64,000 bases of DNA from Candidatus Binatia bacterium (GTDB lineage: Bacteria > Desulfobacterota > Binatia > UTPRO1): assembly GCA_036496285.1 (NCBI GenBank), contig DASXLI010000024.1:37125-101124 (forward strand), read 5' to 3'. The position numbers were made by a program, and so were the translations under genes. The notes under the pieces were generated by a model that saw only the letters and a program-made list of their open reading frames with translations, searched no databases and had not been told where the DNA came from. Shown here one piece after another: positions 1-64,000 of the stretch; position 1 is the stretch's first letter; the number at the start of each line of letters is the position of its first letter.

Positions 1-592
1 GAGCGACTGCGGCGCCTCGACGAACAACGCGTCTGCCCCCGCCTCGCGATACGCGCGCGCCCGTGCGATCGCCTCTTCGAGCCCGATCGCCTGTCGCGCA
101 TCGGTCCGCGCCACGATGAAGCAGTCCGCGTCCGCCCGCGCCCGCACGGCGGCCCGGATCTTCTGCACCTGCTCCTCGACCGGAATCACCCGCTTCCCGC
201 GCATGTGCCCGCAACGCTTCGGCCACACCTGATCCTCGAGAAAGACCCCCGCCGCCCCCGCGTGCACCACCTCTTCCACCGTGCGCATGACGTTCAGCGC
301 GTTCCCATACCCGGTATCCACGTCCACGATCACCGGACACGCGACCCCTCGACAGATCCGCCGCGCCGCCTCCACGATGTCGGTCTGCGTCAGCACCCCG
401 AAGTCCGGCTCCCCGAGATACGTCGCGCTCACGCTGTACCCCGACACGAACAACACCTCGAACCCCGCCCGAGCCGCCACCCGCGCCGACAACGCATCGA
501 ACACCCCCGGCATCACCAGGGGCGCCCCACCCTGCAACCGCGAACGAAGCTCATCAGCCCGATTCGAATTGGCGATCATGCCAACTCGATAA
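1..592 (-). CDS. PEP mutase / isocitrate lyase superfamily protein (methylisocitrate lyase- or carboxyvinyl-carboxyphosphonate phosphorylmutase-like). Partial: the C-terminus runs off the window start.
   Basis: Reverse-strand translation from the ATG at 592 gives MIANSNRADELRSRLQGGAPLVMPGVFDALSARVAARAGFEVLFVSGYSVSATYLGEPDFGVLTQTDIVEAARRI...VIVDVDTGYGNALNVMRTVEEVVHAGAAGVFLEDQVWPKRCGHMRGKRVIP, the typical ICL/PEPM fold signature. The ORF track does not list it because it lacks a stop codon inside the window. Confidence 0.7.
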
Positions 593-819
593 CCCAGGCC
601 ACGCCCACCACACAACCGAGCGAGCGCAGCCGAAACGAGCGCAGCGAGCAAGGCAACCGGAGACGCGCCCGTCACCTCGACCGACGCATCATCCGTGGCC
701 GCGCCAGACGGCGCGAGCGCAGCGAGCGACGAACCGGAGCCGGCGGGATTCACTCCCGCCGGCGACGCCCACCGGAGCACGGTGCGGGCGAAGCCCGCGC
801 CGCGCGCACGGGGGCTACA

Positions 820-2607
820 TCAGAACTGATAGCTAAAGCGGAGGCCGGTCTCCGAGCGACCGCGGTTGAGACCACCAAGACCCCACGGCTCGAAATTGAC
901 CTCCTTCGTCGGATTGATGATGAACCGCTGCGCAATGTTCACCGCGAAGTTCGGTGTCATGAACCAGTCGACGCCCCACACGACCTCCTGGCTGTAGCTG
1001 TTCACCGGATCGAGCAGGTACACCATCGAGGGCACGAGGCTGCCGCCGCGATAGAAGCCGAGGATCGCGAACGTCGCCAGGGCTTCCCAGTCGTGGACGG
1101 TGTCGCGGTACGCGACCGCCGGAACCTGGCCGACCGGCCGCGTGGTCGTCGGCAGATCGAGCCCGCCGACCAAGTTCTTATTCTTGTTGGGGATGTAGTT
1201 GTAGAAAAACTGGCCGGTGAGAAAGAAGGTCGTCTTCTTGTTGAGCGGCCGGATCCAGGTCGGGCGATCGAAGGCGATGAGACCAGAATAGATATCCTGT
1301 TTGCGGACCCCGGGCAGGAAGGGCGCGTAGGTCGTCTGGCGATCGCAATTCGCCCCAGCCGCATTGGGATGGGCATTACACGAGTAGAACGGGATCCCGA
1401 AATCGTATGCTTGCTCGGACCGCCACACGATCTTCGTCCATTCGTCGAAGTAGTTGCCGGCGAGACCGATCGTCGGGATGTACGGCGCCGAGTACTCGAC
1501 GGGAAGCGTGCCTTTGGCGATCAGGTCGTTGGTACGCGAGATGCCGGCCTGCGTCGGCTTGATACCACGGGCGACCGCCGCCTCGGTGCTGGCACCGCCG
1601 CTGCCGGTGAACCGCTGGTAGATGAAGCCCGTTTGTAGCTGCATGCCCTCGGGCAGGATCGGCGTATCCATGCCGGTCACGCCGTTGAAGCGGATGCCGA
1701 ACTGGCTGTTGTCCATCGGATTGCGACTGTAGTCGCCCTGACGGAACAGCTTCGTGCCGTTCATCAGCCGCTCCGCTTTGAAGGGATGATTGAACGCACC
1801 GCTTTGCGGATTCGTCAGGGGATTGCCGATCTTCACGCCCCACGGATTGGGCAGGAAGGTCACCTTGGTGGGAGACCAGTCGCCCGGATTCCAGTAGGCC
1901 TCGGCAAAGACATTGCTCCACGAGCCCACGCTACCGAAGTCATACAGGCCCTTGATCATCCAGAAGGGCATGCGCAAATCGTCGAAACCGAAGGCGGGCG
2001 GCGGCAGCTCCTGCTGGAAGTGCCACGACAGGTCGAGACTGTTGGCGCGGTCGAGCAGGCGGAAACCGTCGGACTCACCCCAGATGATCTGCTGGCGGCC
2101 GGCGCGGAGGCTGAAGTTGTGGAGAAACCCGCGGAACTTGACGTCGACGTACGCCTCGCGCAGCACGTTCTCGAACTTGAGCGCGTCGCGCGCGCCCTTG
2201 TCGTAGTCGTCGATGCTGTTGAAGCGCTTGTCCGTCTTCTCGCCGGTGAAGTTCCGCCGGTTCTTCGTATCGGGGAGGGCGTCGTACGCGCTGTCGTACA
2301 CGCCGCGATACAGCAGGAAGAGGTGCGAGCTCTCGATGAGGTCGGAGAGGTCGATGCGGTCGAGCCACTTGCCGTGCTGTACCCAGTCCCAGTCGACCCG
2401 CGCGCGGAACGTGTTGCGCTGCTGGATGAACTGGTACGTGCTCGCGTCCGGCGTGCGGATGAGTTGCTGCGATTGCACGTTGCCGGAGAGCTCGAGAGGA
2501 CCGTACTTCTGTGTCGCCGACGCCGTGGTCGCGAGGCCGGCGATTGCCAGCGCCGTCACGAAGATCGCCAGGCTGCGCTGGGTTCGCCGCATGCTGCCCA
2601 TCAACAT
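820..2607 (-). CDS. Outer-membrane beta-barrel protein, DUF1302-like
   Basis: A signal peptide (MRRTQRSLAIFVTALAIAGLATTASA) follows the MLMGS start at 2607, which lies 7 nt after the GGAGGAGG RBS at 2613-2620. It has a GRQQIIWGES motif, Gly/Tyr/aromatic-rich amphipathic strands, and a C-terminal ...RFSYQF ending in Phe. The upstream 261 nt of the track ORF (820..2868) are Arg/Pro-rich junk. Confidence 0.6.
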   Translation of the reverse strand: MLMGSMRRTQRSLAIFVTALAIAGLATTASATQKYGPLELSGNVQSQQLIRTPDASTYQFIQQRNTFRARVDWDWVQHGKWLDRIDLSDLIESSHLFLLYRGVYDSAYDALPDTKNRRNFTGEKTDKRFNSIDDYDKGARDALKFENVLREAYVDVKFRGFLHNFSLRAGRQQIIWGESDGFRLLDRANSLDLSWHFQQELPPPAFGFDDLRMPFWMIKGLYDFGSVGSWSNVFAEAYWNPGDWSPTKVTFLPNPWGVKIGNPLTNPQSGAFNHPFKAERLMNGTKLFRQGDYSRNPMDNSQFGIRFNGVTGMDTPILPEGMQLQTGFIYQRFTGSGGASTEAAVARGIKPTQAGISRTNDLIAKGTLPVEYSAPYIPTIGLAGNYFDEWTKIVWRSEQAYDFGIPFYSCNAHPNAAGANCDRQTTYAPFLPGVRKQDIYSGLIAFDRPTWIRPLNKKTTFFLTGQFFYNYIPNKNKNLVGGLDLPTTTRPVGQVPAVAYRDTVHDWEALATFAILGFYRGGSLVPSMVYLLDPVNSYSQEVVWGVDWFMTPNFAVNIAQRFIINPTKEVNFEPWGLGGLNRGRSETGLRFSYQF

Positions 2608-2752
2608 GAAACCTCCTCCGCGTTCGGATCGCGTGTGATCTAAGGCTGCGTGCGGCCCGGGGGGGGCAGCCGGCACAGCGAGCGCTCTACCGCAGGTGAC
2701 CGTGTACACGCAACAGTCCCGCTGCCCTGGCCGCCGGGGACGCGGCGCGCGC

Positions 2753-5155
2753 TCAGGCCGACAGCGCCGTCGGGAGGGGGAGCGGCAGCGGCGCTCGCCG
2801 CACCGCATCGGAAACGGGGAAACGCAGGACGAACGACGACCCCCTGCCGGGCTCGCTCTCGACCGCAATCGTTCCGCCGAGCGTCAGGGTCAGCCGACGC
2901 ACGATGTAGAGGCCGAGGCCGACGCCGTCGTGGCGGCGGCGGTCGCTGCCGTCGACCTGGCGGAACATGTCGAAGATGATCGCCTGGTTCTCGGCCGTGA
3001 TGCCGATGCCGGTGTCCGTGACCGTGATCTGCAGGACACCGCCGTCGTCGGTCAGGCCGGCCGCGACCGATACCGAACCCGATTCGGTGAACTTGAGCGC
3101 GTTGTGGACCAGGTTGCGGACGATCATCTTCAGCTTGTTGTGATCGCTTTGCAGGGTCGGCAGGTCCGGCTCGGCCGCCATGACGAGACGCACGCCCGGC
3201 TTCACCCACGAGCTCGGGACCTGGCCGGCGAGCTCATCGAGCAATTTCGCAACATCGACCGGTCCAAGGTTGACCGGCAGGGCGCCCGACTCCATCCGGC
3301 TGACGTCGAGCGTCGCCTGGATAAGCTCCAGCAGTTGACGCGAGTAGTCGAGCACCTTGAGGCAGATCTCGCGCTGGTTCTCGCTGATCGGCCCGAAGTC
3401 GCCGTCGCGGAGCAGCTCGCTGTAGCCGATGATCGCGTTGAGCGGCGTTCGAAGCTCGTGGGACATGGTGCCGATGAACTCCGACTTGAGGCTGTTCGCG
3501 GCACGCAGGTTGCGGAGCAGCCGTCCGTTCTCGATCGCGGCCACGGTCTGGTAAGCGATGCCGGTCAGGAGCCGCCGGGTCTTTGAGCTGCACGCGGTCG
3601 CGCGCTCGTGCGAGCCGGCCGTGAGCGCGCCGATGGCCTCGCCGCGCAAGGTGAGCGGCACGACGACGAGCGACTTCAGCATCCAGCGCCGCCACCATTC
3701 GCCCGGCACCGGGATCTCGCCGTCGGCCTCGCGGCACTCGGCGAAGCCCTGGCGGGCCGCCTGCTCGAGGATGGGGAAGTCGCGCATCTCGAGGTCGAGG
3801 TGGCGTGCCTCCTCGAGGATGTGGGCGCGACTCGCGTCGCTGCCCGCGGCGATGTGACAGGTGCCGCGCTCGTGGTCGTAGAGGACGATGTTGACGAAAT
3901 CGTCGTCGACGAGGGTCCGGGTCAACGCGCAGAGCCGGTCGAGGCGGTCCTCGGCGTCGAAGGTCGCGTCGAGGAGCGCAGCGACTTGCAGGAGCGCCCC
4001 GGAGATCTCCGCCTCCTCGCGTTGCGCCGCGTGCAGGCTCGCGTTCTCGATCGCCACCGCGGCGTGCGTCGCGATGCCGCCCGCGAGCTTCCGCTGGAAG
4101 GGCGCGAACGGGCCTTTGGTGGCGCGGTAGCCGGTCGCGAAGAGCCCGAGCGTCCGGTTGCCGCACCGCATGGCCGCGAACATCGCCGAGCCGATGCGCC
4201 AGTCGTGCAACGCGCGCGCACCGGCGCCGCTGGTCGCGTCGGTGAGCTCGACCAGGCCTTCAGCGGCGACCAGCGCGCCGAAGTCCCAGAAGCCCTCGCC
4301 GATCGGCGTCTCCGACGGCGCGCCGAGACCGCGACTCGCCATGAGGCGATAGCCCGACGGCGCCGCGGCGTCGACCAGGATGGTCGCGCACCAGTCGGTC
4401 CGCAGGCGCTCGATCGCCACCGTCTGCAGGCGATCCATGACGACCCGGAGATCGAGCGAGGTGCCAAGCGCGCGGCTCACCTCGAGAAGGCCGAGGGCGC
4501 TCTCGGCCGTGACGCTGAGCTCGGCGTTCGCCTCCGCGAGGCGCTCGCCCGTGGACGCGAGGTTGCGGTTCTTGTCGCGCAGATGCTGCTTGTAGAAGAA
4601 GCTCTGGTTTCCGACCAGGCAGAACACGAAGATCGACGCCGCGAACATCACCCACGGGTTCGCGTGGGCGAGCACGGCCATGTCGCTCAGGTGGAAGAGG
4701 CACGCCGAGCACGCCGCGGCGAACGCGGTGATGACGATACCGCAGACGCCCGACACCATCGTCGCGGGCACGATCGTCATCAGGAAGAAGTTCGAGAAGA
4801 GGAGGCGGTTGGGGCCGAGCACCGCCAGTCCGGCCGCGATCGACGTCGTATCGACGATGAGCTGCAGGTAGACGAGCGCGTGGGCGTGCCCGCGCGTCGC
4901 CATCACGCGGTAGAGCGGATTGAGCGCGGCGGTCGCGCCGCAGATGGCGACGATCGAGAGCCACGGCAATCCGAGGTGGCCGACGCTGCTGATGATCGGC
5001 ACCCAGACGGTCACGGCCGCGACCGTCCAGAGACGCGTCAGCATCAGCCAGTCGTTGATCGCGGCGACGTCCGACTGCTCGAGCTGCGCGACGGACGCGA
5101 GGTCGCGCGGCTTGGCACCGATGGGTGCGGGCGAGGGCGGACGGCGGACTGCCAC
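2753..5155 (-). CDS. Membrane sensor histidine kinase with tandem GAF domains, HisKA and HATPase_c
   Basis: An N-terminal multi-TM region is followed by two GAF-like segments and an H-box (SHELRTPLNAIIGYSELL). The N, G1 and G2 boxes are present (HNALKFT...DTGIGI...GVGLGLYIV). Confidence 0.8.
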   Translation of the reverse strand: MAVRRPPSPAPIGAKPRDLASVAQLEQSDVAAINDWLMLTRLWTVAAVTVWVPIISSVGHLGLPWLSIVAICGATAALNPLYRVMATRGHAHALVYLQLIVDTTSIAAGLAVLGPNRLLFSNFFLMTIVPATMVSGVCGIVITAFAAACSACLFHLSDMAVLAHANPWVMFAASIFVFCLVGNQSFFYKQHLRDKNRNLASTGERLAEANAELSVTAESALGLLEVSRALGTSLDLRVVMDRLQTVAIERLRTDWCATILVDAAAPSGYRLMASRGLGAPSETPIGEGFWDFGALVAAEGLVELTDATSGAGARALHDWRIGSAMFAAMRCGNRTLGLFATGYRATKGPFAPFQRKLAGGIATHAAVAIENASLHAAQREEAEISGALLQVAALLDATFDAEDRLDRLCALTRTLVDDDFVNIVLYDHERGTCHIAAGSDASRAHILEEARHLDLEMRDFPILEQAARQGFAECREADGEIPVPGEWWRRWMLKSLVVVPLTLRGEAIGALTAGSHERATACSSKTRRLLTGIAYQTVAAIENGRLLRNLRAANSLKSEFIGTMSHELRTPLNAIIGYSELLRDGDFGPISENQREICLKVLDYSRQLLELIQATLDVSRMESGALPVNLGPVDVAKLLDELAGQVPSSWVKPGVRLVMAAEPDLPTLQSDHNKLKMIVRNLVHNALKFTESGSVSVAAGLTDDGGVLQITVTDTGIGITAENQAIIFDMFRQVDGSDRRRHDGVGLGLYIVRRLTLTLGGTIAVESEPGRGSSFVLRFPVSDAVRRAPLPLPLPTALSA

Positions 5156-5283
5156 GCTCCGGAGCGGAGCAAAGCCTATGCCACGGTATCTGGCACCCCG
5201 CCCGGAAAACGGGCCCGAAACGGCCCGCCGCGCGACCGCTCAGGCGCCGCGCGCGCTAGCAGCAACGCCCGCGTGCCACTCCG

Positions 5284-5459
5284 TCATTCCCGTGACGCCG
5301 CGCCCCGGGATGCGCCGCTCGCGAGCCTCGCGCGCAGCTCCTCGAGCTCGCGGGTGGTGGCGCGGTGCTTGCGCCCAAGGCGGATCAGGAAGAGCGCGAG
5401 CAGCGTCCAGATCGCCGCGTAGGCGCTGAATAGGAACCAGAAGCGATCGGGGTTGCTCA
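5284..5459 (-). CDS. ccmD: Heme exporter protein CcmD
   Basis: A 58-aa single-TM protein (MSNPDRFWFLFSAYAAIWTLLALFLIRLGRKHR...). Its ATG overlaps the ccmC stop, and it is the last gene of the ccm operon. Confidence 0.6.
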
Positions 5460-6194
5460 TCGTGCGGCCCGAGCCGCGGATGCGTCGAGCGCCCCGATCT
5501 CGTCCTCCAGCGCGTGCAGCTCGTCGCGCAGCCGCAGGTCCTCGTAGCGCCGCCAGAGGAGCCACAGGAAGAGCAGCAGGAAGGCGACGAAGGCGACGAT
5601 CAACGTCGCGATCATGCGGCTGTCCTGGATGCCGGCGCCCGTCCCCGACGGCGCCGTGATGACCGACGGGTGCATGCCGCGCCACAAGCGCACCGACACC
5701 ATGATCAGCGGCACGTCCAGCACGCCGACGATCGCGAGCACCGCCGCGTAGCGCGCGATCTGCGGATCGTCCTGCGCCATCGCCCGCAGCACGAGGTACA
5801 CGGCGTAGATCGTCCAGAGGATCAGGGTCATCGTGAGCCGCGGGTCCCAGGTCCACCACGTGCCCCAGATGGGACGTGCCCAGATCGGGCCGCTCACCAG
5901 CACCATGGTGCAGAAGAGCATGCCCACCTCGACGGCGGCGTGCGCCAAGCGGTCGAACTCGGCACGGCCACGCCAGAGGAAGAGGCAGCTCGCCGCGGCG
6001 GCGACGCCGAAGCCCGCGAACGCCTCCCAGGCGGCGTTCACGTGAAAGTAGAAGATGCGCTGCACCGGCCCCTGCATGCGCTCGTTCGGCACCCAGAGGA
6101 AGACGCACGCGAGCGCAATGAACATCGCGACCGTCGCGGCGACGGGCAGGACGCCGTCGGCGAGCGGGGCGAGACGTCGGCGGATCATCATGAG
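5457..6194 (-). CDS. ccmC: Heme exporter protein CcmC (WWD domain)
   Basis: It has the WGTWWTWDPRLT tryptophan-rich WWD motif, conserved His residues and six TM helices. The start is MMIRRR at 6194. Confidence 0.85.
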   Translation of the reverse strand, partial: LMMIRRRLAPLADGVLPVAATVAMFIALACVFLWVPNERMQGPVQRIFYFHVNAAWEAFAGFGVAAAASCLFLWRGRAEFDRLAHAAVEVGMLFCTMVLVSGPIWARPIWGTWWTWDPRLTMTLILWTIYAVYLVLRAMAQDDPQIARYAAVLAIVGVLDVPLIMVSVRLWRGMHPSVITAPSGTGAGIQDSRMIATLIVAFVAFLLLFLWLLWRRYEDLRLRDELHALEDEIGALDASAARAAR

Positions 6195-6201
6195 TCGCTC
6201 C

Positions 6202-6864
6202 TCACTCGAGCACGAGCTGCTCGAACAGCATCCAGCCGGCCACGGTGACAATCACGTCGAACGTCGCCAGCACGCGGAGCCACACCCCCGCGCTCGCCGC
6301 CGGGCCGCCGGACAGGACGATGCGGCTTGCCTCGACGGCGCAGATGACGACCGGCACGAGGAGCGGCAACACGAGAAGCGGCAGCAGCAGCTCGCGCGCG
6401 CGCAAGCGCACTGAGATCGCGGCGAACAGCGTCGCGAGCGCCGAGAAGCCGATCAGCCCGAGCCCGTTCACGAGCAGGAGCTCGACCGGCGACGCGGCCA
6501 CCGGCACGCCGAGCACGAGCCCGAGCAGCAGGATAAGCACGACGTCGGCGATGGCGAGGACCACCAGGTTCGCGACGAGCTTGGCCGCGAAGATCGCGCC
6601 GCGGTCGACGGGCGCGAGCAGGAGCCCGTACCACGCGCCGCTCTCGCGCTCCACGAGGAACGTGCGCTGCACGCCGAGCAGGCCGGCGAAGATCAGCGTG
6701 ACCCACAGGACCGCGGGCGCGGCGCCGCGTGCGCCGTCGGGATCGAGCGCGAAGGTGAAGGTCAGCAGGATCAGGACGACCAGCATGACGAGGCTCGCGA
6801 GCGCCTCCCGCGTGCGCATCTCGAGCAGCAAGTCCTTGCGCAGGATGGGCCAGAGGGAGCGCAT
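6202..6864 (-). CDS. ccmB: Heme exporter permease CcmB
   Basis: A 220-aa polytopic membrane protein (MRSLWPILRKDLLLEMRTREALASL...) typical of CcmB. Its start lies 3 nt after the ccmA stop. Confidence 0.8.
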   Translation of the reverse strand: MRSLWPILRKDLLLEMRTREALASLVMLVVLILLTFTFALDPDGARGAAPAVLWVTLIFAGLLGVQRTFLVERESGAWYGLLLAPVDRGAIFAAKLVANLVVLAIADVVLILLLGLVLGVPVAASPVELLLVNGLGLIGFSALATLFAAISVRLRARELLLPLLVLPLLVPVVICAVEASRIVLSGGPAASAGVWLRVLATFDVIVTVAGWMLFEQLVLE

Positions 6865-6866
6865 GC

Positions 6867-7574
6867 CTAGGCCGCCACCGCGCCGGTGATGCGGCGGTAC
6901 GCCTCGTGGAACGCGCCGAGCTCGCCCGCCGTGCGAGTCGCCTGCCAGGCCACACGACCATCGTGCAGGATCATGGCCCGGTCGGCAATCGCGAGGCCGC
7001 GCTCGAAATCGTGGGTCGCGACGATCACCGTGCGGCCGTCCGCATGCGACGTGACGAGGAGGTCCGAAAGCAGATCGGCCGCCGCGGCGTCGAGCGCGCT
7101 CCACGGCTCGTCGAGCAGGAGGAGGTCGGGTGCGTGCAACAGCGCACGGGCGAGCGCCAGGCGCTGTTCCATGCCGCGCGAGAAGGCGCGCACCGGCCGC
7201 GTGCCCGTGCCGGCGAGGCCCACACGCGTGAGCCATTCCGCCGCGATCCGCTCGGGCTCGGGCAACGCATACAGTCGGGCGTAGAACGCGAGATTCTCAC
7301 TCGCGCTGAGATCCGGGTAGAGGAAGCTCTGGTGCGATACGACGCCGATGCGGCGCCGCGTGCTCGCCTCGCGCTCGAGCGAGCCGAAGAGGCGGAGCGA
7401 GCCGGCCGTCGGCGCGTAGATGGTCGCGCAGAGGCGCAGCAAGGTGCTCTTCCCCGCCCCATTCGGGCCGAAGAGGACGAGCGTCTCCCCGGCGTCGACC
7501 CGCAGCGTGACGTCGCGCAGCACACGCGTGCGGCCGAACGCCTTGCCGAGCGACTCGGCCTCGACGACGCTCAT
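6867..7574 (-). CDS. ccmA: Cytochrome c biogenesis ABC ATPase CcmA
   Basis: It has Walker A (GPNGAGKST), the signature FSRGMEQR, Walker B (LLLLDEP) and an H-loop (ATHD). Confidence 0.8.
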   Translation of the reverse strand: MSVVEAESLGKAFGRTRVLRDVTLRVDAGETLVLFGPNGAGKSTLLRLCATIYAPTAGSLRLFGSLEREASTRRRIGVVSHQSFLYPDLSASENLAFYARLYALPEPERIAAEWLTRVGLAGTGTRPVRAFSRGMEQRLALARALLHAPDLLLLDEPWSALDAAAADLLSDLLVTSHADGRTVIVATHDFERGLAIADRAMILHDGRVAWQATRTAGELGAFHEAYRRITGAVAA

Positions 7575-7668
7575 GCGTCGGAAATACCGAACGCTGTTCG
7601 AGAAGGGAAGGCGCGATCCATCAGATCCATCGCGGCGCGAGGCGTGAGCCGCGGCCGTGAAGCGGCCG

Positions 7669-7947
7669 CTAGCGCCGGTCCAGCGCCGCGAGGGCGGCGA
7701 GCGCTCGATCCTCGTAGGTGCGGCGCAGGGTCGCATAGTCCTCGTCGGAGAGCTTGCCCATCTGCAGGTCGAACTCCGCCTCTTTGATCGCGGCGTAGGC
7801 GAGGTCGCGCTCCTTCTCGAGCCGGTAGCGCTCGGGGTCGCCGGACGGGGACGGCGGCACGATGGCGCCGCGCAGGAGCGGCGCGGCGACGGCCCACGCG
7901 ACCGAGGCGACGATCGCAAGCCCGGCGGCGTACCAGTACGACGTCAC
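7669..7947 (-). CDS. Small single-TM protein of unknown function inside the ccm operon, with a GTG start
   Basis: A GTG lies 1 nt after the ccmH stop. The product is VTSYWYAAGLAIVASVAWAVAAPLL (TM) followed by a charged helical tail (ERYRLEKERDLAYAAIKEAEFDLQMGKLSDEDYATLRRTYEDRA). It has no Cys and no TPR. The track ORF (7669..7989) starts at an ATG inside ccmH. Confidence 0.35.
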   Translation of the reverse strand: MTSYWYAAGLAIVASVAWAVAAPLLRGAIVPPSPSGDPERYRLEKERDLAYAAIKEAEFDLQMGKLSDEDYATLRRTYEDRALAALAALDRR

Positions 7948-7948
7948 G

Positions 7949-8347
7949 TCACGCGTCCCAGCGGTCGAGCTCGGCCTCGAGACGGGCACGGAGCTTCGGG
8001 TCGTCGGCGGCAGGCGCCGGGGGCTTGACCGTGTCCTGCTGCCGCCGCCAGCGCCGCGTCAGGATCACGATCAGCATCGTCGAGAGCAGGACCACGGCGA
8101 ACGGCGTCACCCAGGCGACGATGTTGAAGCCGCTCGTCGTCGGCGCCGAGAGGATCTTCTCGCCGTACTTGCCGGAGAAGTACGAGAGGACCTCCTCGCC
8201 CGTCTTCCCGAGCGCGAGCTGCGACGCGATCTCCTGCTTCAGTGGGATGCCGGAGGGGCACTGCAGATGGTTGCAGGCGTGCACCGTCAGGCCACAGCCG
8301 CACTGACACGTGAGCGCCTCCTCGAGATCGGTCTGCGACGCGTTCAC
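7949..8347 (-). CDS. ccmH: Cytochrome c-type biogenesis protein CcmH/CycL
   Basis: It has an LTCQCGCGLTVHACNHLQCP (LRCxxC-type) motif followed by a TM segment. The GTG start overlaps the ccmF TGA stop (GTGA). Confidence 0.75.
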   Translation of the reverse strand: MNASQTDLEEALTCQCGCGLTVHACNHLQCPSGIPLKQEIASQLALGKTGEEVLSYFSGKYGEKILSAPTTSGFNIVAWVTPFAVVLLSTMLIVILTRRWRRQQDTVKPPAPAADDPKLRARLEAELDRWDA

Positions 8348-10332
8348 GCGAACGCGCGTCCCTCGACGGCGAGCGCCGCGGCGAGCGCGCGCTGCTCCGC
8401 GGCGGTCGGCATCATGACGATCATCGTGCCGAGCACCATCGTGATGCCGCCGAGCCACAGCCAGACGACCAGCGGGTTGATGAACACCTGCAGCGTCATG
8501 AGCCCGGACTGGTCGTCGTAGCTGCCGAGCACGAGATAGAGGTCCTCCCACAGCGTCGTGCGCAGCGCGATCTCCGTCGTCGGCTGCTGCTGGCGCTTGT
8601 AGAAGCGCTTCTCCGGATACATCGTCGTGAGGACCTTGCCGCCGCGCGCGACCGTGATCTCTGCCAGCATCGACGCCGTATGCGGCGTGTCCTCGTTGCG
8701 GATGCCCTGGTACGTGAGGGTGTAGCCGCCGACCTCGACGGAATCGCCGGGGTGCATCGAGTGCTGCTCCTCGATGCGGAACGCCGCCGACGCCGCGATG
8801 CCGACGAACGCCATCACCACCCCGATGTGGACAATGTAGCCGCCGTACCGCCTGCGGTTCTTGTTGACGAGGTGCGCGAGCGCGGTGACGGGCGGCTCGC
8901 CCATCAGCGCCTGGCGCGCCCGGGTGCCGCGGTAGAACTCGAGCACGATCGTCGTGAGCACGAAGCCGGCGAGCGAGAAGCAGACGAGCGCGTAGTAGTG
9001 GCGCACGCCGGCGGCGAAGAGGCCGAGGCCTGCAGCGAAGCCGATCGCGAGCGGCATGATGAACGCGCGGCGCAGGTTGCGGGCGCTGGCGCGCCGCCAG
9101 GCGATCACCGGCCCGACCCCGGTCATGAAGAGCAGCGCAAGGCCGAGCGGGGCGTTCACCTTGTTGAAGAACGGCGGCCCGACCGTGATCTTGATGCCAC
9201 GCACCGCCTCCGAGATGACCGGGAAGATGGTGCCCCAGAAGGTGGCGAACGCGATGCCCACCAGCAGCAGGTTGTTGAAGAGGAACGCCGCCTCGCGCGA
9301 CAGGAACGAGTCGATCTCGTTGGCGCTGCGCAGGAGCGGCCGGCGGATGACCACGAGGGTGAGCGAGACTGCGATCACCGTGGTGAGGAAGCCGATGAAG
9401 TACGGCCCGAGCCCGGACTGCGTGAACGAGTGCACCGAGGAGACGACGCCGCTCCGGGTGAGGAAGGTGCCGAAGATGGTCAAGGTGAAGGTGAGCAGCA
9501 CCAGCACCATGTTCCACATCTTCAGCATGTTGCGTTTCTCCTGGATCATCACCGAGTGGAGGAACGCGGTGCACGCGAGCCACGGCATGAACGCAGCGTT
9601 CTCGACCGGATCCCACGCCCAGTAGCCGCCCCAGCCCAGCACCTCGTAGGCCCAGCGGCCGCCGAGCATGTTGCCGACGGAGAGGAAGAACCAGGCGAAG
9701 AGCGTCCAGCGCCGGGTCGTCCGGATCCACACGTCGCCGAGGCGGCCACTCGCGAGCGCGGCGATCGCGAACGCGAACGGCACCGAGCAGCCGACGTACC
9801 CGAGGTAGAGCGACGGCGGGTGGATCATCATCCAGTAGTTCTGCAGGAGCGGGTTGAGATCGGCCCCTTCGCGCGCCGGCACCGGCAGCCGCTGGAACGG
9901 GTCGGTGATGAAGACGAGGAGCCCGAGGAAGAACACCGCCGTCGTCATCATCGTGGCGGTGACGTACGGCATGAGCGCCTCGTTGCGGTCGCGGTTCTGC
10001 AGGTGCACCAGCGACGACATGCTGGTGAGGATCAGCGTCCAGAACAGCAGTGAGCCCTGCTGTCCGCCCCAGAGCGCCGCGACGGTGTAGTAGGTCGGCA
10101 GCGTCGACGACGAGTACGCGGCGACGTACTCGAGCGAGAAATCGTGCTGCAGGAGCGCGCGCAGCAGCACCGCGGCGGCGAGCACGACGAGGCCGTGCAC
10201 GATGTACGCCGCGGCACGCCCCGAGGCGACCAGGTCGGCACGCCGGCGGCGCGCGCCGAACACGGAGACCACCGTCGCATACACCGCAGCGAAGAGGGCC
10301 AGCCGCAGCCCGAGAACGCCGAGCTCGATCAT
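8344..10332 (-). CDS. ccmF: Cytochrome c-type biogenesis heme lyase CcmF
   Basis: A 662-aa polytopic protein with the WWD motif (WGGYWAWDPVEN) and the conserved His residues of the CcmF/NrfE family. Confidence 0.9.
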   Translation of the reverse strand: MIELGVLGLRLALFAAVYATVVSVFGARRRRADLVASGRAAAYIVHGLVVLAAAVLLRALLQHDFSLEYVAAYSSSTLPTYYTVAALWGGQQGSLLFWTLILTSMSSLVHLQNRDRNEALMPYVTATMMTTAVFFLGLLVFITDPFQRLPVPAREGADLNPLLQNYWMMIHPPSLYLGYVGCSVPFAFAIAALASGRLGDVWIRTTRRWTLFAWFFLSVGNMLGGRWAYEVLGWGGYWAWDPVENAAFMPWLACTAFLHSVMIQEKRNMLKMWNMVLVLLTFTLTIFGTFLTRSGVVSSVHSFTQSGLGPYFIGFLTTVIAVSLTLVVIRRPLLRSANEIDSFLSREAAFLFNNLLLVGIAFATFWGTIFPVISEAVRGIKITVGPPFFNKVNAPLGLALLFMTGVGPVIAWRRASARNLRRAFIMPLAIGFAAGLGLFAAGVRHYYALVCFSLAGFVLTTIVLEFYRGTRARQALMGEPPVTALAHLVNKNRRRYGGYIVHIGVVMAFVGIAASAAFRIEEQHSMHPGDSVEVGGYTLTYQGIRNEDTPHTASMLAEITVARGGKVLTTMYPEKRFYKRQQQPTTEIALRTTLWEDLYLVLGSYDDQSGLMTLQVFINPLVVWLWLGGITMVLGTMIVMMPTAAEQRALAAALAVEGRAFA

Positions 10333-10360
10333 CCGCGTGCGCCCGCGGTGCGGAGCGCCG

Positions 10361-10801
10361 TCACGACTTCGGTGCCTCGGCTGGACGCGGGGCCTCCGCC
10401 TCGTGCGGCACCTCGGCCTCGTACTTCGACGGGCAGCTGGTCATGAGGGTCTTCGCGTGGAACACGCCCTCGCGGGCGTATGTGCCCTCGACGATGACGT
10501 CGCGGCCCTCGGCGAACATGTCGGGCAGGACGCCGTTGTACTGCACGTCGACACCGTCGGTGTTGTCGAAGTTGGCGAGACGAAAGCCGAGATCGAGCGT
10601 GCCGGCATTCCACCGCATGCTGTCGGCGGCGACGCGTCCCGCGACCCGCACGCCCTCGCCGGCGACGGCCGAGCGCTTCGACAGGAACTCGTCGATCGTG
10701 AGGTAGTAGACCGACGTCTCGCGGATGCCGGTGTAGACGAGGTAGGAGACGGCCGCCACGATGATGGCGGCGCCAATGATGAAGCGGCGGTTCTTGCGCA
10801 T
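10361..10801 (-). CDS. ccmE: Heme chaperone CcmE, variant with a CxxxY heme-binding motif
   Basis: It has an N-terminal TM anchor and an OB-fold body. Its C-terminal ...FHAKTLMTSCPSKYEAEV aligns with E. coli ...LAKHDENYTPPEV, with Cys replacing the heme-binding His. Confidence 0.85.
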   Translation of the reverse strand: MRKNRRFIIGAAIIVAAVSYLVYTGIRETSVYYLTIDEFLSKRSAVAGEGVRVAGRVAADSMRWNAGTLDLGFRLANFDNTDGVDVQYNGVLPDMFAEGRDVIVEGTYAREGVFHAKTLMTSCPSKYEAEVPHEAEAPRPAEAPKS

Positions 10802-10821
10802 AGGGGGCTCGGGGCCGGGCT

Positions 10822-11652
10822 TCAGGACTCGTCCGGGGACCCGTCCCCACTAGTACTCGCGCCCGGACGGCCTTTCAACTCGCCGCGCGGCGCGACGCAC
10901 ACTCCGCGGGTGGAGGCGCGGACGAACGCCACGAGATGACGCACATCGTCGGTCAGGGGCGCGCTCTCGAGCTGGTCGAGCGCCCGACCGAGATGCACCG
11001 GGCGGCCGAAGAGGGCCGCCACGGCCCGGCGGACATGGGTGATGCGCTCGGAGCTGAATCCGGCGCGCCGCAGCCCGACGACGTTCACCCCGCGCACCGT
11101 ATGCGTCCCGTCGATCACGCAGAACGGCGGGATGTCGCGGCTCGTGCGCGAAAGCCCACGCATGAGCGCAAGCGTGCCGATGCGCACATGCTGATGCACG
11201 ACGCAGTTGCCCGAGACGAACGCACGGTCGGCGAGCTCCACGTGCCCCGCGAGGAGCGCCCCGCCTGCGACGATGGCCTGATTGCCGATGTGGCAGTTGT
11301 GGGCGACGTGCGCGTTCTGCATGAAATAGTTGCCGTTCCCGATGATCGTGGTGCTGCCGGGCAGCGTGCCGCGATGCACCTGCGCGTGCTCGCGGAAGAC
11401 GTTGTCGTCGCCGATCGTGAGGAACGTCTCGCCGCCGCGGAACGCGAGGTCCTGCGGCTCGCCGCCGAGCACGACGCCGGGATGGACGACGTTGCCCGCA
11501 CCCAGGACGGTCGCGCCGCGGATCACGGCGTGCGTCATGAGTCGGGTGCCCGGGCCGATCCGCGCCGGCCCCTCGATCACGACGTAGGGGCCGATCTCCG
11601 CGGTCGGATCGACGACCGCGTCGGGGGCGACGATCGCGGTCGGATGGATCAT
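10822..11652 (-). CDS. lpxA: UDP-N-acetylglucosamine O-acyltransferase LpxA (left-handed beta-helix)
   Basis: It begins [38 protein letters not shown] and carries hexapeptide repeats. It is about 276 aa. The upstream part of the track ORF is junk. Confidence 0.85.
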
Positions 11653-11855
11653 TTCTCGCCGCTCTCGTCCGGGCCCGACTCGTCGTCGCTGTCGCCGAGC
11701 TCGTCCCCCGCGACCCGGTAGCGCTCGGTGGCCCAGGCGCCCAGGTCGATCAGCCGGCAGCGCTCGCCGCAGAAGGGCCGGGAGGGGTTGTCCGCCCAGG
11801 CGACGGGCTGGTGGCAGGTCGGACAGCGCGGCGCGAACGTCACTACGCCGAGCAT
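11649..11855 (-). CDS. yacG: DNA gyrase inhibitor YacG (zinc ribbon)
   Basis: It reads [44 protein letters not shown] with an acidic tail. Its stop overlaps the lpxA start (ATGA). Confidence 0.75.
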
Positions 11856-11940
11856 AGGACAGGCCCGTCCGGGGTCGCAACGGCCGGCGCGCCGCACGCC
11901 GCGATCACGCGAGCGCGTCGGCCTGGCCGGCAGCCGTGGC

Positions 11941-12378
11941 TCAGTAGCCGAGGCTGCGCTTGCGGGCGCGCAGGTTGCGGCGGCTGCCTTTGTTGCGCGC
12001 CGGACGTGCGCTGGCGCCGAACGAGTCACCCCCGAACGGGTCGCCGGCACCGAACATGTCGCGCGGCGCGGAGAAGATCTGCGGCCCGGGCGCGGGACGG
12101 GGAGCGCCTCCCCCTCCGCTGCGCGCGGGGGGGCGATCGTCGGCGTCGTTCACACGCAGGCGGCGGCCACCGAGATCGTAGCCGTCGTAGCGGCGGATCG
12201 CGTCGGCGGCTTCCGCGTCGGTGCCGTACTCGACGAAGGCGAAGCCGCGTGACCGACCTGTCTCACGGTCGGTGCCGATGTGGACGCGAACGACGCGTCC
12301 TGCTTCCGAGAGAACCTGCGAGAGCTCCTGTTCAGTGGTGGTGAAGCTCAGATTGCCGACGAAAATCTTGTTCGAAAT
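11941..12378 (-). CDS. RRM-domain RNA-binding protein with a Gly/Arg-rich tail; the start codon is non-canonical or uncertain
   Basis: It has RNP-2 (IFVGNL) and RNP-1 (RGFAFVEY). The reading frame opens ...AAGGAG CGCGTC ATT TCG AAC AAG ATT TTC GTC GGC AAT CTG, giving [12 protein letters not shown]..., with no ATG, GTG or TTG upstream. The track shows only the C-terminal 70 aa. Confidence 0.6.
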
Positions 12379-12518
12379 GACGCGCTCCTTTGTGTGATGG
12401 GTTTGTGAATCCCGGGGCTACTCTGCCTCTGCAGCGTGCCCCGTATACCGGATGGCCGTTTCGTATGCCAATACGCGTTCGGCGGAGGGAAAACCGCGGG
12501 CGGCGTCCGGAAGGGCCC

Positions 12519-14873
12519 TCAGCGGTCGGTCGGGGGATCAACCGGTGCGCCGCTCGGGGCCTCCGAGGAGTGCTCGGACCCTGCCGGGGCCTCGGCGGCG
12601 TCGAGCCGGGTCTCGCTGCGGCCATAGTCGGCCCCAGGGGGCCCGGCCTCGCCGGTGGCGTGGCCGTTGTCTCCGGCCGCGGCTTCCGCCCGACGACCAC
12701 CGCGACGGCCGCGACCGCCGCGCTTCCCGCCACGACGGCGGCGCCGGCGTGCCGGCACGGCTGCCTCGCCGAGCGGGCTCTCAGCGGGGGTGCCCTCGGA
12801 ATCCTCTTCCTGCGACTCGGCCTCGAGGGTCTCGGCGTGGCCTGCCTCGTCCTCGTAGGGCACGCCATTCCCCGGGGACACCACCGCGGTCTCCGCCCGG
12901 GGAACCGGTGCGGGGAGCGCCGCCGACCAGGGATCGTCGTCGACGACAGCGGCAGCGGCCGGCTGCCAGGGTGACGGCGCCTCGGTGGCGATCTCGTGGG
13001 CTGCCTCGGGCGGCTCGGCGACAGGCTCGGACAGCCGGTCCGGCCGGCCCAGCTCGTCGGTCACGTCCACCGGCGGGCCGCCTTCGGCCATCATGTCGGC
13101 CGCGGCCGACTGCTCCTGCACCGCTTGCTCCTCGCCGGCGCGACGGCCGCGCCCGCCCCTGCGGCGGCGGCGACGCCCGCGCTCGCCCTCGGCGCGCTCC
13201 TCACCCGCCGCGCGTGTCGACGGCGAGCGGCGTGACGGCGCCTCCGCGACCGGCGCCGCTGCCGCGGCGCGCATGGCGGCCGAGCGCGCGGCGCCGGCGG
13301 CGCTCCGCGACGTGCCGTTGGCCGGCAGGCCTTCCTCGGATGCCGCCACCTCGCCCGGACGGACGACCGGCGTGGGCCGCTCGCTCGCGTCGCGCGTGCG
13401 GGTCTCGATCTCGGACTGGTGCGACATCAGCTTGTCGCTCAGCACGATCGTGATCGTGGCGGCGTAGCGGCGCTCGAGCAGCGCCAGATCCTCGCGCTTC
13501 TGGTTGAGGAGATAGATCGCGACCTCGCGCGGCAGGCTGACGCGCATCTGCGCGACGTCGCCCTCGGCGATGCGGTTGTGAATCTTGCGCAACGCGACCA
13601 GCGCCGCCGACTCCGGCGTTCGGATCGCGCCGTGGCCTTCGCACATCGGGCACGCGGTGTACGAGCTCGCCGTCGCCGCCGGCCGCAGGCGCTGGCGCGA
13701 CACCTCGAGCAATCCGAGCCGTGAGATGCGGCCGATGTCGTGGCGCGCCTTGTCGGGCTTCATCGCCTCGCGCAGCGCGCGCTCGACGTCGTTGATGTGG
13801 CTCTGCTGGCGCATGTCGATGAAGTCGATGACGACGATGCCGCCGAGGTCGCGCAGGCGCAGCTGGCGGCCGATCTCCGCCGCCGCCTCGAGATTCGTCT
13901 TGTGTGCCGTATCCTCCTGGTTGCCGCCGCGCATGGAGCCGCCCGAGTTGACGTCGATCGCGGTGAGCGCCTCGGTGCCGTCGATCACGATCGAGCCGCC
14001 CGAGCGGAGCTGGACGCGCCGCTTGTAGATCGACTCGATCTGGGCCTCGAGCCCGAAGCGCGAGAAGATCGGCTGATCGCCCTGATAGAGGTGGAGGAGC
14101 CGCTCCTTCCCCGGCATGACGTTCAGCAGGAAGTCCTTGGCGCGCTCGTAGACCTCCTCGTTGTCGATGAAGATCTCGCTGATGTCGGGCGTGAAGTAGT
14201 CGCGGATGTTGCGCAGCACGAGGTCGTGCTCGCGATAGATCAGTGCAGGGGCGCGCTTGGTCTCGGCGTGCTTGCGGATGTTCTCCCAGAGACGCTGCAG
14301 GTAGTGCAGGTCGCGCTCGAGCTCGCCGGACTCCTCGTCGAATCCGGCCGCGGTGCGCACGATGATGCCGCAGCCCGCCGGCGGCTGGAGACGCTCGATC
14401 ATCTCGCGGACGCGCGCACGCTCCTCGCCTTCGATCTTGCGCGAGATACCCGCGTCCTCGGAGCCCGGCAGCAGCACGAGGTAGCGGCCGGGCAGCGAGT
14501 AGAACGTCGAGAGCGTCGGCGGCTTGTTGGTGAACTGCTCCTTGATGATCTGGACCAGGACCTCGTCGCCGGACTTCAGGACCTCCTTGATGCGCCGGCG
14601 ACCCTTCTCGGCGGACGCGCCGTTGCGGCCCGACGGCAGGTTGCGGAAGCAAATCTCGTCCAGGGGCAGGAATGCGTCGCGCTCGGCGCCGATATCCACG
14701 AACGCGGCCTCGATGGCCGGGTGGATGCGCCGAACTGTACCCTTGTAGATGTTGCCCTTCAGGTGTTCGCGGCTGAAGGACTCGATCTCGAACGACTCGA
14801 GCTGGCCGTTCTCAACGATCCCGACGCGGCTTTCCTCCGCGTGGGTGACGTTGATCAGCATTACCTTCGACAT
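12519..14873 (-). CDS. rne: Ribonuclease E (S1 and catalytic domain plus an Arg-rich scaffold C-terminus)
   Basis: It starts MSKVMLINVTHAEESRVGIVENG with an S1 domain. It has a DNase I-like region and a Zn-link (CPMCEGHG). The C-terminal half is low-complexity and Arg/Glu-rich. Confidence 0.9.
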   Translation of the reverse strand: MSKVMLINVTHAEESRVGIVENGQLESFEIESFSREHLKGNIYKGTVRRIHPAIEAAFVDIGAERDAFLPLDEICFRNLPSGRNGASAEKGRRRIKEVLKSGDEVLVQIIKEQFTNKPPTLSTFYSLPGRYLVLLPGSEDAGISRKIEGEERARVREMIERLQPPAGCGIIVRTAAGFDEESGELERDLHYLQRLWENIRKHAETKRAPALIYREHDLVLRNIRDYFTPDISEIFIDNEEVYERAKDFLLNVMPGKERLLHLYQGDQPIFSRFGLEAQIESIYKRRVQLRSGGSIVIDGTEALTAIDVNSGGSMRGGNQEDTAHKTNLEAAAEIGRQLRLRDLGGIVVIDFIDMRQQSHINDVERALREAMKPDKARHDIGRISRLGLLEVSRQRLRPAATASSYTACPMCEGHGAIRTPESAALVALRKIHNRIAEGDVAQMRVSLPREVAIYLLNQKREDLALLERRYAATITIVLSDKLMSHQSEIETRTRDASERPTPVVRPGEVAASEEGLPANGTSRSAAGAARSAAMRAAAAAPVAEAPSRRSPSTRAAGEERAEGERGRRRRRRGGRGRRAGEEQAVQEQSAAADMMAEGGPPVDVTDELGRPDRLSEPVAEPPEAAHEIATEAPSPWQPAAAAVVDDDPWSAALPAPVPRAETAVVSPGNGVPYEDEAGHAETLEAESQEEDSEGTPAESPLGEAAVPARRRRRRGGKRGGRGRRGGRRAEAAAGDNGHATGEAGPPGADYGRSETRLDAAEAPAGSEHSSEAPSGAPVDPPTDR

Positions 14874-15047
14874 GTGGGCTCCGCCCCTCCCCGCCTCGCG
14901 TCGCTGACATTCCTATCATGCCGTGCCCTTAGGGGGCCAGGAGCGGCCGCGACAAGAATTTCGGGGCGCAGCCGCCTGCGCGGACGCTCGGTTTGGCCGG
15001 GTCGGCCATAGGCCGGCGAGCGGGACCGTCGCCGTCGGCATCGTCCG

Positions 15048-15761
15048 TCAGCTGCCGCGCGCGGCGCCCCACAGGAGGACGTGCAGACGGGTGCCGAGGC
15101 GGAAGCCCAGCGCCTGGCAGCGCTCCGCCAACCAGCGAGAGCGGGCCGCGAGCGTCGCGGCGTCGGTTCCCTCGGGCATCAGCGTCACCCGCTCGGCCGG
15201 AATGCGATAGGATACGGTGAGCGCCGCTACCTCGTCGACGTCCGCAGGCTCGACGACGACGAACTTGAAATGGGCGTCGGGCCAGGCGGCGAACCAGGCC
15301 AGCGCCTCGGGTTGCTGACGCGCCTCCGGCGCGTTGCCCGACGTGGCGAGCTTCGGCGAGACGTTCCACTGATCGACGCTCCCGGCGAGCGCGTCGGCCG
15401 GGACGATTGTCGCGTTCGTCTCGACCTCGATGCGCAGGCCCGCGCCGCGCAGGCGCCCCGCCAGATCGGCGAGCTCGCGCTGCTGCAGGAGCGGCTCGCC
15501 CCCGGTGAGGACGACGTTCCGCGGGCCGCCCGCGGCGAGCGCCAGCACCCGGCGCGCGACGTCGTCGGTCGGCAGGCTGATCGTCTCCGCGGCGCGGTCG
15601 AAGTGCGCCCAGTCCCACGTGTACTTGGTGTCGCAGAAGCCACACGAAAGATTGCACAGCGAGAGGCGCACGAAGACGCTGGGAAGCCCGCACGTGATCC
15701 CCTCGCCCTGAACGGACGCGAACAGCTCGGGCTCACCGCTGGCAAGACGGCTCAACAGCAC
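15048..15761 (-). CDS. queE: 7-carboxy-7-deazaguanine synthase QueE (radical SAM)
   Basis: It has the CNLSCGFCDT radical-SAM cluster motif and QueE-like length and sequence. It begins with GTG at 15761, or with TTG 6 nt downstream. Confidence 0.85.
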   Translation of the reverse strand: MLLSRLASGEPELFASVQGEGITCGLPSVFVRLSLCNLSCGFCDTKYTWDWAHFDRAAETISLPTDDVARRVLALAAGGPRNVVLTGGEPLLQQRELADLAGRLRGAGLRIEVETNATIVPADALAGSVDQWNVSPKLATSGNAPEARQQPEALAWFAAWPDAHFKFVVVEPADVDEVAALTVSYRIPAERVTLMPEGTDAATLAARSRWLAERCQALGFRLGTRLHVLLWGAARGS

Positions 15762-15848
15762 CTCCTCGCTCTACGGCGACGACGGCCGCCCCGCAAACCA
15801 CGAATCCGTCTTGACGTTGATAGGTTGGTCTGCTAACCAATTTACTCG

Positions 15849-16538
15849 ATGGGACGACCGAGTCTCGCCGAGCCGCGCCGCCGGCAGATCGTCGACGGCC
15901 TGCGCACCGCGATCGTGAAGCACGGCCTCGCCGACGCCTCGGTGCAGCGCATCGCCGGCTACGCCGGCCTGCCCGCCGGCCTGGTCCATCACTACTTCGA
16001 CTCGAAGGAAGATCTACTGATCGCCACGGTCGATCAGGTCGTCGAGGACGCGCGCGAGCCCATCAAGGCCGAGCTCGACGTCCTCGATCCCGAGCGCGCC
16101 CTCGAGCGCGCGCTCGACTTCCTCTTCCTCGAGGTGCCAGCCGACCGCGACCGCAGCATCCTCTTCGAGGAGATCGCCGTCGCCGCGCTCCGGCGCCCGC
16201 AGCTGCGCCGGCGCCTGGCGGATCTGTCCGCCTACATGACGAACGAGGTCACGGCGCTGCTCGATCGCCTGCCCGATCGCGCGCGCCAACACGACGCCAA
16301 CATCGATCTCGCCACCATGGTGCTGTGCCTGCTCTACGGAGCCGACGCGCAGCTCCTTTCCGATCCCCACGCCATCCACCCGCGACGTCTCCGCCGGTTC
16401 GCCGGCGAGCTGGTCGCTCGTTTTCGAGGAGTGTCCAATGGAAAGGCTGATGCCCGGGCAACGCCGCATGATCGAGAAGTTCGAAGTGATCGAGCACGTC
16501 GACGAGGGACAAATCGCCGCGCTACGCGAGCGCACTAA
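15849..16538 (+). CDS. TetR family transcriptional regulator
   Basis: It has an N-terminal HTH (QIVDGLRTAIVKHGLADASVQRIAGYAGLPAGLVHHYFDSKEDLL). Its odd C-terminal 35 aa overlap the next gene. Confidence 0.75.
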   Translation: MGRPSLAEPRRRQIVDGLRTAIVKHGLADASVQRIAGYAGLPAGLVHHYFDSKEDLLIATVDQVVEDAREPIKAELDVLDPERALERALDFLFLEVPADRDRSILFEEIAVAALRRPQLRRRLADLSAYMTNEVTALLDRLPDRARQHDANIDLATMVLCLLYGADAQLLSDPHAIHPRRLRRFAGELVARFRGVSNGKADARATPHDREVRSDRARRRGTNRRATRAH

Positions 16539-17511
16539 CGTCGCGGTCCCGCTGGCGCTGCAGTGGACCTGGGAGTACGGCTCCGAGGTCGAGGAGCTGC
16601 GGCAGCTCTACGAGCGCGGCAAGCGCTCGCAGTGGGACGCCGAGACCGATCTCGACTGGTCGATCCCGTTTCCGCGCGAGGAGTGGTTCCTGCCGAAGGA
16701 GGGCTCGTCGCTGCTCGCGGGCGTGCTCGCCACCATCGGCGCCGACGACGCCACCTGCCGCGAGGCCGCGTGGGACGAGTTCGCGCATACGATGTCGCAG
16801 CTCCTGCACGGCGAGCAGGCGGCGCTCCAGCTCTGCGGGCAGCTCACCAACGCCTGCCCGACCATGGACCAGAAGTGGTACGCCGGCTCGCAGGTGATCG
16901 ACGAGGTCCGTCACGTCGAGGTGATCTCGAAGTTCCTGGCGCGCAAGATGGGCACGCTCTACCCGGTGAGCCCGACCATCAAGTTCCTGCTCGACAAGCT
17001 CCTCGAGGCGCCCACCTGGAAGCTCAAGACGCTCGGCATGCAGTGCCTGTTCGAGGGCGTCGCGGTCGGCATCTTCGACATCATCAAGACGATGACGACC
17101 AACCCGCTGCTGAAGGAGATGCTGCGCAAGGTCGAGCTCGACGAGTCGCGCCACGCGGCCTTCGGCATCCTCACCATGCGCCGCCTGGTCGAGGACGCGA
17201 CCCCCGAGGAGATGATCCAGTTCGAGGACTTCGCGTTCGAGGTGCTCGAGGCGCTGAACGCCAACCAGCAGCTCGACATGCTGCACGACCTCGCGCCCAA
17301 GTACGGCGTCGACCCCGAGGCCTGCGTGCGCGTCATGCACAGCCTGCCGAACTGGCACGACCTGAACGCCGAGGTCTACATGCACACGGTGATGCCGAAC
17401 CTCTGCCGGCTCGGCCTCGTCACCGAGCGCACCGAGGAGAAGTACCGCAAGCTCGGCATCCTCTCCGACACGCGCACCGCGCCCCGGAGCGAGCTGCCGC
17501 TGTCTGCCTGA
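16438..17511 (+). CDS. Ferritin-like diiron-carboxylate protein (putative oxygenase or desaturase-like)
   Basis: Repeated E...ExxH motifs are present (HGEQAALQL, DEVRHVEV, ELDESRHAAFG). A strong RBS (GAGGAG) lies 6 nt before the ATG at 16438. Confidence 0.6.
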   Translation: MERLMPGQRRMIEKFEVIEHVDEGQIAALRERTNVAVPLALQWTWEYGSEVEELRQLYERGKRSQWDAETDLDWSIPFPREEWFLPKEGSSLLAGVLATIGADDATCREAAWDEFAHTMSQLLHGEQAALQLCGQLTNACPTMDQKWYAGSQVIDEVRHVEVISKFLARKMGTLYPVSPTIKFLLDKLLEAPTWKLKTLGMQCLFEGVAVGIFDIIKTMTTNPLLKEMLRKVELDESRHAAFGILTMRRLVEDATPEEMIQFEDFAFEVLEALNANQQLDMLHDLAPKYGVDPEACVRVMHSLPNWHDLNAEVYMHTVMPNLCRLGLVTERTEEKYRKLGILSDTRTAPRSELPLSA

Positions 17512-17633
17512 GGCGTTTCCTCAATCCCTGAACGCGAGATCACGCGCGCAGCCGGTAACGGAAGAAGTGCGCGTGGATCTCGCGTCGGGAGAGCTTCCGC
17601 TCCCGCGCGATCCTCCGGCGGCCCGTCACCTGC

Positions 17634-20492
17634 TCACGAGCAACTGAGGCGCTGGGCGCTCCCCCGACAGCGCGGCCGCGCCGCGCTCGACGCGCCCCAG
17701 TGGGCCGTGGCGCACTCGTCCACCGCGCCGAAGCGGATCGCCAGATCGACCGGTCCCGCGACCGGAAGCAGCGGGGCGCCGGCGAAGCGCAGATCGAACG
17801 TCAGCCGTCCGGCAACCTGCGACGACTGATCGACGATCGTGAGCCGTCGCAACCCGCCGAGCGCGGCGCTCGGGTCGTCGAAGCGCCAGCGTTTGCCCGA
17901 GACGTTCGTCGTCCACCCGGCGCCGCCCGGCACCGTGACGTCGAGGACCCCGTCGATGACGATGCGGATGCCGTTGCCCGGCGGATCGACGCCGATCCAG
18001 GGCCGCGGGATGAGCGCCCGCCCGACGACATGCATGCTGCCGCCCGCACCGACCCGTAGGCGCGCGCGCTCGATCGAGAAGCCGCTCGCGCACGTACCGC
18101 CGTCGCCCGGCGTGGCGCTCGCGCTCGGCACGGGCGCGGTCGGCGTGGCACCGCCGGCTGGCGAGGTGGGCGTGGCCGTCCGCGTGGCCGCCGGGGTCGG
18201 CGTTCGCGTCGCCATGGGCGTGACGGTGCGCGTGGCGACCGGCGTCGGGGTCTTCGTCGCGACCGGGGTGGCGGTGCGTGTCGCGACGGGGGTCGCGGTG
18301 CGGGTCGCACCGGCCCCGGGCGTCGCCGTCGGAGCGCCGCTCTGCTGCTGCTTCCACTGCGCCAGGAGGCCGTGCAGCGCCTCCGGCTCGTTGGTCGGCG
18401 GCGGGGCACCGGTCTGGCTGAGCGTGTTGATGCCGTGGCAGCTCGCGCAGACGCGGATCTCCCCCGCCTGCATGCTGAGCCAATTGCGCTCGCGGACGAC
18501 CGGCCCGCCCGCGGCGTCGGTGAGCTGCCACGACAGCGCGCGGCGCGCCGGCACGAGCGCCGCGAACGAGCCGTCCGACGCGATCGTCACCGCACCGAGG
18601 GGGCCGCCTGCCGCATGCGAGACGTTCGGCTCGTGCATCGGCCGCGCGAGCAGGCGGCGGCCGGGCTGCGGGCTCACCGGGTTGCCGTAGCCGCGTACGG
18701 CGTCGCCCTGGAAGATCTGCAGATACGAGACGTCATAGGCGGTGCCGCCCGTCGCGATCGACGCGACCCCCCCCGGCACACGCAGATTGAAGGGCTGCGA
18801 GCGATCGGCACGGTCGCGCTGCGTGACGTTGCGGCTCACGATCAGCGCGAGGCCGTTGTTGCGGAGATAGTCCTGGAACGCCGCGACGTCGACGGCCTCC
18901 TGCGCGAAGACTGACGCCTCGATCGACGGCAGGGACTCCTGGCGCGGCGCCGGCACGGAACGGGCGACGACCTCGACCGGGTCGAGCTCCCAGAGCATGC
19001 CGTTGTACGAGGCGAGCGTGTCGGGCGTCCACCAGCTGACGCTCTTCTGGATGCCGGCCGTGAGGCTCGCGAGCGGCGCGTAGAAGGCACCCTGCTTGCT
19101 GAGGATCTTCAGGCGGTACTGATACGACCAGTTCGGCGCGGCGGTGCTGCCGACGTTCTGCAGCTGCCCGGTCGCTGTCGTGTGCGCGGCCAGCAGGGTG
19201 CCGTCCGTCATCGGCAGCGGGTTGCGGAAGTAGCCGGTCTGCTGCGGCACCTGCGCGTCGTTGCCGGTCGGCGTGACCGCGGTGAGCGTCATGTCCTCGG
19301 CGTTGATCGACGGCGCGCCCGTGAGGCGCATCAAGGTGCCGCCGGCGCCGGTGCCGAACTCGGGCGCGTCGGTCGCGAGGAAGTCGCCCGGCACCCGCGG
19401 GTCCTCCCGCAGCTGCAGGAGGCCGCCGTCGCCGCGGATGTCGAGCTGGTTCGCGTGCAGGCTCGGGTCGACGTAGTAGGTCAGGTTCGGGTCGGCGACG
19501 AAGCTGCCGTCGGTGTAGGAGCCGCCGAGCTCGTGCCGCCCGACGTGGTTCAGGGTCTCCTCGGCGGTACCGTCCTCGTTCAGCTCCCACGGGAAGAAGT
19601 GATTGAAGGTATGCAGCGAGACCGCGGGCGAGTACGCGGGATCCCCCTGCGAGCGCGGCTCGGGAAAGATCTCGGCGCCGGCGAGCGTCGTCGTCGTCGC
19701 GGCGTTGGCCGCCTCGCTCGCCCACGTGAAGGACTGGTAGTTGGCGACGACATCCGGCGCGTCGCCCTGCTGGTCGCGCTGCAGATGGTCCCACTTGGTG
19801 AAGACGACGCGGCCGAAGGAGTCGATCGACGGCGTGAAGCTGCCACTCGGCGAGTGCTCGAGCAGCTCGAGGTCGCCCGTCGCCTCGTCGAGCGCGTAGA
19901 TCCCGGCGACCGTGTAGGCGGACTCGTACTCGTCGCGCTGCGGGTAGAGCTGCGGAGCGCCGCTCGGCGGCCGGTCGGACGTGAAGAGGATGCGCCCGTC
20001 GGTCGCGTAGATCGGCGAGACGTTGTTGAAGCTCGCCGGCTGGTTGGCGATCCGACGGATCGTCGCAGTCGCGCCCTGCGCGAGGCCGGTCACCTCGTAG
20101 ATCTGCCAGTGGTACGTGGCAACCTGGTACTGCTGCGTCGGAGCGCCTACGACCATCGCGAAGAGCGCCTTCGTGCCGCTCCAGTGCACGCACGGCTCGC
20201 GCACCGCGATCGCGTTCGCGCCCTGCATGCCGGCGTTGCCGAATCCCCCCTCCTGCGTGAGGAAGCGGAGCGACCCGTCGGGATAGCGAATCACGAGATC
20301 GCCACCGCGCGGCGCGGACTCCATCGTCGCGAGGTGATTGCCGAACGTGCTCGTCAGCGCACCGAACCCGCCGACCGGCATCTGGGTGACGAAGAGTACA
20401 GGGTTGGACGGCGCGACCTGCGCCGGTGCCGTGCACGGGTGCGCGACCACCACGGCTGCCACAAAGCATAGTACCAGGGTCCGGCGTCGCAT
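17634..20492 (-). CDS. Large secreted protein (~953 aa): beta-propeller-like N-terminal region, a single CxxCH heme c motif, a Thr/Pro/Ala linker and a C-terminal beta-rich domain
   Basis: The true start MRRRTLVLCFVAAVVVAHPCTAPAQVA at 20492 (GAGGAG RBS) is followed by a signal peptide. RVCASCHGIN is at about residue 770. The linker is ...TATPVATRTATPVATKTPTPVATRTVTPMATRTPTPAATRT... The track ORF is over-extended at its 5' end. Confidence 0.7.
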   Translation of the reverse strand: MRRRTLVLCFVAAVVVAHPCTAPAQVAPSNPVLFVTQMPVGGFGALTSTFGNHLATMESAPRGGDLVIRYPDGSLRFLTQEGGFGNAGMQGANAIAVREPCVHWSGTKALFAMVVGAPTQQYQVATYHWQIYEVTGLAQGATATIRRIANQPASFNNVSPIYATDGRILFTSDRPPSGAPQLYPQRDEYESAYTVAGIYALDEATGDLELLEHSPSGSFTPSIDSFGRVVFTKWDHLQRDQQGDAPDVVANYQSFTWASEAANAATTTTLAGAEIFPEPRSQGDPAYSPAVSLHTFNHFFPWELNEDGTAEETLNHVGRHELGGSYTDGSFVADPNLTYYVDPSLHANQLDIRGDGGLLQLREDPRVPGDFLATDAPEFGTGAGGTLMRLTGAPSINAEDMTLTAVTPTGNDAQVPQQTGYFRNPLPMTDGTLLAAHTTATGQLQNVGSTAAPNWSYQYRLKILSKQGAFYAPLASLTAGIQKSVSWWTPDTLASYNGMLWELDPVEVVARSVPAPRQESLPSIEASVFAQEAVDVAAFQDYLRNNGLALIVSRNVTQRDRADRSQPFNLRVPGGVASIATGGTAYDVSYLQIFQGDAVRGYGNPVSPQPGRRLLARPMHEPNVSHAAGGPLGAVTIASDGSFAALVPARRALSWQLTDAAGGPVVRERNWLSMQAGEIRVCASCHGINTLSQTGAPPPTNEPEALHGLLAQWKQQQSGAPTATPGAGATRTATPVATRTATPVATKTPTPVATRTVTPMATRTPTPAATRTATPTSPAGGATPTAPVPSASATPGDGGTCASGFSIERARLRVGAGGSMHVVGRALIPRPWIGVDPPGNGIRIVIDGVLDVTVPGGAGWTTNVSGKRWRFDDPSAALGGLRRLTIVDQSSQVAGRLTFDLRFAGAPLLPVAGPVDLAIRFGAVDECATAHWGASSAARPRCRGSAQRLSCS
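18130..18340. repeat. Short tandem-repetitive DNA encoding the TATPVATR linker of the upstream large protein
   Basis: There are repeated gtcgcgac/ggggtcg/gcggtgcg units. On the opposite strand they appear as GVAVRVATGV repeats. Confidence 0.6.
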
Positions 20493-20680
20493 CGCGTCTC
20501 TCCTCGCGCGTTTCCGCGGAATCTGCCGGCAGAGCGCAAAGGCTTGCGCGCCGGCCGCGCAGGAAAAGTGCAAAGAGCGTTCCGGAGCGGCTGCTGGCGC
20601 GCGAATGCTCACACGCCGTGTCGAGTAGTTGTCCACGACGCGCCACTCGACTAAGCGTCGCGCTGAAGGAGGTTCGCGCG

Positions 20681-21586
20681 ATGAATTCTCGATGGCCGAT
20701 CGCTGTCGTCGCCATGATCCTTCTCGCGGTCGCCTCGCCGGCGAGCTCCCAGCAGACGACGGAGACGAGCGAGACGACGGACGTCTCACACTCCACCGCC
20801 CAGCACCTCGAAGCCTTCCTGACGCGATGGGAGATCAGCCTCGGCGGCCAGATCGGCGCGCCGAAGGGATTCGTCAAGGTCGGCGAGTTCGACCGCTCCG
20901 GCGACAAGCTTCGCCTCAACAACGACCTCAAGATCGACACGTTCGAGGTCGCGAGCCTCGGTGCCGGCTTCCACATCACCGACCGCGACGTCATCCGCGC
21001 CCGCTTCGACTACACCTTCCTCTACGGCACGACGACCCGCGGCGACGAGACGGCGTTCAACGGTGCGCTGCTGGCGGCCGGCGAGGCCATCCGCACCCGG
21101 CCGGTCTTCACCCGCATCACCGGCCTCTACGAGCACGAGTTCATCCACGAGCCGAGCGGCGCACTCCTTGCCGCCGGCGGTGGCGTCACGTTCGTCTACC
21201 TGCACTTCAAGCTGCATGGGACGCTCGCGCCCGACACCGTGGGCCACGAGACCCAGGAGGACTTCTACGCGCAGGAGCTGCCGGTCTGGTTGCTGGCGTT
21301 GCACGGCGAGTATCCGATCAGCGAGCGCGTCCACCTGCTCGGCGCCGTCGACGGCGGCTTCCTGCCGAAGGTCGACAGCCTGCGGTCCGAAGGCGGCACG
21401 GTGAAGCTCTCGCAGGGCCACGCCGACGTCTTCGCCGGCGTGCGCGTCGCCGTCACCCCCCAGATCTTCGCCGATGCCGGCTATACCTACACGTACTTCT
21501 CGCAGCATGAGACGAGCCACGAGGACGACAACAAGTTCCTCTTCCTCGGCCACGCCTTCGGCTTCGGCATGACCTACCGCTTCTGA
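20681..21586 (+). CDS. Outer-membrane beta-barrel protein (301 aa) of unknown family
   Basis: An RBS (GAAGGAGG) lies 7 nt before the ATG. It has a signal peptide (MNSRWPIAVVAMILLAVASPASSQQ), alternating amphipathic strands, and a C-terminal ...FGFGMTYRF ending in Phe. Confidence 0.7.
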   Translation: MNSRWPIAVVAMILLAVASPASSQQTTETSETTDVSHSTAQHLEAFLTRWEISLGGQIGAPKGFVKVGEFDRSGDKLRLNNDLKIDTFEVASLGAGFHITDRDVIRARFDYTFLYGTTTRGDETAFNGALLAAGEAIRTRPVFTRITGLYEHEFIHEPSGALLAAGGGVTFVYLHFKLHGTLAPDTVGHETQEDFYAQELPVWLLALHGEYPISERVHLLGAVDGGFLPKVDSLRSEGGTVKLSQGHADVFAGVRVAVTPQIFADAGYTYTYFSQHETSHEDDNKFLFLGHAFGFGMTYRF

Positions 21587-21867
21587 GCCCCTTCCCCGCC
21601 TCGCCGATCGGTCGGCATGGCGCACATACCGGGAGGCGTGCCGCGCCGCGCCAACATTTTCTGGGGTGCTTTCGAGAAGACAGGACGTACTTGCCTACGA
21701 AAGGGCACACTCCTACACAATCATACCAGTCAGCGTTTCCCGTACCGGAAAGCGTGCGAACCACGTAATGACTTGCTGGCACGACAGAGGAACGGAAGAG
21801 CGCCCGTCAACCCCTTTCCTCGGGCGAGAATCAACGCACCGCAGTCAACCACTGGAGGAAGGGTCAT

Positions 21868-24800
21868 GGCATCCAGCTCGAAGCGCGCCGTCGTCGGCGC
21901 CGCCGCGCTCACCGCATTTCTGACGTTCGCAACGATCGCGCTCGCCGCAGCGCCCAACAGGTGCCTGAGCGGCCAGACACGCTGCGCGAGCCAGAAGGCG
22001 CAGGGTCTGCTGCAGTGCCACATCACGGCGGAGAGGGACGGCACTGCCGTCGATCCCGCGTGCACCGGGCGCGTGATGACGCGCTTCAGCGGCACTGCCG
22101 ACCAGCCGAGCTGCTTCGAGATGATCGGGGCGGGAGAAGATCGCAATTCCCAGGCGATCTGCGCCACGCACGACGACACGAACGCGATCGAGCAGAAGGT
22201 CGACGCGTTCGTGGAGGACGTCGTGTCGGGTATCGATCCCGACTTCCAACATGCTTCCCCGCCGAACTCGTGCACCTCGGGCAAGAAGAAGTGCGTCGCG
22301 GACAAGCTGAAGGACATCCTGCGATGCCACGAGCAGGCGATCCGAAGCGGCCACCACGTCGATCGTGACTGCGTCGCGAGGGCCCGCGCGAAGTTCGACG
22401 GCAACCGAGGCTGCTTCGCCAGGCTCGAGGCGAGGGAGAACCCGAGTAGCCCCTCGACCATCTGCAAGAGTCACGGTGACACCGCGGCCGTCGAGCAGAA
22501 GGTCGATGCCTTCATCACCGACCTGCTCTGCGAGCTCGGGTCGCCGACGGTGACGTGCGGAACGCCGACGCCGCCGCCCGTCCCGACGCGAACCAAGACA
22601 CCGACGCCGACCCGCACGCCGACGCCGACACGGACCGCGACGCCGGCAGCCACCGCGACCCCCACGCGAACCGCCACCGCCGCGCTGACCGCCACCAGGA
22701 CCGCAACTCCCGCGCCGACCGCGACGCCGACGAGGACCGCGACACCCGCGGCCACCGCGACGCCGACCAGGACAGCGACGCCGGTGAGCACCGCCACCTC
22801 GACGGCAACGACGGTGCCCACGACGACGGCGACGAGAACCGCCACGCCGCTACCGACCGCCACGCCGACGGTCACTTCCACGCCCGCGCAGACGGCAACC
22901 AGGACGGCGACGCCGGCGAGTACCGCGACCTCCACCGCGACCGCGACCGCGGTGCCCACGACGACCGCCACCGCGACGGCGACGGCGACCGCAACCACGG
23001 CCGCCACGGCAACCGCGACCAGAACCGCCACCCCGCTGCCGACCGCGACGCCGACGGTCACCTCGACACCCGCGCAAACAGCGACGAGAACGGCGACGCC
23101 GGCGACCACCGCCACGTCCACAGCGACGGCGACAGCAGCCGCAACGGCAACCGCAACGAGAACCGCCACCCCGCTGCCGACCGCGACACCGACCGTCACC
23201 GCGACGCCCGCGCTGACGGCGACTGCGACGAGAACCGCGACACCGACCGTCACCGCGACACCCGCACTGACGGCGACTGCGACGCGGACCGCCACGCCGA
23301 CCGTCACCTCGACACCGACTGTCACGGCCACCGCCGTGTTGACGGCGACCGCCACCCGGACCGCCACGCCGACCGTCACCGCAACGCCAGTGCTGACGGC
23401 GACGGCCACGAGAACGGCGACTCCGACGGTCACTGCAACGCCCGTCCTGACCGCGACGGCGACGGTGACCGCGTCGCCGACCCGCACCGCCACGCCCACG
23501 GTCACCGCGACGCCGGTGCTCACGGCCACCGCAACACGCACCGCGACGCCGACCGCCACCCTCACGCGCACCGCGACTCCGACGCCGACCGCCACCTCGA
23601 CGCCGGTCTCGCTCTGCGGCAATGGCGTCCTCGATGCGGGCGAGGACTGCGATGCCAGCGCCGGCGCCAGCGGCACGTGCGCTGCGCACTCGAACACGGA
23701 CCCCGCGTTCACCTGCACCGCTACGTGTCAGTGCGCCTGCCCGACGTTCGTCGAGTTCACTGGCATCCCGCGCTCCGCATGCGATGTCGGCACCAACGAA
23801 GGCCGCCTGTGCACCACGAACGCCGATTGCCCCGGCGGTAGCTGCGTGCCGCATCTCGAGGGCGCGCTCGATACCGGCTGGACCGGCAACGGCCACGACT
23901 CGACGATCGTGAGCGACGGCAAGATCACGGTCGGCGTATCGGGTTGCGCCGGCTCGAGCCGTCCGTGCGGAACTTGCTCGCTGGTCGGTCCGGTCGACAA
24001 CCTGAACGCGGCGACGTACCCGAGCGCGGTAGGCCCGAGCAAGGACCTGAACGATCACCGCTGCAGCAACAACACGTCGGTCCCGTGCAGCAACAACACG
24101 CCGTGCTTCCAGCAGTGCCTCGGTGGTACCAACGACGGCAATGCCTGCACGGCCGCATCGGCCTGCCCCGGTGGTGTCTGCCCCGCGGCGGGCACGTGCG
24201 AATACGCGTTCGGCACCTACCTGCCGCTCGCGGCCGGCGGCGTGTCGACCTGCGTCGGCAACCAGATCAACGGCAACATCACCGGCACGGCCAACATCGA
24301 GAGCGGCGCGTCGGCGACCACTGCCAAGCTGACGTCGCGCGTGTACAACGGCATCACGCTTTCGAACCCGTGTCCGCAGTGCAACGGCGACACCAATACC
24401 AACGACGGCGCCCGCGGCGGCACCTGCTCGGGCGGCCAGCGCGCAGGCAAGGCCTGCGACGTCAATGGCTCATCGCCGAACGCCTCCTTCGGGAAGACGA
24501 GCCTCGATTGCCCGCCGCTCACCGGCGCGCTCATCGCGACGCTCGGGATCGACCTGAGTAACACGACGGGCTCCAAGGTGCGGACGCTCTCCACGGCCAA
24601 CCCGCTCTGCCGCGCCCCAGGGTGGACCACGCAGCGCTGCCAGTGCGATACGTGCGCTGACCTCGCCGCCGAGGCCTGTTCGACGAATGCCGATTGCCCC
24701 GCAGGCCACCCCTGCGGCGTCAAGCGCTGCACCGGCGGTACCAACGGCGGCGCGCCGTGCACCTTGGCGAGCGAGTGCCCGGGCAGTGCATGCAGCACGC

Positions 24801-25204
24801 CGGGTGTTCAGACGGCGGGCAATCAGTGCGACGGCGCGTCGGGCGATTGCGTTGCTGATGCCGGGACGCCGAGCCCCAATGACCGCATCTGCTCCTCCGG
24901 TCCGCTCGAGAGCTTCTGCGGCCCGGTCGAGACGTTCCGTGGTTGTACGGGCGACAGCGACTGCACGTTCGCGGGCGACACCTGCAGTGTGACGCGCTTC
25001 CGCGATTGCTTCGACAACGGCATCCCCGGCGAGCTGATCACCGCGACCGGCTTGCAGAGCGCGCCGGTGAACGACCAGTCCGATCCGACGCTCGCCGCGC
25101 TCTTCTGCGTCGGGCCGACGAGCTCCGGGTCGATCAACTCGGCCGCGGGTCTCCCAGGTCCGGGACGCCTCGAGCTACCGGGTCACGCCCACGGGCTGCC
25201 GTAA
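21868..25204 (+). CDS. Giant secreted Cys-rich repeat protein (~1112 aa): duplicated N-terminal Cys module, ~350-aa Thr/Ala/Pro low-complexity region, and a C-terminal region with Myxococcus-type cysteine-rich repeats
   Basis: An RBS (GGAGGAAGGG) precedes the signal peptide. Two homologous ~110-aa modules are present ([20 protein letters not shown]... and [20 protein letters not shown]...). [14 protein letters not shown] and many CPGG/CxxC motifs follow after residue ~590. Confidence 0.8.
22560..23615. repeat. About 1 kb of imperfect tandem repeats (ACC/ACG/GCC/GCG/CCG codons) encoding (T/A)(A/T)TP(T/V)... low-complexity sequence
   Basis: The repeated units gcgacgccgaccgtcacc, cgcaccgccacgcc and acggcgacg recur dozens of times. 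The region is in frame within the giant CDS and has no spacer-and-repeat architecture. Confidence 0.85.
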
Positions 25205-25225
25205 CCACTGAAACCCGAACCCGAA

Positions 25226-25255
25226 GAGGAGCGGACCGCGAACGGTCCGCTCCTC
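25226..25255. terminator. Bidirectional Rho-independent terminator hairpin between convergent genes
   Basis: GAGGAGCGGACCG-cgaa-CGGTCCGCTCCTC forms a perfect 13-bp stem with a tetraloop. T-rich or pyrimidine tracts flank it on both strands. It lies between the giant CDS stop (25204) and the glpX stop (25273). Confidence 0.7.
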
Positions 25256-25272
25256 TCGTTCGCAGACGCGGA

Positions 25273-26250
25273 TCAGAACTCGACGACGACGTCCGGCGTG
25301 CCGTCGAGGCGCACGCTGTCGACGAAGCGAATCATGTGGTCGTTCAGCGACATGAGGAGCGAGCTCGTCCGGCAGCCGTGGCCGAAGTAGCGCACGCCGC
25401 GCATGAAGCTCCCGTCGGTGACGCCGGTCGCCGCGAACATGATCTCGGGACCGGGCGCGAGGTCGCGCTCGGTGAAGATGCGCTTGGGGTCGGTGATCCC
25501 CATCTCCTTCATGCGCTCCTCCTGCCCGTCCTTCGTGGGCACGAGACGGCCCTGCATGCCGCCGTTCAAGCAGCGGATCGCCGCCGCGGCGAGCACGCCC
25601 TCGGGCGCGCCGCCGATGCCCATCACGGCGTGGACGTTGGTGCGGCGCACCGCGGCGGCGATGCCGGCCGACAGGTCGCCGTCGGAGATGAGACGGATGC
25701 GCGCGCCCGCGGTCCGGATGTCCTCGATGAGCTTTTCGTGGCGCGGGCGATCGAGGACGATCACGACGAGATCCTTGACGCCGCGGTTCAGACGCTTCGC
25801 GATCGCCGTGAGGTTCTCCTTGGGCGTGGCGTCGAGGTGCACGACGCCCTTCGCCGACGGCCCGACGATGATCTTCTCCATGTAGCAGTCGGGCGCATGC
25901 AGCAGGCCGCCCTTGTTGGAGGCCGCCAGCACCGCGATCGAGTTGGGCTCGCCGGTGGCGCAGAGGTTGGTGCCCTCGAGCGGATCGACGGCGATGTCGA
26001 CCTCGGGATCCTCGGCGTGCTGGCGCCCGACCTTCTCGCCGATGAAGAGCATCGGCGCCTCGTCGCGCTCGCCCTCGCCGATCACGACGGTGCCGCGCAT
26101 CGGCAGCGTATCCATCGACTTCCGCATCGCCTCGACGGCGCAGTGGTCGGCGTACTTGCGGTCGCCCTGGCCCATCGTGCGCGACGCGGAGATCGCCGCC
26201 TCCTCGACGACGCGCAAGAACTCGCGCGACAGATCCTGCTCGATGCCCAT
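25273..26250 (-). CDS. glpX: Fructose-1,6-bisphosphatase class II (GlpX)
   Basis: It begins [24 protein letters not shown] and contains ...DPLEGT... Its length is GlpX-like, and a GAGGAGG RBS is present. The upstream part of the track ORF is junk. Confidence 0.85.
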
Positions 26251-26397
26251 GCTCGACTCCTCCTCGGAACGACGATTCGACGTGGATAGGCGCGGTGCGC
26301 GGCGCCCGCCGGCGCGCCGGCTGCGGCGCGCAGTCTGACACAAAACCCGGCGGCAGCGGAAGCGGCAAACGCCGCCGGGCCGCGCCGCCGCGATCGC

Positions 26398-27210
26398 TCA
26401 GCGGCCGCGGAAGCGCGGCGGCCGCTTCTCGAAGAACGCGCTCACGGCCTCGCCGAGATCCTCGCTCGCGACGAACGCCGCGTTCCAGGCCGCCACGTAG
26501 GCGAGCCCGTCCTCGACACTCTTGCCGGCGCAGTACTCGAGCACGTGCTTCGTGCCGGCGACCGCAAGCGGTGAGTTCGCGGCCATGCGCGCCGCCATGG
26601 CGAGCGCCGCATCGACGACCGCTTGCTGATCGGCGTGGATGCTGTTCACGAGGCCGATCGCGCGGGCGCGTTCGGCGTCGAAGTCGTCGCCGGTGAACGC
26701 GAGCTCGGCGACCTGCCCTTTGCCGATGATGCCCGGCAGGCGCTGCAAGGTGCCGACGTCGGCGACCATGGCCATGCGCGTCTCGCGGATGCTGAAGGTC
26801 GCGGCGGCGGCCGCGAGCCGCACGTCGCAGGCGGTGATCAGATCTATGCCACCCCCCAGGCAGTAGCCGTGGATCGCCGCGATGACCGGCTTCGCGCAGC
26901 GCGCGACCGCGGTGATCGATCCCTGCAGACGGGCGATCGTGTCGAGGAGGCGCCGCCGTCCTGCTACACCCCCGCCGCCCTCGGCGATGCCACCACCCAT
27001 CGACTTGAGGTCGAGGCCGACGGTGAAGTGCGGGCCGCGCGCGGCGAGGACGACGGCGCGCACCGCATCGTCGGCCTGCAGCTCGGCGATCGCCCGCGGC
27101 AGCTCGTCCCAGAATGCCGGGCCCATGGCGTTCCGCCGTTCGGGGCTCGCCATCCAGAGGGTTCCGACGTGCTCGTGCCGATCGATCGCGAAGACTTCGT
27201 AGGCGGCCAT
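26398..27210 (-). CDS. Enoyl-CoA hydratase/isomerase (crotonase) family protein
   Basis: It begins MAAYEVFAIDRHEHVGTLWMASPERRNAM and has an oxyanion-hole region (GYCLGGGIDLITACD). Confidence 0.8.
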   Translation of the reverse strand: MAAYEVFAIDRHEHVGTLWMASPERRNAMGPAFWDELPRAIAELQADDAVRAVVLAARGPHFTVGLDLKSMGGGIAEGGGGVAGRRRLLDTIARLQGSITAVARCAKPVIAAIHGYCLGGGIDLITACDVRLAAAAATFSIRETRMAMVADVGTLQRLPGIIGKGQVAELAFTGDDFDAERARAIGLVNSIHADQQAVVDAALAMAARMAANSPLAVAGTKHVLEYCAGKSVEDGLAYVAAWNAAFVASEDLGEAVSAFFEKRPPRFRGR

Positions 27211-27297
27211 GGCGCCGCCATATGCCAGCCCCGCCGCCCCGGCAAGCGCGGCGGCCGCAGGTTGGACAGGCGCCACCCGCCCCGCTAGGAACGGGGC

Positions 27298-27495
27298 GTG
27301 TCGGTCAACACGGCGCACAAGATCCTGATCGCCACCGCCATCGGCTTCTTCCTCATGTACGCCCTCTGGGAGCTGGCCGACTACACCCAGTCCGGCGAGG
27401 CGACCGCGCTCGTCTGGAGCCTCGCGGCCGGCACCGGTGCGATCGGGCTCGGCCTCTACCTGCGGCGCTTCATCCGCTCGCTCGGAACTCCGTGA
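27298..27495 (+). CDS. Small 2-TM membrane protein (65 aa), hypothetical
   Basis: It has a GTG start with an AGGAA upstream and two hydrophobic helices. Its TGA stop overlaps the GTG start of the next gene (GTGA). Confidence 0.4.
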   Translation: MSVNTAHKILIATAIGFFLMYALWELADYTQSGEATALVWSLAAGTGAIGLGLYLRRFIRSLGTP

Positions 27496-28175
27496 CCGCG
27501 ATCGTCCACGACATCGACCCGTCGCGCGTCCAGGCAGCGGTTTTCGACCTTGGCGGCGTCTTCCTCGCCGGCGGCGTCGAGTCGGTGCGGGGCTTCGGCG
27601 CGCGTCACGGCCTGTCGCCGGAGACGTGGGATGCGATCCGCCTCGAGCTCTTCCACGAGGCGGGCATCTGGTCGGCGTGCGAGCGCGGCGAGGTGACGCT
27701 CGAGCGTTTCGTCGCCCGCCTGCGCGAGCTGGTGAACGAGGCCGGCGGCTACGTGTCGCGCGGCGATGCCGAGAACTTCATGGGTGCGATGAGCGATCAG
27801 GAGGCCGGGCAGCGCCTGCGCCGCGAGATCGTCGACGCCGCGGGTCGCGTGCACGCCGTCATGCCGACGGCCCTCCTCACCAACAACATCCTGGAGTGGC
27901 GCCAGGGCTGGCGCGGACTGCTCGATCTCGCGACGCTCTTCGACGTCGTGATCGACTCGTCCGAGGTCGGCATCCGCAAGCCCGAGCCCGCGATCTACGA
28001 GCTCACCCGCACCAAGCTCGACCTGCCGCACGAGGCGATCTTCTTCCTCGACGATCTCGGCGTGAACCTGAAGCCGGCGCGCGCGCTCGGCTGGCAGACC
28101 CTACGCTACGACGACACGGAGCGCGTCCTCGCCGTGCTCGAGGCGCTCGTCGCGAGCCGTCCACCCCGCCCCTAG
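27492..28175 (+). CDS. HAD-superfamily hydrolase
   Basis: It has motif I (FDLGGVF), motif II (LLTNN) and motif IV (FFLDDLGVN). It is 227 aa. Confidence 0.7.
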   Translation: MTAIVHDIDPSRVQAAVFDLGGVFLAGGVESVRGFGARHGLSPETWDAIRLELFHEAGIWSACERGEVTLERFVARLRELVNEAGGYVSRGDAENFMGAMSDQEAGQRLRREIVDAAGRVHAVMPTALLTNNILEWRQGWRGLLDLATLFDVVIDSSEVGIRKPEPAIYELTRTKLDLPHEAIFFLDDLGVNLKPARALGWQTLRYDDTERVLAVLEALVASRPPRP

Positions 28176-28191
28176 CGCCGCGCCGCCCCGT

Positions 28192-29541
28192 TCAGGGCCG
28201 GTGCGCGGCGACGAAGGCGGCGATGAACTCGGCGCCCTTCGGGCTCGGGTGGTAGTGGTCCGTGAAGAAGTAGCTCGCCTTGTCCGGCAGCGACTCGAAC
28301 GCGGCCGCCAGATCGATCAGCGCGACGCCCTGCTCCGTCGCGAGCGCGCGCAGCAGCTCGTTGTTGTGGTCGAGCAACACCTTCCGGCGGCCGTCCATGT
28401 CGTGCATGAAGGTGACGATCACGGGCGTCACGCCCTTCGAGCGGCTGATCAGGCAGAGCGTCCGCACGTTCTCGGCGTAGGCGTCGCCGATCGTCGCGAG
28501 CAGCTGCCGCAGCTCGTCGCCGGGGTGGGCCTCCGGCGTCCACGTCGCGGCGGTCTCCTCGACCGGCGGCGGCCGCATCACCGCCGCGAGCGGCGGGACG
28601 TACTGCTGTACGACGTAGAAGAGGAGGCTCCGCGCGTACGCATTCTGTCCGCGCGTCGCCGACGCCCAGAACTCCGCCACGGAGCCGCTGAACAGGATGT
28701 CGTCGGAGATCAGCAAGCGGTCGCGTCCGGTACCGAACAGGTCGTTCGGGCCGAGGTAGAGGACGACCATCGTCGGCTTGTGCGGCAGCACGCGCACGTA
28801 GAAGCGGATCAAGGTCTGGAGCGAGGTGTAGCCGTTGTTGCCCGCGTTCACGACGTCGAGGGCCGGGTCGGGTCGTTGCGCCCGCAGCTTCTCCTCGAGG
28901 AGGTGCGGCCACGTCTGGTCGTCGTTCAGGCCGTAGCCGAAGACGGACGACTCGCCGAGCGTGAAGATGCGCGGGCCGGCGTCGTCCTCCCACCGCCCGC
29001 GCAGATGCGTACGGAAGCCGAAACCGTCGGTCGTGTACGTCGCGCCGGCGTTCGTCCAGGTGTTGCTCGGCTTCGCCTCGAACCCGAGGAGGATCGAGCG
29101 CTCGTGTCCCCACGCGGCGTACTCGGCGAACGCGTCCTGCGTCCGCAGGCGTTGCGTCAGCACCGTTTCGGCCAGCACGGCGGCGATGACGAGACCGCCG
29201 AGCGAGAGAAGAAACGCGGCGGCGGGACCGGCGCCCCCGGCCCGCCGGCACGCCCACGCGACGACCAGGGGCACGAACAGCAAGCTCGCGCCGCAGACCA
29301 GCAGGAAGCGCGCGTAGCGCGCGCTGTACGTCAACACCGCGGCATCGGGCGAGCGGTGGAAGACGAGGGGCAGGAGCAGCAGCCCGAGCGGCACGGCACA
29401 CAGCAGGTATCCCCGGGCGAACGGCCGCATGAGTGATGCGGTCAGGGAGCCGAGCGCGGGACGCAGTTCGCCGTAATAGGCATGAGGACGCCATACGGAA
29501 GCCCAGGGGGTCTCGGCAAGGACCGGTAGGACATGCGACAT
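28192..29541 (-). CDS. Membrane-anchored SGNH/GDSL hydrolase (putative polysaccharide or lipid O-acyl esterase or transferase)
   Basis: An N-terminal multi-TM region is followed by block I (FTLGESSVFGYG), block III (NAGNNGYTS) and block V (DHYHPSPKGAEFIA). The start is MSHVLPV at 29541. Confidence 0.7.
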   Translation of the reverse strand: MSHVLPVLAETPWASVWRPHAYYGELRPALGSLTASLMRPFARGYLLCAVPLGLLLLPLVFHRSPDAAVLTYSARYARFLLVCGASLLFVPLVVAWACRRAGGAGPAAAFLLSLGGLVIAAVLAETVLTQRLRTQDAFAEYAAWGHERSILLGFEAKPSNTWTNAGATYTTDGFGFRTHLRGRWEDDAGPRIFTLGESSVFGYGLNDDQTWPHLLEEKLRAQRPDPALDVVNAGNNGYTSLQTLIRFYVRVLPHKPTMVVLYLGPNDLFGTGRDRLLISDDILFSGSVAEFWASATRGQNAYARSLLFYVVQQYVPPLAAVMRPPPVEETAATWTPEAHPGDELRQLLATIGDAYAENVRTLCLISRSKGVTPVIVTFMHDMDGRRKVLLDHNNELLRALATEQGVALIDLAAAFESLPDKASYFFTDHYHPSPKGAEFIAAFVAAHRP

Positions 29542-29596
29542 TGACGCCCCCACCCCGTTTCCTTCATCATCGTCACCTGCCGTAGCGCGCCGGACC

Positions 29597-30628
29597 ATGT
29601 CGACCGAACAGCCCCTGCGAATCGCGGTGATAGGTGCAGGACGCTGGGGCCCGAATCACGTTCGAAACTTCCACGAGATCGGCGCAACCGTCGTCGGGGT
29701 CGCCGACCTCGAGCAGTCGCGCCTGGCCGCATTGCGTCAACGGTATCCGGGCCTCGTCGTCAGCACGGACTACCGCGACTTCCTCGCGCGCGACGACGTC
29801 GACGCGGTCGTCGTCGCGACGCCCGTCACCACGCATGCGCGGATCGTCGCCGACGCCCTCGCCGCCGGCAAGGACGTACTCGCCGAGAAGCCGCTCGCCG
29901 CGACGACCGCTGAGTGCGTCGAGCTCGCGGACGTCGCCCGCGCACACGGCCGCCTGCTCATGACCGGACATGTGTTTCTCTTCAACTCCGGCATTTTGAA
30001 GCTGAAGGAGCTTCTGCAGTACGGCGAGCTCGGCGACGTCTACTATTTTCACATCACCCGCACGAACCTCGGCCCCATCCGCCAAGACACCAACGCCGTC
30101 GGTGATCTGGCGAGCCACGACATCGCGACGCTCAACTTCCTGATCGGCGCGAGCCCGACGCACGTGAGCGGCACCGGGATGAGCTACCTGCAGGAAGGGC
30201 GCGAGGACGTGGCCTTCGTCACGCTGTTCTACCCGAACCGGACGATTGCCAGCCTCCACATCAGCTGGCTCGATCCCATGAAGGTGCGCCGCATCACCGC
30301 CGTGGGATCCAAGAAGATGGCGATCTGGGACGATCTCTCGCAACAGGGCCCTGTCGCCATCTACTCGAAGCGAATCGTACGTGAGCCGGTCGATCCCAGC
30401 ATGCCCGACTACGGGGACTTCCAGCTTCTCGTGCGCGAGGGGGAGATCAACATTCCCCTCGTCCATCAGATCGAGCCCCTCCGGGCGCAGGCGCAGTACT
30501 TCATCCAGGCTGTTCGGCAGCGGGCGCTGCGGGTCTGCGATGCGCCCTTCGCCACCGAGGTCGTGCGCATCGTCGAATGCATCAACGAGTCGATCGTTCA
30601 GGGGGGGAGCCGCGTCGCCGTTTCGTGA
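29597..30628 (+). CDS. Gfo/Idh/MocA family NAD-dependent oxidoreductase (WbpB/WlbA-like sugar 3-dehydrogenase)
   Basis: It has an N-terminal Rossmann fold (LRIAVIGAGRWGPNHVRN) and the EKP motif (AEKPLA). Confidence 0.8.
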   Translation: MSTEQPLRIAVIGAGRWGPNHVRNFHEIGATVVGVADLEQSRLAALRQRYPGLVVSTDYRDFLARDDVDAVVVATPVTTHARIVADALAAGKDVLAEKPLAATTAECVELADVARAHGRLLMTGHVFLFNSGILKLKELLQYGELGDVYYFHITRTNLGPIRQDTNAVGDLASHDIATLNFLIGASPTHVSGTGMSYLQEGREDVAFVTLFYPNRTIASLHISWLDPMKVRRITAVGSKKMAIWDDLSQQGPVAIYSKRIVREPVDPSMPDYGDFQLLVREGEINIPLVHQIEPLRAQAQYFIQAVRQRALRVCDAPFATEVVRIVECINESIVQGGSRVAVS

Positions 30629-30649
30629 GCGACCGGCGGAGCAGCCGAC

Positions 30650-31639
30650 ATGACGCCGCTCCGGCTCCTCGTCACCAGCGCTGGCTCCGCTCCCGCCGTC
30701 GCGGTGATCAAGGCACTTCGACAGCAGTCCCGCTATTCCGTGGAGATTGGCACCGTCGACGCACAGGAGCGCTCCGTGGGGAAGCTGCTCGCCGACCGGT
30801 TCGATCTGGTCCCCCACGCGGCCGACCCGACCTTCGTCCCGCACCTGATGGATCTCTGCGTCACTCACGGCGTGCAATACGTCTTCCCGATCATCGACGA
30901 GGAATTGCCCGTGTGGGCCGCCGCCCGGGACCGCTTCGCCGCTGCCGGAGTCACCGTCTTCGCCAATCCGGTCCAGTGTGTCGAGCTCGCCAACGACAAG
31001 CTGAGCACGGCGAGCCACTGCCTCGCCCACGGCATACCCCACCCGCGCTGCTACGACTCCGCGGAAGCACGCGCACTCTCGTTCGAGGCGTTTCCGCTGT
31101 TCGCCAAGCCACGCTTCGGACGCGGAAGCGTGGGTGCGAAGCGCATCGAGAATCCGGGCGAGCTAAACGATTTTCTCCGGCGCCACCCGGACGGGCTGGT
31201 GCAGGAGCTGCTCGCTGGTGTCGAGTTGACCGTCGACGTGCTCGTGAGCGCGGAGGGTGAGCTGCTCGCCGCGGTGCCGAAGGAGCGCCTCGAGGTGAAG
31301 GCGGGCATGGCCACGAAGAGCATTACACGCCCGGGTGCGGAGGTGCTGCCGTTGGTCCGCAAGGTGGTCGCGGACTTCGGGATCCGCGGCGCCGCGAACG
31401 TCCAACTCATGGGGACCGGTGGACGCTGGAGCCTCATCGAGGTCAATCCGAAGTTCGCCGCGAGCCTGCCGCTCACCGTGGCCGCGGGCGTCAACTTGCC
31501 CTTGCATCTCCTCGAGCTGGCACGCGCCGAGTTCGCGCACCCGACACCGCTGCCGTTCACGCAGGATCTGTTGATGCTGCGCCGCTGGGAGGAGCACTTC
31601 GTGCGCGAGGGGCCCCGCTCGTCGGCGGGCGCCGTATGA
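30650..31639 (+). CDS. ATP-grasp domain protein (putative carboxylate-amine ligase acting on a sugar intermediate)
   Basis: It is CPSase-L/PylC-like, with FAKPRFGRGSVGAKRIEN, ELTVDVLV and LIEVNPKFAAS motifs. Confidence 0.7.
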   Translation: MTPLRLLVTSAGSAPAVAVIKALRQQSRYSVEIGTVDAQERSVGKLLADRFDLVPHAADPTFVPHLMDLCVTHGVQYVFPIIDEELPVWAAARDRFAAAGVTVFANPVQCVELANDKLSTASHCLAHGIPHPRCYDSAEARALSFEAFPLFAKPRFGRGSVGAKRIENPGELNDFLRRHPDGLVQELLAGVELTVDVLVSAEGELLAAVPKERLEVKAGMATKSITRPGAEVLPLVRKVVADFGIRGAANVQLMGTGGRWSLIEVNPKFAASLPLTVAAGVNLPLHLLELARAEFAHPTPLPFTQDLLMLRRWEEHFVREGPRSSAGAV

Positions 31640-32634
31640 CCGACCGTCGCATATTGGTGACGGGCGGAGCCGGCTTCATCGGCTCACACATCGTCGAAGA
31701 CCTCCTCTTGCACGGGTACGATGTCACCGTCCTCGACAACCTGAGCAGCGGCCGGCGGGAGAACCTCGCCGCCGTCTCCCGCGACGTACGGTTCGTCGAA
31801 GGCGACCTCGCGGACGGAAACCTCCTTGCCCGTGCGATGCGCGGCCAGCGCTTCGTTTCGCACATGGCGGCGCAGCTCGAGATCATCCGCTGCAGCAAGG
31901 ATCCTCTCGCCGACCTCGACGCCAACACGGTCGCGACCCTGCGCGTCCTGAACGCCGCGGTGGAAGCGGGACTCGACAAGATGGTCAACGCGTCGTCGGC
32001 ATGCGTCTATGGTCAGGCGGTGCACGTACCCGCCTCCGAGGACGGACATCCGAAAAATCCGAACTGGGCGTACGGGGTGAGCAAGCTCGCAGCCGAGCAC
32101 TACTGCCGGCTGTTCCACGAGAGCGGCCGCCTCGCCACGACGAGTCTGCGCTTCGCGATCGTCTACGGACAGCGCGAATGGTGCGGACGCGTGATCACGA
32201 TGATGCTTCGGCGCGCCCTCCGCGGCTTGCCGCCCGTCGTCTTCGGCGCCGGAGACCAGTCACGTGATTTCATCCATGTCGACGACGTGGTCCGCTGTCA
32301 CCGGCTCGCGCTGGAATCGGACGCGGCGAACGGCCTCCCCTTCAACGTCTCGACCGGCATCGGCACCGACGTCTCCACGCTGGCAGGCTTGTGCGCGGAA
32401 GTGACCGGACTCGGGCAGCCTCCGATCTTCGAGGACACGGCGCAAGGCGAGACGTCGCAGGCGATGCCCGACCGAGTTCGCCTGCCACAGGAGCTGCACA
32501 CCATGATCCTGGATCCCACCCGGGCGAATCAGCTGCTCGGCTTCCGAGCGGAGACGCTGCTCCGGACCGGCCTTGCTCGCGAATGGGCGTGGATCCGGAA
32601 ACAACCCGACCGTTGGAACTCGCTCTCGATCTGA
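31636..32634 (+). CDS. NAD-dependent epimerase/dehydratase (extended SDR, UDP-sugar epimerase-like)
   Basis: It has the GGAGFIGSH Rossmann motif and the YGVSK catalytic YxxxK. The ATGA overlap with the upstream gene is present. Confidence 0.85.
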   Translation: MTDRRILVTGGAGFIGSHIVEDLLLHGYDVTVLDNLSSGRRENLAAVSRDVRFVEGDLADGNLLARAMRGQRFVSHMAAQLEIIRCSKDPLADLDANTVATLRVLNAAVEAGLDKMVNASSACVYGQAVHVPASEDGHPKNPNWAYGVSKLAAEHYCRLFHESGRLATTSLRFAIVYGQREWCGRVITMMLRRALRGLPPVVFGAGDQSRDFIHVDDVVRCHRLALESDAANGLPFNVSTGIGTDVSTLAGLCAEVTGLGQPPIFEDTAQGETSQAMPDRVRLPQELHTMILDPTRANQLLGFRAETLLRTGLAREWAWIRKQPDRWNSLSI

Positions 32635-32645
32635 GTGGCGTGCCG

Positions 32646-33428
32646 ATGACCAGCGTACCCCGACCATCCGGGAGCGAGGGCGCGGCACAGCGTGGCGCCG
32701 GGACCTGGACGAACGCACAGCGCGACTACTTCGAGCGGAACCTCGAGGAATACGATCGCGAACGGGCGTTGCGGGCGCGAGCGTACGCGCGAAAGGCGCG
32801 TATGCTCCGCCGTGAGCTCGAGAAGTCGGACGTACACGACGTCCTCGAAGTCGGCGCGGGGAGTGGTCTCGTGACGACGTTCCTGGCCCCCGCGCTGCCG
32901 CGCGTCCGTTATGTCGCCCTCGACTTCGCGACCGCGATGCTCGCGGCTGCACGGAGCCGGGCGGCCACGCCGCGCGTGCACCTGATCGCAACCGATGCCG
33001 GCGCGGCGGGGCTCGCCAGCGACTCCTTCGACGCGATCGTCGGCGTCGACATCGTGCACCACCTGGAGTCTCCGGTGCAGGCAATGCGCGAATGGTGGCG
33101 GCTGGCGCGCCCGGGCGCGCGGCTGGCCGTGCTCGAGACCAACCCGTATCACCCGGTGAATCTCCGCTTCGTCGGCGTCGCACACGAGCTCCGTCTCTTC
33201 CTGAACAGCCCGGCGAACCTCGTCGCCTGGGCGCGCGAGGCCGGGTGGCAGGAGGTCGCCCTCGACGCGACACCGACCTTCACGCCCTCGGGTCCTCCCT
33301 GGCTGGCCCGCGCGCTCGACGCCGTGGATCATCTCGCGGTACGAATGCCGGGCGCACGCTGGCTGGCCGCACTCTGGTTGCTGACCGGACGCAAGCCTCT
33401 CGGGACGGGAACGGCGGGAGCGCCCTGA
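32646..33428 (+). CDS. Class I SAM-dependent methyltransferase
   Basis: Motif I (VLEVGAGSG) and motif II/III (DAIVGVDIVHH) are present. Confidence 0.7.
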   Translation: MTSVPRPSGSEGAAQRGAGTWTNAQRDYFERNLEEYDRERALRARAYARKARMLRRELEKSDVHDVLEVGAGSGLVTTFLAPALPRVRYVALDFATAMLAAARSRAATPRVHLIATDAGAAGLASDSFDAIVGVDIVHHLESPVQAMREWWRLARPGARLAVLETNPYHPVNLRFVGVAHELRLFLNSPANLVAWAREAGWQEVALDATPTFTPSGPPWLARALDAVDHLAVRMPGARWLAALWLLTGRKPLGTGTAGAP

Positions 33429-33432
33429 CGGC

Positions 33433-34152
33433 ATGACGACCAACCGCGACCTCGACCAGATTGCGTCGGAGTATGACTCGCTGAGCGACTTCGACCACCA
33501 CGCGATCGCCCACGAGGCCGATCTGTTCCTCGCAGACTACGTGGATGGGGCTGTGCTCGAGCTCGGCTGCGCTCGAGGCGGGATGACGCGCAAGCTCGCA
33601 CCCATCGTCGATCGCCTGGTCGTCGTCGACGGCTCCGAAACGTACCTTACAGAGCTGCGTCGGGATCTCGGACAGCAGGCGGAGTTCGTCTCGAGTCGAT
33701 TCGAGGACTACGACCCCGCGTCGACGTTCCGCCACGTGCTCGCGGCGCGCATCCTCGAGCACCTGCAGGAGCCCGTCGCCTTCCTGAAGCGCCTGCGCGG
33801 CTGGCTCGAGCCCCACGGGATGCTCCACGTCATCGTCCCCAACGCACGCTCGTTTCACCGCCTGCTCGGTCTGGAGATGGGTTTGATCAAGGACCTCCAC
33901 GAGCTCGGCGAGCGCGACCGCCGGGTCGGCCACGTCCGGGTCTACGATTCGGACATGCTCATGCGCGACCTCGAGAGCGCAGGCTTCCGCGTGACATGGC
34001 GGAGGGACGTGATGTTGAAGCCCCTGTCGAACGCCCAAATGGAGACGTGGGAGCCCGCCATCATCGACGCACTCTTCCGCATGGCGCGCCACTTCCCCGA
34101 TCACGGCAACGAGCTCTACTTCCGATGCGAAGCGGCCAGGGTGCGGCCCTGA
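33433..34152 (+). CDS. Class I SAM-dependent methyltransferase (second copy)
   Basis: It has VLELGCARGGMT and LHVIVPN motifs. It is 239 aa. Confidence 0.7.
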   Translation: MTTNRDLDQIASEYDSLSDFDHHAIAHEADLFLADYVDGAVLELGCARGGMTRKLAPIVDRLVVVDGSETYLTELRRDLGQQAEFVSSRFEDYDPASTFRHVLAARILEHLQEPVAFLKRLRGWLEPHGMLHVIVPNARSFHRLLGLEMGLIKDLHELGERDRRVGHVRVYDSDMLMRDLESAGFRVTWRRDVMLKPLSNAQMETWEPAIIDALFRMARHFPDHGNELYFRCEAARVRP

Positions 34153-34153
34153 C

Positions 34154-34882
34154 GTGGCGGCACCCTCGCCCCCGCTTCTCGTCGTCACGTTTTGCTACAA
34201 TGAGCGCATCAAGATTGCTTCGACGCTCGAGCGATTCTGCGGCCACCCGCAGTGGGACGTGTGGGTCATGGATGACGGCTCGACCGACGGCTCAACCGAC
34301 ACGCTCGAGCAGACGCACGGCGTGCGCATTATCCGACACGACCGCAACCGCGGCGCCGGCGCAGCTGTGCGGACCGTCTTCGAGGAGTTCGTGCGCTCCC
34401 CCTATCAGGTGGTCGTCCTCGTCGCCGGCAACGACAAGGACCGGCCAGAAGACGTCATGCGCGCCGCAACGCCGGTCCTCACCGGAGAACGCGACGTCGT
34501 GCAGGGCTCGCGTTACCTTCCCGGAGGCGAGATCGCCAACATTCCCGTCTATCGCCAACTCGCGACGCGCTACGTTCACCCGATGATCTTCAACGTCGTC
34601 TCCGGACTCCGCATGACCGACACGACGAACGGGTTTCGCGCGATTCATCGCCGTGTGCTGGAAGATCCCCGCCTCGACCTCTCGTCTCCGAGGCTCGATC
34701 AGTACGACCTCGAGCCCTTCTTCCTCCTGAAGACCGCCCGCCTCGGCTATCGCCTCGCCGAGGTCCCGGTGCGAAAGATCTATCCGAGGGGTAATCTCAG
34801 CTATACGAAGATGGCTCCGGTAACTGGCTGGTGGAGCATTCTGAGGCCGCTCATCTATTGCGGCCTGGGCATCTGGAAATGA
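34154..34882 (+). CDS. GT2 family glycosyltransferase, DPM1/ArnC/CsbB-like polyprenyl-phosphate sugar synthase
   Basis: It has VVTFCYNE, VWVMDDGSTDGS and GSRY motifs, a C-terminal hydrophobic segment, and a GTG start. Confidence 0.8.
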   Translation: MAAPSPPLLVVTFCYNERIKIASTLERFCGHPQWDVWVMDDGSTDGSTDTLEQTHGVRIIRHDRNRGAGAAVRTVFEEFVRSPYQVVVLVAGNDKDRPEDVMRAATPVLTGERDVVQGSRYLPGGEIANIPVYRQLATRYVHPMIFNVVSGLRMTDTTNGFRAIHRRVLEDPRLDLSSPRLDQYDLEPFFLLKTARLGYRLAEVPVRKIYPRGNLSYTKMAPVTGWWSILRPLIYCGLGIWK

Positions 34883-35997
34883 ACGACACCGGCTACATTC
34901 CGCTCGTCGATCTCACGCGTCAGTATCGCGAGCATCGGACTGAGCTCGATGCCGCACTGACGGGCGTCCTCGAAGCCGCCACCTTCATCAACGGACCCGA
35001 CGTCACGGCGTTCGAGGCTGAGTTCGCCACCTTCTGCCAGGCACGCCATTGCGTCGGCGTATCGTCGGGGCTCGAGGCACTGCGTCTCATTCTCGCCGCA
35101 CTGAGCATCGGACAGGGCGACGAGGTCATCCTTCCGGCCAATACGTTCGTTGCGACGGCCCTGGCAGTAAGCGCAGTCGGCGCAACCCCCGTCCTCGTGG
35201 ACTGCGACCCCGTGACGGCCAACCTCACCGCGGAGCTCGTGGCCGAGGCGATCACGCCTCGGACGAAGGCGATCATCCCCGTGCATCTCTACGGCCAACC
35301 GGTCGACCTCGATCCTCTGCACGCCCTCGCCCGGGCTCACGGCATTCCCTTGATCGAGGATGCGGCGCAGGCGCACGGGGCGGCATATCGTGGACGGCGC
35401 TGTGGCAGTCTCGGCCTCGCAGCGGGCTTCAGCTTCTACCCCACGAAGAACCTCGGCGCGTTCGGGGACGGAGGGGCCGTCGTCACCAGCGACGACCGGA
35501 TCGCAGACTTCGTTCGCCAGGCGCGCGACTATGGGCAGCAGCGCAAGTACGAGCATGTCGTCAAGGGAGGCAACGCTCGGCTCGACAGCATGCAAGCCGC
35601 GATACTGCGGGTGAAGCTACGTCATCTCGACGGCTGGAACGCCGCGCGGCGGCGGGCCGCGGCCGCGTACGAAGCGCACCTGGCCGGTCTCCCAGGCGTC
35701 CACCTGCCCACGATGCGACCGGACGTCGAACCCGTCTGGCACCTCTACGTGATCCAGGTGAAGGATCGTGACGCCCTCGTCTCGACGTTACATGCCGCGG
35801 GCGTTGGCGCGGGTATCCACTATCCTGTTCCGATCCATCTCCAACCCGCCTACGCGGACCTTGGTCATTCGGCGGGCGATTTCCCGCACGCCGAGGAGCG
35901 CGCCAAGAGAATCGCGAGCCTGCCTCTGTTCCCCGAGATCCGCGAAGACGAGATCGAGCGTGTCTCGGCCGTTGTCCGACGCTTCGTCGCCGGCTGA
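34879..35997 (+). CDS. DegT/DnrJ/EryC1/StrS family PLP-dependent sugar aminotransferase (WbpE/ArnB-like)
   Basis: It begins MNDTGYIPLVDLTRQYREH and has the PLP Lys region (SFYPTKNLGAFGDGG). The ATGA overlap is present. Confidence 0.85.
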   Translation: MNDTGYIPLVDLTRQYREHRTELDAALTGVLEAATFINGPDVTAFEAEFATFCQARHCVGVSSGLEALRLILAALSIGQGDEVILPANTFVATALAVSAVGATPVLVDCDPVTANLTAELVAEAITPRTKAIIPVHLYGQPVDLDPLHALARAHGIPLIEDAAQAHGAAYRGRRCGSLGLAAGFSFYPTKNLGAFGDGGAVVTSDDRIADFVRQARDYGQQRKYEHVVKGGNARLDSMQAAILRVKLRHLDGWNAARRRAAAAYEAHLAGLPGVHLPTMRPDVEPVWHLYVIQVKDRDALVSTLHAAGVGAGIHYPVPIHLQPAYADLGHSAGDFPHAEERAKRIASLPLFPEIREDEIERVSAVVRRFVAG

Positions 35998-36010
35998 TCG
36001 GCATCTGCTG

Positions 36011-38353
36011 GTGACTTCTGATCGCAGGCGAGCGCGGCCGCCCGGAATCAACTGGGCTTCACTCGCCCTCGCATGTTGCGTCTTCCTCGCGGCTGCGCTC
36101 GTGATGTTCGGCGACGTCCTCCTGGCCGGCAACTCCCGAATCCTCTCGATCCCGAACGAGGACATCACGCGTCCGCTCTTCTACTCCCTGCCGTTCGGAT
36201 TCGGGGAGCTCAGAAAAGGACACCTCGTCCTCTGGAATCCCTACAACTACGCCGGGCTGCCGTTCCTCGGAGCCTTCGGCCACGCACTCCTCTATCCACC
36301 GCATTGGCTGCACATGTTCCTCGCTCCCGCGCTCGGCATCGACGTCGAGATTGCGCTGCATCTGTTCCTGGCGGGCGTCTTCGTCTACCTCTGGACCTCG
36401 CACCGTCGCCTGCATCCCGCGGCGTGCATCCTGGCGGGGCTGGTCTTCATGTTCTCGGGCGCGGTGTTTCTCCAGATCTACCGCGGCCATCTGCACTGCA
36501 TCATCTCGCTGACGTGGGCCCCGCTCATCATGCTGGCCATCGACGGAGTGCTCGACGGTACGCCCCGGCCGTCCCCCCGCGTGTGGACGATGATCGGCAT
36601 GGTGGCCGTCGCCATGCAGATACTCTCCGGACACGTTCAGTACACGTTTTACACAGCCATCATCGCCGGCATCTATGCGCTGCTCCGCTGGCTGACGGCG
36701 AGCCGACGGCTGCGTGACGTCCTATGCCTGGCGATGATCTATGCAGGAGGCGCGAGCCTGGCGGCCGTGCAGCTCTTCACCGGACTGCAGGCGGCCTCGG
36801 AAGGCTATCGCACGAGCATCAGCTACGACGTTGCTGCGTCGTTCGCCTTCCCACCCGAAAACGTCCTCACCCTGATCTTTCCCGGCTTCTTCGGCGACAT
36901 GGTCTCCACGCCCTATTGGGGTCGATGGACGCTCACGGAGATGTCGCTGTTCATGGGCGTCTGCCCGTTCGTGATCGCTGTATGCGCGCTCGTACACGGC
37001 GCCAAGGGCGTGCGGCGCTTCAGCCTCCTCATGGCGGTGATCGTTCTCGTTCTCGCCTTCGGCGACTACACCCCGCTCTTCCGCCTCTTGTACGATCACG
37101 TCCCGGGCTTTCAGAACTTCCGCGGGACGACGAAGTTCACGTTCCTCGCGCTCTTGTTCCTCTCGATGCTCGTAGCGGTGGGGTTCGACTACCTGCTGCG
37201 GTCGCGCGTTCCCCGGTGGCTCGCCGTGAGCGCGTTCCTCACTAGCGCCTTGTTGACCGCGGGTGGCCTGGCGCTGGCGTCCGATTGCCGGTCGGGAGGA
37301 CGCGACATCTGGACTCCGACCCTTTCGAGGATGTCCTTCCTCGCGGAGGCCTACCAAAGCTTCATCGTCGAGCGTGCCACCGGGTCGCTCGCGGCGTGTC
37401 AGAACGCTTCGCGATCGTTGTGGATCACCGCCGGAACGTTGGCCGTGTTCGGCGCGCTGTCAGTGGCGGCACGTCGTTGGCACCGCCTCGTCTACGTCAT
37501 CGGGTTGGTCGGTGTCATCGAGCTCATGGCGTATGCCCGATATACGCGGCCGACATTCGATCCGACACCGCTCGCCGAACGCAGTGTGACCTTGCGCCGG
37601 CTACTCGATGAGCGGGATGCCGGCGACGCGCGAATCCTGAGCTACGACCCGTACTCGTACATCGCGATGGGCGCGCGCGCATACGATCTGTGGGGGGCCG
37701 AACCCGCCCTGCTCGGTCGCTACGCGCGCTTCGTCGCCCTCACGCAGCGATGGCCGACGGATGCGATCCTCGTGACCTCGGGCATGCGCACGCCTACCCC
37801 GCTGCTCGGAATGTTGCGTCTTCGATACTTGCTCCGGATGAACGCCGAGCAGATGACGCTGCTACCGACCAACCTGCCGCAGCTTCCGCGGGCCGCCCTC
37901 ATCTCCAATTGGAACGTGCTGCCGGATTCCGATCACGTCCTCGCGGCTCTTCAGGACACGACTTTCGATCCAACGCGGATCGCTCTCCTGGAACACGATC
38001 CGGGACTCACTCCGAGCGGATCCGAAGAGCCTGGACAGATCTCCATCCATGACCTCTCGACGGAGGAGATCGACATTACGGTCGACGCGCCACAACCGTC
38101 GATCCTGGTCATCAGCGACAACTACAGTGCAAGCTGGAAGGCTGCGCCTCTCGACCCGGGAGACACGCGCTCATACGTCGTCGAGCCCGCGGACTATCTG
38201 CTACGCGCGATTCCCTTGCCGGCCGGACATCATCACATCCGTCTCGAATACCGACCGTCGGCGCTGATCCTCGGGACGTGGGTAACGGTCTCGACGATCG
38301 CGGCGTGCCTGGTGGTTCTGGCGTTGGAATGGCGGCGCGTGCGCAAGCGGTGA
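36011..38353 (+). CDS. GT-C fold polytopic membrane glycosyltransferase, YfhO family-like (~780 aa)
   Basis: It has at least 12 TM helices, an LVLWNPYNYAGLPFLG motif in the first periplasmic loop, a large C-terminal soluble domain and a final TM. The probable GTG start is 14 nt after the aminotransferase stop. Confidence 0.7.
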   Translation: MTSDRRRARPPGINWASLALACCVFLAAALVMFGDVLLAGNSRILSIPNEDITRPLFYSLPFGFGELRKGHLVLWNPYNYAGLPFLGAFGHALLYPPHWLHMFLAPALGIDVEIALHLFLAGVFVYLWTSHRRLHPAACILAGLVFMFSGAVFLQIYRGHLHCIISLTWAPLIMLAIDGVLDGTPRPSPRVWTMIGMVAVAMQILSGHVQYTFYTAIIAGIYALLRWLTASRRLRDVLCLAMIYAGGASLAAVQLFTGLQAASEGYRTSISYDVAASFAFPPENVLTLIFPGFFGDMVSTPYWGRWTLTEMSLFMGVCPFVIAVCALVHGAKGVRRFSLLMAVIVLVLAFGDYTPLFRLLYDHVPGFQNFRGTTKFTFLALLFLSMLVAVGFDYLLRSRVPRWLAVSAFLTSALLTAGGLALASDCRSGGRDIWTPTLSRMSFLAEAYQSFIVERATGSLAACQNASRSLWITAGTLAVFGALSVAARRWHRLVYVIGLVGVIELMAYARYTRPTFDPTPLAERSVTLRRLLDERDAGDARILSYDPYSYIAMGARAYDLWGAEPALLGRYARFVALTQRWPTDAILVTSGMRTPTPLLGMLRLRYLLRMNAEQMTLLPTNLPQLPRAALISNWNVLPDSDHVLAALQDTTFDPTRIALLEHDPGLTPSGSEEPGQISIHDLSTEEIDITVDAPQPSILVISDNYSASWKAAPLDPGDTRSYVVEPADYLLRAIPLPAGHHHIRLEYRPSALILGTWVTVSTIAACLVVLALEWRRVRKR

Positions 38354-38378
38354 ACACGCCCCGCGAGTCTTGGGAAGA

Positions 38379-38921
38379 TCAGGCGCGCTCGCCCGAAAGG
38401 GCGGCGACCGACGTGAGGAACGCCCCCATTCCGGCTGCGATCCTGTACCATTGCCAGGCGCTCCATCGGACGAGCTCGGCAGGCACCTGGGCGACGTCGA
38501 TCGTCCCGGCAGCAAATCGCGCGTTCACCTCGCGGAAGTACGCCGGGTACAGCGCCAACACCGCGACTGCCAACAACATGGAGCACGCGAGCCAACCGAT
38601 CCCGGCGCGTCGCCGCAGCGCGTGCAGCAGGGTCGCCAGCACGGCGAGCGTCATGGCAGCGATTTCGAGCGGACCGTAGAACGCGACGAGCCGCGGCTCG
38701 TTCTCAGCGAACCAGCGCAGGAAGTCCGCCGGCGGCAGCGACCGCCAGTACGGCACGAGCACCATCTGCTCGGCGAGCATCGCGCCGGCGGAGATGCCGA
38801 GCACGGCCGTCGCGACGGCCGTCAATTGATTTCGCCCCCGCGCGGCTGGCGCCGCGCGATGGGCGTCGCCACCCGGAGTGAATCCGGGTGGCTCCCAACT
38901 CACCACGGGCCCCTCGTCCAT
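38379..38921 (-). CDS. Small 4-TM membrane protein, DUF1772-like, hypothetical
   Basis: It begins MDEGPVVSWEPP..., has four hydrophobic helices and is about 180 aa. It lies downstream of the ACAD pair. Confidence 0.45.
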   Translation of the reverse strand: MDEGPVVSWEPPGFTPGGDAHRAAPAARGRNQLTAVATAVLGISAGAMLAEQMVLVPYWRSLPPADFLRWFAENEPRLVAFYGPLEIAAMTLAVLATLLHALRRRAGIGWLACSMLLAVAVLALYPAYFREVNARFAAGTIDVAQVPAELVRWSAWQWYRIAAGMGAFLTSVAALSGERA

Positions 38922-38937
38922 CGAGGGCGCGTGGGCG

Positions 38938-39988
38938 TCACCAGCCGGCGGCGGCGAGGGCTTTCTCGAGCTGCGCCTCGGTCGAGCCGTAGAACTGCTC
39001 GAGCGTCTTGGCGCGCTTGAAGTAGAAGTGCAGGTCGAGCTCCCAGGTGAAGCCGATGCCGCCGTGCATCTGGATGGCCTCGCCGCACACGTAGCGCGCG
39101 GCGTCGCCGGCATAGGCCTTGGCGGTGGCGCACGCGAGCTTGGTGTCCTTGTCGCCGGTATCGAGGCACCACGCGGCGCGATAGACAGCCGAGCGCGTCG
39201 ACTCGGTCTTGAGCAGCATGTCGGCCATGCGGTGCTGCAGCGCCTGGAAGGCGCCGATCGGCCGCTTGAAGGCCTGGCGCGTCTGCACATAGCCGAGGGT
39301 GATCTCGAGCGAGCGGCTCATGAGGCCGAGCATCATCGCGCTCGCGCCGACGGCGCCGAGCAGATCGACCTTCTCCAGCAGCTCCGGGCCGCCGATCAGC
39401 GTGCCCTCGTTGTCGAGCTTCACCTCGGCGAAGCGCTGCCCGAGGTCGATCGTCTCGAGCGGCACGACGTCATAGGGGGCGCGGACGAGGACGATGCCTT
39501 GCGGCGTCGTGACCAGGAGCGCGTCGGTACGCGCCGCGAAGGGCACGAAGTACTTCGTGCCGCGCACCCGGCCGTTCTCGAAACGTGCCGGCTGCACGTG
39601 GTTGCCGCTGAACGGTGAGTCCTGCCGCGCGATCGTGACGAGGCTCTTGCCGTGGACGACGTCGGCGAGGAGCGCCGCCTCCTTGCCGGACGCCGCGAGG
39701 AGCGACGCCGCGAGCACGACGTCGAGGAACGGTCCGGGCGCGCACACCCGCCCCATCTCCTCGAGCACGATCGCGAGCTCGATCGTGCCGAGGCCCTGGC
39801 CATTGGCCGTCGCGGGCAGGGTGAGGCCGATGTAGCCCATGTCGGCAAGGCTCCGCCATTGCGCCGCCTCGTAGCCGTCGGGTTGGTGCTCCATGACGTT
39901 GCGCGTCTTCTCGAGCGGCAGCTCGCTGCCGAGGAAGTCGCGAGTGGAGCTCTGCAGCAGCGCCTGCTCCTCGGACAGATCGAACTTC
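38938..39988 (-). CDS. Acyl-CoA dehydrogenase family protein
   Basis: It begins MKFDLSEEQALLQSSTRDFL and has a C-terminal ACAD helical domain (YAGDAARYVCGEAIQMHGGIGFTWE). The ATGA overlap with the upstream ACAD is present, together with an AGGAGG RBS. Confidence 0.8.
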
Positions 39989-41165
39989 ATCGCCCCTCCT
40001 GCGGCAGGTTCAGCACCCGCTTGGAGATGATGTTGCGCTGCACCTCGGACGAGCCCGAGTAGATCGTGCCGGCGCGCGACCAGAGGAACTCGCGCGACCA
40101 GTCGACGTCGGGACGCGCCTCGGGGCTGGTGCGCAGCAACTGGCCGCCCGGGCCGAGGATGTCGAGCGCCGTCTCGCGGAAGCGCTTGTCGAACTCGCTC
40201 CAGAAGATCTTCTCGATCGACGACTCGGGGCCGGGCACCTTGCCGTCGGCGAGGTTGGCGAGCATGCGGAGGCCGTTGGCGCGCAGCACCTCGTTCTCGA
40301 CGAGGAGGCGCGCGAGCTTCTCGCGTACGGCGCCGCCCTCGCGGCCGAGCTCCTTGCAGGTCTGGGCCAGGAGCCGGAGGTCGCGGCCGTAGCGCTCCGA
40401 GGCCGCCAGGCCCATCGCGCCGCGCTCGAAGGCGAGCACGGTCATGGCGATCCGCCAGCCCTCGCCGATCTGGCCGACGAGATTCTCGCGCGGCACGCGC
40501 GCGTCCTCGAAGAAGACCTCGCCGAACTCGCTCTCGCCGGTGATCTGCCGCAGACGCCGGACGGTCACGCCGGGCGTGTCGAGCTTGCAGAGGATGAAGG
40601 AGATGCCGCCGTAGCGGTCCTTCGAGTCGGTGCGCGCGAGCACGAAGATCCAGTCGGCCCACGGGCCGAACGTCGTCCAGATCTTCTGGCCGTTCAGCAC
40701 GAAGTGGTCGCCGTCGATCGCGGCGCTGGTGCGGAGTGACGCGAGGTCGCTGCCGGCGCCGGGCTCGCTGAAGCCCTGGCACCAGATCTCGTCGCCGGAG
40801 AGCATCGGCGGGATGAAGCGGCGGCGCTGCGCCTCGCTGCCGTGATGGATGAGCGCGGGGCCGAGGAGGCCGATGCCGAGGGAGTTGAGGATCGGCGGCG
40901 CGTCGGCGCTCGACATCTCCGCCTCGAAGATCGACTTCTCCACCTCGGTCGCGCCGCGGCCGCCCCACTCGGCCGGCCAGTCCATGCCGAGGTAGCCGCC
41001 CTCGTAGAGCTTGCGCTGCCAGCCGCGGCGCAGCTCCATCAGGCTGTCCTCGTTGGCCTTCGGGTCGCGCAGCTCCTCGCGCCAGGGCCGGCCCATGTTG
41101 GCCTTGAGCCAGGCGCGGAGCTCATCGCGGAACTTGACGTGCGTGTCCGATAGCTGGAGGTCCAT
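39987..41165 (-). CDS. Acyl-CoA dehydrogenase
   Basis: It has ...IWCQGFSEPGAGSDLASLRTSA...GQKIWTT... and a C-terminal ...IYSGSSEVQRNIIS. Confidence 0.85.
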   Translation of the reverse strand: MDLQLSDTHVKFRDELRAWLKANMGRPWREELRDPKANEDSLMELRRGWQRKLYEGGYLGMDWPAEWGGRGATEVEKSIFEAEMSSADAPPILNSLGIGLLGPALIHHGSEAQRRRFIPPMLSGDEIWCQGFSEPGAGSDLASLRTSAAIDGDHFVLNGQKIWTTFGPWADWIFVLARTDSKDRYGGISFILCKLDTPGVTVRRLRQITGESEFGEVFFEDARVPRENLVGQIGEGWRIAMTVLAFERGAMGLAASERYGRDLRLLAQTCKELGREGGAVREKLARLLVENEVLRANGLRMLANLADGKVPGPESSIEKIFWSEFDKRFRETALDILGPGGQLLRTSPEARPDVDWSREFLWSRAGTIYSGSSEVQRNIISKRVLNLPQEGR

Positions 41166-41289
41166 CGTTCGTCCTTCGTGGTTGTGGGGAGTGCGCGAAC
41201 GGCCGCCGCTCGGCGGCGTGCCGAACCCGCTACAGAAGCCTCGCTGGAACGATCAAGTCAATAGCGCGTGGGGCGTCCGCCGATCGCGC

Positions 41290-42069
41290 TCAGGCCAGCT
41301 CGACGGAGAAGCGGATGTTGCGCTTGCTGATGCCGTCGAGGACGATCTGCACGCCGCCGCTGCGGAGCATCCACTCGACCCGGTGGTCGCGGTACTCGCG
41401 CACGAACTGGCCCGACTCGACGAGCTGCGGCAGCATCTCGAAGCCCGCCATCGACTCCGCGGCGGACGTCAGCACCTTCTGCACGCTCGGACGCTGGCGC
41501 ATGCGGTCGAGCCAGCGCTCGAGCGCCGACCCCGCCTGCGGCGGAAAGCCGCTGAGCGCCGCCGCGTTCACCGCGGGCAGGACCGAGATGTCGCCCCAGC
41601 CGACCGCGCTGCCGTTGAAGTACTCGCGCCCGCCGAGCTCGCGCTCGAGGCGCGTGTTCACGCCCGCGATCTGCTCGCCGGCGCGCGCCATGAGCGTGTC
41701 GGCGAGCGCACCGGTCGCGCGCTTGAAGAAACGGATCTCGTAGAGCGCCCAGTTGATCGCCTCGTAGTACGTGTCGCAAATCTCCTCGATCATGCGGACG
41801 CGCGCGCGCTCGGCCGGCGTCGACGGTAGCATCGGGGGCTGCGGCCACTTGTCCTCGAGGTACTCGAGGATGATCGTCGAGTCGAAGATCTTGACGTCGC
41901 CGTCGACGAGTGCGGGAATCTCGAGGCGCGGATTGGCCGCGGCGAACTCGGCCCCGCCGCCGGCGAAGATGTCCGGCACCGCCGTCTCGAACGGCAGGTT
42001 CTTCTCGAGCAGCGCGAGCTTCACCTTCTGGACATAGGGCGAGAGCGGGTGTTCGAAGAGCTTCAGCAT
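41290..42069 (-). CDS. Glutathione S-transferase
   Basis: The N-terminal thioredoxin-like region is MLKLFEHPLSPYVQKVKLALLEKNLPFE...IPALVDGDVKIFDSTIILEYL. Confidence 0.8.
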   Translation of the reverse strand: MLKLFEHPLSPYVQKVKLALLEKNLPFETAVPDIFAGGGAEFAAANPRLEIPALVDGDVKIFDSTIILEYLEDKWPQPPMLPSTPAERARVRMIEEICDTYYEAINWALYEIRFFKRATGALADTLMARAGEQIAGVNTRLERELGGREYFNGSAVGWGDISVLPAVNAAALSGFPPQAGSALERWLDRMRQRPSVQKVLTSAAESMAGFEMLPQLVESGQFVREYRDHRVEWMLRSGGVQIVLDGISKRNIRFSVELA

Positions 42070-42175
42070 GGCGGCGTCCTCCGTGACTGGCGGGATGAGC
42101 CGTCGTCATGGCACGTCGGGTGTGGTGATCCAAGGCCATTGACATATTTGGTCGAGTGACCTAACAGGTCCGTGC

Positions 42176-42811
42176 ATGATGTTGGACGGACGCCCAACCG
42201 TCGGACGTGACAGCGGCAACGGCTCGTCGGGGACGCACTCCGCGTCGCCGGGCCTCTCGCGACGCGGCTTCCTCAGGGCGGGCGTCCTCACGACCGGCGC
42301 GCTCGCCTTCGGCGCTACGATCGCGGGCTGCTTGCGCGACACTCGCGCGGTCGAGGGTGAGGAGCCCGAGGTGCTCTCCCGCGGAGAGCTTGCGACGCTC
42401 GCCGCGGTCGCCGACCGGGTGATCGCCGCGGGCGAGGGCACGCCGACGGCGCGCGAGGCGCGCACGGCCCGCCGCATCGACCGCGAGCTCACCTTCAACG
42501 AGGGACAGCTCGTCGGCGACGTACGGGCGGCGCTCGCCATGATCGAGTACGGCCCCTACCTCGATCTCCACCTGCGGCCGTTCACCCGTCTCGACCCGGC
42601 GGCGCAGGACGCCTACCTCCAGGCCTGCGCCGGGTCGTCGTGGACCTTGCGCCGCAACGCGTTCAGCGGCCTGCGCTTCCTCTGCCTCTTCTTCTACTAC
42701 ACCGACGATCGTACCTGGCGCTCGATCGGCTACGGCGGCACGATGGTCGACCGCAAGCTGCCCGAGGCCGCCAACGCCCGCGAGGTGCTCGACCAGAGGG
42801 CGCGCGCATGA
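42176..42811 (+). CDS. Tat-signal small subunit of a GMC-type dehydrogenase (gluconate 2-dehydrogenase subunit 3-like)
   Basis: It has the twin-arginine motif SRRGFLRAGVLTTGALA. It is co-transcribed by ATGA overlap with the downstream GMC flavoprotein. Confidence 0.65.
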   Translation: MMLDGRPTVGRDSGNGSSGTHSASPGLSRRGFLRAGVLTTGALAFGATIAGCLRDTRAVEGEEPEVLSRGELATLAAVADRVIAAGEGTPTAREARTARRIDRELTFNEGQLVGDVRAALAMIEYGPYLDLHLRPFTRLDPAAQDAYLQACAGSSWTLRRNAFSGLRFLCLFFYYTDDRTWRSIGYGGTMVDRKLPEAANAREVLDQRARA

Positions 42812-44352
42812 TCGTCGAGTACGGCGAGGTCACCGGCGACCGCCGCGAGCAGGTGGACGTGATCGTCATCGGCTCGGGCTGCGGCGGCGCGACCGTCGCG
42901 AAGGAGCTGGCGGCCGCGGGCCACTCGGTCCTGATCCTCGAGCGCGGCGGCTACTACACGACCGCGCGCGGCGACTTCGACCAGCGTGCCGACGACATGC
43001 TGGCACGGATCGACGGCGGCCGCGGCCTCGACACCACGACCAACGGCCAGATCGGGCTGCTGTACGGCAACTGCGTCGGCGGCGCGAGCGTCCACTACTG
43101 GGCCGACAGCTGGCGCATCCCCGCCGATCGCTGCGACCGCTACGCCGAGCTCGGCGTCGAGGGCCACGCCGACGCGGATCTCGCTCCACACTACGCCCGC
43201 ATCGAGCACGACCTGAACATCCACCCCGCGCCGCGCGAGTACTACAACCGGATGAACGAGCTCTTCGACGTGGGCGCGCGACGCCTCGGCTGGCAGGTCG
43301 AGGCCGTGCCGCAGGCGCGGAAGGGCTGCATCAAGAGCGGCCACTGCTACCAGGGCTGCGCCTTCGACGCGAAGCAGTCACAGCTCGTCACCCACATCCC
43401 GGCGGCGATCGCCGCGGGCGCGCGCCTCTTCGCCGACTGCCGGGTCGAGGCGATCACGACCGACGCGCGCGGGCGGGCGAACGGGGTGCAGGCGTCGTTC
43501 ATCGACCGGCGAACCGGGAAGCCGATGGGCCATACGCTCACCGCGACCGCGCGCTGCGTGGTCCTGGCGGCCGGCGGCTACGGCTCCCCGGTCGTCTGGC
43601 TGCGGTCGAAGCTGCCGAACTCCTCGGGCCAGGTCGGGCGAAACCTCTACTGCAATCCGACGCCCTACCTGCACGCGATCTTCCCCGAGAAGGTCGAGCA
43701 GTGGTGGAGCATCCCCACGGCGACCGGCACGATGGACTTCCGCCTGCCGCGCTACGAGGGCAGGCGCTACGTCGAGGGCGGCTACCTGCTCCACCCGAAC
43801 CAGCTCCAGCCCGAGCTTCTGGCGGTGACCCTGCCCGGGTTCGGCATCGAACATCGCCGGGTGATGGACATCCTCCCCCGGCTCGGCGGCGCGGTCTCGT
43901 GGATCGACGACGAGGTCCCGGGCGAGATCACCCTCGACCGCCGCGGCCGGCCCGTCTACCGCTACGAGATCCGCGGCGTCGACGTCCTGAAGATCCGCGA
44001 CGCGATGAAGAAGCAGGCCCTCCTTCTGCTCGCGGCCGGCGCGACCGAGGTCATCGCGCCCGACCCGACGGGCACCCGCATCCGTGACGAGAAGGAGATC
44101 AGCATCCTCGACACCCTGGACATCGCGAGCGGGGCGATCCTCTTCGGCGCCCCCCACCCCGCCGGCACGCTGCGCATGGGCGCCGATCGCCGCACCTCCG
44201 TCGTGAGCTCGAGCCACGAGGCGCACGAAGTGCCGGGCCTCTTCGTCGCCGATCCGAGCGCCTTCCCGCTGCCGCCGAGCGTCGATCCCTCGCTCGGCAT
44301 CATGGCGTGGTCGTACGTCGCGGCGGACGCCGTCCGCCGGCACCTCGCATGA
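42808..44352 (+). CDS. GMC family FAD-dependent oxidoreductase
   Basis: It has DVIVIGSGCGGATVAKELA and a C-terminal GMC motif region (GTLRMG). Confidence 0.85.
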   Translation: MIVEYGEVTGDRREQVDVIVIGSGCGGATVAKELAAAGHSVLILERGGYYTTARGDFDQRADDMLARIDGGRGLDTTTNGQIGLLYGNCVGGASVHYWADSWRIPADRCDRYAELGVEGHADADLAPHYARIEHDLNIHPAPREYYNRMNELFDVGARRLGWQVEAVPQARKGCIKSGHCYQGCAFDAKQSQLVTHIPAAIAAGARLFADCRVEAITTDARGRANGVQASFIDRRTGKPMGHTLTATARCVVLAAGGYGSPVVWLRSKLPNSSGQVGRNLYCNPTPYLHAIFPEKVEQWWSIPTATGTMDFRLPRYEGRRYVEGGYLLHPNQLQPELLAVTLPGFGIEHRRVMDILPRLGGAVSWIDDEVPGEITLDRRGRPVYRYEIRGVDVLKIRDAMKKQALLLLAAGATEVIAPDPTGTRIRDEKEISILDTLDIASGAILFGAPHPAGTLRMGADRRTSVVSSSHEAHEVPGLFVADPSAFPLPPSVDPSLGIMAWSYVAADAVRRHLA

Positions 44353-45008
44353 GCGCACCGTCGCCGCAGGCCGGGCCCGCACCGCAGCGTCCCGCGCGCC
44401 ACCGACCGGGCACCGCCGTCCTGCCGAAGGGCCGCGAGCGCCGCGACACCATCCTCGACGCCGCGACCGCGATCCTCGTGCACGAGGGCTACGCGCCCCT
44501 CTCCACGCGCAAGATCGCGGCGCGCGCCGGCATGCGACCCGGCAATCTCCAGTACTACTACCGCACCAAGGAGGACGTCGTGCGCGCCGTCCTCGAGCGC
44601 TACCTCGACCGCGCCTTCCAGGCGCTGGAGGCGCGTCTCGCGGAGGCCGACGGCGGCCCCGCCGCGCGCCTGCACTCGGCCCTCGACGCAGCGCTCGCCG
44701 ACCAGCGCTCCGCCGAGAGCTGCCGTTTCTTCTTCGAGCTCTGGGCGCTCGCCGCCCACGATCACTCGGTCGCCGAGGCCATGCGCGACTTCTATGCCCG
44801 CTACTGGCGCCGCGTCGTGGCCCTGATCCTCGACGTCAATCCGGCGCTCGGCCGCCCGCGTGCCGAGCGGCGGGCCGCGCTCCTCATCGCCACGCTCGAG
44901 GGGCTGCAGCTCTTCCGCTCGCGCACGCCGCCGCACGAGCTGCCGCTGCCGGCGCTCGAGCGCGAGCTGCGGCAGGTCGTCGATCACCTCGTGCTGGAGG
45001 GCGCATGA
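44349..45008 (+). CDS. TetR family transcriptional regulator
   Basis: The HTH reads RRDTILDAATAILVHEGYAPLSTRKIAARAGMRPGNLQYYYRTKEDVV. Confidence 0.8.
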   Translation: MSAPSPQAGPAPQRPARHRPGTAVLPKGRERRDTILDAATAILVHEGYAPLSTRKIAARAGMRPGNLQYYYRTKEDVVRAVLERYLDRAFQALEARLAEADGGPAARLHSALDAALADQRSAESCRFFFELWALAAHDHSVAEAMRDFYARYWRRVVALILDVNPALGRPRAERRAALLIATLEGLQLFRSRTPPHELPLPALERELRQVVDHLVLEGA

Positions 45009-45496
45009 TTCCGTCCGCCGAGCTGCCGCGCTTCCTCCGGGCCCGGCGTGTCGCCGTGCTCGCGATCCCGCGCGACGGGCGCTCGCCGCTCACGACGCCG
45101 ATCTGGTACGACTACGACGGCGAACGCTTCCGCATCCAAGTCGAGGCGACGAGCGCCAAGGCCAAGCTGCTCGGCCGCCGCGACGTGACGCCGGTCTCGC
45201 TCGTCGTGCAGAGCGAGGTGCCGCCCTATCGCTACGCCATCGTGTACGGCAGCGCGCTCCTCCGCGCGGACGCCGATCCGGCGCTCCGCCGCCGCGTCGC
45301 GCGCCGCTACTTCGGCCGCATCGCAGGCGACCAGTACATCGCGCAGGAGGACGCCGCCGGCCGCGGCGTCGACGCGCAGCGCATCATCGAGATCACACCG
45401 GAGCGGCTGGTGAGCCACGACTTCCGTCCGGAGGCGGGCTGGTTCGGCCGGCTCTACTTCGGTATCTATCGCTGGTTCCGGCCGGTGCCGGCGTAG
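45005..45496 (+). CDS. Pyridoxamine 5'-phosphate oxidase-like FMN/F420-binding split-barrel protein
   Basis: It has a PNPOx-like fold signature (VAVLAIPRDGRSPLTTPIWYDYDGERFRI). It is 163 aa. Confidence 0.65.
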   Translation: MIPSAELPRFLRARRVAVLAIPRDGRSPLTTPIWYDYDGERFRIQVEATSAKAKLLGRRDVTPVSLVVQSEVPPYRYAIVYGSALLRADADPALRRRVARRYFGRIAGDQYIAQEDAAGRGVDAQRIIEITPERLVSHDFRPEAGWFGRLYFGIYRWFRPVPA

Positions 45497-45507
45497 GAGG
45501 TAGGCCC

Positions 45508-46137
45508 ATGCTCGTCGTCCATCACCTCAACGACTCGCGCTCGGACCGCATCCTCTGGCTGCTCGAGGAGCTCGGCCTTCCCTATGAGATCCGCACCTAT
45601 CAGCGGAACGCCACGACCCGGTTCGCGCCGCCGGAGTTGAAGGCGATCCATCCGCTCGGCAAATCGCCGGTCATCACCGACGGCGATCGCACGATCGCGG
45701 AGTCGGGCGCGATCATCGACTACGTCATCCGCCGCCATGGCGGCGGCCGGCTGCAGCCGAATCCCACGTCGCCGCTCTACGACGAGTACGTACAGTGGCT
45801 GCACTACGCCGAGGGCTCGGCGACCTTGCCGCTCCTCGTGCTGTTGTTCACGACCTGGATGGGCGGCGGCGCCGCCGAGCCGCTCCAGCGCCGCATCGAC
45901 GAGGAGATCGCCAACCACCTCGGGTACGTCGAGCGCGCGCTCGCCGGGCGGGAGTTCCTGGTCGGTACCGAGCTGACCGGCGCCGACGTACAGATGACGT
46001 TCGTCGCCGAGATGGCGAAGCTCCTGGGACGGCTCGGCGACTATCCGAACCTGAGCGCCTACGTCGCGCGCATGCACGCGCGGCCGGCGTACCGCCGCGC
46101 CATCGAGCGCGGCGGCCCGTCCATGCTCGACGTCTGA
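45508..46137 (+). CDS. Glutathione S-transferase
   Basis: It begins MLVVHHLNDSRSDRILWLLEELGLPYEI...HPLGKSPVITDGDRTIAESGAIIDYV and has a GGAGG RBS. Confidence 0.8.
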   Translation: MLVVHHLNDSRSDRILWLLEELGLPYEIRTYQRNATTRFAPPELKAIHPLGKSPVITDGDRTIAESGAIIDYVIRRHGGGRLQPNPTSPLYDEYVQWLHYAEGSATLPLLVLLFTTWMGGGAAEPLQRRIDEEIANHLGYVERALAGREFLVGTELTGADVQMTFVAEMAKLLGRLGDYPNLSAYVARMHARPAYRRAIERGGPSMLDV

Positions 46138-46155
46138 GCCGCGGCGCGCTCGCGC

Positions 46156-47079
46156 CTACGACGCCGCGAGCTTGATCAGCAGCGCGCGGGTGCGCGCCGT
46201 CGCCTCGTCGTCGCCGGGGACGCGGAACGGGGCGGCGAGAAAGTCGGTCGCGCCCGAGTCGGCGAGACGCCGCAGCGCCTCGCCGACGGCGCTCTCGTCG
46301 CCGACGATCGCGACGTCGGCGGGGCCGGCCGCGCCCTCGCGGTCGAGCATCGCGCGGTACGAGGGCAGCGTGCCGTAGATCTCGAACTGCTGCGCCGCGA
46401 CCTGGCGCGCCGCGGCCGTCTCCTTGGTCACCGCGATCGGCAGCCCGACGACGACGCGCGGCGCGGGGCGGCCCGCCGCCGCCGCGGCCTCGCGGATGCG
46501 GGGCACGGTGTGCTCCCGGATGGTGCGGAGCCCAGTCATCCAGGTGATCGTTCCGTCGGCCTCCGCGCCGGTGAGCGCCAGCATCTTCGGCGCGAGCGCG
46601 GCGACCAGGATCGGACACGGGGTCGCGCCGGGGACATTGACGCTCGCCGACACGCGGTACTCCGCGCCCTGATGGCCGACGCTGCCGTTCCGGATGAGCG
46701 GCCCCAGCACGGCGAGGTACTCCTTCATGTGGCTGTACGGCTTGGCGAACGAGAGGCCGAACATCATCTCGATCACGACCTGGTGCGAGAGGCCGATGCC
46801 GAGCGCGAACCGGCCGCCGGCGGCGGCCTGCGCGGAGAGGGCCTGCTGCGCCATCGCGACGGGATGGCGCGGGTACGTCGGCACGACGGCGGTGCCGAGC
46901 TCGATGCGGCTCGTTTCGCGGGCGCAGAGGGCGGCGGCCATGATCGCGTCCATGCCGAAGATGTTCGCGAACCAGCCGGTCGCGAAGCCGTCGGCCTCGG
47001 CGCGCTTCGCCTGGGTGATGAGCCCGTCGACGGTGGCGGGCGCGCCCGCGATGTCCCCGATGCCGATCCCGATCCTCAT
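46156..47079 (-). CDS. Luciferase-like monooxygenase (LLM) family flavin/F420-dependent oxidoreductase
   Basis: The TIM-barrel LLM signature runs through the whole protein (GIGIGDIAG...GFATGWF...). Confidence 0.75.
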   Translation of the reverse strand: MRIGIGIGDIAGAPATVDGLITQAKRAEADGFATGWFANIFGMDAIMAAALCARETSRIELGTAVVPTYPRHPVAMAQQALSAQAAAGGRFALGIGLSHQVVIEMMFGLSFAKPYSHMKEYLAVLGPLIRNGSVGHQGAEYRVSASVNVPGATPCPILVAALAPKMLALTGAEADGTITWMTGLRTIREHTVPRIREAAAAAGRPAPRVVVGLPIAVTKETAAARQVAAQQFEIYGTLPSYRAMLDREGAAGPADVAIVGDESAVGEALRRLADSGATDFLAAPFRVPGDDEATARTRALLIKLAAS

Positions 47080-47104
47080 TGGCGGTCCTCCCGGCTCGCG
47101 CGCC

Positions 47105-48238
47105 TCATCGCCCCGGCTGTCCGGGAGCGAGGGCGCGGAAGCGGTAGATGTAGTGCGGGCCGAGCTTGGCGATCTCCCGGCTCGAATGGAAGAGCACCCG
47201 GTTCAACTGGCTGTCGGTCACGTAGATCCAGCCGTCCGGTCCGAAGCTCATGCCGTCGGGCCACACCAGGCGCGGATCGCGGACCATGGTCGCCTGGCGG
47301 GCCGTGTCGTCGCCGGCCGCGGGCGGACGGAGCACGGTGACGGCGCGGTCCTCGATCGCGGTCAGGTAGATGTTGGCGTCGCGATCGATGGTGATGCCGT
47401 CACTGATCGGCTTCGGGCCATAGTCCTCGACGGCCGCGGCGAGCCCGTCCGGGGAGAGCGTCGCGTCGCGCAGCGCCGCCGTCCGCACGCGATACATGCG
47501 GTGGCCGGAGAGCGGCCCGAAGTAGAGGTACTCGTTCGGCAGGTCGAGCACGATCGAGTCGACCGCGACCCGGATCGGAATGAACGCGAGCTTGATCGTG
47601 TGCCCCTCGACCGCCATGTCGATCGATTCCGCCTGGACGGACTTGTGGCCCTGCAGCAGGCGCCGGGCGCGGCGCGCGCCGACATCGTACACGACCAGCG
47701 CCGGGCGCATGCGGTAGGAGCTCGTGTCGGCGACGTAGATCACATCGTGGTCGGCATCGATCGCGAGGTCGTTCAGGTAGGAGCCCCAGCCGACGCCCTC
47801 CGCCGAGCCGAAGTCGTACTCGTGGACGAGCTGCCCGCTCGCGATGTCGAACCCGTAGAGCGCCGGCTTGCCGAAGCCGTTCTTGCCGTGGTCGAGGACC
47901 CAGAGCCGGCCCTTGGCATCGAGCTTGATGCCCTGCGGGGTCTCGAAGCGCTCCTGCCAGGCGTCGTCGGGATACGGACGCGACACGTTGCCGGCGGAGA
48001 TCTCGGCGACCTTCACCTGCGGCGACGCCGCCGGATGGTAGGTGATGAAGATGCGCCCGGTCGGCGAGACGGCGACGTTGCCGACCACCGACCCGAGCTG
48101 TGCCACCACCTCGAGGTCGTCGGGTCCACGGAGCGGCGTATCGGAGTAGGTGCGCGGCGGCACCCGGTCCGGGTGGCAGGCCGCGGCGAGAAGCCCCACG
48201 AGGAGGACGGCGGCGCACAGTGCTCGCGGCGGACGCAT
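47105..48238 (-). CDS. Major royal jelly protein / yellow family beta-propeller lipoprotein
   Basis: It has a lipoprotein signal (MRPPRALCAAVLLVGLLAAAC), and MRJP-like propeller blades run through it (LWVLDHG, VIYVADTSSYR, YLYFGPLSGHRMYRV). Confidence 0.65.
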   Translation of the reverse strand: MRPPRALCAAVLLVGLLAAACHPDRVPPRTYSDTPLRGPDDLEVVAQLGSVVGNVAVSPTGRIFITYHPAASPQVKVAEISAGNVSRPYPDDAWQERFETPQGIKLDAKGRLWVLDHGKNGFGKPALYGFDIASGQLVHEYDFGSAEGVGWGSYLNDLAIDADHDVIYVADTSSYRMRPALVVYDVGARRARRLLQGHKSVQAESIDMAVEGHTIKLAFIPIRVAVDSIVLDLPNEYLYFGPLSGHRMYRVRTAALRDATLSPDGLAAAVEDYGPKPISDGITIDRDANIYLTAIEDRAVTVLRPPAAGDDTARQATMVRDPRLVWPDGMSFGPDGWIYVTDSQLNRVLFHSSREIAKLGPHYIYRFRALAPGQPGR

Positions 48239-48246
48239 GGGGCGCG

Positions 48247-48576
48247 TCAGCGGCGGCGGACGGTGACCGCCGTCCCGTAGGCCGCGACCTCGCTCATGAG
48301 ATTCGCGATCTCGTTGCAGTCGAAACGCATCGCGAGCACGGCGTTGCCGCCCTTGGCCTGCGCAGCCTTGCGCATGCGCTCGATCGCCTGGTTGCGGCTG
48401 TCGGTCAGCAAGGTGGTGTAGCCGCGCGCCTCGCCGCCGAACACGGTCCGGAAACTCGCGCCGATGTTCGAGAACACGTTCCGTGCCCGGACGACGAGCC
48501 CGCATACCTCGCCGTGCACCGCCACCACCTCGTAGCCGGGGAGGTCGTTCATGGTGCTGACGATCATCTCGTCCAT
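48247..48576 (-). CDS. YbjQ/UPF0145 family protein
   Basis: It begins MDEMIVSTMNDLPGYEVVAVHGEVCGLVVRARNVFSNIGASFRTVFGGEARGYT. Confidence 0.75.
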   Translation of the reverse strand: MDEMIVSTMNDLPGYEVVAVHGEVCGLVVRARNVFSNIGASFRTVFGGEARGYTTLLTDSRNQAIERMRKAAQAKGGNAVLAMRFDCNEIANLMSEVAAYGTAVTVRRR

Positions 48577-48586
48577 CGGCGCGGTT

Positions 48587-49384
48587 CTAGTCGCGCGCGC
48601 CGCCCTCCTGCAAGGACATGGGTGAGGGCGCGGCAGGCGACGGGGATGCAGCATCGGGACAGCAGGAGCAATGGACCGGCTCCCGGCGGGTCGGGGATGC
48701 GCCCCACGCGTCGCCAAGAAGGCCACTGTTCACCCAACGCAGCAATTCCGACATGACCTCGCGGCTCGCGTCCCGGGAGTGCCACCAATCGTCGGGCGAA
48801 AAGGTATCGTACGGGCCGCTGCGGACGGCCACACGCACCGCGGGGGGCAGACGTCGGCGGAGCAGCCATCGCACCCGGGCCGTGTGGGTGCGGGGCGCCA
48901 GAAAGAGCACGCTCCGCACCGATGCGTTGGCGCGCACGTAGGCCACGGTCGCGGCGACCTCGTCCTCGGTACCTTCCGCCCGGCCGGGCATGACGAGGAT
49001 CGCCGCCGCCGGAACCCCGCTGCGCTCGAGGATCGCCCGCGCCAGGTCGGTGGGGTCGAGCAACGGAATGCCGAGACAGTGGATCTCGGCGCTCACCGGA
49101 TCGACGTACCACTCGGCGATCGCAATCCGGGCGCTGATCTTCTGGTCATAGAGCCGCGCGGCCTCGAGCGCGTCGGCGCGTGTCGCCGCGTTCGACACGA
49201 CGAGAAGATCGGCGGGGCCAAGCGCGTCCTCGGCAACCAACGCATGACCCACGCCCACGAGAATGGGCCGCCGCCCGACCCAGAGCGCCGCCAGGAGCGC
49301 CGCTGCTCCCAGGAGGACGAGCCGTCCGCGCCGCACGCGTCCCGACTTCCGCCCGGTCCCGGACACCATTCCGATGCCACCCAT
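48587..49384 (-). CDS. DUF218 (ElyC/SanA/YdcF-like) domain membrane-anchored protein
   Basis: It has an N-terminal TM and a DUF218-like core (LLVVSN...[10 protein letters not shown]...GTEDEV). Its start is uncertain (M11 or M16 of the track ORF). Confidence 0.55.
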
Positions 49385-49452
49385 CCGTCGGAAAATGCTC
49401 GCACAGGCGGCCATCTATTGATACACAGCGAATTCGGCGGAGGGGGGTTGTG

Positions 49453-50970
49453 ATGGACTCGAGCATCACGCTGAGCGGGATCGGCTTCGCGGCGGGACTG
49501 GGCACCGGTCTGGCCCTCGCCTGGGCGGCGTGGACGGCGGCGCGCCAGGCATGCTCGGACGAGGTCGCGGAGGCGGCGCAGCGCGCTGCCGACCTCGCGG
49601 CGCGGCTGGAGGAGCGTACCCGGCGCCTCGCCGTCGTCGAAGGTCAGCTCACCGCCGCAGGCGCGGCCGAAGACCGGCTGCGGGCCGATCTCGGCGGCGC
49701 ACTCGAGACGCAGGCGCGGCAGTCGGCCGAGCTCGAGGGGGAGCGCGCGGCGTCGCGCGACAAGCTGGCGCTCCTCGAGCGCGCCGAGCGCCAGCTCCGG
49801 GAGGCCTTCCAGACGCTCTCGGCCGAGGCGCTGCGCTCGAACAACCAGTCCTTCCTCGATCTCGCGCGCACCGCGCTCGGCGAGTTCCAGCGGAGCGCCC
49901 TCACCGATCTCGAGGGCCGCCAGCGCGCCATCGACGAGGTGCTGCGTCCGATCCGCGAGTCGCTCGCCAAGGTCGATGCCACCCTGCAGCAGGTCGAGAC
50001 GCAGCGGGTCGGCGCATACGCGCAGCTGAGCGAGCAGGTCCGTTCGCTCGCGGTCACCCAGCAGCAGCTGCAGGGCGAAACCTCGAACCTCGTGCGCGCG
50101 CTGCGCACCCCGCACGTCCGCGGGCGCTGGGGCGAGATCCAGCTCAAGCGGGTCGTCGAGCTGGCCGGCATGATCGATCACTGCGATTTCACCGAGCAGC
50201 GCACGTTCACCGGCGAGGACGGCCGTCTCCGTCCCGATCTCGTCGTCCACCTGCCCGGCGGCAAGTTCGTGGTGGTCGACGCCAAGGCGCCGCTCGCCGC
50301 CTACCTCGACGCCCTCGAGACCGACGACGACGAGCAGCGCACCGCCCGCCTGCGTGAGCACGCCCGCCAGGTGCGGACGCACATGACGAAGCTCGGCGCC
50401 AAGGCGTACTGGGAGCAGTTCCAGCCGACGCCGGAGTTCGTCCTGATGTTCCTCCCGGGCGAGACCTTCTTCAGCGCCGCCCTGCAGCACGATCCGTCGC
50501 TCATCGAGTACGGCGCCGGCGAGCGCGTCGTGCCCGCCAGCCCGACCACGCTGATCGCGCTCCTGCGGGCGATCGCCTACGGCTGGCAGCAGGAGCGCGT
50601 CGCGGCCCACGCGGAGGAGATCAGCCTCCTCGGCCGCCAGCTCTACGACCGCATCCGCGTGATGGCCGGCCACTTCGACGGCGTGCGCCGCGGCCTCGAC
50701 GGCGCGACCGACGCCTACAACCGCGCCGTCGCCTCGCTCGAGACCCGCGTCCTCGTCACCGCCCGCCGCTTCCGCGAGCTCGGCACGGGCGGCCGCGAGG
50801 AGATCCCCCCGCTCGGCGTCATCGAGCGCGCCGCCCGCGGCCTGCAGTTCCCGGAGAGCGAGCTTCCCCTCGTCGGCGACGACGCCGGCGACCCGGCGGA
50901 AACCGGACAGCTGCCCTTCGACGACGCTGCGGAGGACGCGCCGCCCCCGCTCGCGGTCGCCCGCCGCTGA
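49453..50970 (+). CDS. rmuC: DNA recombination protein RmuC
   Basis: It has an N-terminal TM, a long coiled coil, and a C-terminal RmuC nuclease-like domain ([13 protein letters not shown]...FVLMFLPGE). Confidence 0.8.
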
Positions 50971-50977
50971 GAGCGCG

Positions 50978-52171
50978 TCACACGATGCCGCGCTCCGCAA
51001 GGCCGGCGAGCGCGGCGTCATCGATCCCGAGTGCGCCGTAGATTTCCCGGTTGTGCTCGCCGAGCTCGGGCGCCAGGGCGCGCGTCCGCGGCGAGGCGCC
51101 GTCGAAGCGCACGGCGTTGCCGTGCAGGAGGATCTGGCCGAGGCCGGGATGCGGGTGGCGCTCGATCATCCCGCGGGCGACGAGCTGCGGATCGTCGATC
51201 AGCTCGTCGGGGCGGGCGACGCGCGCGCAAGGCACATCGGCCCCCGAGGGCCCGAATGCCGCGAGCACCTCGTCGCAGGTCCGCACCCGGACCCACTCGC
51301 CGACGATGCCGTTCAGCTCCTTGCGCCGGGCGGCCCGTCCCCGATGGTGCTTGAAGCGCTCGTCGGAGGCGAGCGCGGGCGTGCCCATCGCCGTGCAGAT
51401 GCGGCGGAAGAGCCGGTTGCTGGCGGAACCGACGACGACCCAGCCGTCGCGCGCCTCGAACGCATCGTACGGGGCGCTGAACGAGTGCTGGTTGCCGACC
51501 CGCTCGGCCGGGATGCCGAGGCCGGCGGAGATCGTTGCCCAGGAGTCGGTGATGGCGAAGATCGCGTCCTGGTTGGAGAGATCGAGCACCCGGGCGCGGC
51601 CGGTCCGCTCGCGCTCCAGAAGCCCCGCGACCACCCCGAAGGCGAGGAAGAGCCCGCCGACGAAGTCGGCGAGCGCGCCGCCGCCCCGGACGGGCGGGCC
51701 ATCGGGAAACCCGGTCATGGCAAGGAGGCCGCCCGCCGCCTGGGCGACGATGTCGTACGACACCTGGCCGGCGCGCGGCCCGGTCGCGCCGAAGCCGGAC
51801 AACGCGCCGACGACGAGCCGCGGGTTGCGCGCCTGGAGGACCCCGGGGCCGAGACCCTTGGACGCCATCCAGCCGGAGCGGAAGTTCTCGACGACCGCGT
51901 CGGCGCCGTCGACCAAACGCAGAAAGATCTCGCGCCCTTCCGGCTGGCCGACGTCCAGCGTGATCGAGCGCTTGCCACGGTTCACGTTTTCGAAGGCGAG
52001 CGAGGTGTGCCCTTCCGGCGCAGGTCCGTAGCGGTAGTCGTCGCCCGTACGCGGGCGCTCGACCTTGATCACGTCGGCGCCGAGATCGGCGAGCATCGCC
52101 GTCGCGAACGGTCCTGCGACCACGCGCGTGAGATCGAGGATGCGCAGCCCTTCGAGAACGCGCCCGGACAC
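50978..52171 (-). CDS. CoA-transferase family III (CaiB/BaiF) protein
   Basis: It begins [35 protein letters not shown] and contains an Asp nucleophile region. Confidence 0.85.
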
Positions 52172-52249
52172 GGCGGCATGCTAGCAGCCCGAGGCGAATT
52201 CACCAGCGCGACCTTGACGGTTTCGGGCGTGCGGCGCATTCTGACCACG

Positions 52250-52345
52250 CACGCTGGGGGAGTCGCGGCAGGCGCGACTGAGAGGGCAAGCCGGCCGCTT
52301 GCCGACCCCTCGAACCTGACCCGGATCATGCCGGCGGAGGGAAGC
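52250..52345 (+). promoter_or_regulatory. TPP (THI-box) riboswitch in the thiC leader
   Basis: CUGGGGGAGUCGCGG...CUGAGAGGG...ACCCCUCGAACCUGACCCGGAUCAUGCCGGCGGAGGGA matches the conserved CUGAGA, ACCC and GAACCUGAUC..GG.U.AU.CCGGCG.AGGGA cores. The RBS-like GGAGGG is embedded in its 3' arm. Confidence 0.85.
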
Positions 52346-52348
52346 GAG

Positions 52349-54040
52349 ATGACGACGGACCTGACGCAACTCGAAGCCGCGCGCCGCGGAATCGTCACCG
52401 ACCAGATGGCGCGCGTCGCCGAACGCGAGAACGCTGCGCCCGAGCTGATCCGCTCCGAGGTCGCGCGCGGCCGGCTCGTCATCCCCGCCAACGTCCGGCA
52501 TCTCGCCGGCAGCGGTGGGCAGCCCGTTCCAACCGGCGCCGACGCGTCGGCAATCCACGCGGCCGACGCCGCGGCGAGCGGACATCCGGGCGCGGCGGCC
52601 GAGGCGCGCTACTGGGTGAACCAGACCGTCGCGCAACGCTGGAGCGAGATCACCGACGACGCCGCGCTACGCGGCGTGCACGCGCCGAAGCGGCTCGATC
52701 CTACCGGCATCGGCCGCATGGTCACGACCAAGATCAACGCCAACATCGGTGCGTCGCCGGTCTCGAGCGGCACGGCGGCCGAGGTCGAGAAGCTGCGCTG
52801 GGCGCAGAAGTACGGCGCCGACACGTTGATGGATCTCTCGACCGGCGGCGATCTCGCCGCCTGCCGGCAGGCGATCATCGATCACGCGACGATCCCGATC
52901 GGGACGGTGCCGATCTACTCGATGATCCTCGGACGCGCGATCGAGGACCTCACGTACGACGTCATCCTGCGCGAGATCGAGCACCAGGCGCAGCAAGGCG
53001 TCGACTACTTCACGATCCACGCCGGGGTGCTGCGCGAGCATCTGCCGCTGATCGGCTCACGTGTCACCGGGATCGTCTCGCGTGGCGGCTCGCTCCTCGC
53101 GAAATGGATGATCGTGCACGGCAAGCAGAACCCGATGTACGAGCTCTTCGACGAAATCAGCGCGATCATGCGCGCTTACGACGTCACGTACTCGCTCGGC
53201 GACGGCCTCCGGCCCGGCTGCCTCGCCGACGCCTCGGACGCCGCGCAGCTCGCCGAGCTGCGCACGCTCGGCGAGCTCGTCCACCGCGCCCGCGAAACCG
53301 GGGTGCAGGCGATGGTCGAGGGTCCGGGACACGTCCCCCTCGACCAGATCGAGCGTAACATGCGGTTGCAGCAAGAGGTGTGCGACGATGCGCCCTTCTA
53401 CGTGTTGGGACCTCTCGTCACTGATGTGTTCCCCGGCTATGACCACATCACCAGCGCGATCGGCGCGACCGAGGCTGCTCGTCATGGCGCTGCCATGCTG
53501 TGCTACGTGACCCCCAAGGAACACGTCGGACTCCCCCGGGCCCAGGACGTGATGGCCGGGTGCGTGGCCTACAAGATCGCCGCCCACGCGGGCGACATCG
53601 CGCGCGGCATCCCCGGTGCGCGCCGCTGGGACGACGACCTCTCACGCGCGCGCGCCGCCCTCAACTGGCCGAAACAGTTCGAGCTCGCGTTCGACGGCGA
53701 CACCGCGCGCGCGCTGCACGACGAGGATCTCGAGGTCGATACCGACTTCTGCGCGATGTGCGGACACGACTGGTGCAGCATGCGTATCTCGAAGGAGATC
53801 CAGGAGTTCGCGAGCGGCAAGGACGCGGCGTTTCAGCCCGAGCGGCGCGCCGTACGGAGTCCCGGCGTGAGCGAGGACGGCCAGGCGCTCCTCGCGCGCC
53901 GCGGCACACTGCCCGTGAGCGAAGGTCGCCACGCCTGCCACAGCGAGCTCGTACCGGACGCCGAGTCTGCGCGGCGCGTCCAACGCGACGCCGCAGACGA
54001 CACAGCGGACCCGACGGCAGATCGTACAGCGACGCCATAG
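52349..54040 (+). CDS. thiC: Phosphomethylpyrimidine synthase ThiC
   Basis: It has the radical-SAM ThiC C-terminal [10 protein letters not shown] cluster motif and is ThiC-like throughout ([15 protein letters not shown]). Confidence 0.9.
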
Positions 54041-54799
54041 CGGAAGCACTGCGCAACCCGCATCAAACCGGATCGTTTCACCGTCTCGAGAAGCGCATGA
54101 GATCACGTCTGCGAATTGACACTCCGATTTGGACGCGGTACTCCGCGCTTCTCGGGCAGGTGTGGAGTGGAGTGGGGCGGCCCTCTGGCCCGCACGATCG
54201 GTTCGTGAACGGCCACTGTGGAATGTCGCCCGAGTGCCTGCTCTCCCCCCAGTCCAGAAGGGTGATTTTCCCTCCCGTCTTTGCGGGGTTTCGAACCGCG
54301 CACCCGGGAGACACCACTGGCACTGCAGTGCCGCAAACGTCACGGCGTGCGTCACTCGCCGCACCGTGGCACACGATGCCCGAAACTGGTGCACTGCTAT
54401 GGGTTTTGGCGGAGCGATCCGACACGAGCGCAATCGCCGCCCAACAATGCACGATCGCAACGAATTGCGCGCCGGAAGGGAAATCAAGGACTTGTATTTC
54501 GCGCTGTCGGATGCCGCTTGGAACGATTCTTGATGCCCTGCGTGATCACTCTCTGGCGGCACGATGAGCGCGATTTTCAAAGCGGGGTCGATGATTCGCG
54601 CAAGTCCGACATCGCCGGCGAAGACGCGCGACCAAAGGCATGTACATTCGCACTCACGGCTCCCCGGCATCCAATGGCGCACAGCTTGCACACGACTTCA
54701 CGTGCCTCGGCCTCGCGCCGCGACCCGGTCATGCCGATACCTGCGTATGGACTCACAGCGAACGCCATCCCCTTCCGCCGCCGTCGCCCCGAGGCTCGC

Positions 54800-55507
54800 A
54801 TGACGCCCCGAAGCGCGATGCGCGCGACGCTCCCCCTCCTGGCCGTGCTCTGCACGCTGGCGGCCTGCAGCTACCCGAAGGCGCCCTACGATCCGCCGCT
54901 GCCGACCCTGGCCCACCCAGCGACGGGTGCGCCGGGCGCCTACACGATGCTCGTCGGGGATGCGCTCTCGATCAAGTTCTACAAGAACCCCGAGCTGAAC
55001 GAGGACGTCGTAGTGCGCTCCGACGGCATGATCAGCTTGCAGCTCGTCGGCGACGTGCCGGCGGCGGGGCGGACGCCGATGGAGCTCGGCACCGATCTGA
55101 AGCAGCGCTTCTCGTCCGAGCTCCAGGATCCGTCGATCAGCGTGATCGTGCGGAAGCCGGTCGCCGACCGCGTCTACGTCGGCGGCGAGGTGGGCAAGCA
55201 GGGGTTCATCGATCTGACGGGCGGGCTCACGGTCTTCCAGGCCATCCAGGCGTCCGGCGGCTTCGCGAAGACGGCGCACCGCGCCCAGGTGATCCTGATT
55301 CGTCGCACGCCGGACGGCAAGGCGACGGGTCGCAGCATCGACGTACGTCCGGTCCAGGAGGGCATCCATCCGGAGGACGACGTGGTGGTAGTGGCCAACG
55401 ACGTCGTGTTCGTACCGCGCTCCAAGATCGCCAACGTCGACAACTTCGTGGACATGTACATCCGACAGGTACTGCCGATATCGACTTTCCCGCTACCCAC
55501 CTTCTGA
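54800..55507 (+). CDS. Polysaccharide export outer-membrane lipoprotein (Wza/GumB-like; Poly_export plus SLBB)
   Basis: It has a lipobox (LAACS), a PES-like motif (YTMLVGDALSIKFYKNPELNEDVVVRSDGMISLQLVGDVPAAGRT) and an SLBB domain. Confidence 0.8.
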   Translation: MTPRSAMRATLPLLAVLCTLAACSYPKAPYDPPLPTLAHPATGAPGAYTMLVGDALSIKFYKNPELNEDVVVRSDGMISLQLVGDVPAAGRTPMELGTDLKQRFSSELQDPSISVIVRKPVADRVYVGGEVGKQGFIDLTGGLTVFQAIQASGGFAKTAHRAQVILIRRTPDGKATGRSIDVRPVQEGIHPEDDVVVVANDVVFVPRSKIANVDNFVDMYIRQVLPISTFPLPTF

Positions 55508-55514
55508 GGACTGC

Positions 55515-57032
55515 ATGACGGAGCGAGAGTTCCCATGGCGTGAGATGGTCGCCGTACTGCACCGGCGGCGGCTGCTCATCGCCCAGGTGTTCATCGCCGG
55601 CGTCGCGACCGTCACCGTCGGGCTCTGGATCAAGGGGCCCACGTACCGGGCGACCGCGACCATGATGGTCACTGCCGATCGTGCGAAGAGCATCGTCACG
55701 TCCGACGCGAACACGCACGCCGTCGTGGACCAGGTTCGGGAGGGCGATCTCAACTCCGAGGCAACGCTGCTCCGTAGCGACGCGCTCATTCGCGAGGTCT
55801 TGAGTCCGTACTGGGAGAACCGTCAACCTCGCAAGCCGGGCAGCATCTTCGGCCGCGCGGTGTCGGGGGTGGTCCGCATCGTCACGCTTCCGTTGCGCAT
55901 ACCGGGCCACGTCTATCGCCTCGTGCACAACATCCCGCCGCCGACGGAGTTCGACGGCTGGGTCGCCGAGACGGAGAGCCATCTCACCATCAGCCCCATC
56001 CTGCACTCGAACCTCATCGAGGTGTCGGTTGACGACACGGATCCGAAATGGGCGGCGGATCTCGTCAACAAGGTGATCGCCCAACACATCGAGCGCCACG
56101 CGCGGCTGAATCAGCAGGCGGAGGCGCGGCAGTTCTATGAGAAGCAGCGCGAGCTGCTCGCGCAGAAGTCCGCCGATGCCGAGCAGTCATTGCAGCACTT
56201 CTACCAGCGGGAGCACGTCGATCCGGGCGCGGAGCAGCGCAGCGCAATGCGCGCACGGCTCGGGGAGTTGCAGACGAACCTCGCGAACTCGGAAACCGAG
56301 CTCGCCGAGGGCACCGCGCGCGTCGAGTTTCTCACGACCGAGATCAAGAACTACTCGCGCAACATCCCGACGTCGGCGCGCGTGGCGGAAAGCCCAACCG
56401 CCCAGCTCATCAAGCCGAAGATCATCGAGCTCGAGATGCAGCGCAGCCAGCTGCTCTCCACCTACGCACCGACGAGCGTGAAGGTGAAGGATCTCGACCG
56501 CCAGATCGCCGAGGCCAAGCGTCTGATGAACGAGTCGAAGGACACTACGAGCGACACCACGACCGCGGTGAATCCGACCTACCAGACGATCGAGGCGGAT
56601 CTCGCGTCCACCAAGGCGCAGATGGCGGCCGTGCGTGCGCGCGTCGAGACGCTGCGCACGCAGATCGCCGATTCGCGCGCGAAGGTCGACCATCTCGACG
56701 AGATCGGCGCCGAGCAGGAGCATCTCGAGCAACAGCTCGCCGCGGCCAAGGAAGCGTACGGTACCTACGCCAAGAAGGAAGAGGAGGCGCGCTTCAGCAG
56801 CGCCCTCGACGAATCGAGCATCGTCAACCTGGCGATCGCGGAGCCCGCAGAGCCGCCGGCGACGCCGGAGAAGACCAAGAACATCCTCGTCTTCTGCATC
56901 GGAATGCTTCTCAGCCTGTTCGTCGGCGTCGGCCTTGCGTTCATCCGTGACCGTCTCGATCCCGCCGTGAAGAGCGCCGCGGAGGCGCACGGCGTCACCG
57001 GCCTGCCGATCCTCGCGGAGGTGTCGTCGTAG
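55515..57032 (+). CDS. Polysaccharide chain-length determinant (Wzz/GumC-like PCP) protein
   Basis: An N-terminal TM is followed by a long periplasmic coiled coil. It has a Pro-rich segment and a TM at the C-terminus (ILVFCIGMLLSLFVGVGLAFI). Confidence 0.8.
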   Translation: MTEREFPWREMVAVLHRRRLLIAQVFIAGVATVTVGLWIKGPTYRATATMMVTADRAKSIVTSDANTHAVVDQVREGDLNSEATLLRSDALIREVLSPYWENRQPRKPGSIFGRAVSGVVRIVTLPLRIPGHVYRLVHNIPPPTEFDGWVAETESHLTISPILHSNLIEVSVDDTDPKWAADLVNKVIAQHIERHARLNQQAEARQFYEKQRELLAQKSADAEQSLQHFYQREHVDPGAEQRSAMRARLGELQTNLANSETELAEGTARVEFLTTEIKNYSRNIPTSARVAESPTAQLIKPKIIELEMQRSQLLSTYAPTSVKVKDLDRQIAEAKRLMNESKDTTSDTTTAVNPTYQTIEADLASTKAQMAAVRARVETLRTQIADSRAKVDHLDEIGAEQEHLEQQLAAAKEAYGTYAKKEEEARFSSALDESSIVNLAIAEPAEPPATPEKTKNILVFCIGMLLSLFVGVGLAFIRDRLDPAVKSAAEAHGVTGLPILAEVSS

Positions 57033-57066
57033 CCGGAGCATTGTCCGACACACGTTCCCCATCGCC

Positions 57067-58422
57067 ATGTACACGGGTCACTTCCACCTACGTTCCGAAG
57101 CCTTCTCCCTCACGCCCGATCCGGCGTTCCTGTATCTGAGCCCGGGCCACGCCGAGGCCCTCGCGGGCCTCAAGGTCGGCCTCGAAGGCCGCCGCGGCTT
57201 GATGGTGGTCGTGGGCGAGGTCGGGATGGGGAAGACGACGGTGCTCTACTCGCTCCTCACCGAGCTCGGCGAGGGCATCAAGACCGCCTACATCTCCAAC
57301 ACCAAGCTGCCGTTCGACGACATCCTGCGCCAGGCGCTCTCCGACTTCGGCGTGCCGTGCGCGAGCCGCGACCGGGTGGAGCTGCTGTCCGCCCTGAACG
57401 GCTTCCTGCGCGAGTGCGCCTCCGACGGCACGACCGCCGCCCTCGTCATCGACGAAGCCCAGAACCTCGAGAGCGACGTCTTCGAAAACCTCCGGCTGCT
57501 GTCGAACTACGAGACCTACACCGAGAAGCTCTTGCAGATCGTGCTGGTCGGCCAGCCCGAGCTGGAGATGAAGCTGCGCCACCCGAGCCTCCGCCAGGTG
57601 GTGGAGCGCGTCGCGGTGCGCTGCAACATCAATCCGCTGAGCCGCGCCGAGAGCATGCGCTACGTCGAGCACCGCCTGCAGCGCGCCGGCGGCTCGGCGT
57701 CGGCCATCTTCACGACGCCGGCGCTCGAGTTCTTGCTGGTGAAGGCGCGTGGCATCCCGCGCCGTATCAACATCCTCTGTCACACGGCCATGCTCTTCGC
57801 GTACGGCCGCGGCGAGCAGCTCGTGACCTTTTCCATGGCACGGGCCGCCGCGCGCGAGAAGGAAGGCCGCGGCCTGATCACGCTGCGCCGCGGGCTGCTG
57901 CCGAGCGCCGCGCCGGCGGCCGAGGCGCAGACCACGCCGCGTTTCCGTCCCGCGTGGGCGGGCGTGGGCTTCGTCGCCGGCATCGTGGTCATGGTCGGGC
58001 TGGGCGTTCTCGACGGCCGGACCGCGCCGCGCGACGCCGTGAGCGCGCCGGCCGCGCAGCCGCTCCTCGACGAAAGCGCCGAGGCGTTGCAGCGCGAGCG
58101 CGCCGACAAGCGCCTGAACGAGGCGATCGAGACGCTCACCGCGGCCATCGCGGCCCAACAGAAGGCGAACGCCGAAGCTCCCGCGGTGGTGACACCGAAC
58201 GCGGAAGAGCTTCCGGCGCCGACGCTCGAGCCGCAGTCGTACAAGGAGATCCGCGTGCGCCGGGGCACGACGCTCCGCGCGCTCGTAAAGGAGGTCTACG
58301 GCCAGGACAAGCCGGACCTGATCGACCGTATCAAGACCGCCAACCCGCAGATCGTGAATGCCGACCGCATCATCGCCGGCGATATGTTGCGTTTCCCGGA
58401 CTCGGCCACGGTACGCGAATGA
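57067..58422 (+). CDS. GspA/ExeA-like AAA ATPase of the exopolysaccharide-locus (PEP-CTERM-associated) type
   Basis: It has Walker A (GEVGMGKTT), Walker B (LVIDEAQNL), a central TM, and a C-terminal LysM-like segment (YKEIRVRRGTTLRALVKEVYGQDKPDLIDRIKTANP). Confidence 0.8.
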   Translation: MYTGHFHLRSEAFSLTPDPAFLYLSPGHAEALAGLKVGLEGRRGLMVVVGEVGMGKTTVLYSLLTELGEGIKTAYISNTKLPFDDILRQALSDFGVPCASRDRVELLSALNGFLRECASDGTTAALVIDEAQNLESDVFENLRLLSNYETYTEKLLQIVLVGQPELEMKLRHPSLRQVVERVAVRCNINPLSRAESMRYVEHRLQRAGGSASAIFTTPALEFLLVKARGIPRRINILCHTAMLFAYGRGEQLVTFSMARAAAREKEGRGLITLRRGLLPSAAPAAEAQTTPRFRPAWAGVGFVAGIVVMVGLGVLDGRTAPRDAVSAPAAQPLLDESAEALQRERADKRLNEAIETLTAAIAAQQKANAEAPAVVTPNAEELPAPTLEPQSYKEIRVRRGTTLRALVKEVYGQDKPDLIDRIKTANPQIVNADRIIAGDMLRFPDSATVRE

Positions 58423-59285
58423 GCAACTACTTCCAGGTACTGAAGCGCATCGAGAAGGACCGCGCCGGCAAGGTCGCGGCACTCCCCGCCGCCGAGGCCG
58501 CGCCGGCTCCGTCCGTTGCGCCGCGCGAGCCCGCGCCGGCACCGCCGGTCGTCGAGGAGCGTGTCGCGCGCGAGGTGCAGCCGATCATCCGTGCCGTGCC
58601 GCCGCCGCGCCCGTCGGTCACGACGTTGCAGCCGATGGCTCCCGCGGCGCCGCGCACGCCGGCACCGCGTCCCGCGCCGTTCGTCCCACCTCCGGTCCGT
58701 CCGCGCTCGTCGGCGCCGCTCTCGCACGAGCGCCAGCGCGGCATCGCGACGCTCCTCGACAAGATGCGCGCGCTCGGCAGCGGTCAGTCGTCGCGCACCT
58801 TCGTCTTCGCCGGTGCGGCGCCGTCCGACAGCGTCCACAGCGTGAGCGACGGCCTGGCCCGCCACGCCGAAGGCTTCGGGATGCACGTGTTGATCGCGCA
58901 GCTCTTCGTACACGGGGGCGGCCACAAGCTGGTCGCCGTCGGCCCGATCGAGAACGACGCCGACCGCACGGCAACGATCGACCTGCACGGCCCGGCCGCG
59001 CCCGACGAGCTGAACGCGTGGGTCGACCGCGTCGCCTCGACGCACGACCTCGTCGTGCTCGAGGGCCCACCGCTCTCGGAATCGATCGACGCGGCGCTGC
59101 TCGCCTGCGCCTGCGACGGCCTCGTGATCGTCGCGGACGCCGAGGTCACGCCGCGCGCGGCGCTGCAGACCGCGGCGGAGCGTGCGCATACCGCGGGCTG
59201 CCGCACGCTCGGCGTCGTGATGAGCGGCACCAAGGAACGTCTCCCGGGCTGGGTTCGCCGGCTCGGCATCGGCGGGAACGGCTGA
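58419..59285 (+). CDS. Pro-rich N-terminus plus a degenerate ParA/BY-kinase-like P-loop domain (Walker A Lys/Ser absent)
   Basis: The N-terminal 110 aa are rich in Pro, Ala and Arg. The C-terminal region has FVFAGAAPSDSVHSVSDGLA in place of GxxxxGK[ST], and a Walker-B-like DLVVLEGPP. It is ATGA-coupled to both neighbours. Confidence 0.55.
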   Translation: MSNYFQVLKRIEKDRAGKVAALPAAEAAPAPSVAPREPAPAPPVVEERVAREVQPIIRAVPPPRPSVTTLQPMAPAAPRTPAPRPAPFVPPPVRPRSSAPLSHERQRGIATLLDKMRALGSGQSSRTFVFAGAAPSDSVHSVSDGLARHAEGFGMHVLIAQLFVHGGGHKLVAVGPIENDADRTATIDLHGPAAPDELNAWVDRVASTHDLVVLEGPPLSESIDAALLACACDGLVIVADAEVTPRAALQTAAERAHTAGCRTLGVVMSGTKERLPGWVRRLGIGGNG

Positions 59286-60694
59286 TGGCCCCGCGACGCA
59301 AAGCGCTGATCACGGTCCTCAAGCTGACCGACCTCGCCGTCGTGACGGCGGCGCTGGTCGCCGCCGTGGCCATCACGACCGACGGCGCGAGGATCCTCGA
59401 TTGGCCCGCGATCCTCGAGCTGCGCCTGTCGATCGGCAACGTCCTGGTGTTCGCGATGTACATCGTCGCCTGGCACTTCATCCTGAAGGTGCGCGGCCTG
59501 TACAAGTCGTACCGGCTGTCGCCCGCGTCGCGCGAGCTGCGCGACATCGCCATCGCGGTGCTGATCGGCGCCGCGCCGATCGCCCTCGCCGTCCTCCTCG
59601 GCGCGATGAGCGAGCGGTTCCTGGTCGCGTTCTCGCTGGGGAGCTTCCTCGGCCTCGCCGTCGAGCGCCGTTGCCTGCGCGCCGTCGCGCGCCGCGTCCG
59701 CGGCTTCGGCCGCAATCTCCTCGACGTCGTGATCGTCGGCGACGAGACGTGCGCGCTCGACGCTGCCGTGCGGCTCGTGCAGCGCGAGGGGCTCGGCTAC
59801 CGGGTCATCGAGATCGTCGGCGTGGGGCCGTTCGACGCTGATCCGCAGACGCACAAGGACGTCCTCGCGACGGTCGAGCAGATCCTCGAGCGCCAGCCGA
59901 TCGACGAGGTGTTCCTCGCGATCCCGCTCGACCGCACCCAGCCACTCCTCCAACCCCTCATTACGATGTGCGAGGAGCAGGGCACCACGCTCCGCCTGGT
60001 GGCGAGCCTCGCCGTCCTCGATTGGTCGCGTGCCGCGGTCGACTCACTCGCAGGACAGCCGGTGCTCACCATCTCGTCCGGACCGCCCGACTCGCTGCGC
60101 CTGGTCGTGAAGCGCTCCATCGATCTCGCCGCCTCGGCAGTGGGCCTGGTCCTCTTCCTGCCGCTTTTCACCGCCATCGCGATCGCCATCAAGCTCGACT
60201 CGCAGGGCCCGGTGCTCTTCGCCCAGGACCGCGTCGGCCTGAACCGTCGCCGCTTCAGAGCGCTCAAGTTCCGCACGATGATCCAGGGCGCCGACCTCAT
60301 GCAGCCGGACCTCGAGTCGCTGAACGAGGCCGAGGGCCCTGTCTTCAAGATCCAGGACGATCCGCGCATCACCCGGCTCGGGCGTGCGCTCCGCCGCTTG
60401 AGTCTCGACGAGCTTCCCCAGCTCTTCAACGTCCTGGTCGGCGACATGAGCCTCGTCGGCCCGCGTCCGCTGCCGGTGCGCGACGTGAGCCGCATCGACG
60501 TGCGCTGGCACAAGCGCCGCTTCAGCGTGAAACCCGGCATCACCTGCCTGTGGCAGATCAACAGTCGCGAGCCGAAGTTCGAGGAATGGATCCGCTCCGA
60601 CATGGAATACATCGACAACTGGTCCCTCGCGCTCGACATGAAGATCCTTGCCAAGACTCTGCCCGCCGTCATCTCGGGGCAGGGCGCTCACTGA
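59285..60694 (+). CDS. Undecaprenyl-phosphate sugar phosphotransferase (WbaP/EpsB-type priming glycosyltransferase)
   Basis: It has four or five N-terminal TM helices, a Rossmann-like CoA-binding-type domain, and a C-terminal catalytic domain (KRSIDLAASAVGLVLFLPLF...KFRTM...LDELPQLFNVLVGDMSLVGPRP). Confidence 0.85.
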   Translation: MAPRRKALITVLKLTDLAVVTAALVAAVAITTDGARILDWPAILELRLSIGNVLVFAMYIVAWHFILKVRGLYKSYRLSPASRELRDIAIAVLIGAAPIALAVLLGAMSERFLVAFSLGSFLGLAVERRCLRAVARRVRGFGRNLLDVVIVGDETCALDAAVRLVQREGLGYRVIEIVGVGPFDADPQTHKDVLATVEQILERQPIDEVFLAIPLDRTQPLLQPLITMCEEQGTTLRLVASLAVLDWSRAAVDSLAGQPVLTISSGPPDSLRLVVKRSIDLAASAVGLVLFLPLFTAIAIAIKLDSQGPVLFAQDRVGLNRRRFRALKFRTMIQGADLMQPDLESLNEAEGPVFKIQDDPRITRLGRALRRLSLDELPQLFNVLVGDMSLVGPRPLPVRDVSRIDVRWHKRRFSVKPGITCLWQINSREPKFEEWIRSDMEYIDNWSLALDMKILAKTLPAVISGQGAH

Positions 60695-60721
60695 CGCGTA
60701 CTCTTCCAGGAGACCCATACC

Positions 60722-61480
60722 TTGCGCACCGACAGCGCGCCCGTCACCGTCATAGTTCCCTGCTACAACGAGGAGGACGGCCTTCCCGCCTTGCTCACGC
60801 GACTGCGCAAAATGCGCACGAACGGGGCGAGCGATTGGCACTTCCTTTTCGTCGACGACGGCTCGACCGACAACACGTTCGGCCGCTTGCTGCGCGCGGC
60901 GCGCAGCGAGTCGTGGATCGAGGTCGTGCGCCATCACGAGAATCTCGGCCTGGGAGCCGCGCTGCGTACGGGCTTCGCCCACACGCGCTCGCCGATCGTC
61001 TGCACCATCGATAGCGACTGTACCTATCCGCCCGAAAAGCTTCCCGAGCTTGCCGAGCTCGTCTCGAGCGGCTCCGAGATCGTCACCGCCTCCGCGTGGC
61101 ATCCCGAGAGCGCAAGCGCCGAGGGAAGCCGCATCCGCATCCAGCTGAGCCGCATGGTCTCGGCGCTCTACAAGCTTCTCATCGGGCAAGACGTCTACAC
61201 GTTCACCTGTCTGTTCCGCGCGTATCGGCGCGATTCGATTCAAAGCATCCACTTCCGCTCCAACGGCTTCGCGGCGGTGGCGGAGATGATGCTGCGCGCG
61301 ATGTTGGCCGGCTATCGCGTCGCAGAGGTCCCGATGCGACTCGAAAGCCGGCGTTTCGGTGAATCGAAGCTCAAGGTCAGTGACGCTATCGTCGCCCACT
61401 GTCGCCTGCTCCTGATGACGGCGCTGATGGTCAGCACCCGGCAAGCGCGTGGTTTACGCAGAGAGAAGCTCGCCAACTGA
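60722..61480 (+). CDS. GT2 family glycosyltransferase (DPM1-like)
   Basis: It has VTVIVPCYNEE and FLFVDDGSTDNT motifs, a probable TTG start, and a C-terminal hydrophobic segment. Confidence 0.75.
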   Translation: MRTDSAPVTVIVPCYNEEDGLPALLTRLRKMRTNGASDWHFLFVDDGSTDNTFGRLLRAARSESWIEVVRHHENLGLGAALRTGFAHTRSPIVCTIDSDCTYPPEKLPELAELVSSGSEIVTASAWHPESASAEGSRIRIQLSRMVSALYKLLIGQDVYTFTCLFRAYRRDSIQSIHFRSNGFAAVAEMMLRAMLAGYRVAEVPMRLESRRFGESKLKVSDAIVAHCRLLLMTALMVSTRQARGLRREKLAN

Positions 61481-61502
61481 GGCGGGCGAAAGGACCCCCC
61501 AC

Positions 61503-62549
61503 ATGCGATTCGGTCTCATCGGTCTCGGCCGCGCTGGCGGCGTGCATTTCGATTCGTTCAAGCACGTCGAGGGCTCGGACGTGACGGCTGTCTGTGATCC
61601 CTCGCCCGTCGCACGCAAGCGGGCGCGTGATCTCGGCATACGCACCTACACCAACCCCGACGTCATGCTGGAGGCAGGCGAGCTCGACGCGGTCGTGATC
61701 GCGGCGCCGCCGGCGGACCACACCGAGCTGGCGATCAAGTGTCTCGAGGCGGGGCTGCACGTGCTGTGCGAGAAGCCGCTCTCGCTCACCACGTGGGACG
61801 CCATGAAAATGCTGCAGACGGCACAGCGCCGCCGGCGCACGCTCCTCCTGGCAACCAAGTTCCGCCACGTCCCCGAGCTGGCGCAGGCGCGCGAGCTCAT
61901 GGCCGCGGGCAAGATCGGTGATCCGGTCGCGTTCGAGGTGAGCTTCTGCAGCCCGGTCGACATGTCGAAGCGCTGGAACTGCCAGCGCTCGCGCGCCGGC
62001 GGCGGCGTCATCATCGACAACGGCTGCCACGCGTTCGACATCGTCTCCTATCTCTTCGGGACGGTGACGTGGGTGCAGGCCAACCTGCACAAGTCCGGGC
62101 AGCGCCTCGCGGTGGAGGACAGCGCCTCCATCCAGGTGCGCGCGCTCGACGGGGTCATCGGCCGCGTCGACGTGAGCTGGAGCCTCTCCACGGGCCGCGA
62201 CAGCTACGTCACGATCTACGGCTCGAAGGGCACGATCGAGGTGGGCTGGCGCAACACCCGCATGAAGATCGGCAACGCCGATTGGGAGGGCTTCGGCGCC
62301 AACTACGACAAGATCGACGCCCACCGGCGCATGCTCACTTGCTTTGTCGAGGCATGCTCCGGCAACGCCGCGCCCTGGATCAGCACGGTGGAGTGCTTGC
62401 GGACGGTCGCAGCGGTCGAGGCGGCGTATCGCTCGATTCACACCGGGGGTTGGGAACGGGTCGACATGAAGGGCATGCGCGAGCGCCGCGGCGTGGCGCG
62501 GGCCCGGGCGACGACGCGCAAGCGCGCGGCGACGTCCATCGGCGCATGA
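61503..62549 (+). CDS. Gfo/Idh/MocA oxidoreductase (WbpB-like)
   Basis: It begins MRFGLIGLGRAGGVHFDSF and has the EKP motif (CEKPLSL). Confidence 0.8.
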   Translation: MRFGLIGLGRAGGVHFDSFKHVEGSDVTAVCDPSPVARKRARDLGIRTYTNPDVMLEAGELDAVVIAAPPADHTELAIKCLEAGLHVLCEKPLSLTTWDAMKMLQTAQRRRRTLLLATKFRHVPELAQARELMAAGKIGDPVAFEVSFCSPVDMSKRWNCQRSRAGGGVIIDNGCHAFDIVSYLFGTVTWVQANLHKSGQRLAVEDSASIQVRALDGVIGRVDVSWSLSTGRDSYVTIYGSKGTIEVGWRNTRMKIGNADWEGFGANYDKIDAHRRMLTCFVEACSGNAAPWISTVECLRTVAAVEAAYRSIHTGGWERVDMKGMRERRGVARARATTRKRAATSIGA

Positions 62550-63166
62550 GCGCCGAGACACCTCCCTCCTCCCCCGCTCCCCGCATCCATCCGACAGCCC
62601 TCATCGAGCCCCGGGTCGAACTCGGCCCGGGGACCTCGGTGTGGGACAACGTCCACATCCGTGGTCCCGCGTGGATCGGGGCGGACTGCATTATAGGGGA
62701 GAAGACGTACATTGCGTATGGCGTGCACATAGGGAGTTGCGTCAAAATCAATGCGCAAGTCTATGTGTGTACCGCCGTCACCATCGAGGATCGCGTCATG
62801 ATCTCCGCGGGCGTGATCTTCACGAACGACCGGTATCCGCGCGCCTTCGGCATCGACGGCGACGGCCTGGCGTCGTCCGACCCGAACGAGGACACCCTGG
62901 AGACGGTCGTACGCGAGGGCGTTACGATCGGCGCCGGCGCGATCATCGGTCCGGGCCTCGAGCTCGGCGCCTACTCGATGATCGGCATGGGATCGGTGGT
63001 CACCGCCAACGTGCCGCCGCACGCGCTCGTCTACGGCAACCCGGCGCGCGTCCGCGGCTGGGTGTGCGTCTGCGGCGAGCCGCTGCCGTCGCCCGAGCGC
63101 CAGGCCGATGCCTCGGCCGCGTGCAAGCGCTGCGGGCGAGCGCGGCCGGTCACGGGACTGCAATGA
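62546..63166 (+). CDS. Hexapeptide-repeat (LbH) acetyltransferase, WbpD-like sugar N-acetyltransferase
   Basis: It has left-handed beta-helix hexapeptide repeats (IHPTALIEPRVELGPGTSVWDNVHIRG...) and a C-terminal Cys-containing tail. The ATGA overlap with the upstream oxidoreductase is present. Confidence 0.8.
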   Translation: MSAETPPSSPAPRIHPTALIEPRVELGPGTSVWDNVHIRGPAWIGADCIIGEKTYIAYGVHIGSCVKINAQVYVCTAVTIEDRVMISAGVIFTNDRYPRAFGIDGDGLASSDPNEDTLETVVREGVTIGAGAIIGPGLELGAYSMIGMGSVVTANVPPHALVYGNPARVRGWVCVCGEPLPSPERQADASAACKRCGRARPVTGLQ

Positions 63167-64000
63167 TCCGCCTCGTCGCACGCGACGCCGAGTCCGCTTT
63201 CGGCGTGCAGGCCATCCTCGACACCGAGAAGGTGCCATACGGGACGGCTGCGTGCGGCGACGACACTCCGCTCGTCGCGGGGCGTGGCGCCACGAGCGCC
63301 GACCTCGCTGCGCTCGCCGGGCGGCGCGGCCTGATCCTCCACGGCGGGGCGGACGTCGCCCGCCGCCTGCTCGGCGCGTCGAACGCGAAGGACGCCGAAC
63401 GCACGGTCGTGCTGCCGATCACCGAGACGCTGTGGCGCCCCGCGACCGTCGCGCGCGCGCACGCCCTCGGCGTCAGTACGCTCACCCTGCCCGCGACGCC
63501 GCTCTGCTCCATCGCCGACGTCACGCAGGGCCGCGTCGTCGCGCGCATGACCGACGGCACGCCGGCCGTCGCCGAGCGCGACGGCACCACGTGGTGCGCG
63601 ATCGATGTCGGCGCCGCGTTCACGCGCCTCCTCACCGAGCACGCGGTGCCGGTGCACGCCGAGGCGTCCACGCCCTCGGCATGGCGGCTCGCGGCTCGCC
63701 GGCTCGCGGAGCACGCATACTATGCCGCGCCCGAGGCGCTGCGGCAGAAGGTGCAGCGCCGGTTCTACGCGAGCCTCGAGGCTCGCCTCGCGACGCTCGG
63801 CGGCGCCGCGTCGTCGTACCCGGTCGACCCGAGCGGCTGGCTCGTCGCCGAGCTGCTCCTCGGCCTCGTGCGCCGCCTCGGCGCACCGCTCGTACGGATC
63901 GCGCGCTGGCCGGCGCCATTCACCGCAGCCGCGACCCTCACGCACGACATCGAGCCGCGGCGCTTCGCGTACACGCGCGGCCTCACCGCGCTTCTCGGCG
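63163..64000 (+). CDS. Hypothetical protein, partial at the 3' end (possibly polysaccharide-modifying, deacetylase-like)
   Basis: The ATG at 63163 overlaps the upstream TGA (ATGA). The reading frame stays open to the window end with high GC3 codon bias, giving MIRLVARDAESAFGVQAILDTEKVPYGTAACGDD...ATLTHDIEPRRFAY. It is not in the ORF track because it has no stop codon. Confidence 0.45.
   Translation, partial: MIRLVARDAESAFGVQAILDTEKVPYGTAACGDDTPLVAGRGATSADLAALAGRRGLILHGGADVARRLLGASNAKDAERTVVLPITETLWRPATVARAHALGVSTLTLPATPLCSIADVTQGRVVARMTDGTPAVAERDGTTWCAIDVGAAFTRLLTEHAVPVHAEASTPSAWRLAARRLAEHAYYAAPEALRQKVQRRFYASLEARLATLGGAASSYPVDPSGWLVAELLLGLVRRLGAPLVRIARWPAPFTAAATLTHDIEPRRFAYTRGLTALLG

Follow-up and report, generated by a model that had tools for sequence, protein, structure and literature searches.

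The DNA analysed here, a stretch of 64,000 nucleotides from an uncultured Binatia bacterium (the window), contains a tightly packed operon of eight genes at positions 29597–38353. All eight genes are co-directional and encode, in order, a GFO/IDH/MocA oxidoreductase, an ATP-grasp ligase, an SDR, two methyltransferases (MT1 and MT2), a small GT2, a DegT aminotransferase and a YfhO-family GT-C. The intergenic gaps are 21, −4, 11, 4, 1, −4 and 13 bp. The reading frames show the third-position GC bias typical of real genes (GC3 0.79–0.87, in a genome of 70% GC), and the same genes are present in an independent JGI gene call of this contig. The interval 30650–34152, which forms the middle of the operon, had been presented in a preliminary description as an ATP-grasp gene followed directly by two class I SAM methyltransferase genes with a 5-bp gap between them. 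The ATP-grasp gene is indeed found, preceded by the oxidoreductase gene, as are the two methyltransferase genes ahead of the GT2; however, the interval holds four genes rather than three, an unreported SDR gene intervening after the ATP-grasp gene, and the gap between the methyltransferase genes is 4 bp (TGA-CGGC-ATG).

The only promoter-like site found in 11.5 kb lies within the 55 bp that precede the first gene (29541–29570, plus strand; TTGACG-18-CATCAT, 9/12 matches); 0.9 such sites are expected by chance, and the evidence for a promoter is weak. A divergent gene upstream (28192–29541, minus strand) encodes a membrane-anchored SGNH/GDSL hydrolase (Pfam Lipase_GDSL_2, 1.1e-19) with three N-terminal TM helices. 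We treat it as a context gene with a putative link to the operon; tblastn against the related loci described below gave no match to it in any of them. An unrelated GDSL-domain gene is located at the edge of one of these loci (L002), ~10 kb from the module.

The first gene (29597–30628, plus strand) clearly encodes a member of the GFO/IDH/MocA family (Pfam GFO_IDH_MocA 2.1e-26, plus C-terminal domains), predicted to be a nucleotide-sugar 3-dehydrogenase. Among NCBIfam models it scores best with the archaeal UDP-GlcNAc 3-dehydrogenase (4.8e-49; 167 bits against a cutoff of 450 bits), followed by inositol 2-dehydrogenase at 109 bits. Since this protein and the GT2 both score far below the curated cutoffs of all named NCBIfam models, their substrates are assigned at the family level only. 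The seventh gene (34879–35997, plus strand), the start of which overlaps the GT2 stop (ATGA), encodes a DegT/DnrJ/EryC1 PLP aminotransferase (Pfam 1.7e-120). Its PDB matches are led by DesV, an NDP-hexose C3-aminotransferase (1.7e-121; 51% identity over 367 aligned positions), QdtB (8e-107) and WbpE (2e-88), with weaker matches to ArnB (1.3e-61) and NtdA (only 8e-51). The protein thus groups with the C3 aminotransferases of the DegT family, and is predicted to aminate a nucleotide sugar at C3. No LbH N-acetyltransferase of the WbpD type was detected in the operon by Pfam; a separate locus in the same window (60.7–63.2 kb) has an LbH acetyltransferase gene (62543–63166).

The ATP-grasp gene (30650–31639, plus strand) encodes a 329-aa protein of the ‘PRK12767 carbamoyl-phosphate-synthase-like’ family, predicted here to be an N-acyl ligase with a sugar 3-amino group as its target. 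Pfam matches are to ATPgrasp_Ter (3.9e-17), ATP-grasp_3 (1.4e-16) and PylC-like_N (6.7e-13). The three-domain ATP-grasp fold is present, and the nearest folds are 2pn1, PylC, PurD, PurT and PurK. Residues K117, K153, E264 and N266 (the latter two in the motif EVNPKF) are invariant across 40 homologues. In PurK, PurT and CPS the E-x-N-P-R motif is involved in ATP/Mg binding, and by analogy these residues are predicted to bind ATP and Mg2+. The entry 2pn1 is a structural-genomics ‘carbamoylphosphate synthase large subunit’ from Exiguobacterium that names no substrate, and we found no literature on it or on the substrate of any member of this family. PylC and PurD have ~15% identity to the ligase, and both serve unrelated pathways.

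The family carries the label ‘carbamoyl phosphate synthase-like’ or ‘large subunit’ in NCBIfam and JGI, as would suit a housekeeping enzyme (a RimK-type modifier or a fragment of carbamoyl-phosphate synthase) lying among sugar genes by chance. Such a reading is hardly credible, being already contradicted by the domain matches and by the conserved sugar-gene neighbourhood. The protein stands alone at 329 aa, whereas a CPS large subunit has ~1050 aa, a duplicated CPSase_L_D2 domain and a TIGR01369 score above cutoff; its CPSase_L_D2 match is sub-threshold (18.8 against 19.8 bits). The RimK-type Pfam domain (PF08443) gives no match, the closest structural similarity is not to RimK/LysX, and, across phyla, all related loci for which gene calls exist have the same sugar genes next to the ligase. 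The sugar-linked role proposed in the preliminary description survives this check.

The third gene (31636–32634, plus strand), the start of which overlaps the ATP-grasp stop (ATGA), encodes an extended SDR of 332 aa (Pfam Epimerase 6.6e-59) resembling UDP-hexose/HexNAc 4-epimerases. Its best PDB matches are UDP-glucose/GlcNAc 4-epimerases (4zrm, 5.3e-49; 6wjb, 4.4e-47), and it also matches the UDP-GlcA 4-epimerase MoeE5 (3.6e-39). Copies with 43–71% identity adjoin the ATP-grasp gene in L084, L088, L089, L090, L023 and L028; in L004 the match is cut by the contig end.

MT1 (32646–33428, plus strand; 260 aa; Pfam Methyltransf_11 3.7e-17) most likely starts at ATG 32646, rather than at the alternative start 32583 or at 32391, because its relatives align only from residue ~31–42 of the 281-aa version. 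The best PDB match is weak (phosphatidylethanolamine N-methyltransferase, 2e-7), and orthologues with 54–64% identity are confined to the closest clade (L002, L084, L085). MT2 (33433–34152, plus strand; 239 aa) is weakly NodS-like (Pfam Methyltransf_23 1.8e-13, NodS 3e-6), with an uncharacterised protein as its best PDB match (2p7h, 8.1e-26); it adjoins the ATP-grasp gene in L002, L084, L085, L021, L023 and L028, and homologues in P0183, P0190 and P0212 carry a fused GNAT or LbH acyltransferase domain. Both proteins match Methyltransf_11/25/12/23 at 1e-9 to 1e-17 and carry the glycine-rich motif I of the Rossmann-like SAM-binding domain (VLEVGAGSG in MT1, VLELGCARG in MT2). They are unrelated methyltransferases, with 27% identity over 101 residues of the SAM-binding core, in agreement with their earlier description as distinct. 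The similarity of either to N-methyltransferases is weak and non-diagnostic.

The sixth gene (34154–34882, plus strand) encodes a small, soluble GT2 of 242 aa (Pfam Glycos_transf_2 8.1e-16), DPM1/AglJ/PpgS-like and predicted to be a polyprenyl-phosphate sugar synthase. Its best NCBIfam models, all below cutoff, are AglJ (3.7e-17), PpgS (4.8e-16) and a Dol-P-hexose transferase (6.6e-12), and its sole PDB match is the Dol-P-Man synthase of P. furiosus (1.6e-10). It has no TM helix, and the motifs DDGSTDG and TDxTNGFRA are conserved. The last gene encodes a YfhO-family GT-C membrane glycosyltransferase of 780 aa from GTG 36011 (36011–38353, plus strand; Pfam YfhO 35.2 bits against a cutoff of 28.5 bits); in the JGI call it begins at 36104, inside TM1. 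Its ~12 TM helices are accompanied by a beta-rich domain at the C-terminus and a terminal TM helix. Its GT-C fold is confirmed at the level of the AF2 model (pLDDT 91.1), for which the top Foldseek matches are all GT-C proteins (AftD, ArnT, AglB, PglB, STT3, DPY19 and PMT; probability 0.77–1.00). At least 413 homologues exist, most with a precomputed PF09586 assignment. The pairing of a small GT2 with a GT-C membrane transferase points to lipid-carrier delivery of a single tailored sugar. This context was missed in the preliminary description. No flippase of the GtrA, ArnE/F or GtcA type is found in the operon, nor any small membrane-protein gene there. A PQ-loop protein adjoins the module in L092 and L093.

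All related loci with gene calls combine the GFO, ATP-grasp and GT2 genes, in several phyla and at ligase identities of 40–66%, and the GFO gene adjoins the ATP-grasp gene in each. Most of these loci also carry the SDR, DegT and a flanking GT-C. Next to the module, a large membrane protein of the GT-C type is encoded in the window (a YfhO protein), in L084 and in L089 (both PMT_2, above cutoff); L002 has a YfhO match below threshold. The core set is found again in Binatia, Acidobacteria, Omnitrophota, Planctomycetia, Patescibacteria and others; in sequence space the decoration is thus not rare, contrary to the earlier proposal. The gene set is widely conserved; we found no member of it that has been studied by experiment.

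In 13 of 14 loci the ligase has an HAD phosphatase as a partner, and these phosphatases are orthologous. That a dedicated HAD travels with the ligase suggests that the acid partner in these relatives is phosphorylated and then dephosphorylated after ligation. The window has no member of the module HAD family, and its pathway may therefore depart from that of the relatives. A HAD-IA hydrolase encoded upstream (27492–28175, plus strand; Pfam Hydrolase 9.7e-10; NCBIfam TIGR02247, 108 bits) is a candidate stand-in for the module phosphatase; it shows no detectable relationship to the module HADs of the relatives. The HAD of the relatives also bears on whether the ligase could be a PurK-like N-carboxylase, converting the 3-amine to a carbamate, with subsequent esterification to a methyl carbamate by a methyltransferase. 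We regard this as very unlikely, since it would leave the HAD partner unexplained, and in many relatives (L088, L089, L090) the ligase occurs without any methyltransferase.

The sister locus L094 is informative about the role of the ligase. It keeps the YfhO protein (61% identity to that of the window), GT2 (46%), GFO (44%) and DegT (53%), and carries a sugar N-acetyltransferase of the NeuD/PglB/VioB type in place of the ATP-grasp, SDR and methyltransferase genes, again without an HAD. This replacement, seen in one sister locus, argues that the ATP-grasp enzyme would N-acylate the 3-amino group of a nucleotide sugar, and implies that the amine sits on the sugar.

Glycan pathways offer a precedent for pairing a ligase with a phosphatase, namely amidation of the C. 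jejuni HS:2 capsule, in which the C-terminal ATP-grasp amidoligase of Cj1438 (Cj1438C) amidates a glycan building block and the phosphorylated partner is then dephosphorylated by the HAD phosphatase Cj1435; together with the PLP enzyme Cj1437, this logic is established experimentally (PMC11800379). The relatives of the present operon carry a similar ligase/HAD pair. If the parallel were close, GFO and DegT would supply a phosphorylated amine, the ATP-grasp enzyme would join it to a uronic acid (UDP- or lipid-linked) at the C6 carboxylate, and a phosphatase would remove the phosphate. The UDP-sugar 6-dehydrogenase (UGDH) genes near the module in L089, L090 and L091 would fit this scheme, as would the orthologous HAD and the resemblance of the SDR to MoeE5. 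However, tblastn with one query detects no UGDH homologue in the 64-kb window, the DegT protein is closest to a bona fide NDP-hexose C3 aminotransferase, and L094 combines the same neighbours with an amino-sugar N-acetyltransferase. The C. jejuni enzyme is a TupA-like ligase, fused to a GT2, that acts by activating the sugar carboxylate, whereas the ligase of the window belongs to the PylC-N/ATP-grasp_3 family, has no match to a TupA-type Pfam domain and most likely takes its amine from the sugar, with the module HAD missing from the window. We therefore consider amidation of a uronic acid unlikely. Of the N-acylated or amidated sugar proposed earlier, acylation of an amino group is the part that is favoured.

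The triad of GFO, DegT and HAD is also the logic of NtdCAB and RifLKM. A soluble small-molecule pathway, in place of an envelope decoration, could thus be envisaged, either like NtdC/NtdA/NtdB (kanosamine) or following mycothiol logic (a glycosyltransferase, a phosphatase, an amine-generating step and an ATP-dependent ligase), with an aminoacylated amino-glycoside as the product. NtdA is among the PDB matches of the DegT protein, which is nevertheless far nearer to NDP-sugar enzymes. The HAD of the relatives always adjoins the GT2, as in glycosyl-phosphate synthase/phosphatase pairs, and in a Legionella relative the ligase is accompanied by a phosphatase, a GT2 and a PIG-L deacetylase; yet the GT2 of L094 works without an HAD, and the best matches of the window GT2 are polyprenyl-phosphate glycosyltransferases. 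In addition, GT-C transferases adjoin the module in several loci, that of the window being co-operonic, and the module lies inside Wzx/Wzy polysaccharide clusters in L089, L090 and L092. A soluble product is thus distinctly improbable.

On balance, we favour by a modest degree an operon that builds a tailored 3-amino sugar, which is acylated by the ATP-grasp ligase and methylated, and which reaches an extracytoplasmic acceptor in the envelope by way of a lipid carrier. By homology, the GFO/IDH/MocA enzyme would oxidise C3 of a UDP-hexose or UDP-HexNAc, and the strong homology to DesV suggests that the DegT enzyme would transaminate the 3-keto sugar to the 3-amino sugar. The ATP-grasp enzyme would then convert a small carboxylic acid to its acyl phosphate for coupling to the 3-amino group, as suggested by the enzyme's taking the place of the LbH N-acetyltransferase in sister operons and by its fold neighbours. 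MT1 and MT2 may methylate the product; our guess favours the amine or hydroxyls of the acyl group, and the doubly methylated sugar proposed earlier becomes one possibility only. The SDR would set the configuration at C4. The small GT2, to judge from its DPM1/PpgS resemblance, would move the sugar onto polyprenyl phosphate and, after flipping, the YfhO-type GT-C would, on the basis of its fold, pass it to an acceptor in the envelope.

More tentatively, the ATP-grasp family may constitute a new enzyme class, nucleotide-amino-sugar:carboxylate ligases. These enzymes would take over from acyl-CoA-dependent N-acetyltransferases and attach an amino-acyl or hydroxy-acyl group to a 3-amino sugar. The acid would be phosphorylated and later dephosphorylated in the relatives; in this clade the product would be N-methylated once or several times by the two methyltransferases, and a YfhO-type GT-C would put the cationic or zwitterionic sugar on the Gram-negative outer envelope. 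Such a sugar would functionally parallel the charge modification by Ara4N or GalN.

The proposed C3 chemistry resembles that of WbpB/WbpE/WbpD (Pseudomonas, Bordetella) and GnnA/GnnB, in which a GFO 3-dehydrogenase and a DegT 3-aminotransferase, with or without an LbH N-acetyltransferase, lead to UDP-2-acetamido-3-amino(acetamido) sugars. Here too, a GFO-family dehydrogenase is paired with a C3-type DegT protein, although the GFO is below every equivalog cutoff. L094 and the second locus of the window retain an acetyltransferase of this type, whereas the operon lacks it and a UDP-GlcNAc 6-dehydrogenase, and has the ATP-grasp, SDR and two methyltransferases instead.

By analogy, the operon as a whole is best described as a putative variant of Arn/Gtr-type envelope glycosylation. 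As in the ArnB/ArnC/ArnT pathway (L-Ara4N on lipid A), cytoplasmic tailoring of an amino sugar would be followed by GT2 loading on polyprenyl phosphate and outside transfer by a GT-C; ArnB and ArnT recur among the matches of the DegT and YfhO proteins. PpgS/Rv3779, LgmABC, FlmF2/FlmK, GtrB/Gtr, CsbB/YfhO and GacI/GacL are analogous systems. The operon differs from Arn in that the predicted amine is at C3, not C4, and in having a ligase and methyltransferases rather than a formyl/acetyl protecting-group cycle and a deacylase.

The eight genes of the operon lie on the forward strand between 29597 and 38353. With a GC content of about 70% in the window, at which spurious ORFs are abundant, the gene set was fixed by third-position GC, Pfam and NCBIfam matches and an independent JGI gene call. 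The order is a GFO/IDH/MocA oxidoreductase (GFO, 29597–30628), the ATP-grasp ligase (30650–31639), an epimerase-like SDR protein of 332 residues (31636–32634), two methyltransferases (MT1, 32646–33428, and MT2, 33433–34152), a GT2 glycosyltransferase (34154–34882), a DegT aminotransferase (34879–35997) and a YfhO-family membrane protein (36011–38353). The genes are closely packed, with successive spacings of 21, -4, 11, 4, 1, -4 and 13 bp, including two ATGA stop/start overlaps. The operon is flanked by housekeeping genes, which encode two acyl-CoA dehydrogenases and a GST at one end and, at the other, an enoyl-CoA hydratase, a HAD protein and the glpX product. The GC content of the operon (0.661) and its GC3 (0.79–0.87) are below those of these flanks (0.70 and 0.88–0.975, respectively), which suggests horizontal acquisition and would fit the arrival of the operon as an island. 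No tRNA genes are present in the window, and a promoter and terminator scan gave no signal above chance.

The preliminary description had predicted an acylated or amidated, doubly methylated sugar from an ATP-grasp gene followed directly by two distinct methyltransferases, 5 bp apart, at 30650–34152. The three genes are genuine and lie on the plus strand at these positions, and the two methyltransferases are indeed distinct, resembling each other in the SAM-binding core only (27% identity over 101 residues). The gap between them measures 4 bp, and the complete SDR gene (Pfam Epimerase, 6.6e-59) had been overlooked; since it intervenes between the ligase and MT1, the interval contains four genes and the methyltransferases are not directly behind the ligase. 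The observation is thus partly confirmed, and its interpretation is partly supported by what follows.

The enzymes surrounding the ligase point to an amino sugar. DegT is 51% identical to DesV, an NDP-hexose C3 aminotransferase, over 367 aligned positions, followed by QdtB and WbpE, with NtdA a much weaker match. The best curated model for GFO is UDP-GlcNAc 3-dehydrogenase, with a score below the cutoff, and the best matches of the SDR protein are UDP-hexose/HexNAc 4-epimerases. In the established Wbp/Gnn logic, 3-amino sugar nucleotides are made by a GFO 3-dehydrogenase together with a C3 DegT aminotransferase, and the operon is alike in pairing a GFO with a C3-type DegT. The GT2 protein (242 residues) has no transmembrane helix and best matches AglJ, PpgS, Dol-P-hexose transferases and the P. 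furiosus Dol-P-Man synthase. The last gene scores above the Pfam YfhO threshold and encodes about 12 transmembrane helices and a C-terminal beta-rich domain; its structural model, which is a confident one (pLDDT 91.1), retrieves only GT-C proteins at the top of the Foldseek results (AftD, ArnT, AglB, PglB, STT3, DPY19 and PMT). The predicted architecture is that of the Arn, Gtr, CsbB/YfhO and PpgS types of system, in which a single-sugar decoration is delivered on a lipid carrier. The locus is predicted to be a system of this known sort, one that delivers a tailored amino sugar. What would be new in it is an uncharacterised but widely conserved ATP-grasp family in the place usually taken by an N-acetyltransferase, joined in this clade by two methyltransferases.

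The ligase is 100% identical to a protein that NCBI annotates as coming from a Candidatus Binatia MAG. It falls within the NCBIfam PRK12767 group, an uncharacterised group named 'carbamoyl phosphate synthase-like protein', and among solved structures only the structural-genomics entry 2pn1 is closely related to it (1.6e-41); the ligase is neither of the RimK type nor a carbamoyl phosphate synthase fragment. Since the family shows no variation in the Lys residues or in the E-x-N motif (EVNPKF), the enzyme is probably active. N-carboxylation in the manner of PurK was considered as a rival reaction and has no specific support. No relevant paper emerged from literature searches on characterised family members or on ATP-grasp enzymes that use nucleotide amino sugars, nor from a wider search beyond the ATP-grasp papers; a search on the lead aglU/MMP1084 of M. 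maripaludis found no paper containing those terms. C. difficile CD0242, which reportedly belongs to the type A flagellin glycan, with its N-methyl-threonine phosphate, was considered as a carbamoyl phosphate synthase-like ATP-grasp protein paired with a HAD protein and a methyltransferase. It was dropped because it has been shown to be a nucleotidyltransferase (PMC10714395).

Homologues of the ligase with at least 53% identity are confined to metagenomes and MAGs; a scan of metagenome contigs with an alignment of the close clade returned 2 loci only. Relatives in GTDB representative genomes reach at most 38% identity and mostly occur in unrelated contexts, as judged by a genome-contig scan. 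GFO, ATP-grasp and GT2 stand side by side in all ten gene-called related contigs (ligase identity 40–66%), which are assigned to Acidobacteria or Omnitrophota or are unassigned, and most also carry SDR and DegT. The same association was found by tblastn in Planctomycetia, Patescibacteria and other MAGs (loci L004, L023 and L028). L084 and L089 have a large protein of GT-C type next to the module (PMT_2, above the cutoff), as does L002 (a sub-threshold YfhO/PTPS_related match); the membrane proteins of L002, L084, L085 and L089 show no sequence similarity to the YfhO protein of the window and belong to different GT-C families or are unassigned. Other loci have the module inside polysaccharide clusters of the Wzx/Wzy type. 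These contexts, and the GT-C protein encoded in the operon itself, disfavour a pathway to a soluble metabolite resembling kanosamine or mycothiol. The Omnitrophota-type modules (L089, L090, L092 and L093) also contain B12-radical-SAM enzymes, a carbamoyltransferase and a different, 335-residue type of GT2, and in two of them a small PQ-loop/MtN3 membrane protein, possibly a candidate for a flippase, lies just upstream of GFO (L092, 6712–6975; L093, 6643–6912).

MT2-type genes lie beside the ligase in about half of the loci and MT1-type genes only in the closest clade; on this distribution the methyltransferases are accessories of a sub-lineage, outside the core of the module. The names of MT2 homologues are generic and uninformative. 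In three of these homologues (P0183, P0190 and P0212) the methyltransferase is joined in one protein to a GNAT domain (PF13302) or a hexapeptide acyltransferase domain, a hint that the MT2 family works beside N-acylation chemistry.

The strongest evidence for the role of the ligase comes from a sister locus, L094, whose YfhO protein (61% identity) is the closest relative of that of the window available on a long contig. It adjoins orthologues of GT2 (46%), GFO (44%) and DegT (53%); the fourth biosynthetic gene encodes a sugar N-acetyltransferase of the NeuD/PglB/VioB LbH type, and genes for an ATP-grasp, an SDR, a methyltransferase and a HAD protein are all absent from the locus. The same delivery machinery and amine-forming pair thus appear to be combined with either an acetyltransferase or the ATP-grasp set, and this exchange suggests that the ligase acylates the 3-amino group, with support that is moderate rather than strong because it comes from a single sister locus. 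Another polysaccharide locus lies apart from the operon on the plus strand of the window (55515–63166) and may run past the window end. It encodes a GNVR/Wzz-like protein (55515–57032), an AAA_22 ATPase (57067–58422), a polyprenyl glycosylphosphotransferase (58358–60694; TIGR03025, 371 bits, above the cutoff), a small ArnC-like GT2 (60722–61480), a second GFO (61449–62549) and an LbH acetyltransferase of the NeuD/PglB/VioB type (62543–63166), 43% identical to that of L094. With this second set of GFO, GT2 and acetyltransferase, the same genome seems to encode the module in an 'acetyl' form as well, 24 kb away from the ATP-grasp form.

An orthologous HAD-IA phosphatase (motifs DLDGP and GDTEVD; mutual identity 26–60%) is found in 13 of the 14 distinct loci with a GFO-linked ligase, among them L002, L084, L085 and L088–L093, and always adjoins GT2 where genes were called. 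Since L094 has the GT2 and lacks both the ligase and the phosphatase, the HAD protein would serve the ligase step rather than GT2. In C. jejuni, experiments have established that the ATP-grasp enzyme Cj1438C ligates serinol phosphate or ethanolamine phosphate, after which the HAD protein Cj1435 removes the phosphate (PMC11800379). By analogy, the ligase here may couple a phosphorylated acid, with removal of the phosphate after ligation. The C. jejuni precedent can also be read in favour of amidation of a uronic acid by the ligase, as can the resemblance of the SDR protein to MoeE5 and the UGDH (UDP-sugar 6-dehydrogenase) genes near the module in three relatives; against that reading stand the DesV-like DegT, the comparison with L094 and a tblastn search of the 64-kb window with one query, which detected no UGDH homologue. 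Acylation of an amine remains the preferred reading. The window is the exception among the 14 loci, with no member of the module HAD family anywhere in its 64 kb; within the operon there is no room for one beside GT2, as the GT2 gene overlaps that of DegT. The HAD gene 1.4 kb upstream of the operon (27492–28175, plus strand), a possible substitute, is unrelated and lies beyond a divergent SGNH gene; conservation tied neither gene to the operon. A different cluster in Legionella septentrionalis (L006, 3524–12564) encodes a GH81 protein, a processive GT2 synthase, a TPR protein, an ATP-grasp relative (36% identity), a histidine phosphatase (His_Phos_1) and a response regulator fused to a PIG-L deacetylase. 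This is another pairing of ligase and phosphatase, in which the PIG-L de-N-acetylase could expose a sugar amine.

N-acylation of amino sugars with amino acids or hydroxy acids is common in O-antigens and capsules, and the enzymes that attach these groups are, to our knowledge, mostly unidentified. Conserved across phyla and standing in the position of the N-acetyltransferase of the sister operon, the ATP-grasp family is a concrete, testable candidate for this missing activity. The full operon predicts a new single-sugar decoration of the envelope, delivered by a YfhO-type GT-C protein in diderm bacteria; the other known setting of YfhO is teichoic-acid glycosylation in Gram-positive bacteria. 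Such decorations change surface charge, phage receptors and resistance to antimicrobial peptides, and the chemistry of the operon could all be tested in vitro with soluble enzymes.

Elsewhere in the window, the region 21617–25204 has long ORFs on both strands, a plus-strand ORF of 1195 residues overlapping minus-strand ORFs at 22471–23559 and 21730–22317. Its first-position GC is unusually high (about 0.85), the JGI call divides it differently, and none of its readings has a Pfam match. The minus-strand gene at 17634–20834 encodes a protein of 1066 residues with a hydrazine-synthase-alpha middle domain and a PD40 repeat. Beside it, a plus-strand gene (20681–21586) encodes a protein resembling outer-membrane beta-barrels (26.6 bits, slightly under the cutoff), which is consistent with a diderm host.

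Follow-up and report, generated by a model that had tools for sequence, protein, structure and literature searches.

The question raised by this polysaccharide locus is whether a GspA-like ATPase gene lodged among exopolysaccharide (EPS) export genes makes it a member of the exosortase A (XrtA)/PEP-CTERM-associated EPS loci (Haft 2006, PMC1569441), a type to which the original prediction had likened it. Our analysis suggests that positions 54800–64000 of the window (the entire 64 kb stretch of DNA analyzed) probably represent the 5′ third of a Wzx/Wzy-dependent EPS or capsule biosynthesis and export operon of about 37 kb from an uncultured Binatia bacterium. It comes from the same stock as the XrtA clusters, with no exosortase gene inside or next to it. 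Nine genes, all in the same direction, were delineated in this region from ORF calls and a GC3 frame plot:

54800–55507, + strand: g1, Class-3 (short) OPX outer-membrane polysaccharide export lipoprotein, 235 aa
55515–57032, + strand: g2, kinase-less polysaccharide co-polymerase of the PCP-2 type, 505 aa
57067–58422, + strand: g3, ExeA/GspA-like AAA+ ATPase, 451 aa
58419–59285, + strand: g4, stand-alone bacterial tyrosine (BY) pseudokinase, 288 aa
59285–60694, + strand: g5, WbaP/WcaJ-type polyprenyl-phosphate hexose-1-phosphate (priming) transferase, 469 aa
60722–61480, + strand: g6, ArnC/DPM-like GT2 glycosyltransferase (polyprenyl-phosphate sugar synthase type), 252 aa
61503–62549, + strand: g7, Gfo/Idh/MocA NAD-dependent sugar oxidoreductase of the WbpB-like UDP-GlcNAc 3-dehydrogenase type, 348 aa
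62546–63166, + strand: g8, left-handed β-helix sugar N-acetyltransferase, NeuD/PglB/WbpD-like, 206 aa
63163 to beyond 64000, + strand: g9, weak CE4 polysaccharide-deacetylase domain, cut by the window end

The originally proposed gene order from exporter to acetyltransferase (g1–g8) is borne out by the ORF calls, Pfam and NCBIfam, as is its tight coupling: the g3/g4, g7/g8 and g8/g9 junctions are ATGA overlaps, g4/g5 is a TGATG overlap, and the remaining intergenic gaps in g1–g9 span 7–34 nt (the g7 start being that of the JGI gene call). The locus had also been expected to run past the window end, and indeed a JGI contig (L001), identical to window positions 52546–64000 (100% over 11455 nt), extends the cluster by 5942 nt. 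There g9 attains its full length of 577 aa and is followed by genes for a FAD oxidase, a DegT aminotransferase, a deacetylase, a WecG-family glycosyltransferase and a PgaB-like deacetylase. The g3 protein is 100% identical to one from a Candidatus Binatia MAG. The same thiC-flanked locus is present in L006/L027/L032 (GCA_016200545.1), L009 (from a 7.0 Mb genome) and L029, and a five-gene core of the g1–g5 types recurs in different contexts in L030 and L031. The source is seen up to window coordinate 69942, and Wzx, Wzy and the cluster end are known only from a relative with a 68% identical ATPase, whose cluster ends with genes for Wzx, stp3-like and stp1-like GT4 glycosyltransferases, a CapK-like ligase and Wzy.

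In our reading, a Class-3 exporter is joined here by a kinase-less co-polymerase and a tyrosine pseudokinase, in a cluster that is otherwise fairly ordinary. The exporter g1 consists of a Poly_export (PF02563) and one SLBB (PF10531) domain, preceded by a LAAC lipobox and ending in ...PLPTF, the C-terminal Phe being kept in 5 of 6 orthologs. Among solved structures, the 186-aa chain 9n9a is its best match (E 2e-20), ahead of PslD and of Wza, the latter over domains 1–2 only; our assignment to Class-3 OPX draws on the published accounts of that class (PMC9603273, PMC12819527). Since g1 is devoid of an outer-membrane-spanning domain, it should need a β-barrel porin encoded elsewhere, and no gene for such a β-barrel or outer-membrane porin partner was found in the cluster. 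The co-polymerase g2, to which Wzz and GNVR match weakly, spans the membrane with two helices, extends a long coiled coil into the periplasm and has a 28-aa cytoplasmic tail conserved in the ortholog alignment (RDRLDPxVKSxxEA..TGLPxLAEV); it would set chain length while bridging to g1.

The P-loop-degenerate partner of the ATPase that was noticed at the outset is real. In the g4 protein, translationally coupled to g3 by the ATGA overlap, a Pro-rich linker separates an N-terminal helix (MSNYFQVLKRIEKD) from a BY-kinase fold that has neither the Walker A Lys nor a Tyr-rich tail: the Walker A GK[ST] is absent from g4 and 5 orthologs, and neither GK[ST] nor a Tyr tail occurs in any of the 132 sequences aligned, which comprise g4 and family representatives of 190 aa or more. 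The BY-kinase family model TIGR01007 matches its C-terminal half only (43 bits), its profile matches CapB, Wzc and Etk at E about 1e-5, and every one of the top 50 PDB matches of its AlphaFold model (pLDDT 84) is a BY-kinase domain (Wzc, CapB, Etk, BceF, VpsO). BY pseudokinases are known from a phosphorylation-independent subfamily of PCP-2 systems (PMC12004946); g4 would likewise act independently of phosphorylation, as EcpK and HfsB do, by scaffolding on the cytoplasmic tail of g2.

The ATPase g3 sits between these two partners. Its residues 1–265 form a cytoplasmic AAA_22 domain (PF13401) with Walker A GEVGMGKTT and Walker B VIDEAQ motifs, the catalytic residues being invariant across 50 homologs, and Foldseek matches g3 to ORC/Cdc6, MuB and TnsC. 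This is followed by a membrane helix (about residues 295–314; nt 57949–58008), a periplasmic helix and a C-terminal domain at residues 392–449 (nt 58240–58413). The LysM-like tail of the original prediction is genuine: within an AlphaFold model of pLDDT 83 overall, these residues adopt a β-α-α-β domain with pLDDT above 90, a tail profile of 17 homologs matches the LysM of Kbp at E 1.8e-8 along with other LysM domains, and the motif recurs in 106 of 118 homologs. GspA/ExeA (with GspB/ExeB) is a peptidoglycan-binding AAA_22 ATPase that aids the assembly of type II secretion secretins, MshM being comparable, and to our knowledge the sole characterized relatives of g3 work on secretins, not polysaccharide exporters. 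One could view the locus as a generic Wza/Wzc capsule cluster hosting an unrelated accessory gene for type II secretion or an MSHA pilus (GspA/MshM), in keeping with the JGI names of g3 homologs (“general secretion pathway protein A” or “ExeA”) and with the ExeA-like architecture of ATPase, membrane helix and peptidoglycan-binding domain. We consider this scarcely credible: in 6 of 6 loci, two of them in different surroundings, the ATPase gene lies between those for the co-polymerase and the pseudokinase and overlaps the latter by ATGA; neither GspB/ExeB, secretin nor pilus genes occur in the window or flanks; and its best family is the EPS-locus TIGR03015, not a secretion family. Rather, g3, whose ATPase faces the cytoplasm and whose LysM domain would sit on peptidoglycan, would most likely contribute to building the trans-envelope machine or to anchoring it across the wall, in the manner of ExeA with secretins; this is the weakest step in our explanation.

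Downstream of the export genes, g5 (PF02397 Bac_transf and PF13727 CoA_binding_3) scores 374 bits with the generic TIGR03025, whose cut-off is 295.6, and would prime undecaprenyl phosphate. The succeeding genes have these matches: g6 (PF00535) best matches ArnC-like and dolichyl-phosphate hexose transferase models, all sub-threshold; g7 (PF01408, PF22725, PF02894) matches the UDP-GlcNAc 3-dehydrogenase model NF040723 at a sub-threshold 115 bits; g8 has hexapeptide repeats (PF00132) and scores 102 bits with TIGR03570, below 161; and g9 weakly matches PF01522 and TIGR03006. Together, the genes downstream of the core code for a WbpB/WbpD/WbpE-like oxidoreductase, acetyltransferase and aminotransferase, several CE4 deacetylases and glycosyltransferases. 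Going by these sub-threshold matches, the repeat unit assembled by the glycosyltransferases would abound in N-acetylated sugars, probably of the 2,3-diacetamido kind; Wzx would flip this unit and Wzy polymerize it. WbpB/D/E-like genes, a WecG-family glycosyltransferase, an ArnC-like GT2 and ArnD-like deacetylases are also common in LPS pathways, and a Thr-rich secreted protein and a YfhO-like glycosyltransferase are encoded elsewhere in the window, any of which might hint at an O-antigen, another lipid-linked glycan or a protein-glycosylation donor as the product. This is very unlikely, however, for the conjunction of OPX, PCP-2 and BY-(pseudo)kinase defines capsule/EPS export, whereas O-antigen assembly uses a PCP-1 Wzz and WaaL without an OPX (PMC12004946, PMC9603273).

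Two elements upstream of g1 bear on how this secreted or capsular polymer might be regulated:

54420..54540, + strand: conserved non-coding block upstream of the operon (intergenic alignment of four Binatia loci)
54675..54690, + strand: predicted sigma-54-type promoter TGGCGCACAGCTTGCA, GG at −24 and GC at −12

The latter motif, 110 nt 5′ of the g1 ATG, is the sole match to TGGCRC-N5-TTGCW on both strands of the 64 kb window (0.07 expected); equivalents lie 95–365 nt 5′ of the exporter gene in L006, L009 and L029, and L031 has the variant TGGCTT-N5-TTGCA upstream of its exporter gene. Based on motif and conservation, the operon probably starts at this predicted promoter, and some enhancer-binding protein would drive its transcription. 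Searches of the upstream region recovered neither a sigma-70-like site nor an Rfam family. The conserved block contains a −24/−12-like motif, TGGAACGATTCTTGAT, at 54519–54534, kept in L006, L009, L029 and L030, and may be an enhancer or a second promoter region. No sigma-54 activator gene was found in the 64 kb window; the L030 and L031 cores each adjoin one of the NtrC type.

The kinship with XrtA loci emerges from the family models. The top NCBIfam matches of the exporter (TIGR03027), chain-length determinant (TIGR03007), ATPase (TIGR03015; E 7e-77) and two deacetylases (TIGR03006) are all XrtA-specific, and two downstream GT4s of the relative best match TIGR04063 (stp3) and TIGR03087 (stp1). 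This part of the predicted resemblance stands, but membership does not: the XrtA-specific models all score under their curated cut-offs (105/180 for the exporter, 162/279 for the chain-length determinant, 258/324.5 for the ATPase, 184/393 for TIGR03013 with g5; also 340/442 and 193/317), TIGR03016 and TIGR03018 match none of the scanned cluster proteins, and only the generic TIGR03025 exceeds its cut-off. The absence of an exosortase from the window was confirmed by Pfam (PF09721 is missing from every gene table of the examined loci), by tblastn with XrtA from Thiohalobacter (no match at E<1, whether in the window or in any of the Binatia-type loci) and by an inventory of the window’s multi-pass membrane proteins, all of which are otherwise identified. 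The proposed check for xrtA/epsH and PEP-CTERM genes was negative: neither an exosortase nor a PEP-CTERM protein turned up in the window and its 5.9 kb extension, in the relative’s complete orthologous cluster, or in the 10 kb on each side of the core cassette in five further genomes. Even so, the locus does not reduce to a generic Wza/Wzz one, because its scores, while sub-threshold, are specifically XrtA-like.

Such a pattern might also be expected of a genuine XrtA/PEP-CTERM system that has the genes for its exosortase, EpsI, PEP-CTERM substrates and PrsK/R/T elsewhere in the genome, the EPS being the matrix that holds the sorted proteins. At least six gene families of the cluster are best matched by XrtA-specific models, JGI labels the downstream GT4 homologs “PEP-CTERM/exosortase A-associated glycosyltransferase”, the sigma-54-type promoter fits the RpoN/PrsR-dependent regulation of PEP-CTERM systems (PMC1569441, PMC9850573), and exosortase systems can rely on EPS clusters at other loci (epsSMASH preprint). 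We nevertheless regard this alternative as doubtful, given that those models all fall below cut-off with TIGR03018 missing, that the canonical XrtA gene is inside the cluster, between stp1 and stp2, and that the relative’s complete cluster and six contexts have no XrtA, FemAB, EpsI domain or asparagine-synthase amidotransferase, and 70 kb of sequence no PEP-CTERM tail.

The EPS operon without a local exosortase that we favor can be compared with four known systems. Like GspA/ExeA, g3 joins an N-terminal AAA_22 domain on the cytoplasmic side, its Walker motifs intact, through one membrane helix to a peptidoglycan-binding module at the periplasmic C terminus; in contrast, this module is LysM instead of PF01471, and its neighbors are polysaccharide export genes, with no ExeB-like partner, secretin or T2SS/pilus gene nearby. 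In its lipidation, its restriction to Poly_export and SLBB and its short structural relative, g1 resembles the Class-3 OPX proteins of composite OPX/Wzp translocons such as WzaB–WzpB (PMC9601211, PMC9603273, PMC12819527), and its conserved C-terminal aromatic residue recalls their Phe-Phe porin-docking motif; unlike in WzaB–WzpB, the tail is a single Phe after a Pro-rich stretch and the cluster has no β-barrel porin gene.

The phosphorylation-independent PCP-2 systems, namely Myxococcus xanthus EPS (EpsY/WzaX, EpsV, EcpK, EpsZ) and the Caulobacter holdfast HfsA/HfsB (PMC12004946), likewise have a Class-3 lipoprotein OPX, a kinase-less PCP-2 and a stand-alone BY pseudokinase without Walker motifs or Tyr tail. 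The g4 model finds the PDB neighbors reported for EcpK (Wzc, Etk, VpsO, CapAB), and the M. xanthus pathway shares the WbaP-type priming enzyme, EpsZ and EpsY being among the NCBIfam matches. The Binatia pseudokinase differs in adjoining its presumed PCP partner, in its conserved N-terminal helix and long Pro-rich linker, and in a coupling to an AAA+ ATPase not known there; the OPX gene also has no neighboring Wzp porin gene.

Compared to the XrtA loci, to which the zooglan cluster is also related and for which we used the Thiohalobacter thiocyanaticus locus L033, the Binatia cluster is without XrtA/EpsI, the FemAB-like gene and the asparagine-synthase amidotransferase, and a pseudokinase takes the place of the kinase. 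Its ATPase gene precedes the kinase-like gene, the priming transferase is inside the core, and the ATPase has the membrane helix and periplasmic LysM where the one canonical ATPase examined (359 aa) has a soluble coiled-coil end. Common to both are the short exporter, chain-length determinant, GspA-like AAA_22 ATPase (domains 36% identical to Thiohalobacter), CE4 deacetylase and stp1/stp3-type GT4s, all best matched by XrtA models; a CapK_C-type ligase and Wzy_C polymerase, by Pfam domain and gene order only; and a sigma-54-type promoter logic. The tail of the relative’s cluster (stp3-like glycosyltransferase, glycosyltransferase, CapK_C ligase, Wzy_C) parallels that of the bona fide Thiohalobacter XrtA locus. 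We read the Binatia locus as a diverged, locally exosortase-free sister of the XrtA loci.

Since raw ORF lists for the window, with its G+C content of ~70%, are crowded by spurious frames, genes were called from third-position G+C and a codon model. Downstream of thiC, which ends at 54040, a 760-nt intergenic region of lower G+C leads into nine co-directional genes that make up the exopolysaccharide (EPS) locus (54800-64000, +). Family scans of the first eight recovered every item of the gene list in the original prediction, and the tight coupling claimed there is seen as ATGA or TGATG overlaps at four junctions:

Genes of the EPS locus, in order, all (+)
g1: Poly_export and SLBB lipoprotein, the outer-membrane polysaccharide exporter (OPX)
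g2: Wzz/GNVR-type chain-length determinant, the polysaccharide co-polymerase (PCP)
g3: AAA_22 ATPase (PF13401)
g4: small protein, C-terminal half resembling a bacterial tyrosine (BY) kinase
g5: Bac_transf priming enzyme
g6: GT2 glycosyltransferase
g7: Gfo/Idh/MocA oxidoreductase
g8: hexapeptide acetyltransferase
g9: deacetylase-like protein, continuing past the window end

That the cluster runs beyond the window, as predicted, is established by a 58 kb JGI metagenome contig that is identical to 52546-64000 and carries a further 5942 nt, ending at window coordinate 69942; apart from it, exact-protein matching yielded just short Logan contigs. This 5.9 kb extension encodes the remainder of the 577-aa deacetylase-like protein, a FAD oxidase, a DegT aminotransferase and a deacetylase, and finally a WecG-family glycosyltransferase and a PgaB-like deacetylase. 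Searches for contigs bearing the WecG-like protein returned a single Binatia contig among genomes, which ends 3 kb further on, and only short, distant contigs among metagenomes. The g3 protein is 100% identical to the NCBI entry 'MAG TPA: AAA family ATPase [Candidatus Binatia bacterium]', and the nearest relatives of the source are MAGs labelled Binatia or 'Deltaproteobacteria bacterium'. The core order of exporter, co-polymerase, ATPase, small protein and priming transferase is kept in all six contexts compared.

The locus had been proposed to resemble the EPS clusters associated with exosortase A (XrtA) of PEP-CTERM systems. Profile searches return scores that are specifically XrtA-like, yet uniformly sub-threshold:

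Scores of locus proteins against XrtA-family and related models (NCBIfam curated cut-offs; absence of TIGR03018 judged at E<=1e-3)
TIGR03015, ATPase g3: 258.4 bits (E 7e-77), cut-off 324.5, below
TIGR03013, priming glycosyltransferase g5: 184.4 bits, cut-off 393.4, below
TIGR03025, generic EPS priming transferase, g5: 373.8 bits, cut-off 295.6, passes
TIGR03018, tyrosine kinase: no match at E<=1e-3, absent
TIGR03027, exporter g1: 105.2 bits, cut-off 180, below
TIGR03007, chain-length determinant g2: 161.9 bits, cut-off 278.9, below

For three of the proteins the top model is the XrtA-specific one (TIGR03027, TIGR03007 and TIGR03015), and two downstream CE4 deacetylases have TIGR03006 as their top model, far under its cut-off. 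Of the scans suggested at the outset, that with the generic TIGR03025 was positive, whereas TIGR03015 and TIGR03013 stayed under their cut-offs and TIGR03018 had no match. An XrtA system is recognized by TIGR03015, TIGR03027, TIGR03007 and TIGR03013 above cut-off together with TIGR03018; among the window proteins all four of the former fall short and the latter is missing.

A local exosortase is absent from the locus. The exosortase Pfam (PF09721, Exosortase_EpsH) does not appear in any gene table, be it that of the source contig or those of six related contexts, and none is found within ±10 kb of the ATPase in the orthologous loci L009 (a 7.0 Mb genome) and L029 (a 610 kb contig) or in L030 and L031, which share the core in different surroundings. 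A tblastn search with the XrtA-EpsI protein of Thiohalobacter found no match at E<1 in the window or any Binatia-type locus, and the multi-pass membrane proteins of the window are all accounted for by CcmB, CcmC, CcmF, a YfhO-like protein and the priming enzyme. The Pfam, tblastn and membrane-protein results thus agree with the original statement that the window lacks an exosortase. The accompanying proposal to inspect the downstream sequence for xrtA/epsH and PEP-CTERM genes gave a negative result: there are none in the 5.9 kb extension or in the orthologous cluster of the relative GCA_016200545.1, where no gene matches Exosortase_EpsH. No predicted protein or ORF in the 70 kb of window and extension has a PEP-CTERM-like tail; of two six-frame regular-expression matches, neither is a real one. 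A literature search on TIGR03015, or on Binatia together with PEP-CTERM or exopolysaccharide, retrieved nothing relevant.

The remainder of the window holds the following:

Features outside the EPS locus
820-2607 (-): DUF1302 barrel, 595 aa
2753-5155: GAF histidine kinase
5284-10801 (-): system I cytochrome c maturation operon (CcmC, CcmB, CcmA-like ABC ATPase, CcmH-like, CcmF, CcmE); further on in the window are genes resembling LpxA and RNase E/G
17634-20462 (-): 942-aa protein without NCBIfam match, carrying a middle domain of hydrazine synthase alpha (PF18582, E 1e-8) and a PD40 repeat; its cytochrome c match is weak
20714-21586 (+): OMP_b-brl protein, 290 aa
21866-25204 (+): 1112-aa secreted protein with a signal peptide and no PEP-CTERM tail
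29597-38353 (+): second, separate glycan-related cluster of lower G+C, with a Gfo/Idh/MocA oxidoreductase, an ATP-grasp enzyme, an NAD epimerase, two methyltransferases, a GT2, a DegT aminotransferase and the 750-aa YfhO-like multi-pass membrane protein
52246-52359 (+): TPP riboswitch immediately upstream of thiC, matching Rfam RF00059 with 64 bits and exceeding its gathering score
about 52400-54040: thiC; the ORF 51053-54040 is thiC plus upstream read-through

The 1112-aa protein combines an imperfect Thr/Ala/Pro-rich repeat linker of ~410 aa (39% Thr) with a Cys-rich C-terminal part of 472 aa and 40 Cys, and may be a heavily O-glycosylated surface protein. An apparent 'Gly/Val-rich membrane protein' antisense to it is an artefact, the repeat giving high GC3 on both strands.

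As the source contig ends at 69942, we followed the cluster in GCA_016200545.1, whose ATPase is 68% identical to g3 and whose locus has the same RmuC/CoA-transferase/thiC flank:

Continuation of the cluster in GCA_016200545.1, in order
GDSL hydrolase, deacetylase, hypothetical protein
oxidoreductase, epimerase
Wzx flippase, UDP-GlcNAc 2-epimerase
heparinase II/III-like protein
GT4, top model TIGR04063 (stp3), 340 bits, cut-off 442
GT4, top model TIGR03087 (stp1), 193 bits, cut-off 317
CapK_C-type ligase, another GT4
Wzy_C polymerase (convergent), GDSL gene, transposase

The components of a Wzx/Wzy pathway are thereby assembled from two sources: the priming transferase, co-polymerase and exporter lie in the window, and Wzx (Polysacc_synt) and Wzy_C in the cluster of the relative; Wzy_C recurs in L031, so that Wzx and Wzy are known from related loci, not from the source genome itself.

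The exporter g1 belongs to the Class-3 OPX proteins: 235 aa long with a lipobox (LAAC), it comprises only Poly_export and one SLBB, and lacks a Wza_C or GfcC domain. Among solved structures it comes closest to the 186-aa chain 9n9a (E 2e-20); PslD and Wza, the latter matched over domains 1-2 only, come after it. Rather than crossing the outer membrane themselves, Class-3 OPX proteins have a separate beta-barrel porin as partner (PMC9601211, PMC9603273, PMC12819527). The conserved C-terminal ...P-x-F of g1 recalls the Phe-Phe porin-docking motif of WzaB. No beta-barrel porin gene was found in the cluster of the source (to 69942) or of GCA_016200545.1. Both the DUF1302 barrel and the OMP_b-brl protein were considered as the porin and set aside: they are distant, belong to other families and have nothing that links them to the locus. 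The adjacent g2, a PCP-2, has no kinase domain and ends 28 aa past its second membrane helix in a conserved, cytoplasmic tail.

The g4 protein is a BY pseudokinase. Its family profile matches CapB and Wzc (E ~1e-5) and Etk; the top 50 PDB matches of its AlphaFold model (pLDDT 84) in Foldseek are all BY-kinase domains, namely those of Wzc, CapB, Etk, BceF or VpsO, with E down to 3e-8. The segment aligned to the P-loop, VFAGAAPSDSVHS, has lost the lysine, the Walker B DxxP motif is replaced by DLVVLEGPP, and the tail has no Tyr and hence no Tyr-rich cluster. The partner of the ATPase is therefore indeed P-loop-degenerate, as first read from the sequence, and this is a family trait: GK[ST] occurs at the aligned position in 0/132 sequences (g4 and family representatives of >=190 aa). 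A full-library search places 1048 representatives in the family at E<=0.001, 179 of them at E<=1e-10. EcpK and HfsB are scaffolds that act on kinase-less PCP-2 proteins without phosphorylation (PMC12004946). In the pair EcpK-EpsV and likewise in HfsB-HfsA the BY-kinase fold persists with loss of the Walker A Lys, the catalytic motifs and the Tyr cluster; g4 agrees on all these points and fits the same scaffold concept.

The ATPase g3 begins with an AAA+ domain of the initiator clade (residues 1-265), for which Foldseek retrieves ORC/Cdc6, MuB and TnsC; 50 homologues all share its Walker A, its Walker B and several of its arginines. In the AlphaFold model a disordered linker comes next, then a single membrane helix at about residues 295-314, beyond which are a long helix and, at residues 392-449, a beta-alpha-alpha-beta domain. 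Searched against the PDB, the tail profile matches LysM domains, that of Kbp at 1.8e-8 and others besides, and has a weak match to the secretin-associated TsaP. Pfam LysM goes undetected in the tail even at E<=1; the family profile and the model nonetheless uphold the LysM-like tail that had been proposed, and the motif is present in 106 of the 118 best g3 homologues. A shorter form of 371-388 aa (10001-11116 in L030; proteins P0112 and P0111) keeps the membrane helix and has no LysM tail, so that not every family member possesses the wall anchor.

The architecture of g3 invites comparison with ExeA/GspA, which likewise joins an AAA_22 ATPase, a membrane helix and a periplasmic peptidoglycan-binding domain, although its wall-binding domain is PF01471 where g3 has LysM. 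However, the window and flanks contain no GspB/ExeB partner, T2SS secretin or MSHA pilus context, and the neighbours of the ATPase are the exporter, co-polymerase, pseudokinase and priming transferase in 6/6 loci. With neither secretin nor ExeB, the Binatia locus is not a GspA/ExeA system. The ATPase of the bona fide XrtA locus of Thiohalobacter thiocyanaticus (359 aa, 36% identical to g3 in the ATPase domain) differs in ending in a soluble coiled coil, without membrane helix or LysM, a single comparison that is not generalisable.

Based on the established Wzx/Wzy scheme, g5 would prime undecaprenyl phosphate, and a WbpB/WbpE/WbpD-like trio (g7, the DegT aminotransferase and g8) could supply a 2,3-diacetamido sugar; a WecG-family glycosyltransferase is present and the relative also has a 2-epimerase. 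Wzx would then flip the units and Wzy polymerise them, with g2 and g4 controlling polymerisation and coupling it to g1 and a porin outside the known cluster, and the CE4 enzymes would remove part of the N-acetyl groups from the product. By analogy with ExeA, g3 might bind peptidoglycan and spend ATP on assembling or anchoring the machine that spans the envelope; or else it could drive the assembly cycle of which the dead kinase g4 is incapable. The ATPase step, argued from this analogy, is the weakest part of the mechanism. Separately, the ArnC-like GT2 (60722-61480), the ArnD-like CE4 deacetylase (14940-15845 of the JGI contig) and the DegT aminotransferase resemble an Arn-type route, in which an undecaprenyl-phosphate-linked amino sugar is made for periplasmic transfer; a PMT_2 GT-C enzyme in L030 (18813-20189) fits this resemblance. 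These genes hint at a side-chain modification step.

The ATPase and pseudokinase are translationally coupled and, in the loci examined, always lie between the co-polymerase and the priming enzyme. It is conceivable, if improbable, that the pair forms a new module that energises Wzx/Wzy pathways independent of phosphorylation, wherein the LysM-tethered AAA+ ATPase would supply the ATP-driven assembly/disassembly cycle that the dead kinase no longer gives, and may also open the wall for the translocon of Class-3 OPX and porin. Were this so, the long-unexplained 'PEP-CTERM locus ATPase' (TIGR03015) would gain an exosortase-independent function.

Upstream of g1, TGGCGCACAGCTTGCA at 54675-54690 (+) is the sole match to the sigma-54 consensus TGGCRC-N5-TTGCW on either strand of the window (0.07 expected). 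Three orthologous loci with otherwise poorly conserved leaders have an equivalent motif 95-365 nt upstream of their exporter gene, and the counterpart in L031 is TGGCTTACTGCTTGCA; a second -24/-12-like motif, TGGAACGNTTCTTGAT, falls in a conserved block at 54420-54540. The 760-nt leader has no Rfam family, riboswitch or known RNA, sigma-70-like promoter or terminator, the conserved block has no meaningful inverted repeat, and the window has no sigma-54 activator. The GAF histidine kinase at 2753-5155 was rejected as a PrsK candidate, its top matches being only generic kinases. L030 (5583-6965) and L031 (5424-6842) encode an NtrC-type sigma-54 enhancer-binding response regulator directly upstream of the core; L030 also has an 86-aa PF14407 'Frankia_peptide' ORF (7412-7772) between a -24/-12-like motif and the exporter gene, with no counterpart in the window. 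Sigma-54 control of the Binatia operon, predicted from the motif and its conservation, is likely and fits what has been described for PEP-CTERM systems (PMC1569441, PMC9850573).

Thus, a gene set commonly read as a marker of exosortase/PEP-CTERM systems is found as a conserved EPS export cassette that is complete in itself and has no exosortase beside it, both in Binatia, an uncultured phylum, and in one or more marine metagenome loci of unassigned taxonomy; consequently, annotation by resemblance alone would over-call PEP-CTERM systems. What is new is that a LysM-anchored ExeA-like ATPase and a pseudokinase come together in an XrtA-type cassette free of a local exosortase, a combination kept across the six loci examined. 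The g4 family extends the recently defined phosphorylation-independent PCP-2/pseudokinase subfamily and links it to a peptidoglycan-anchored AAA+ ATPase with a putative role in polysaccharide export. For the Binatia, which to our knowledge are known solely from metagenomes, the cluster provides a conserved candidate matrix or capsule locus, likely under sigma-54 control.

The canonical arrangement against which the cluster can be set is that of Thiohalobacter:

Gene order of the T. thiocyanaticus XrtA locus (L033)
First half: ATPase, deacetylase, FemAB-like, stp1, XrtA-EpsI, stp2
Second half: asparagine synthase, stp3, GT4, sulfotransferase, CapK_C ligase, Wzy_C

By this comparison the Binatia cluster corresponds to the canonical one at its start and at its end, whereas it has no counterpart of the central part, XrtA/EpsI with FemAB and the amidotransferase. 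Lacking a local exosortase and with the specific models under threshold, the Binatia locus is not a member of the XrtA systems by their defining features; by descent, it is closest to the XrtA-associated EPS clusters. In its working it appears to be akin to the Myxococcus-type EPS pathway, which likewise brings together a Class-3 OPX, a kinase-less PCP-2 and a pseudokinase.
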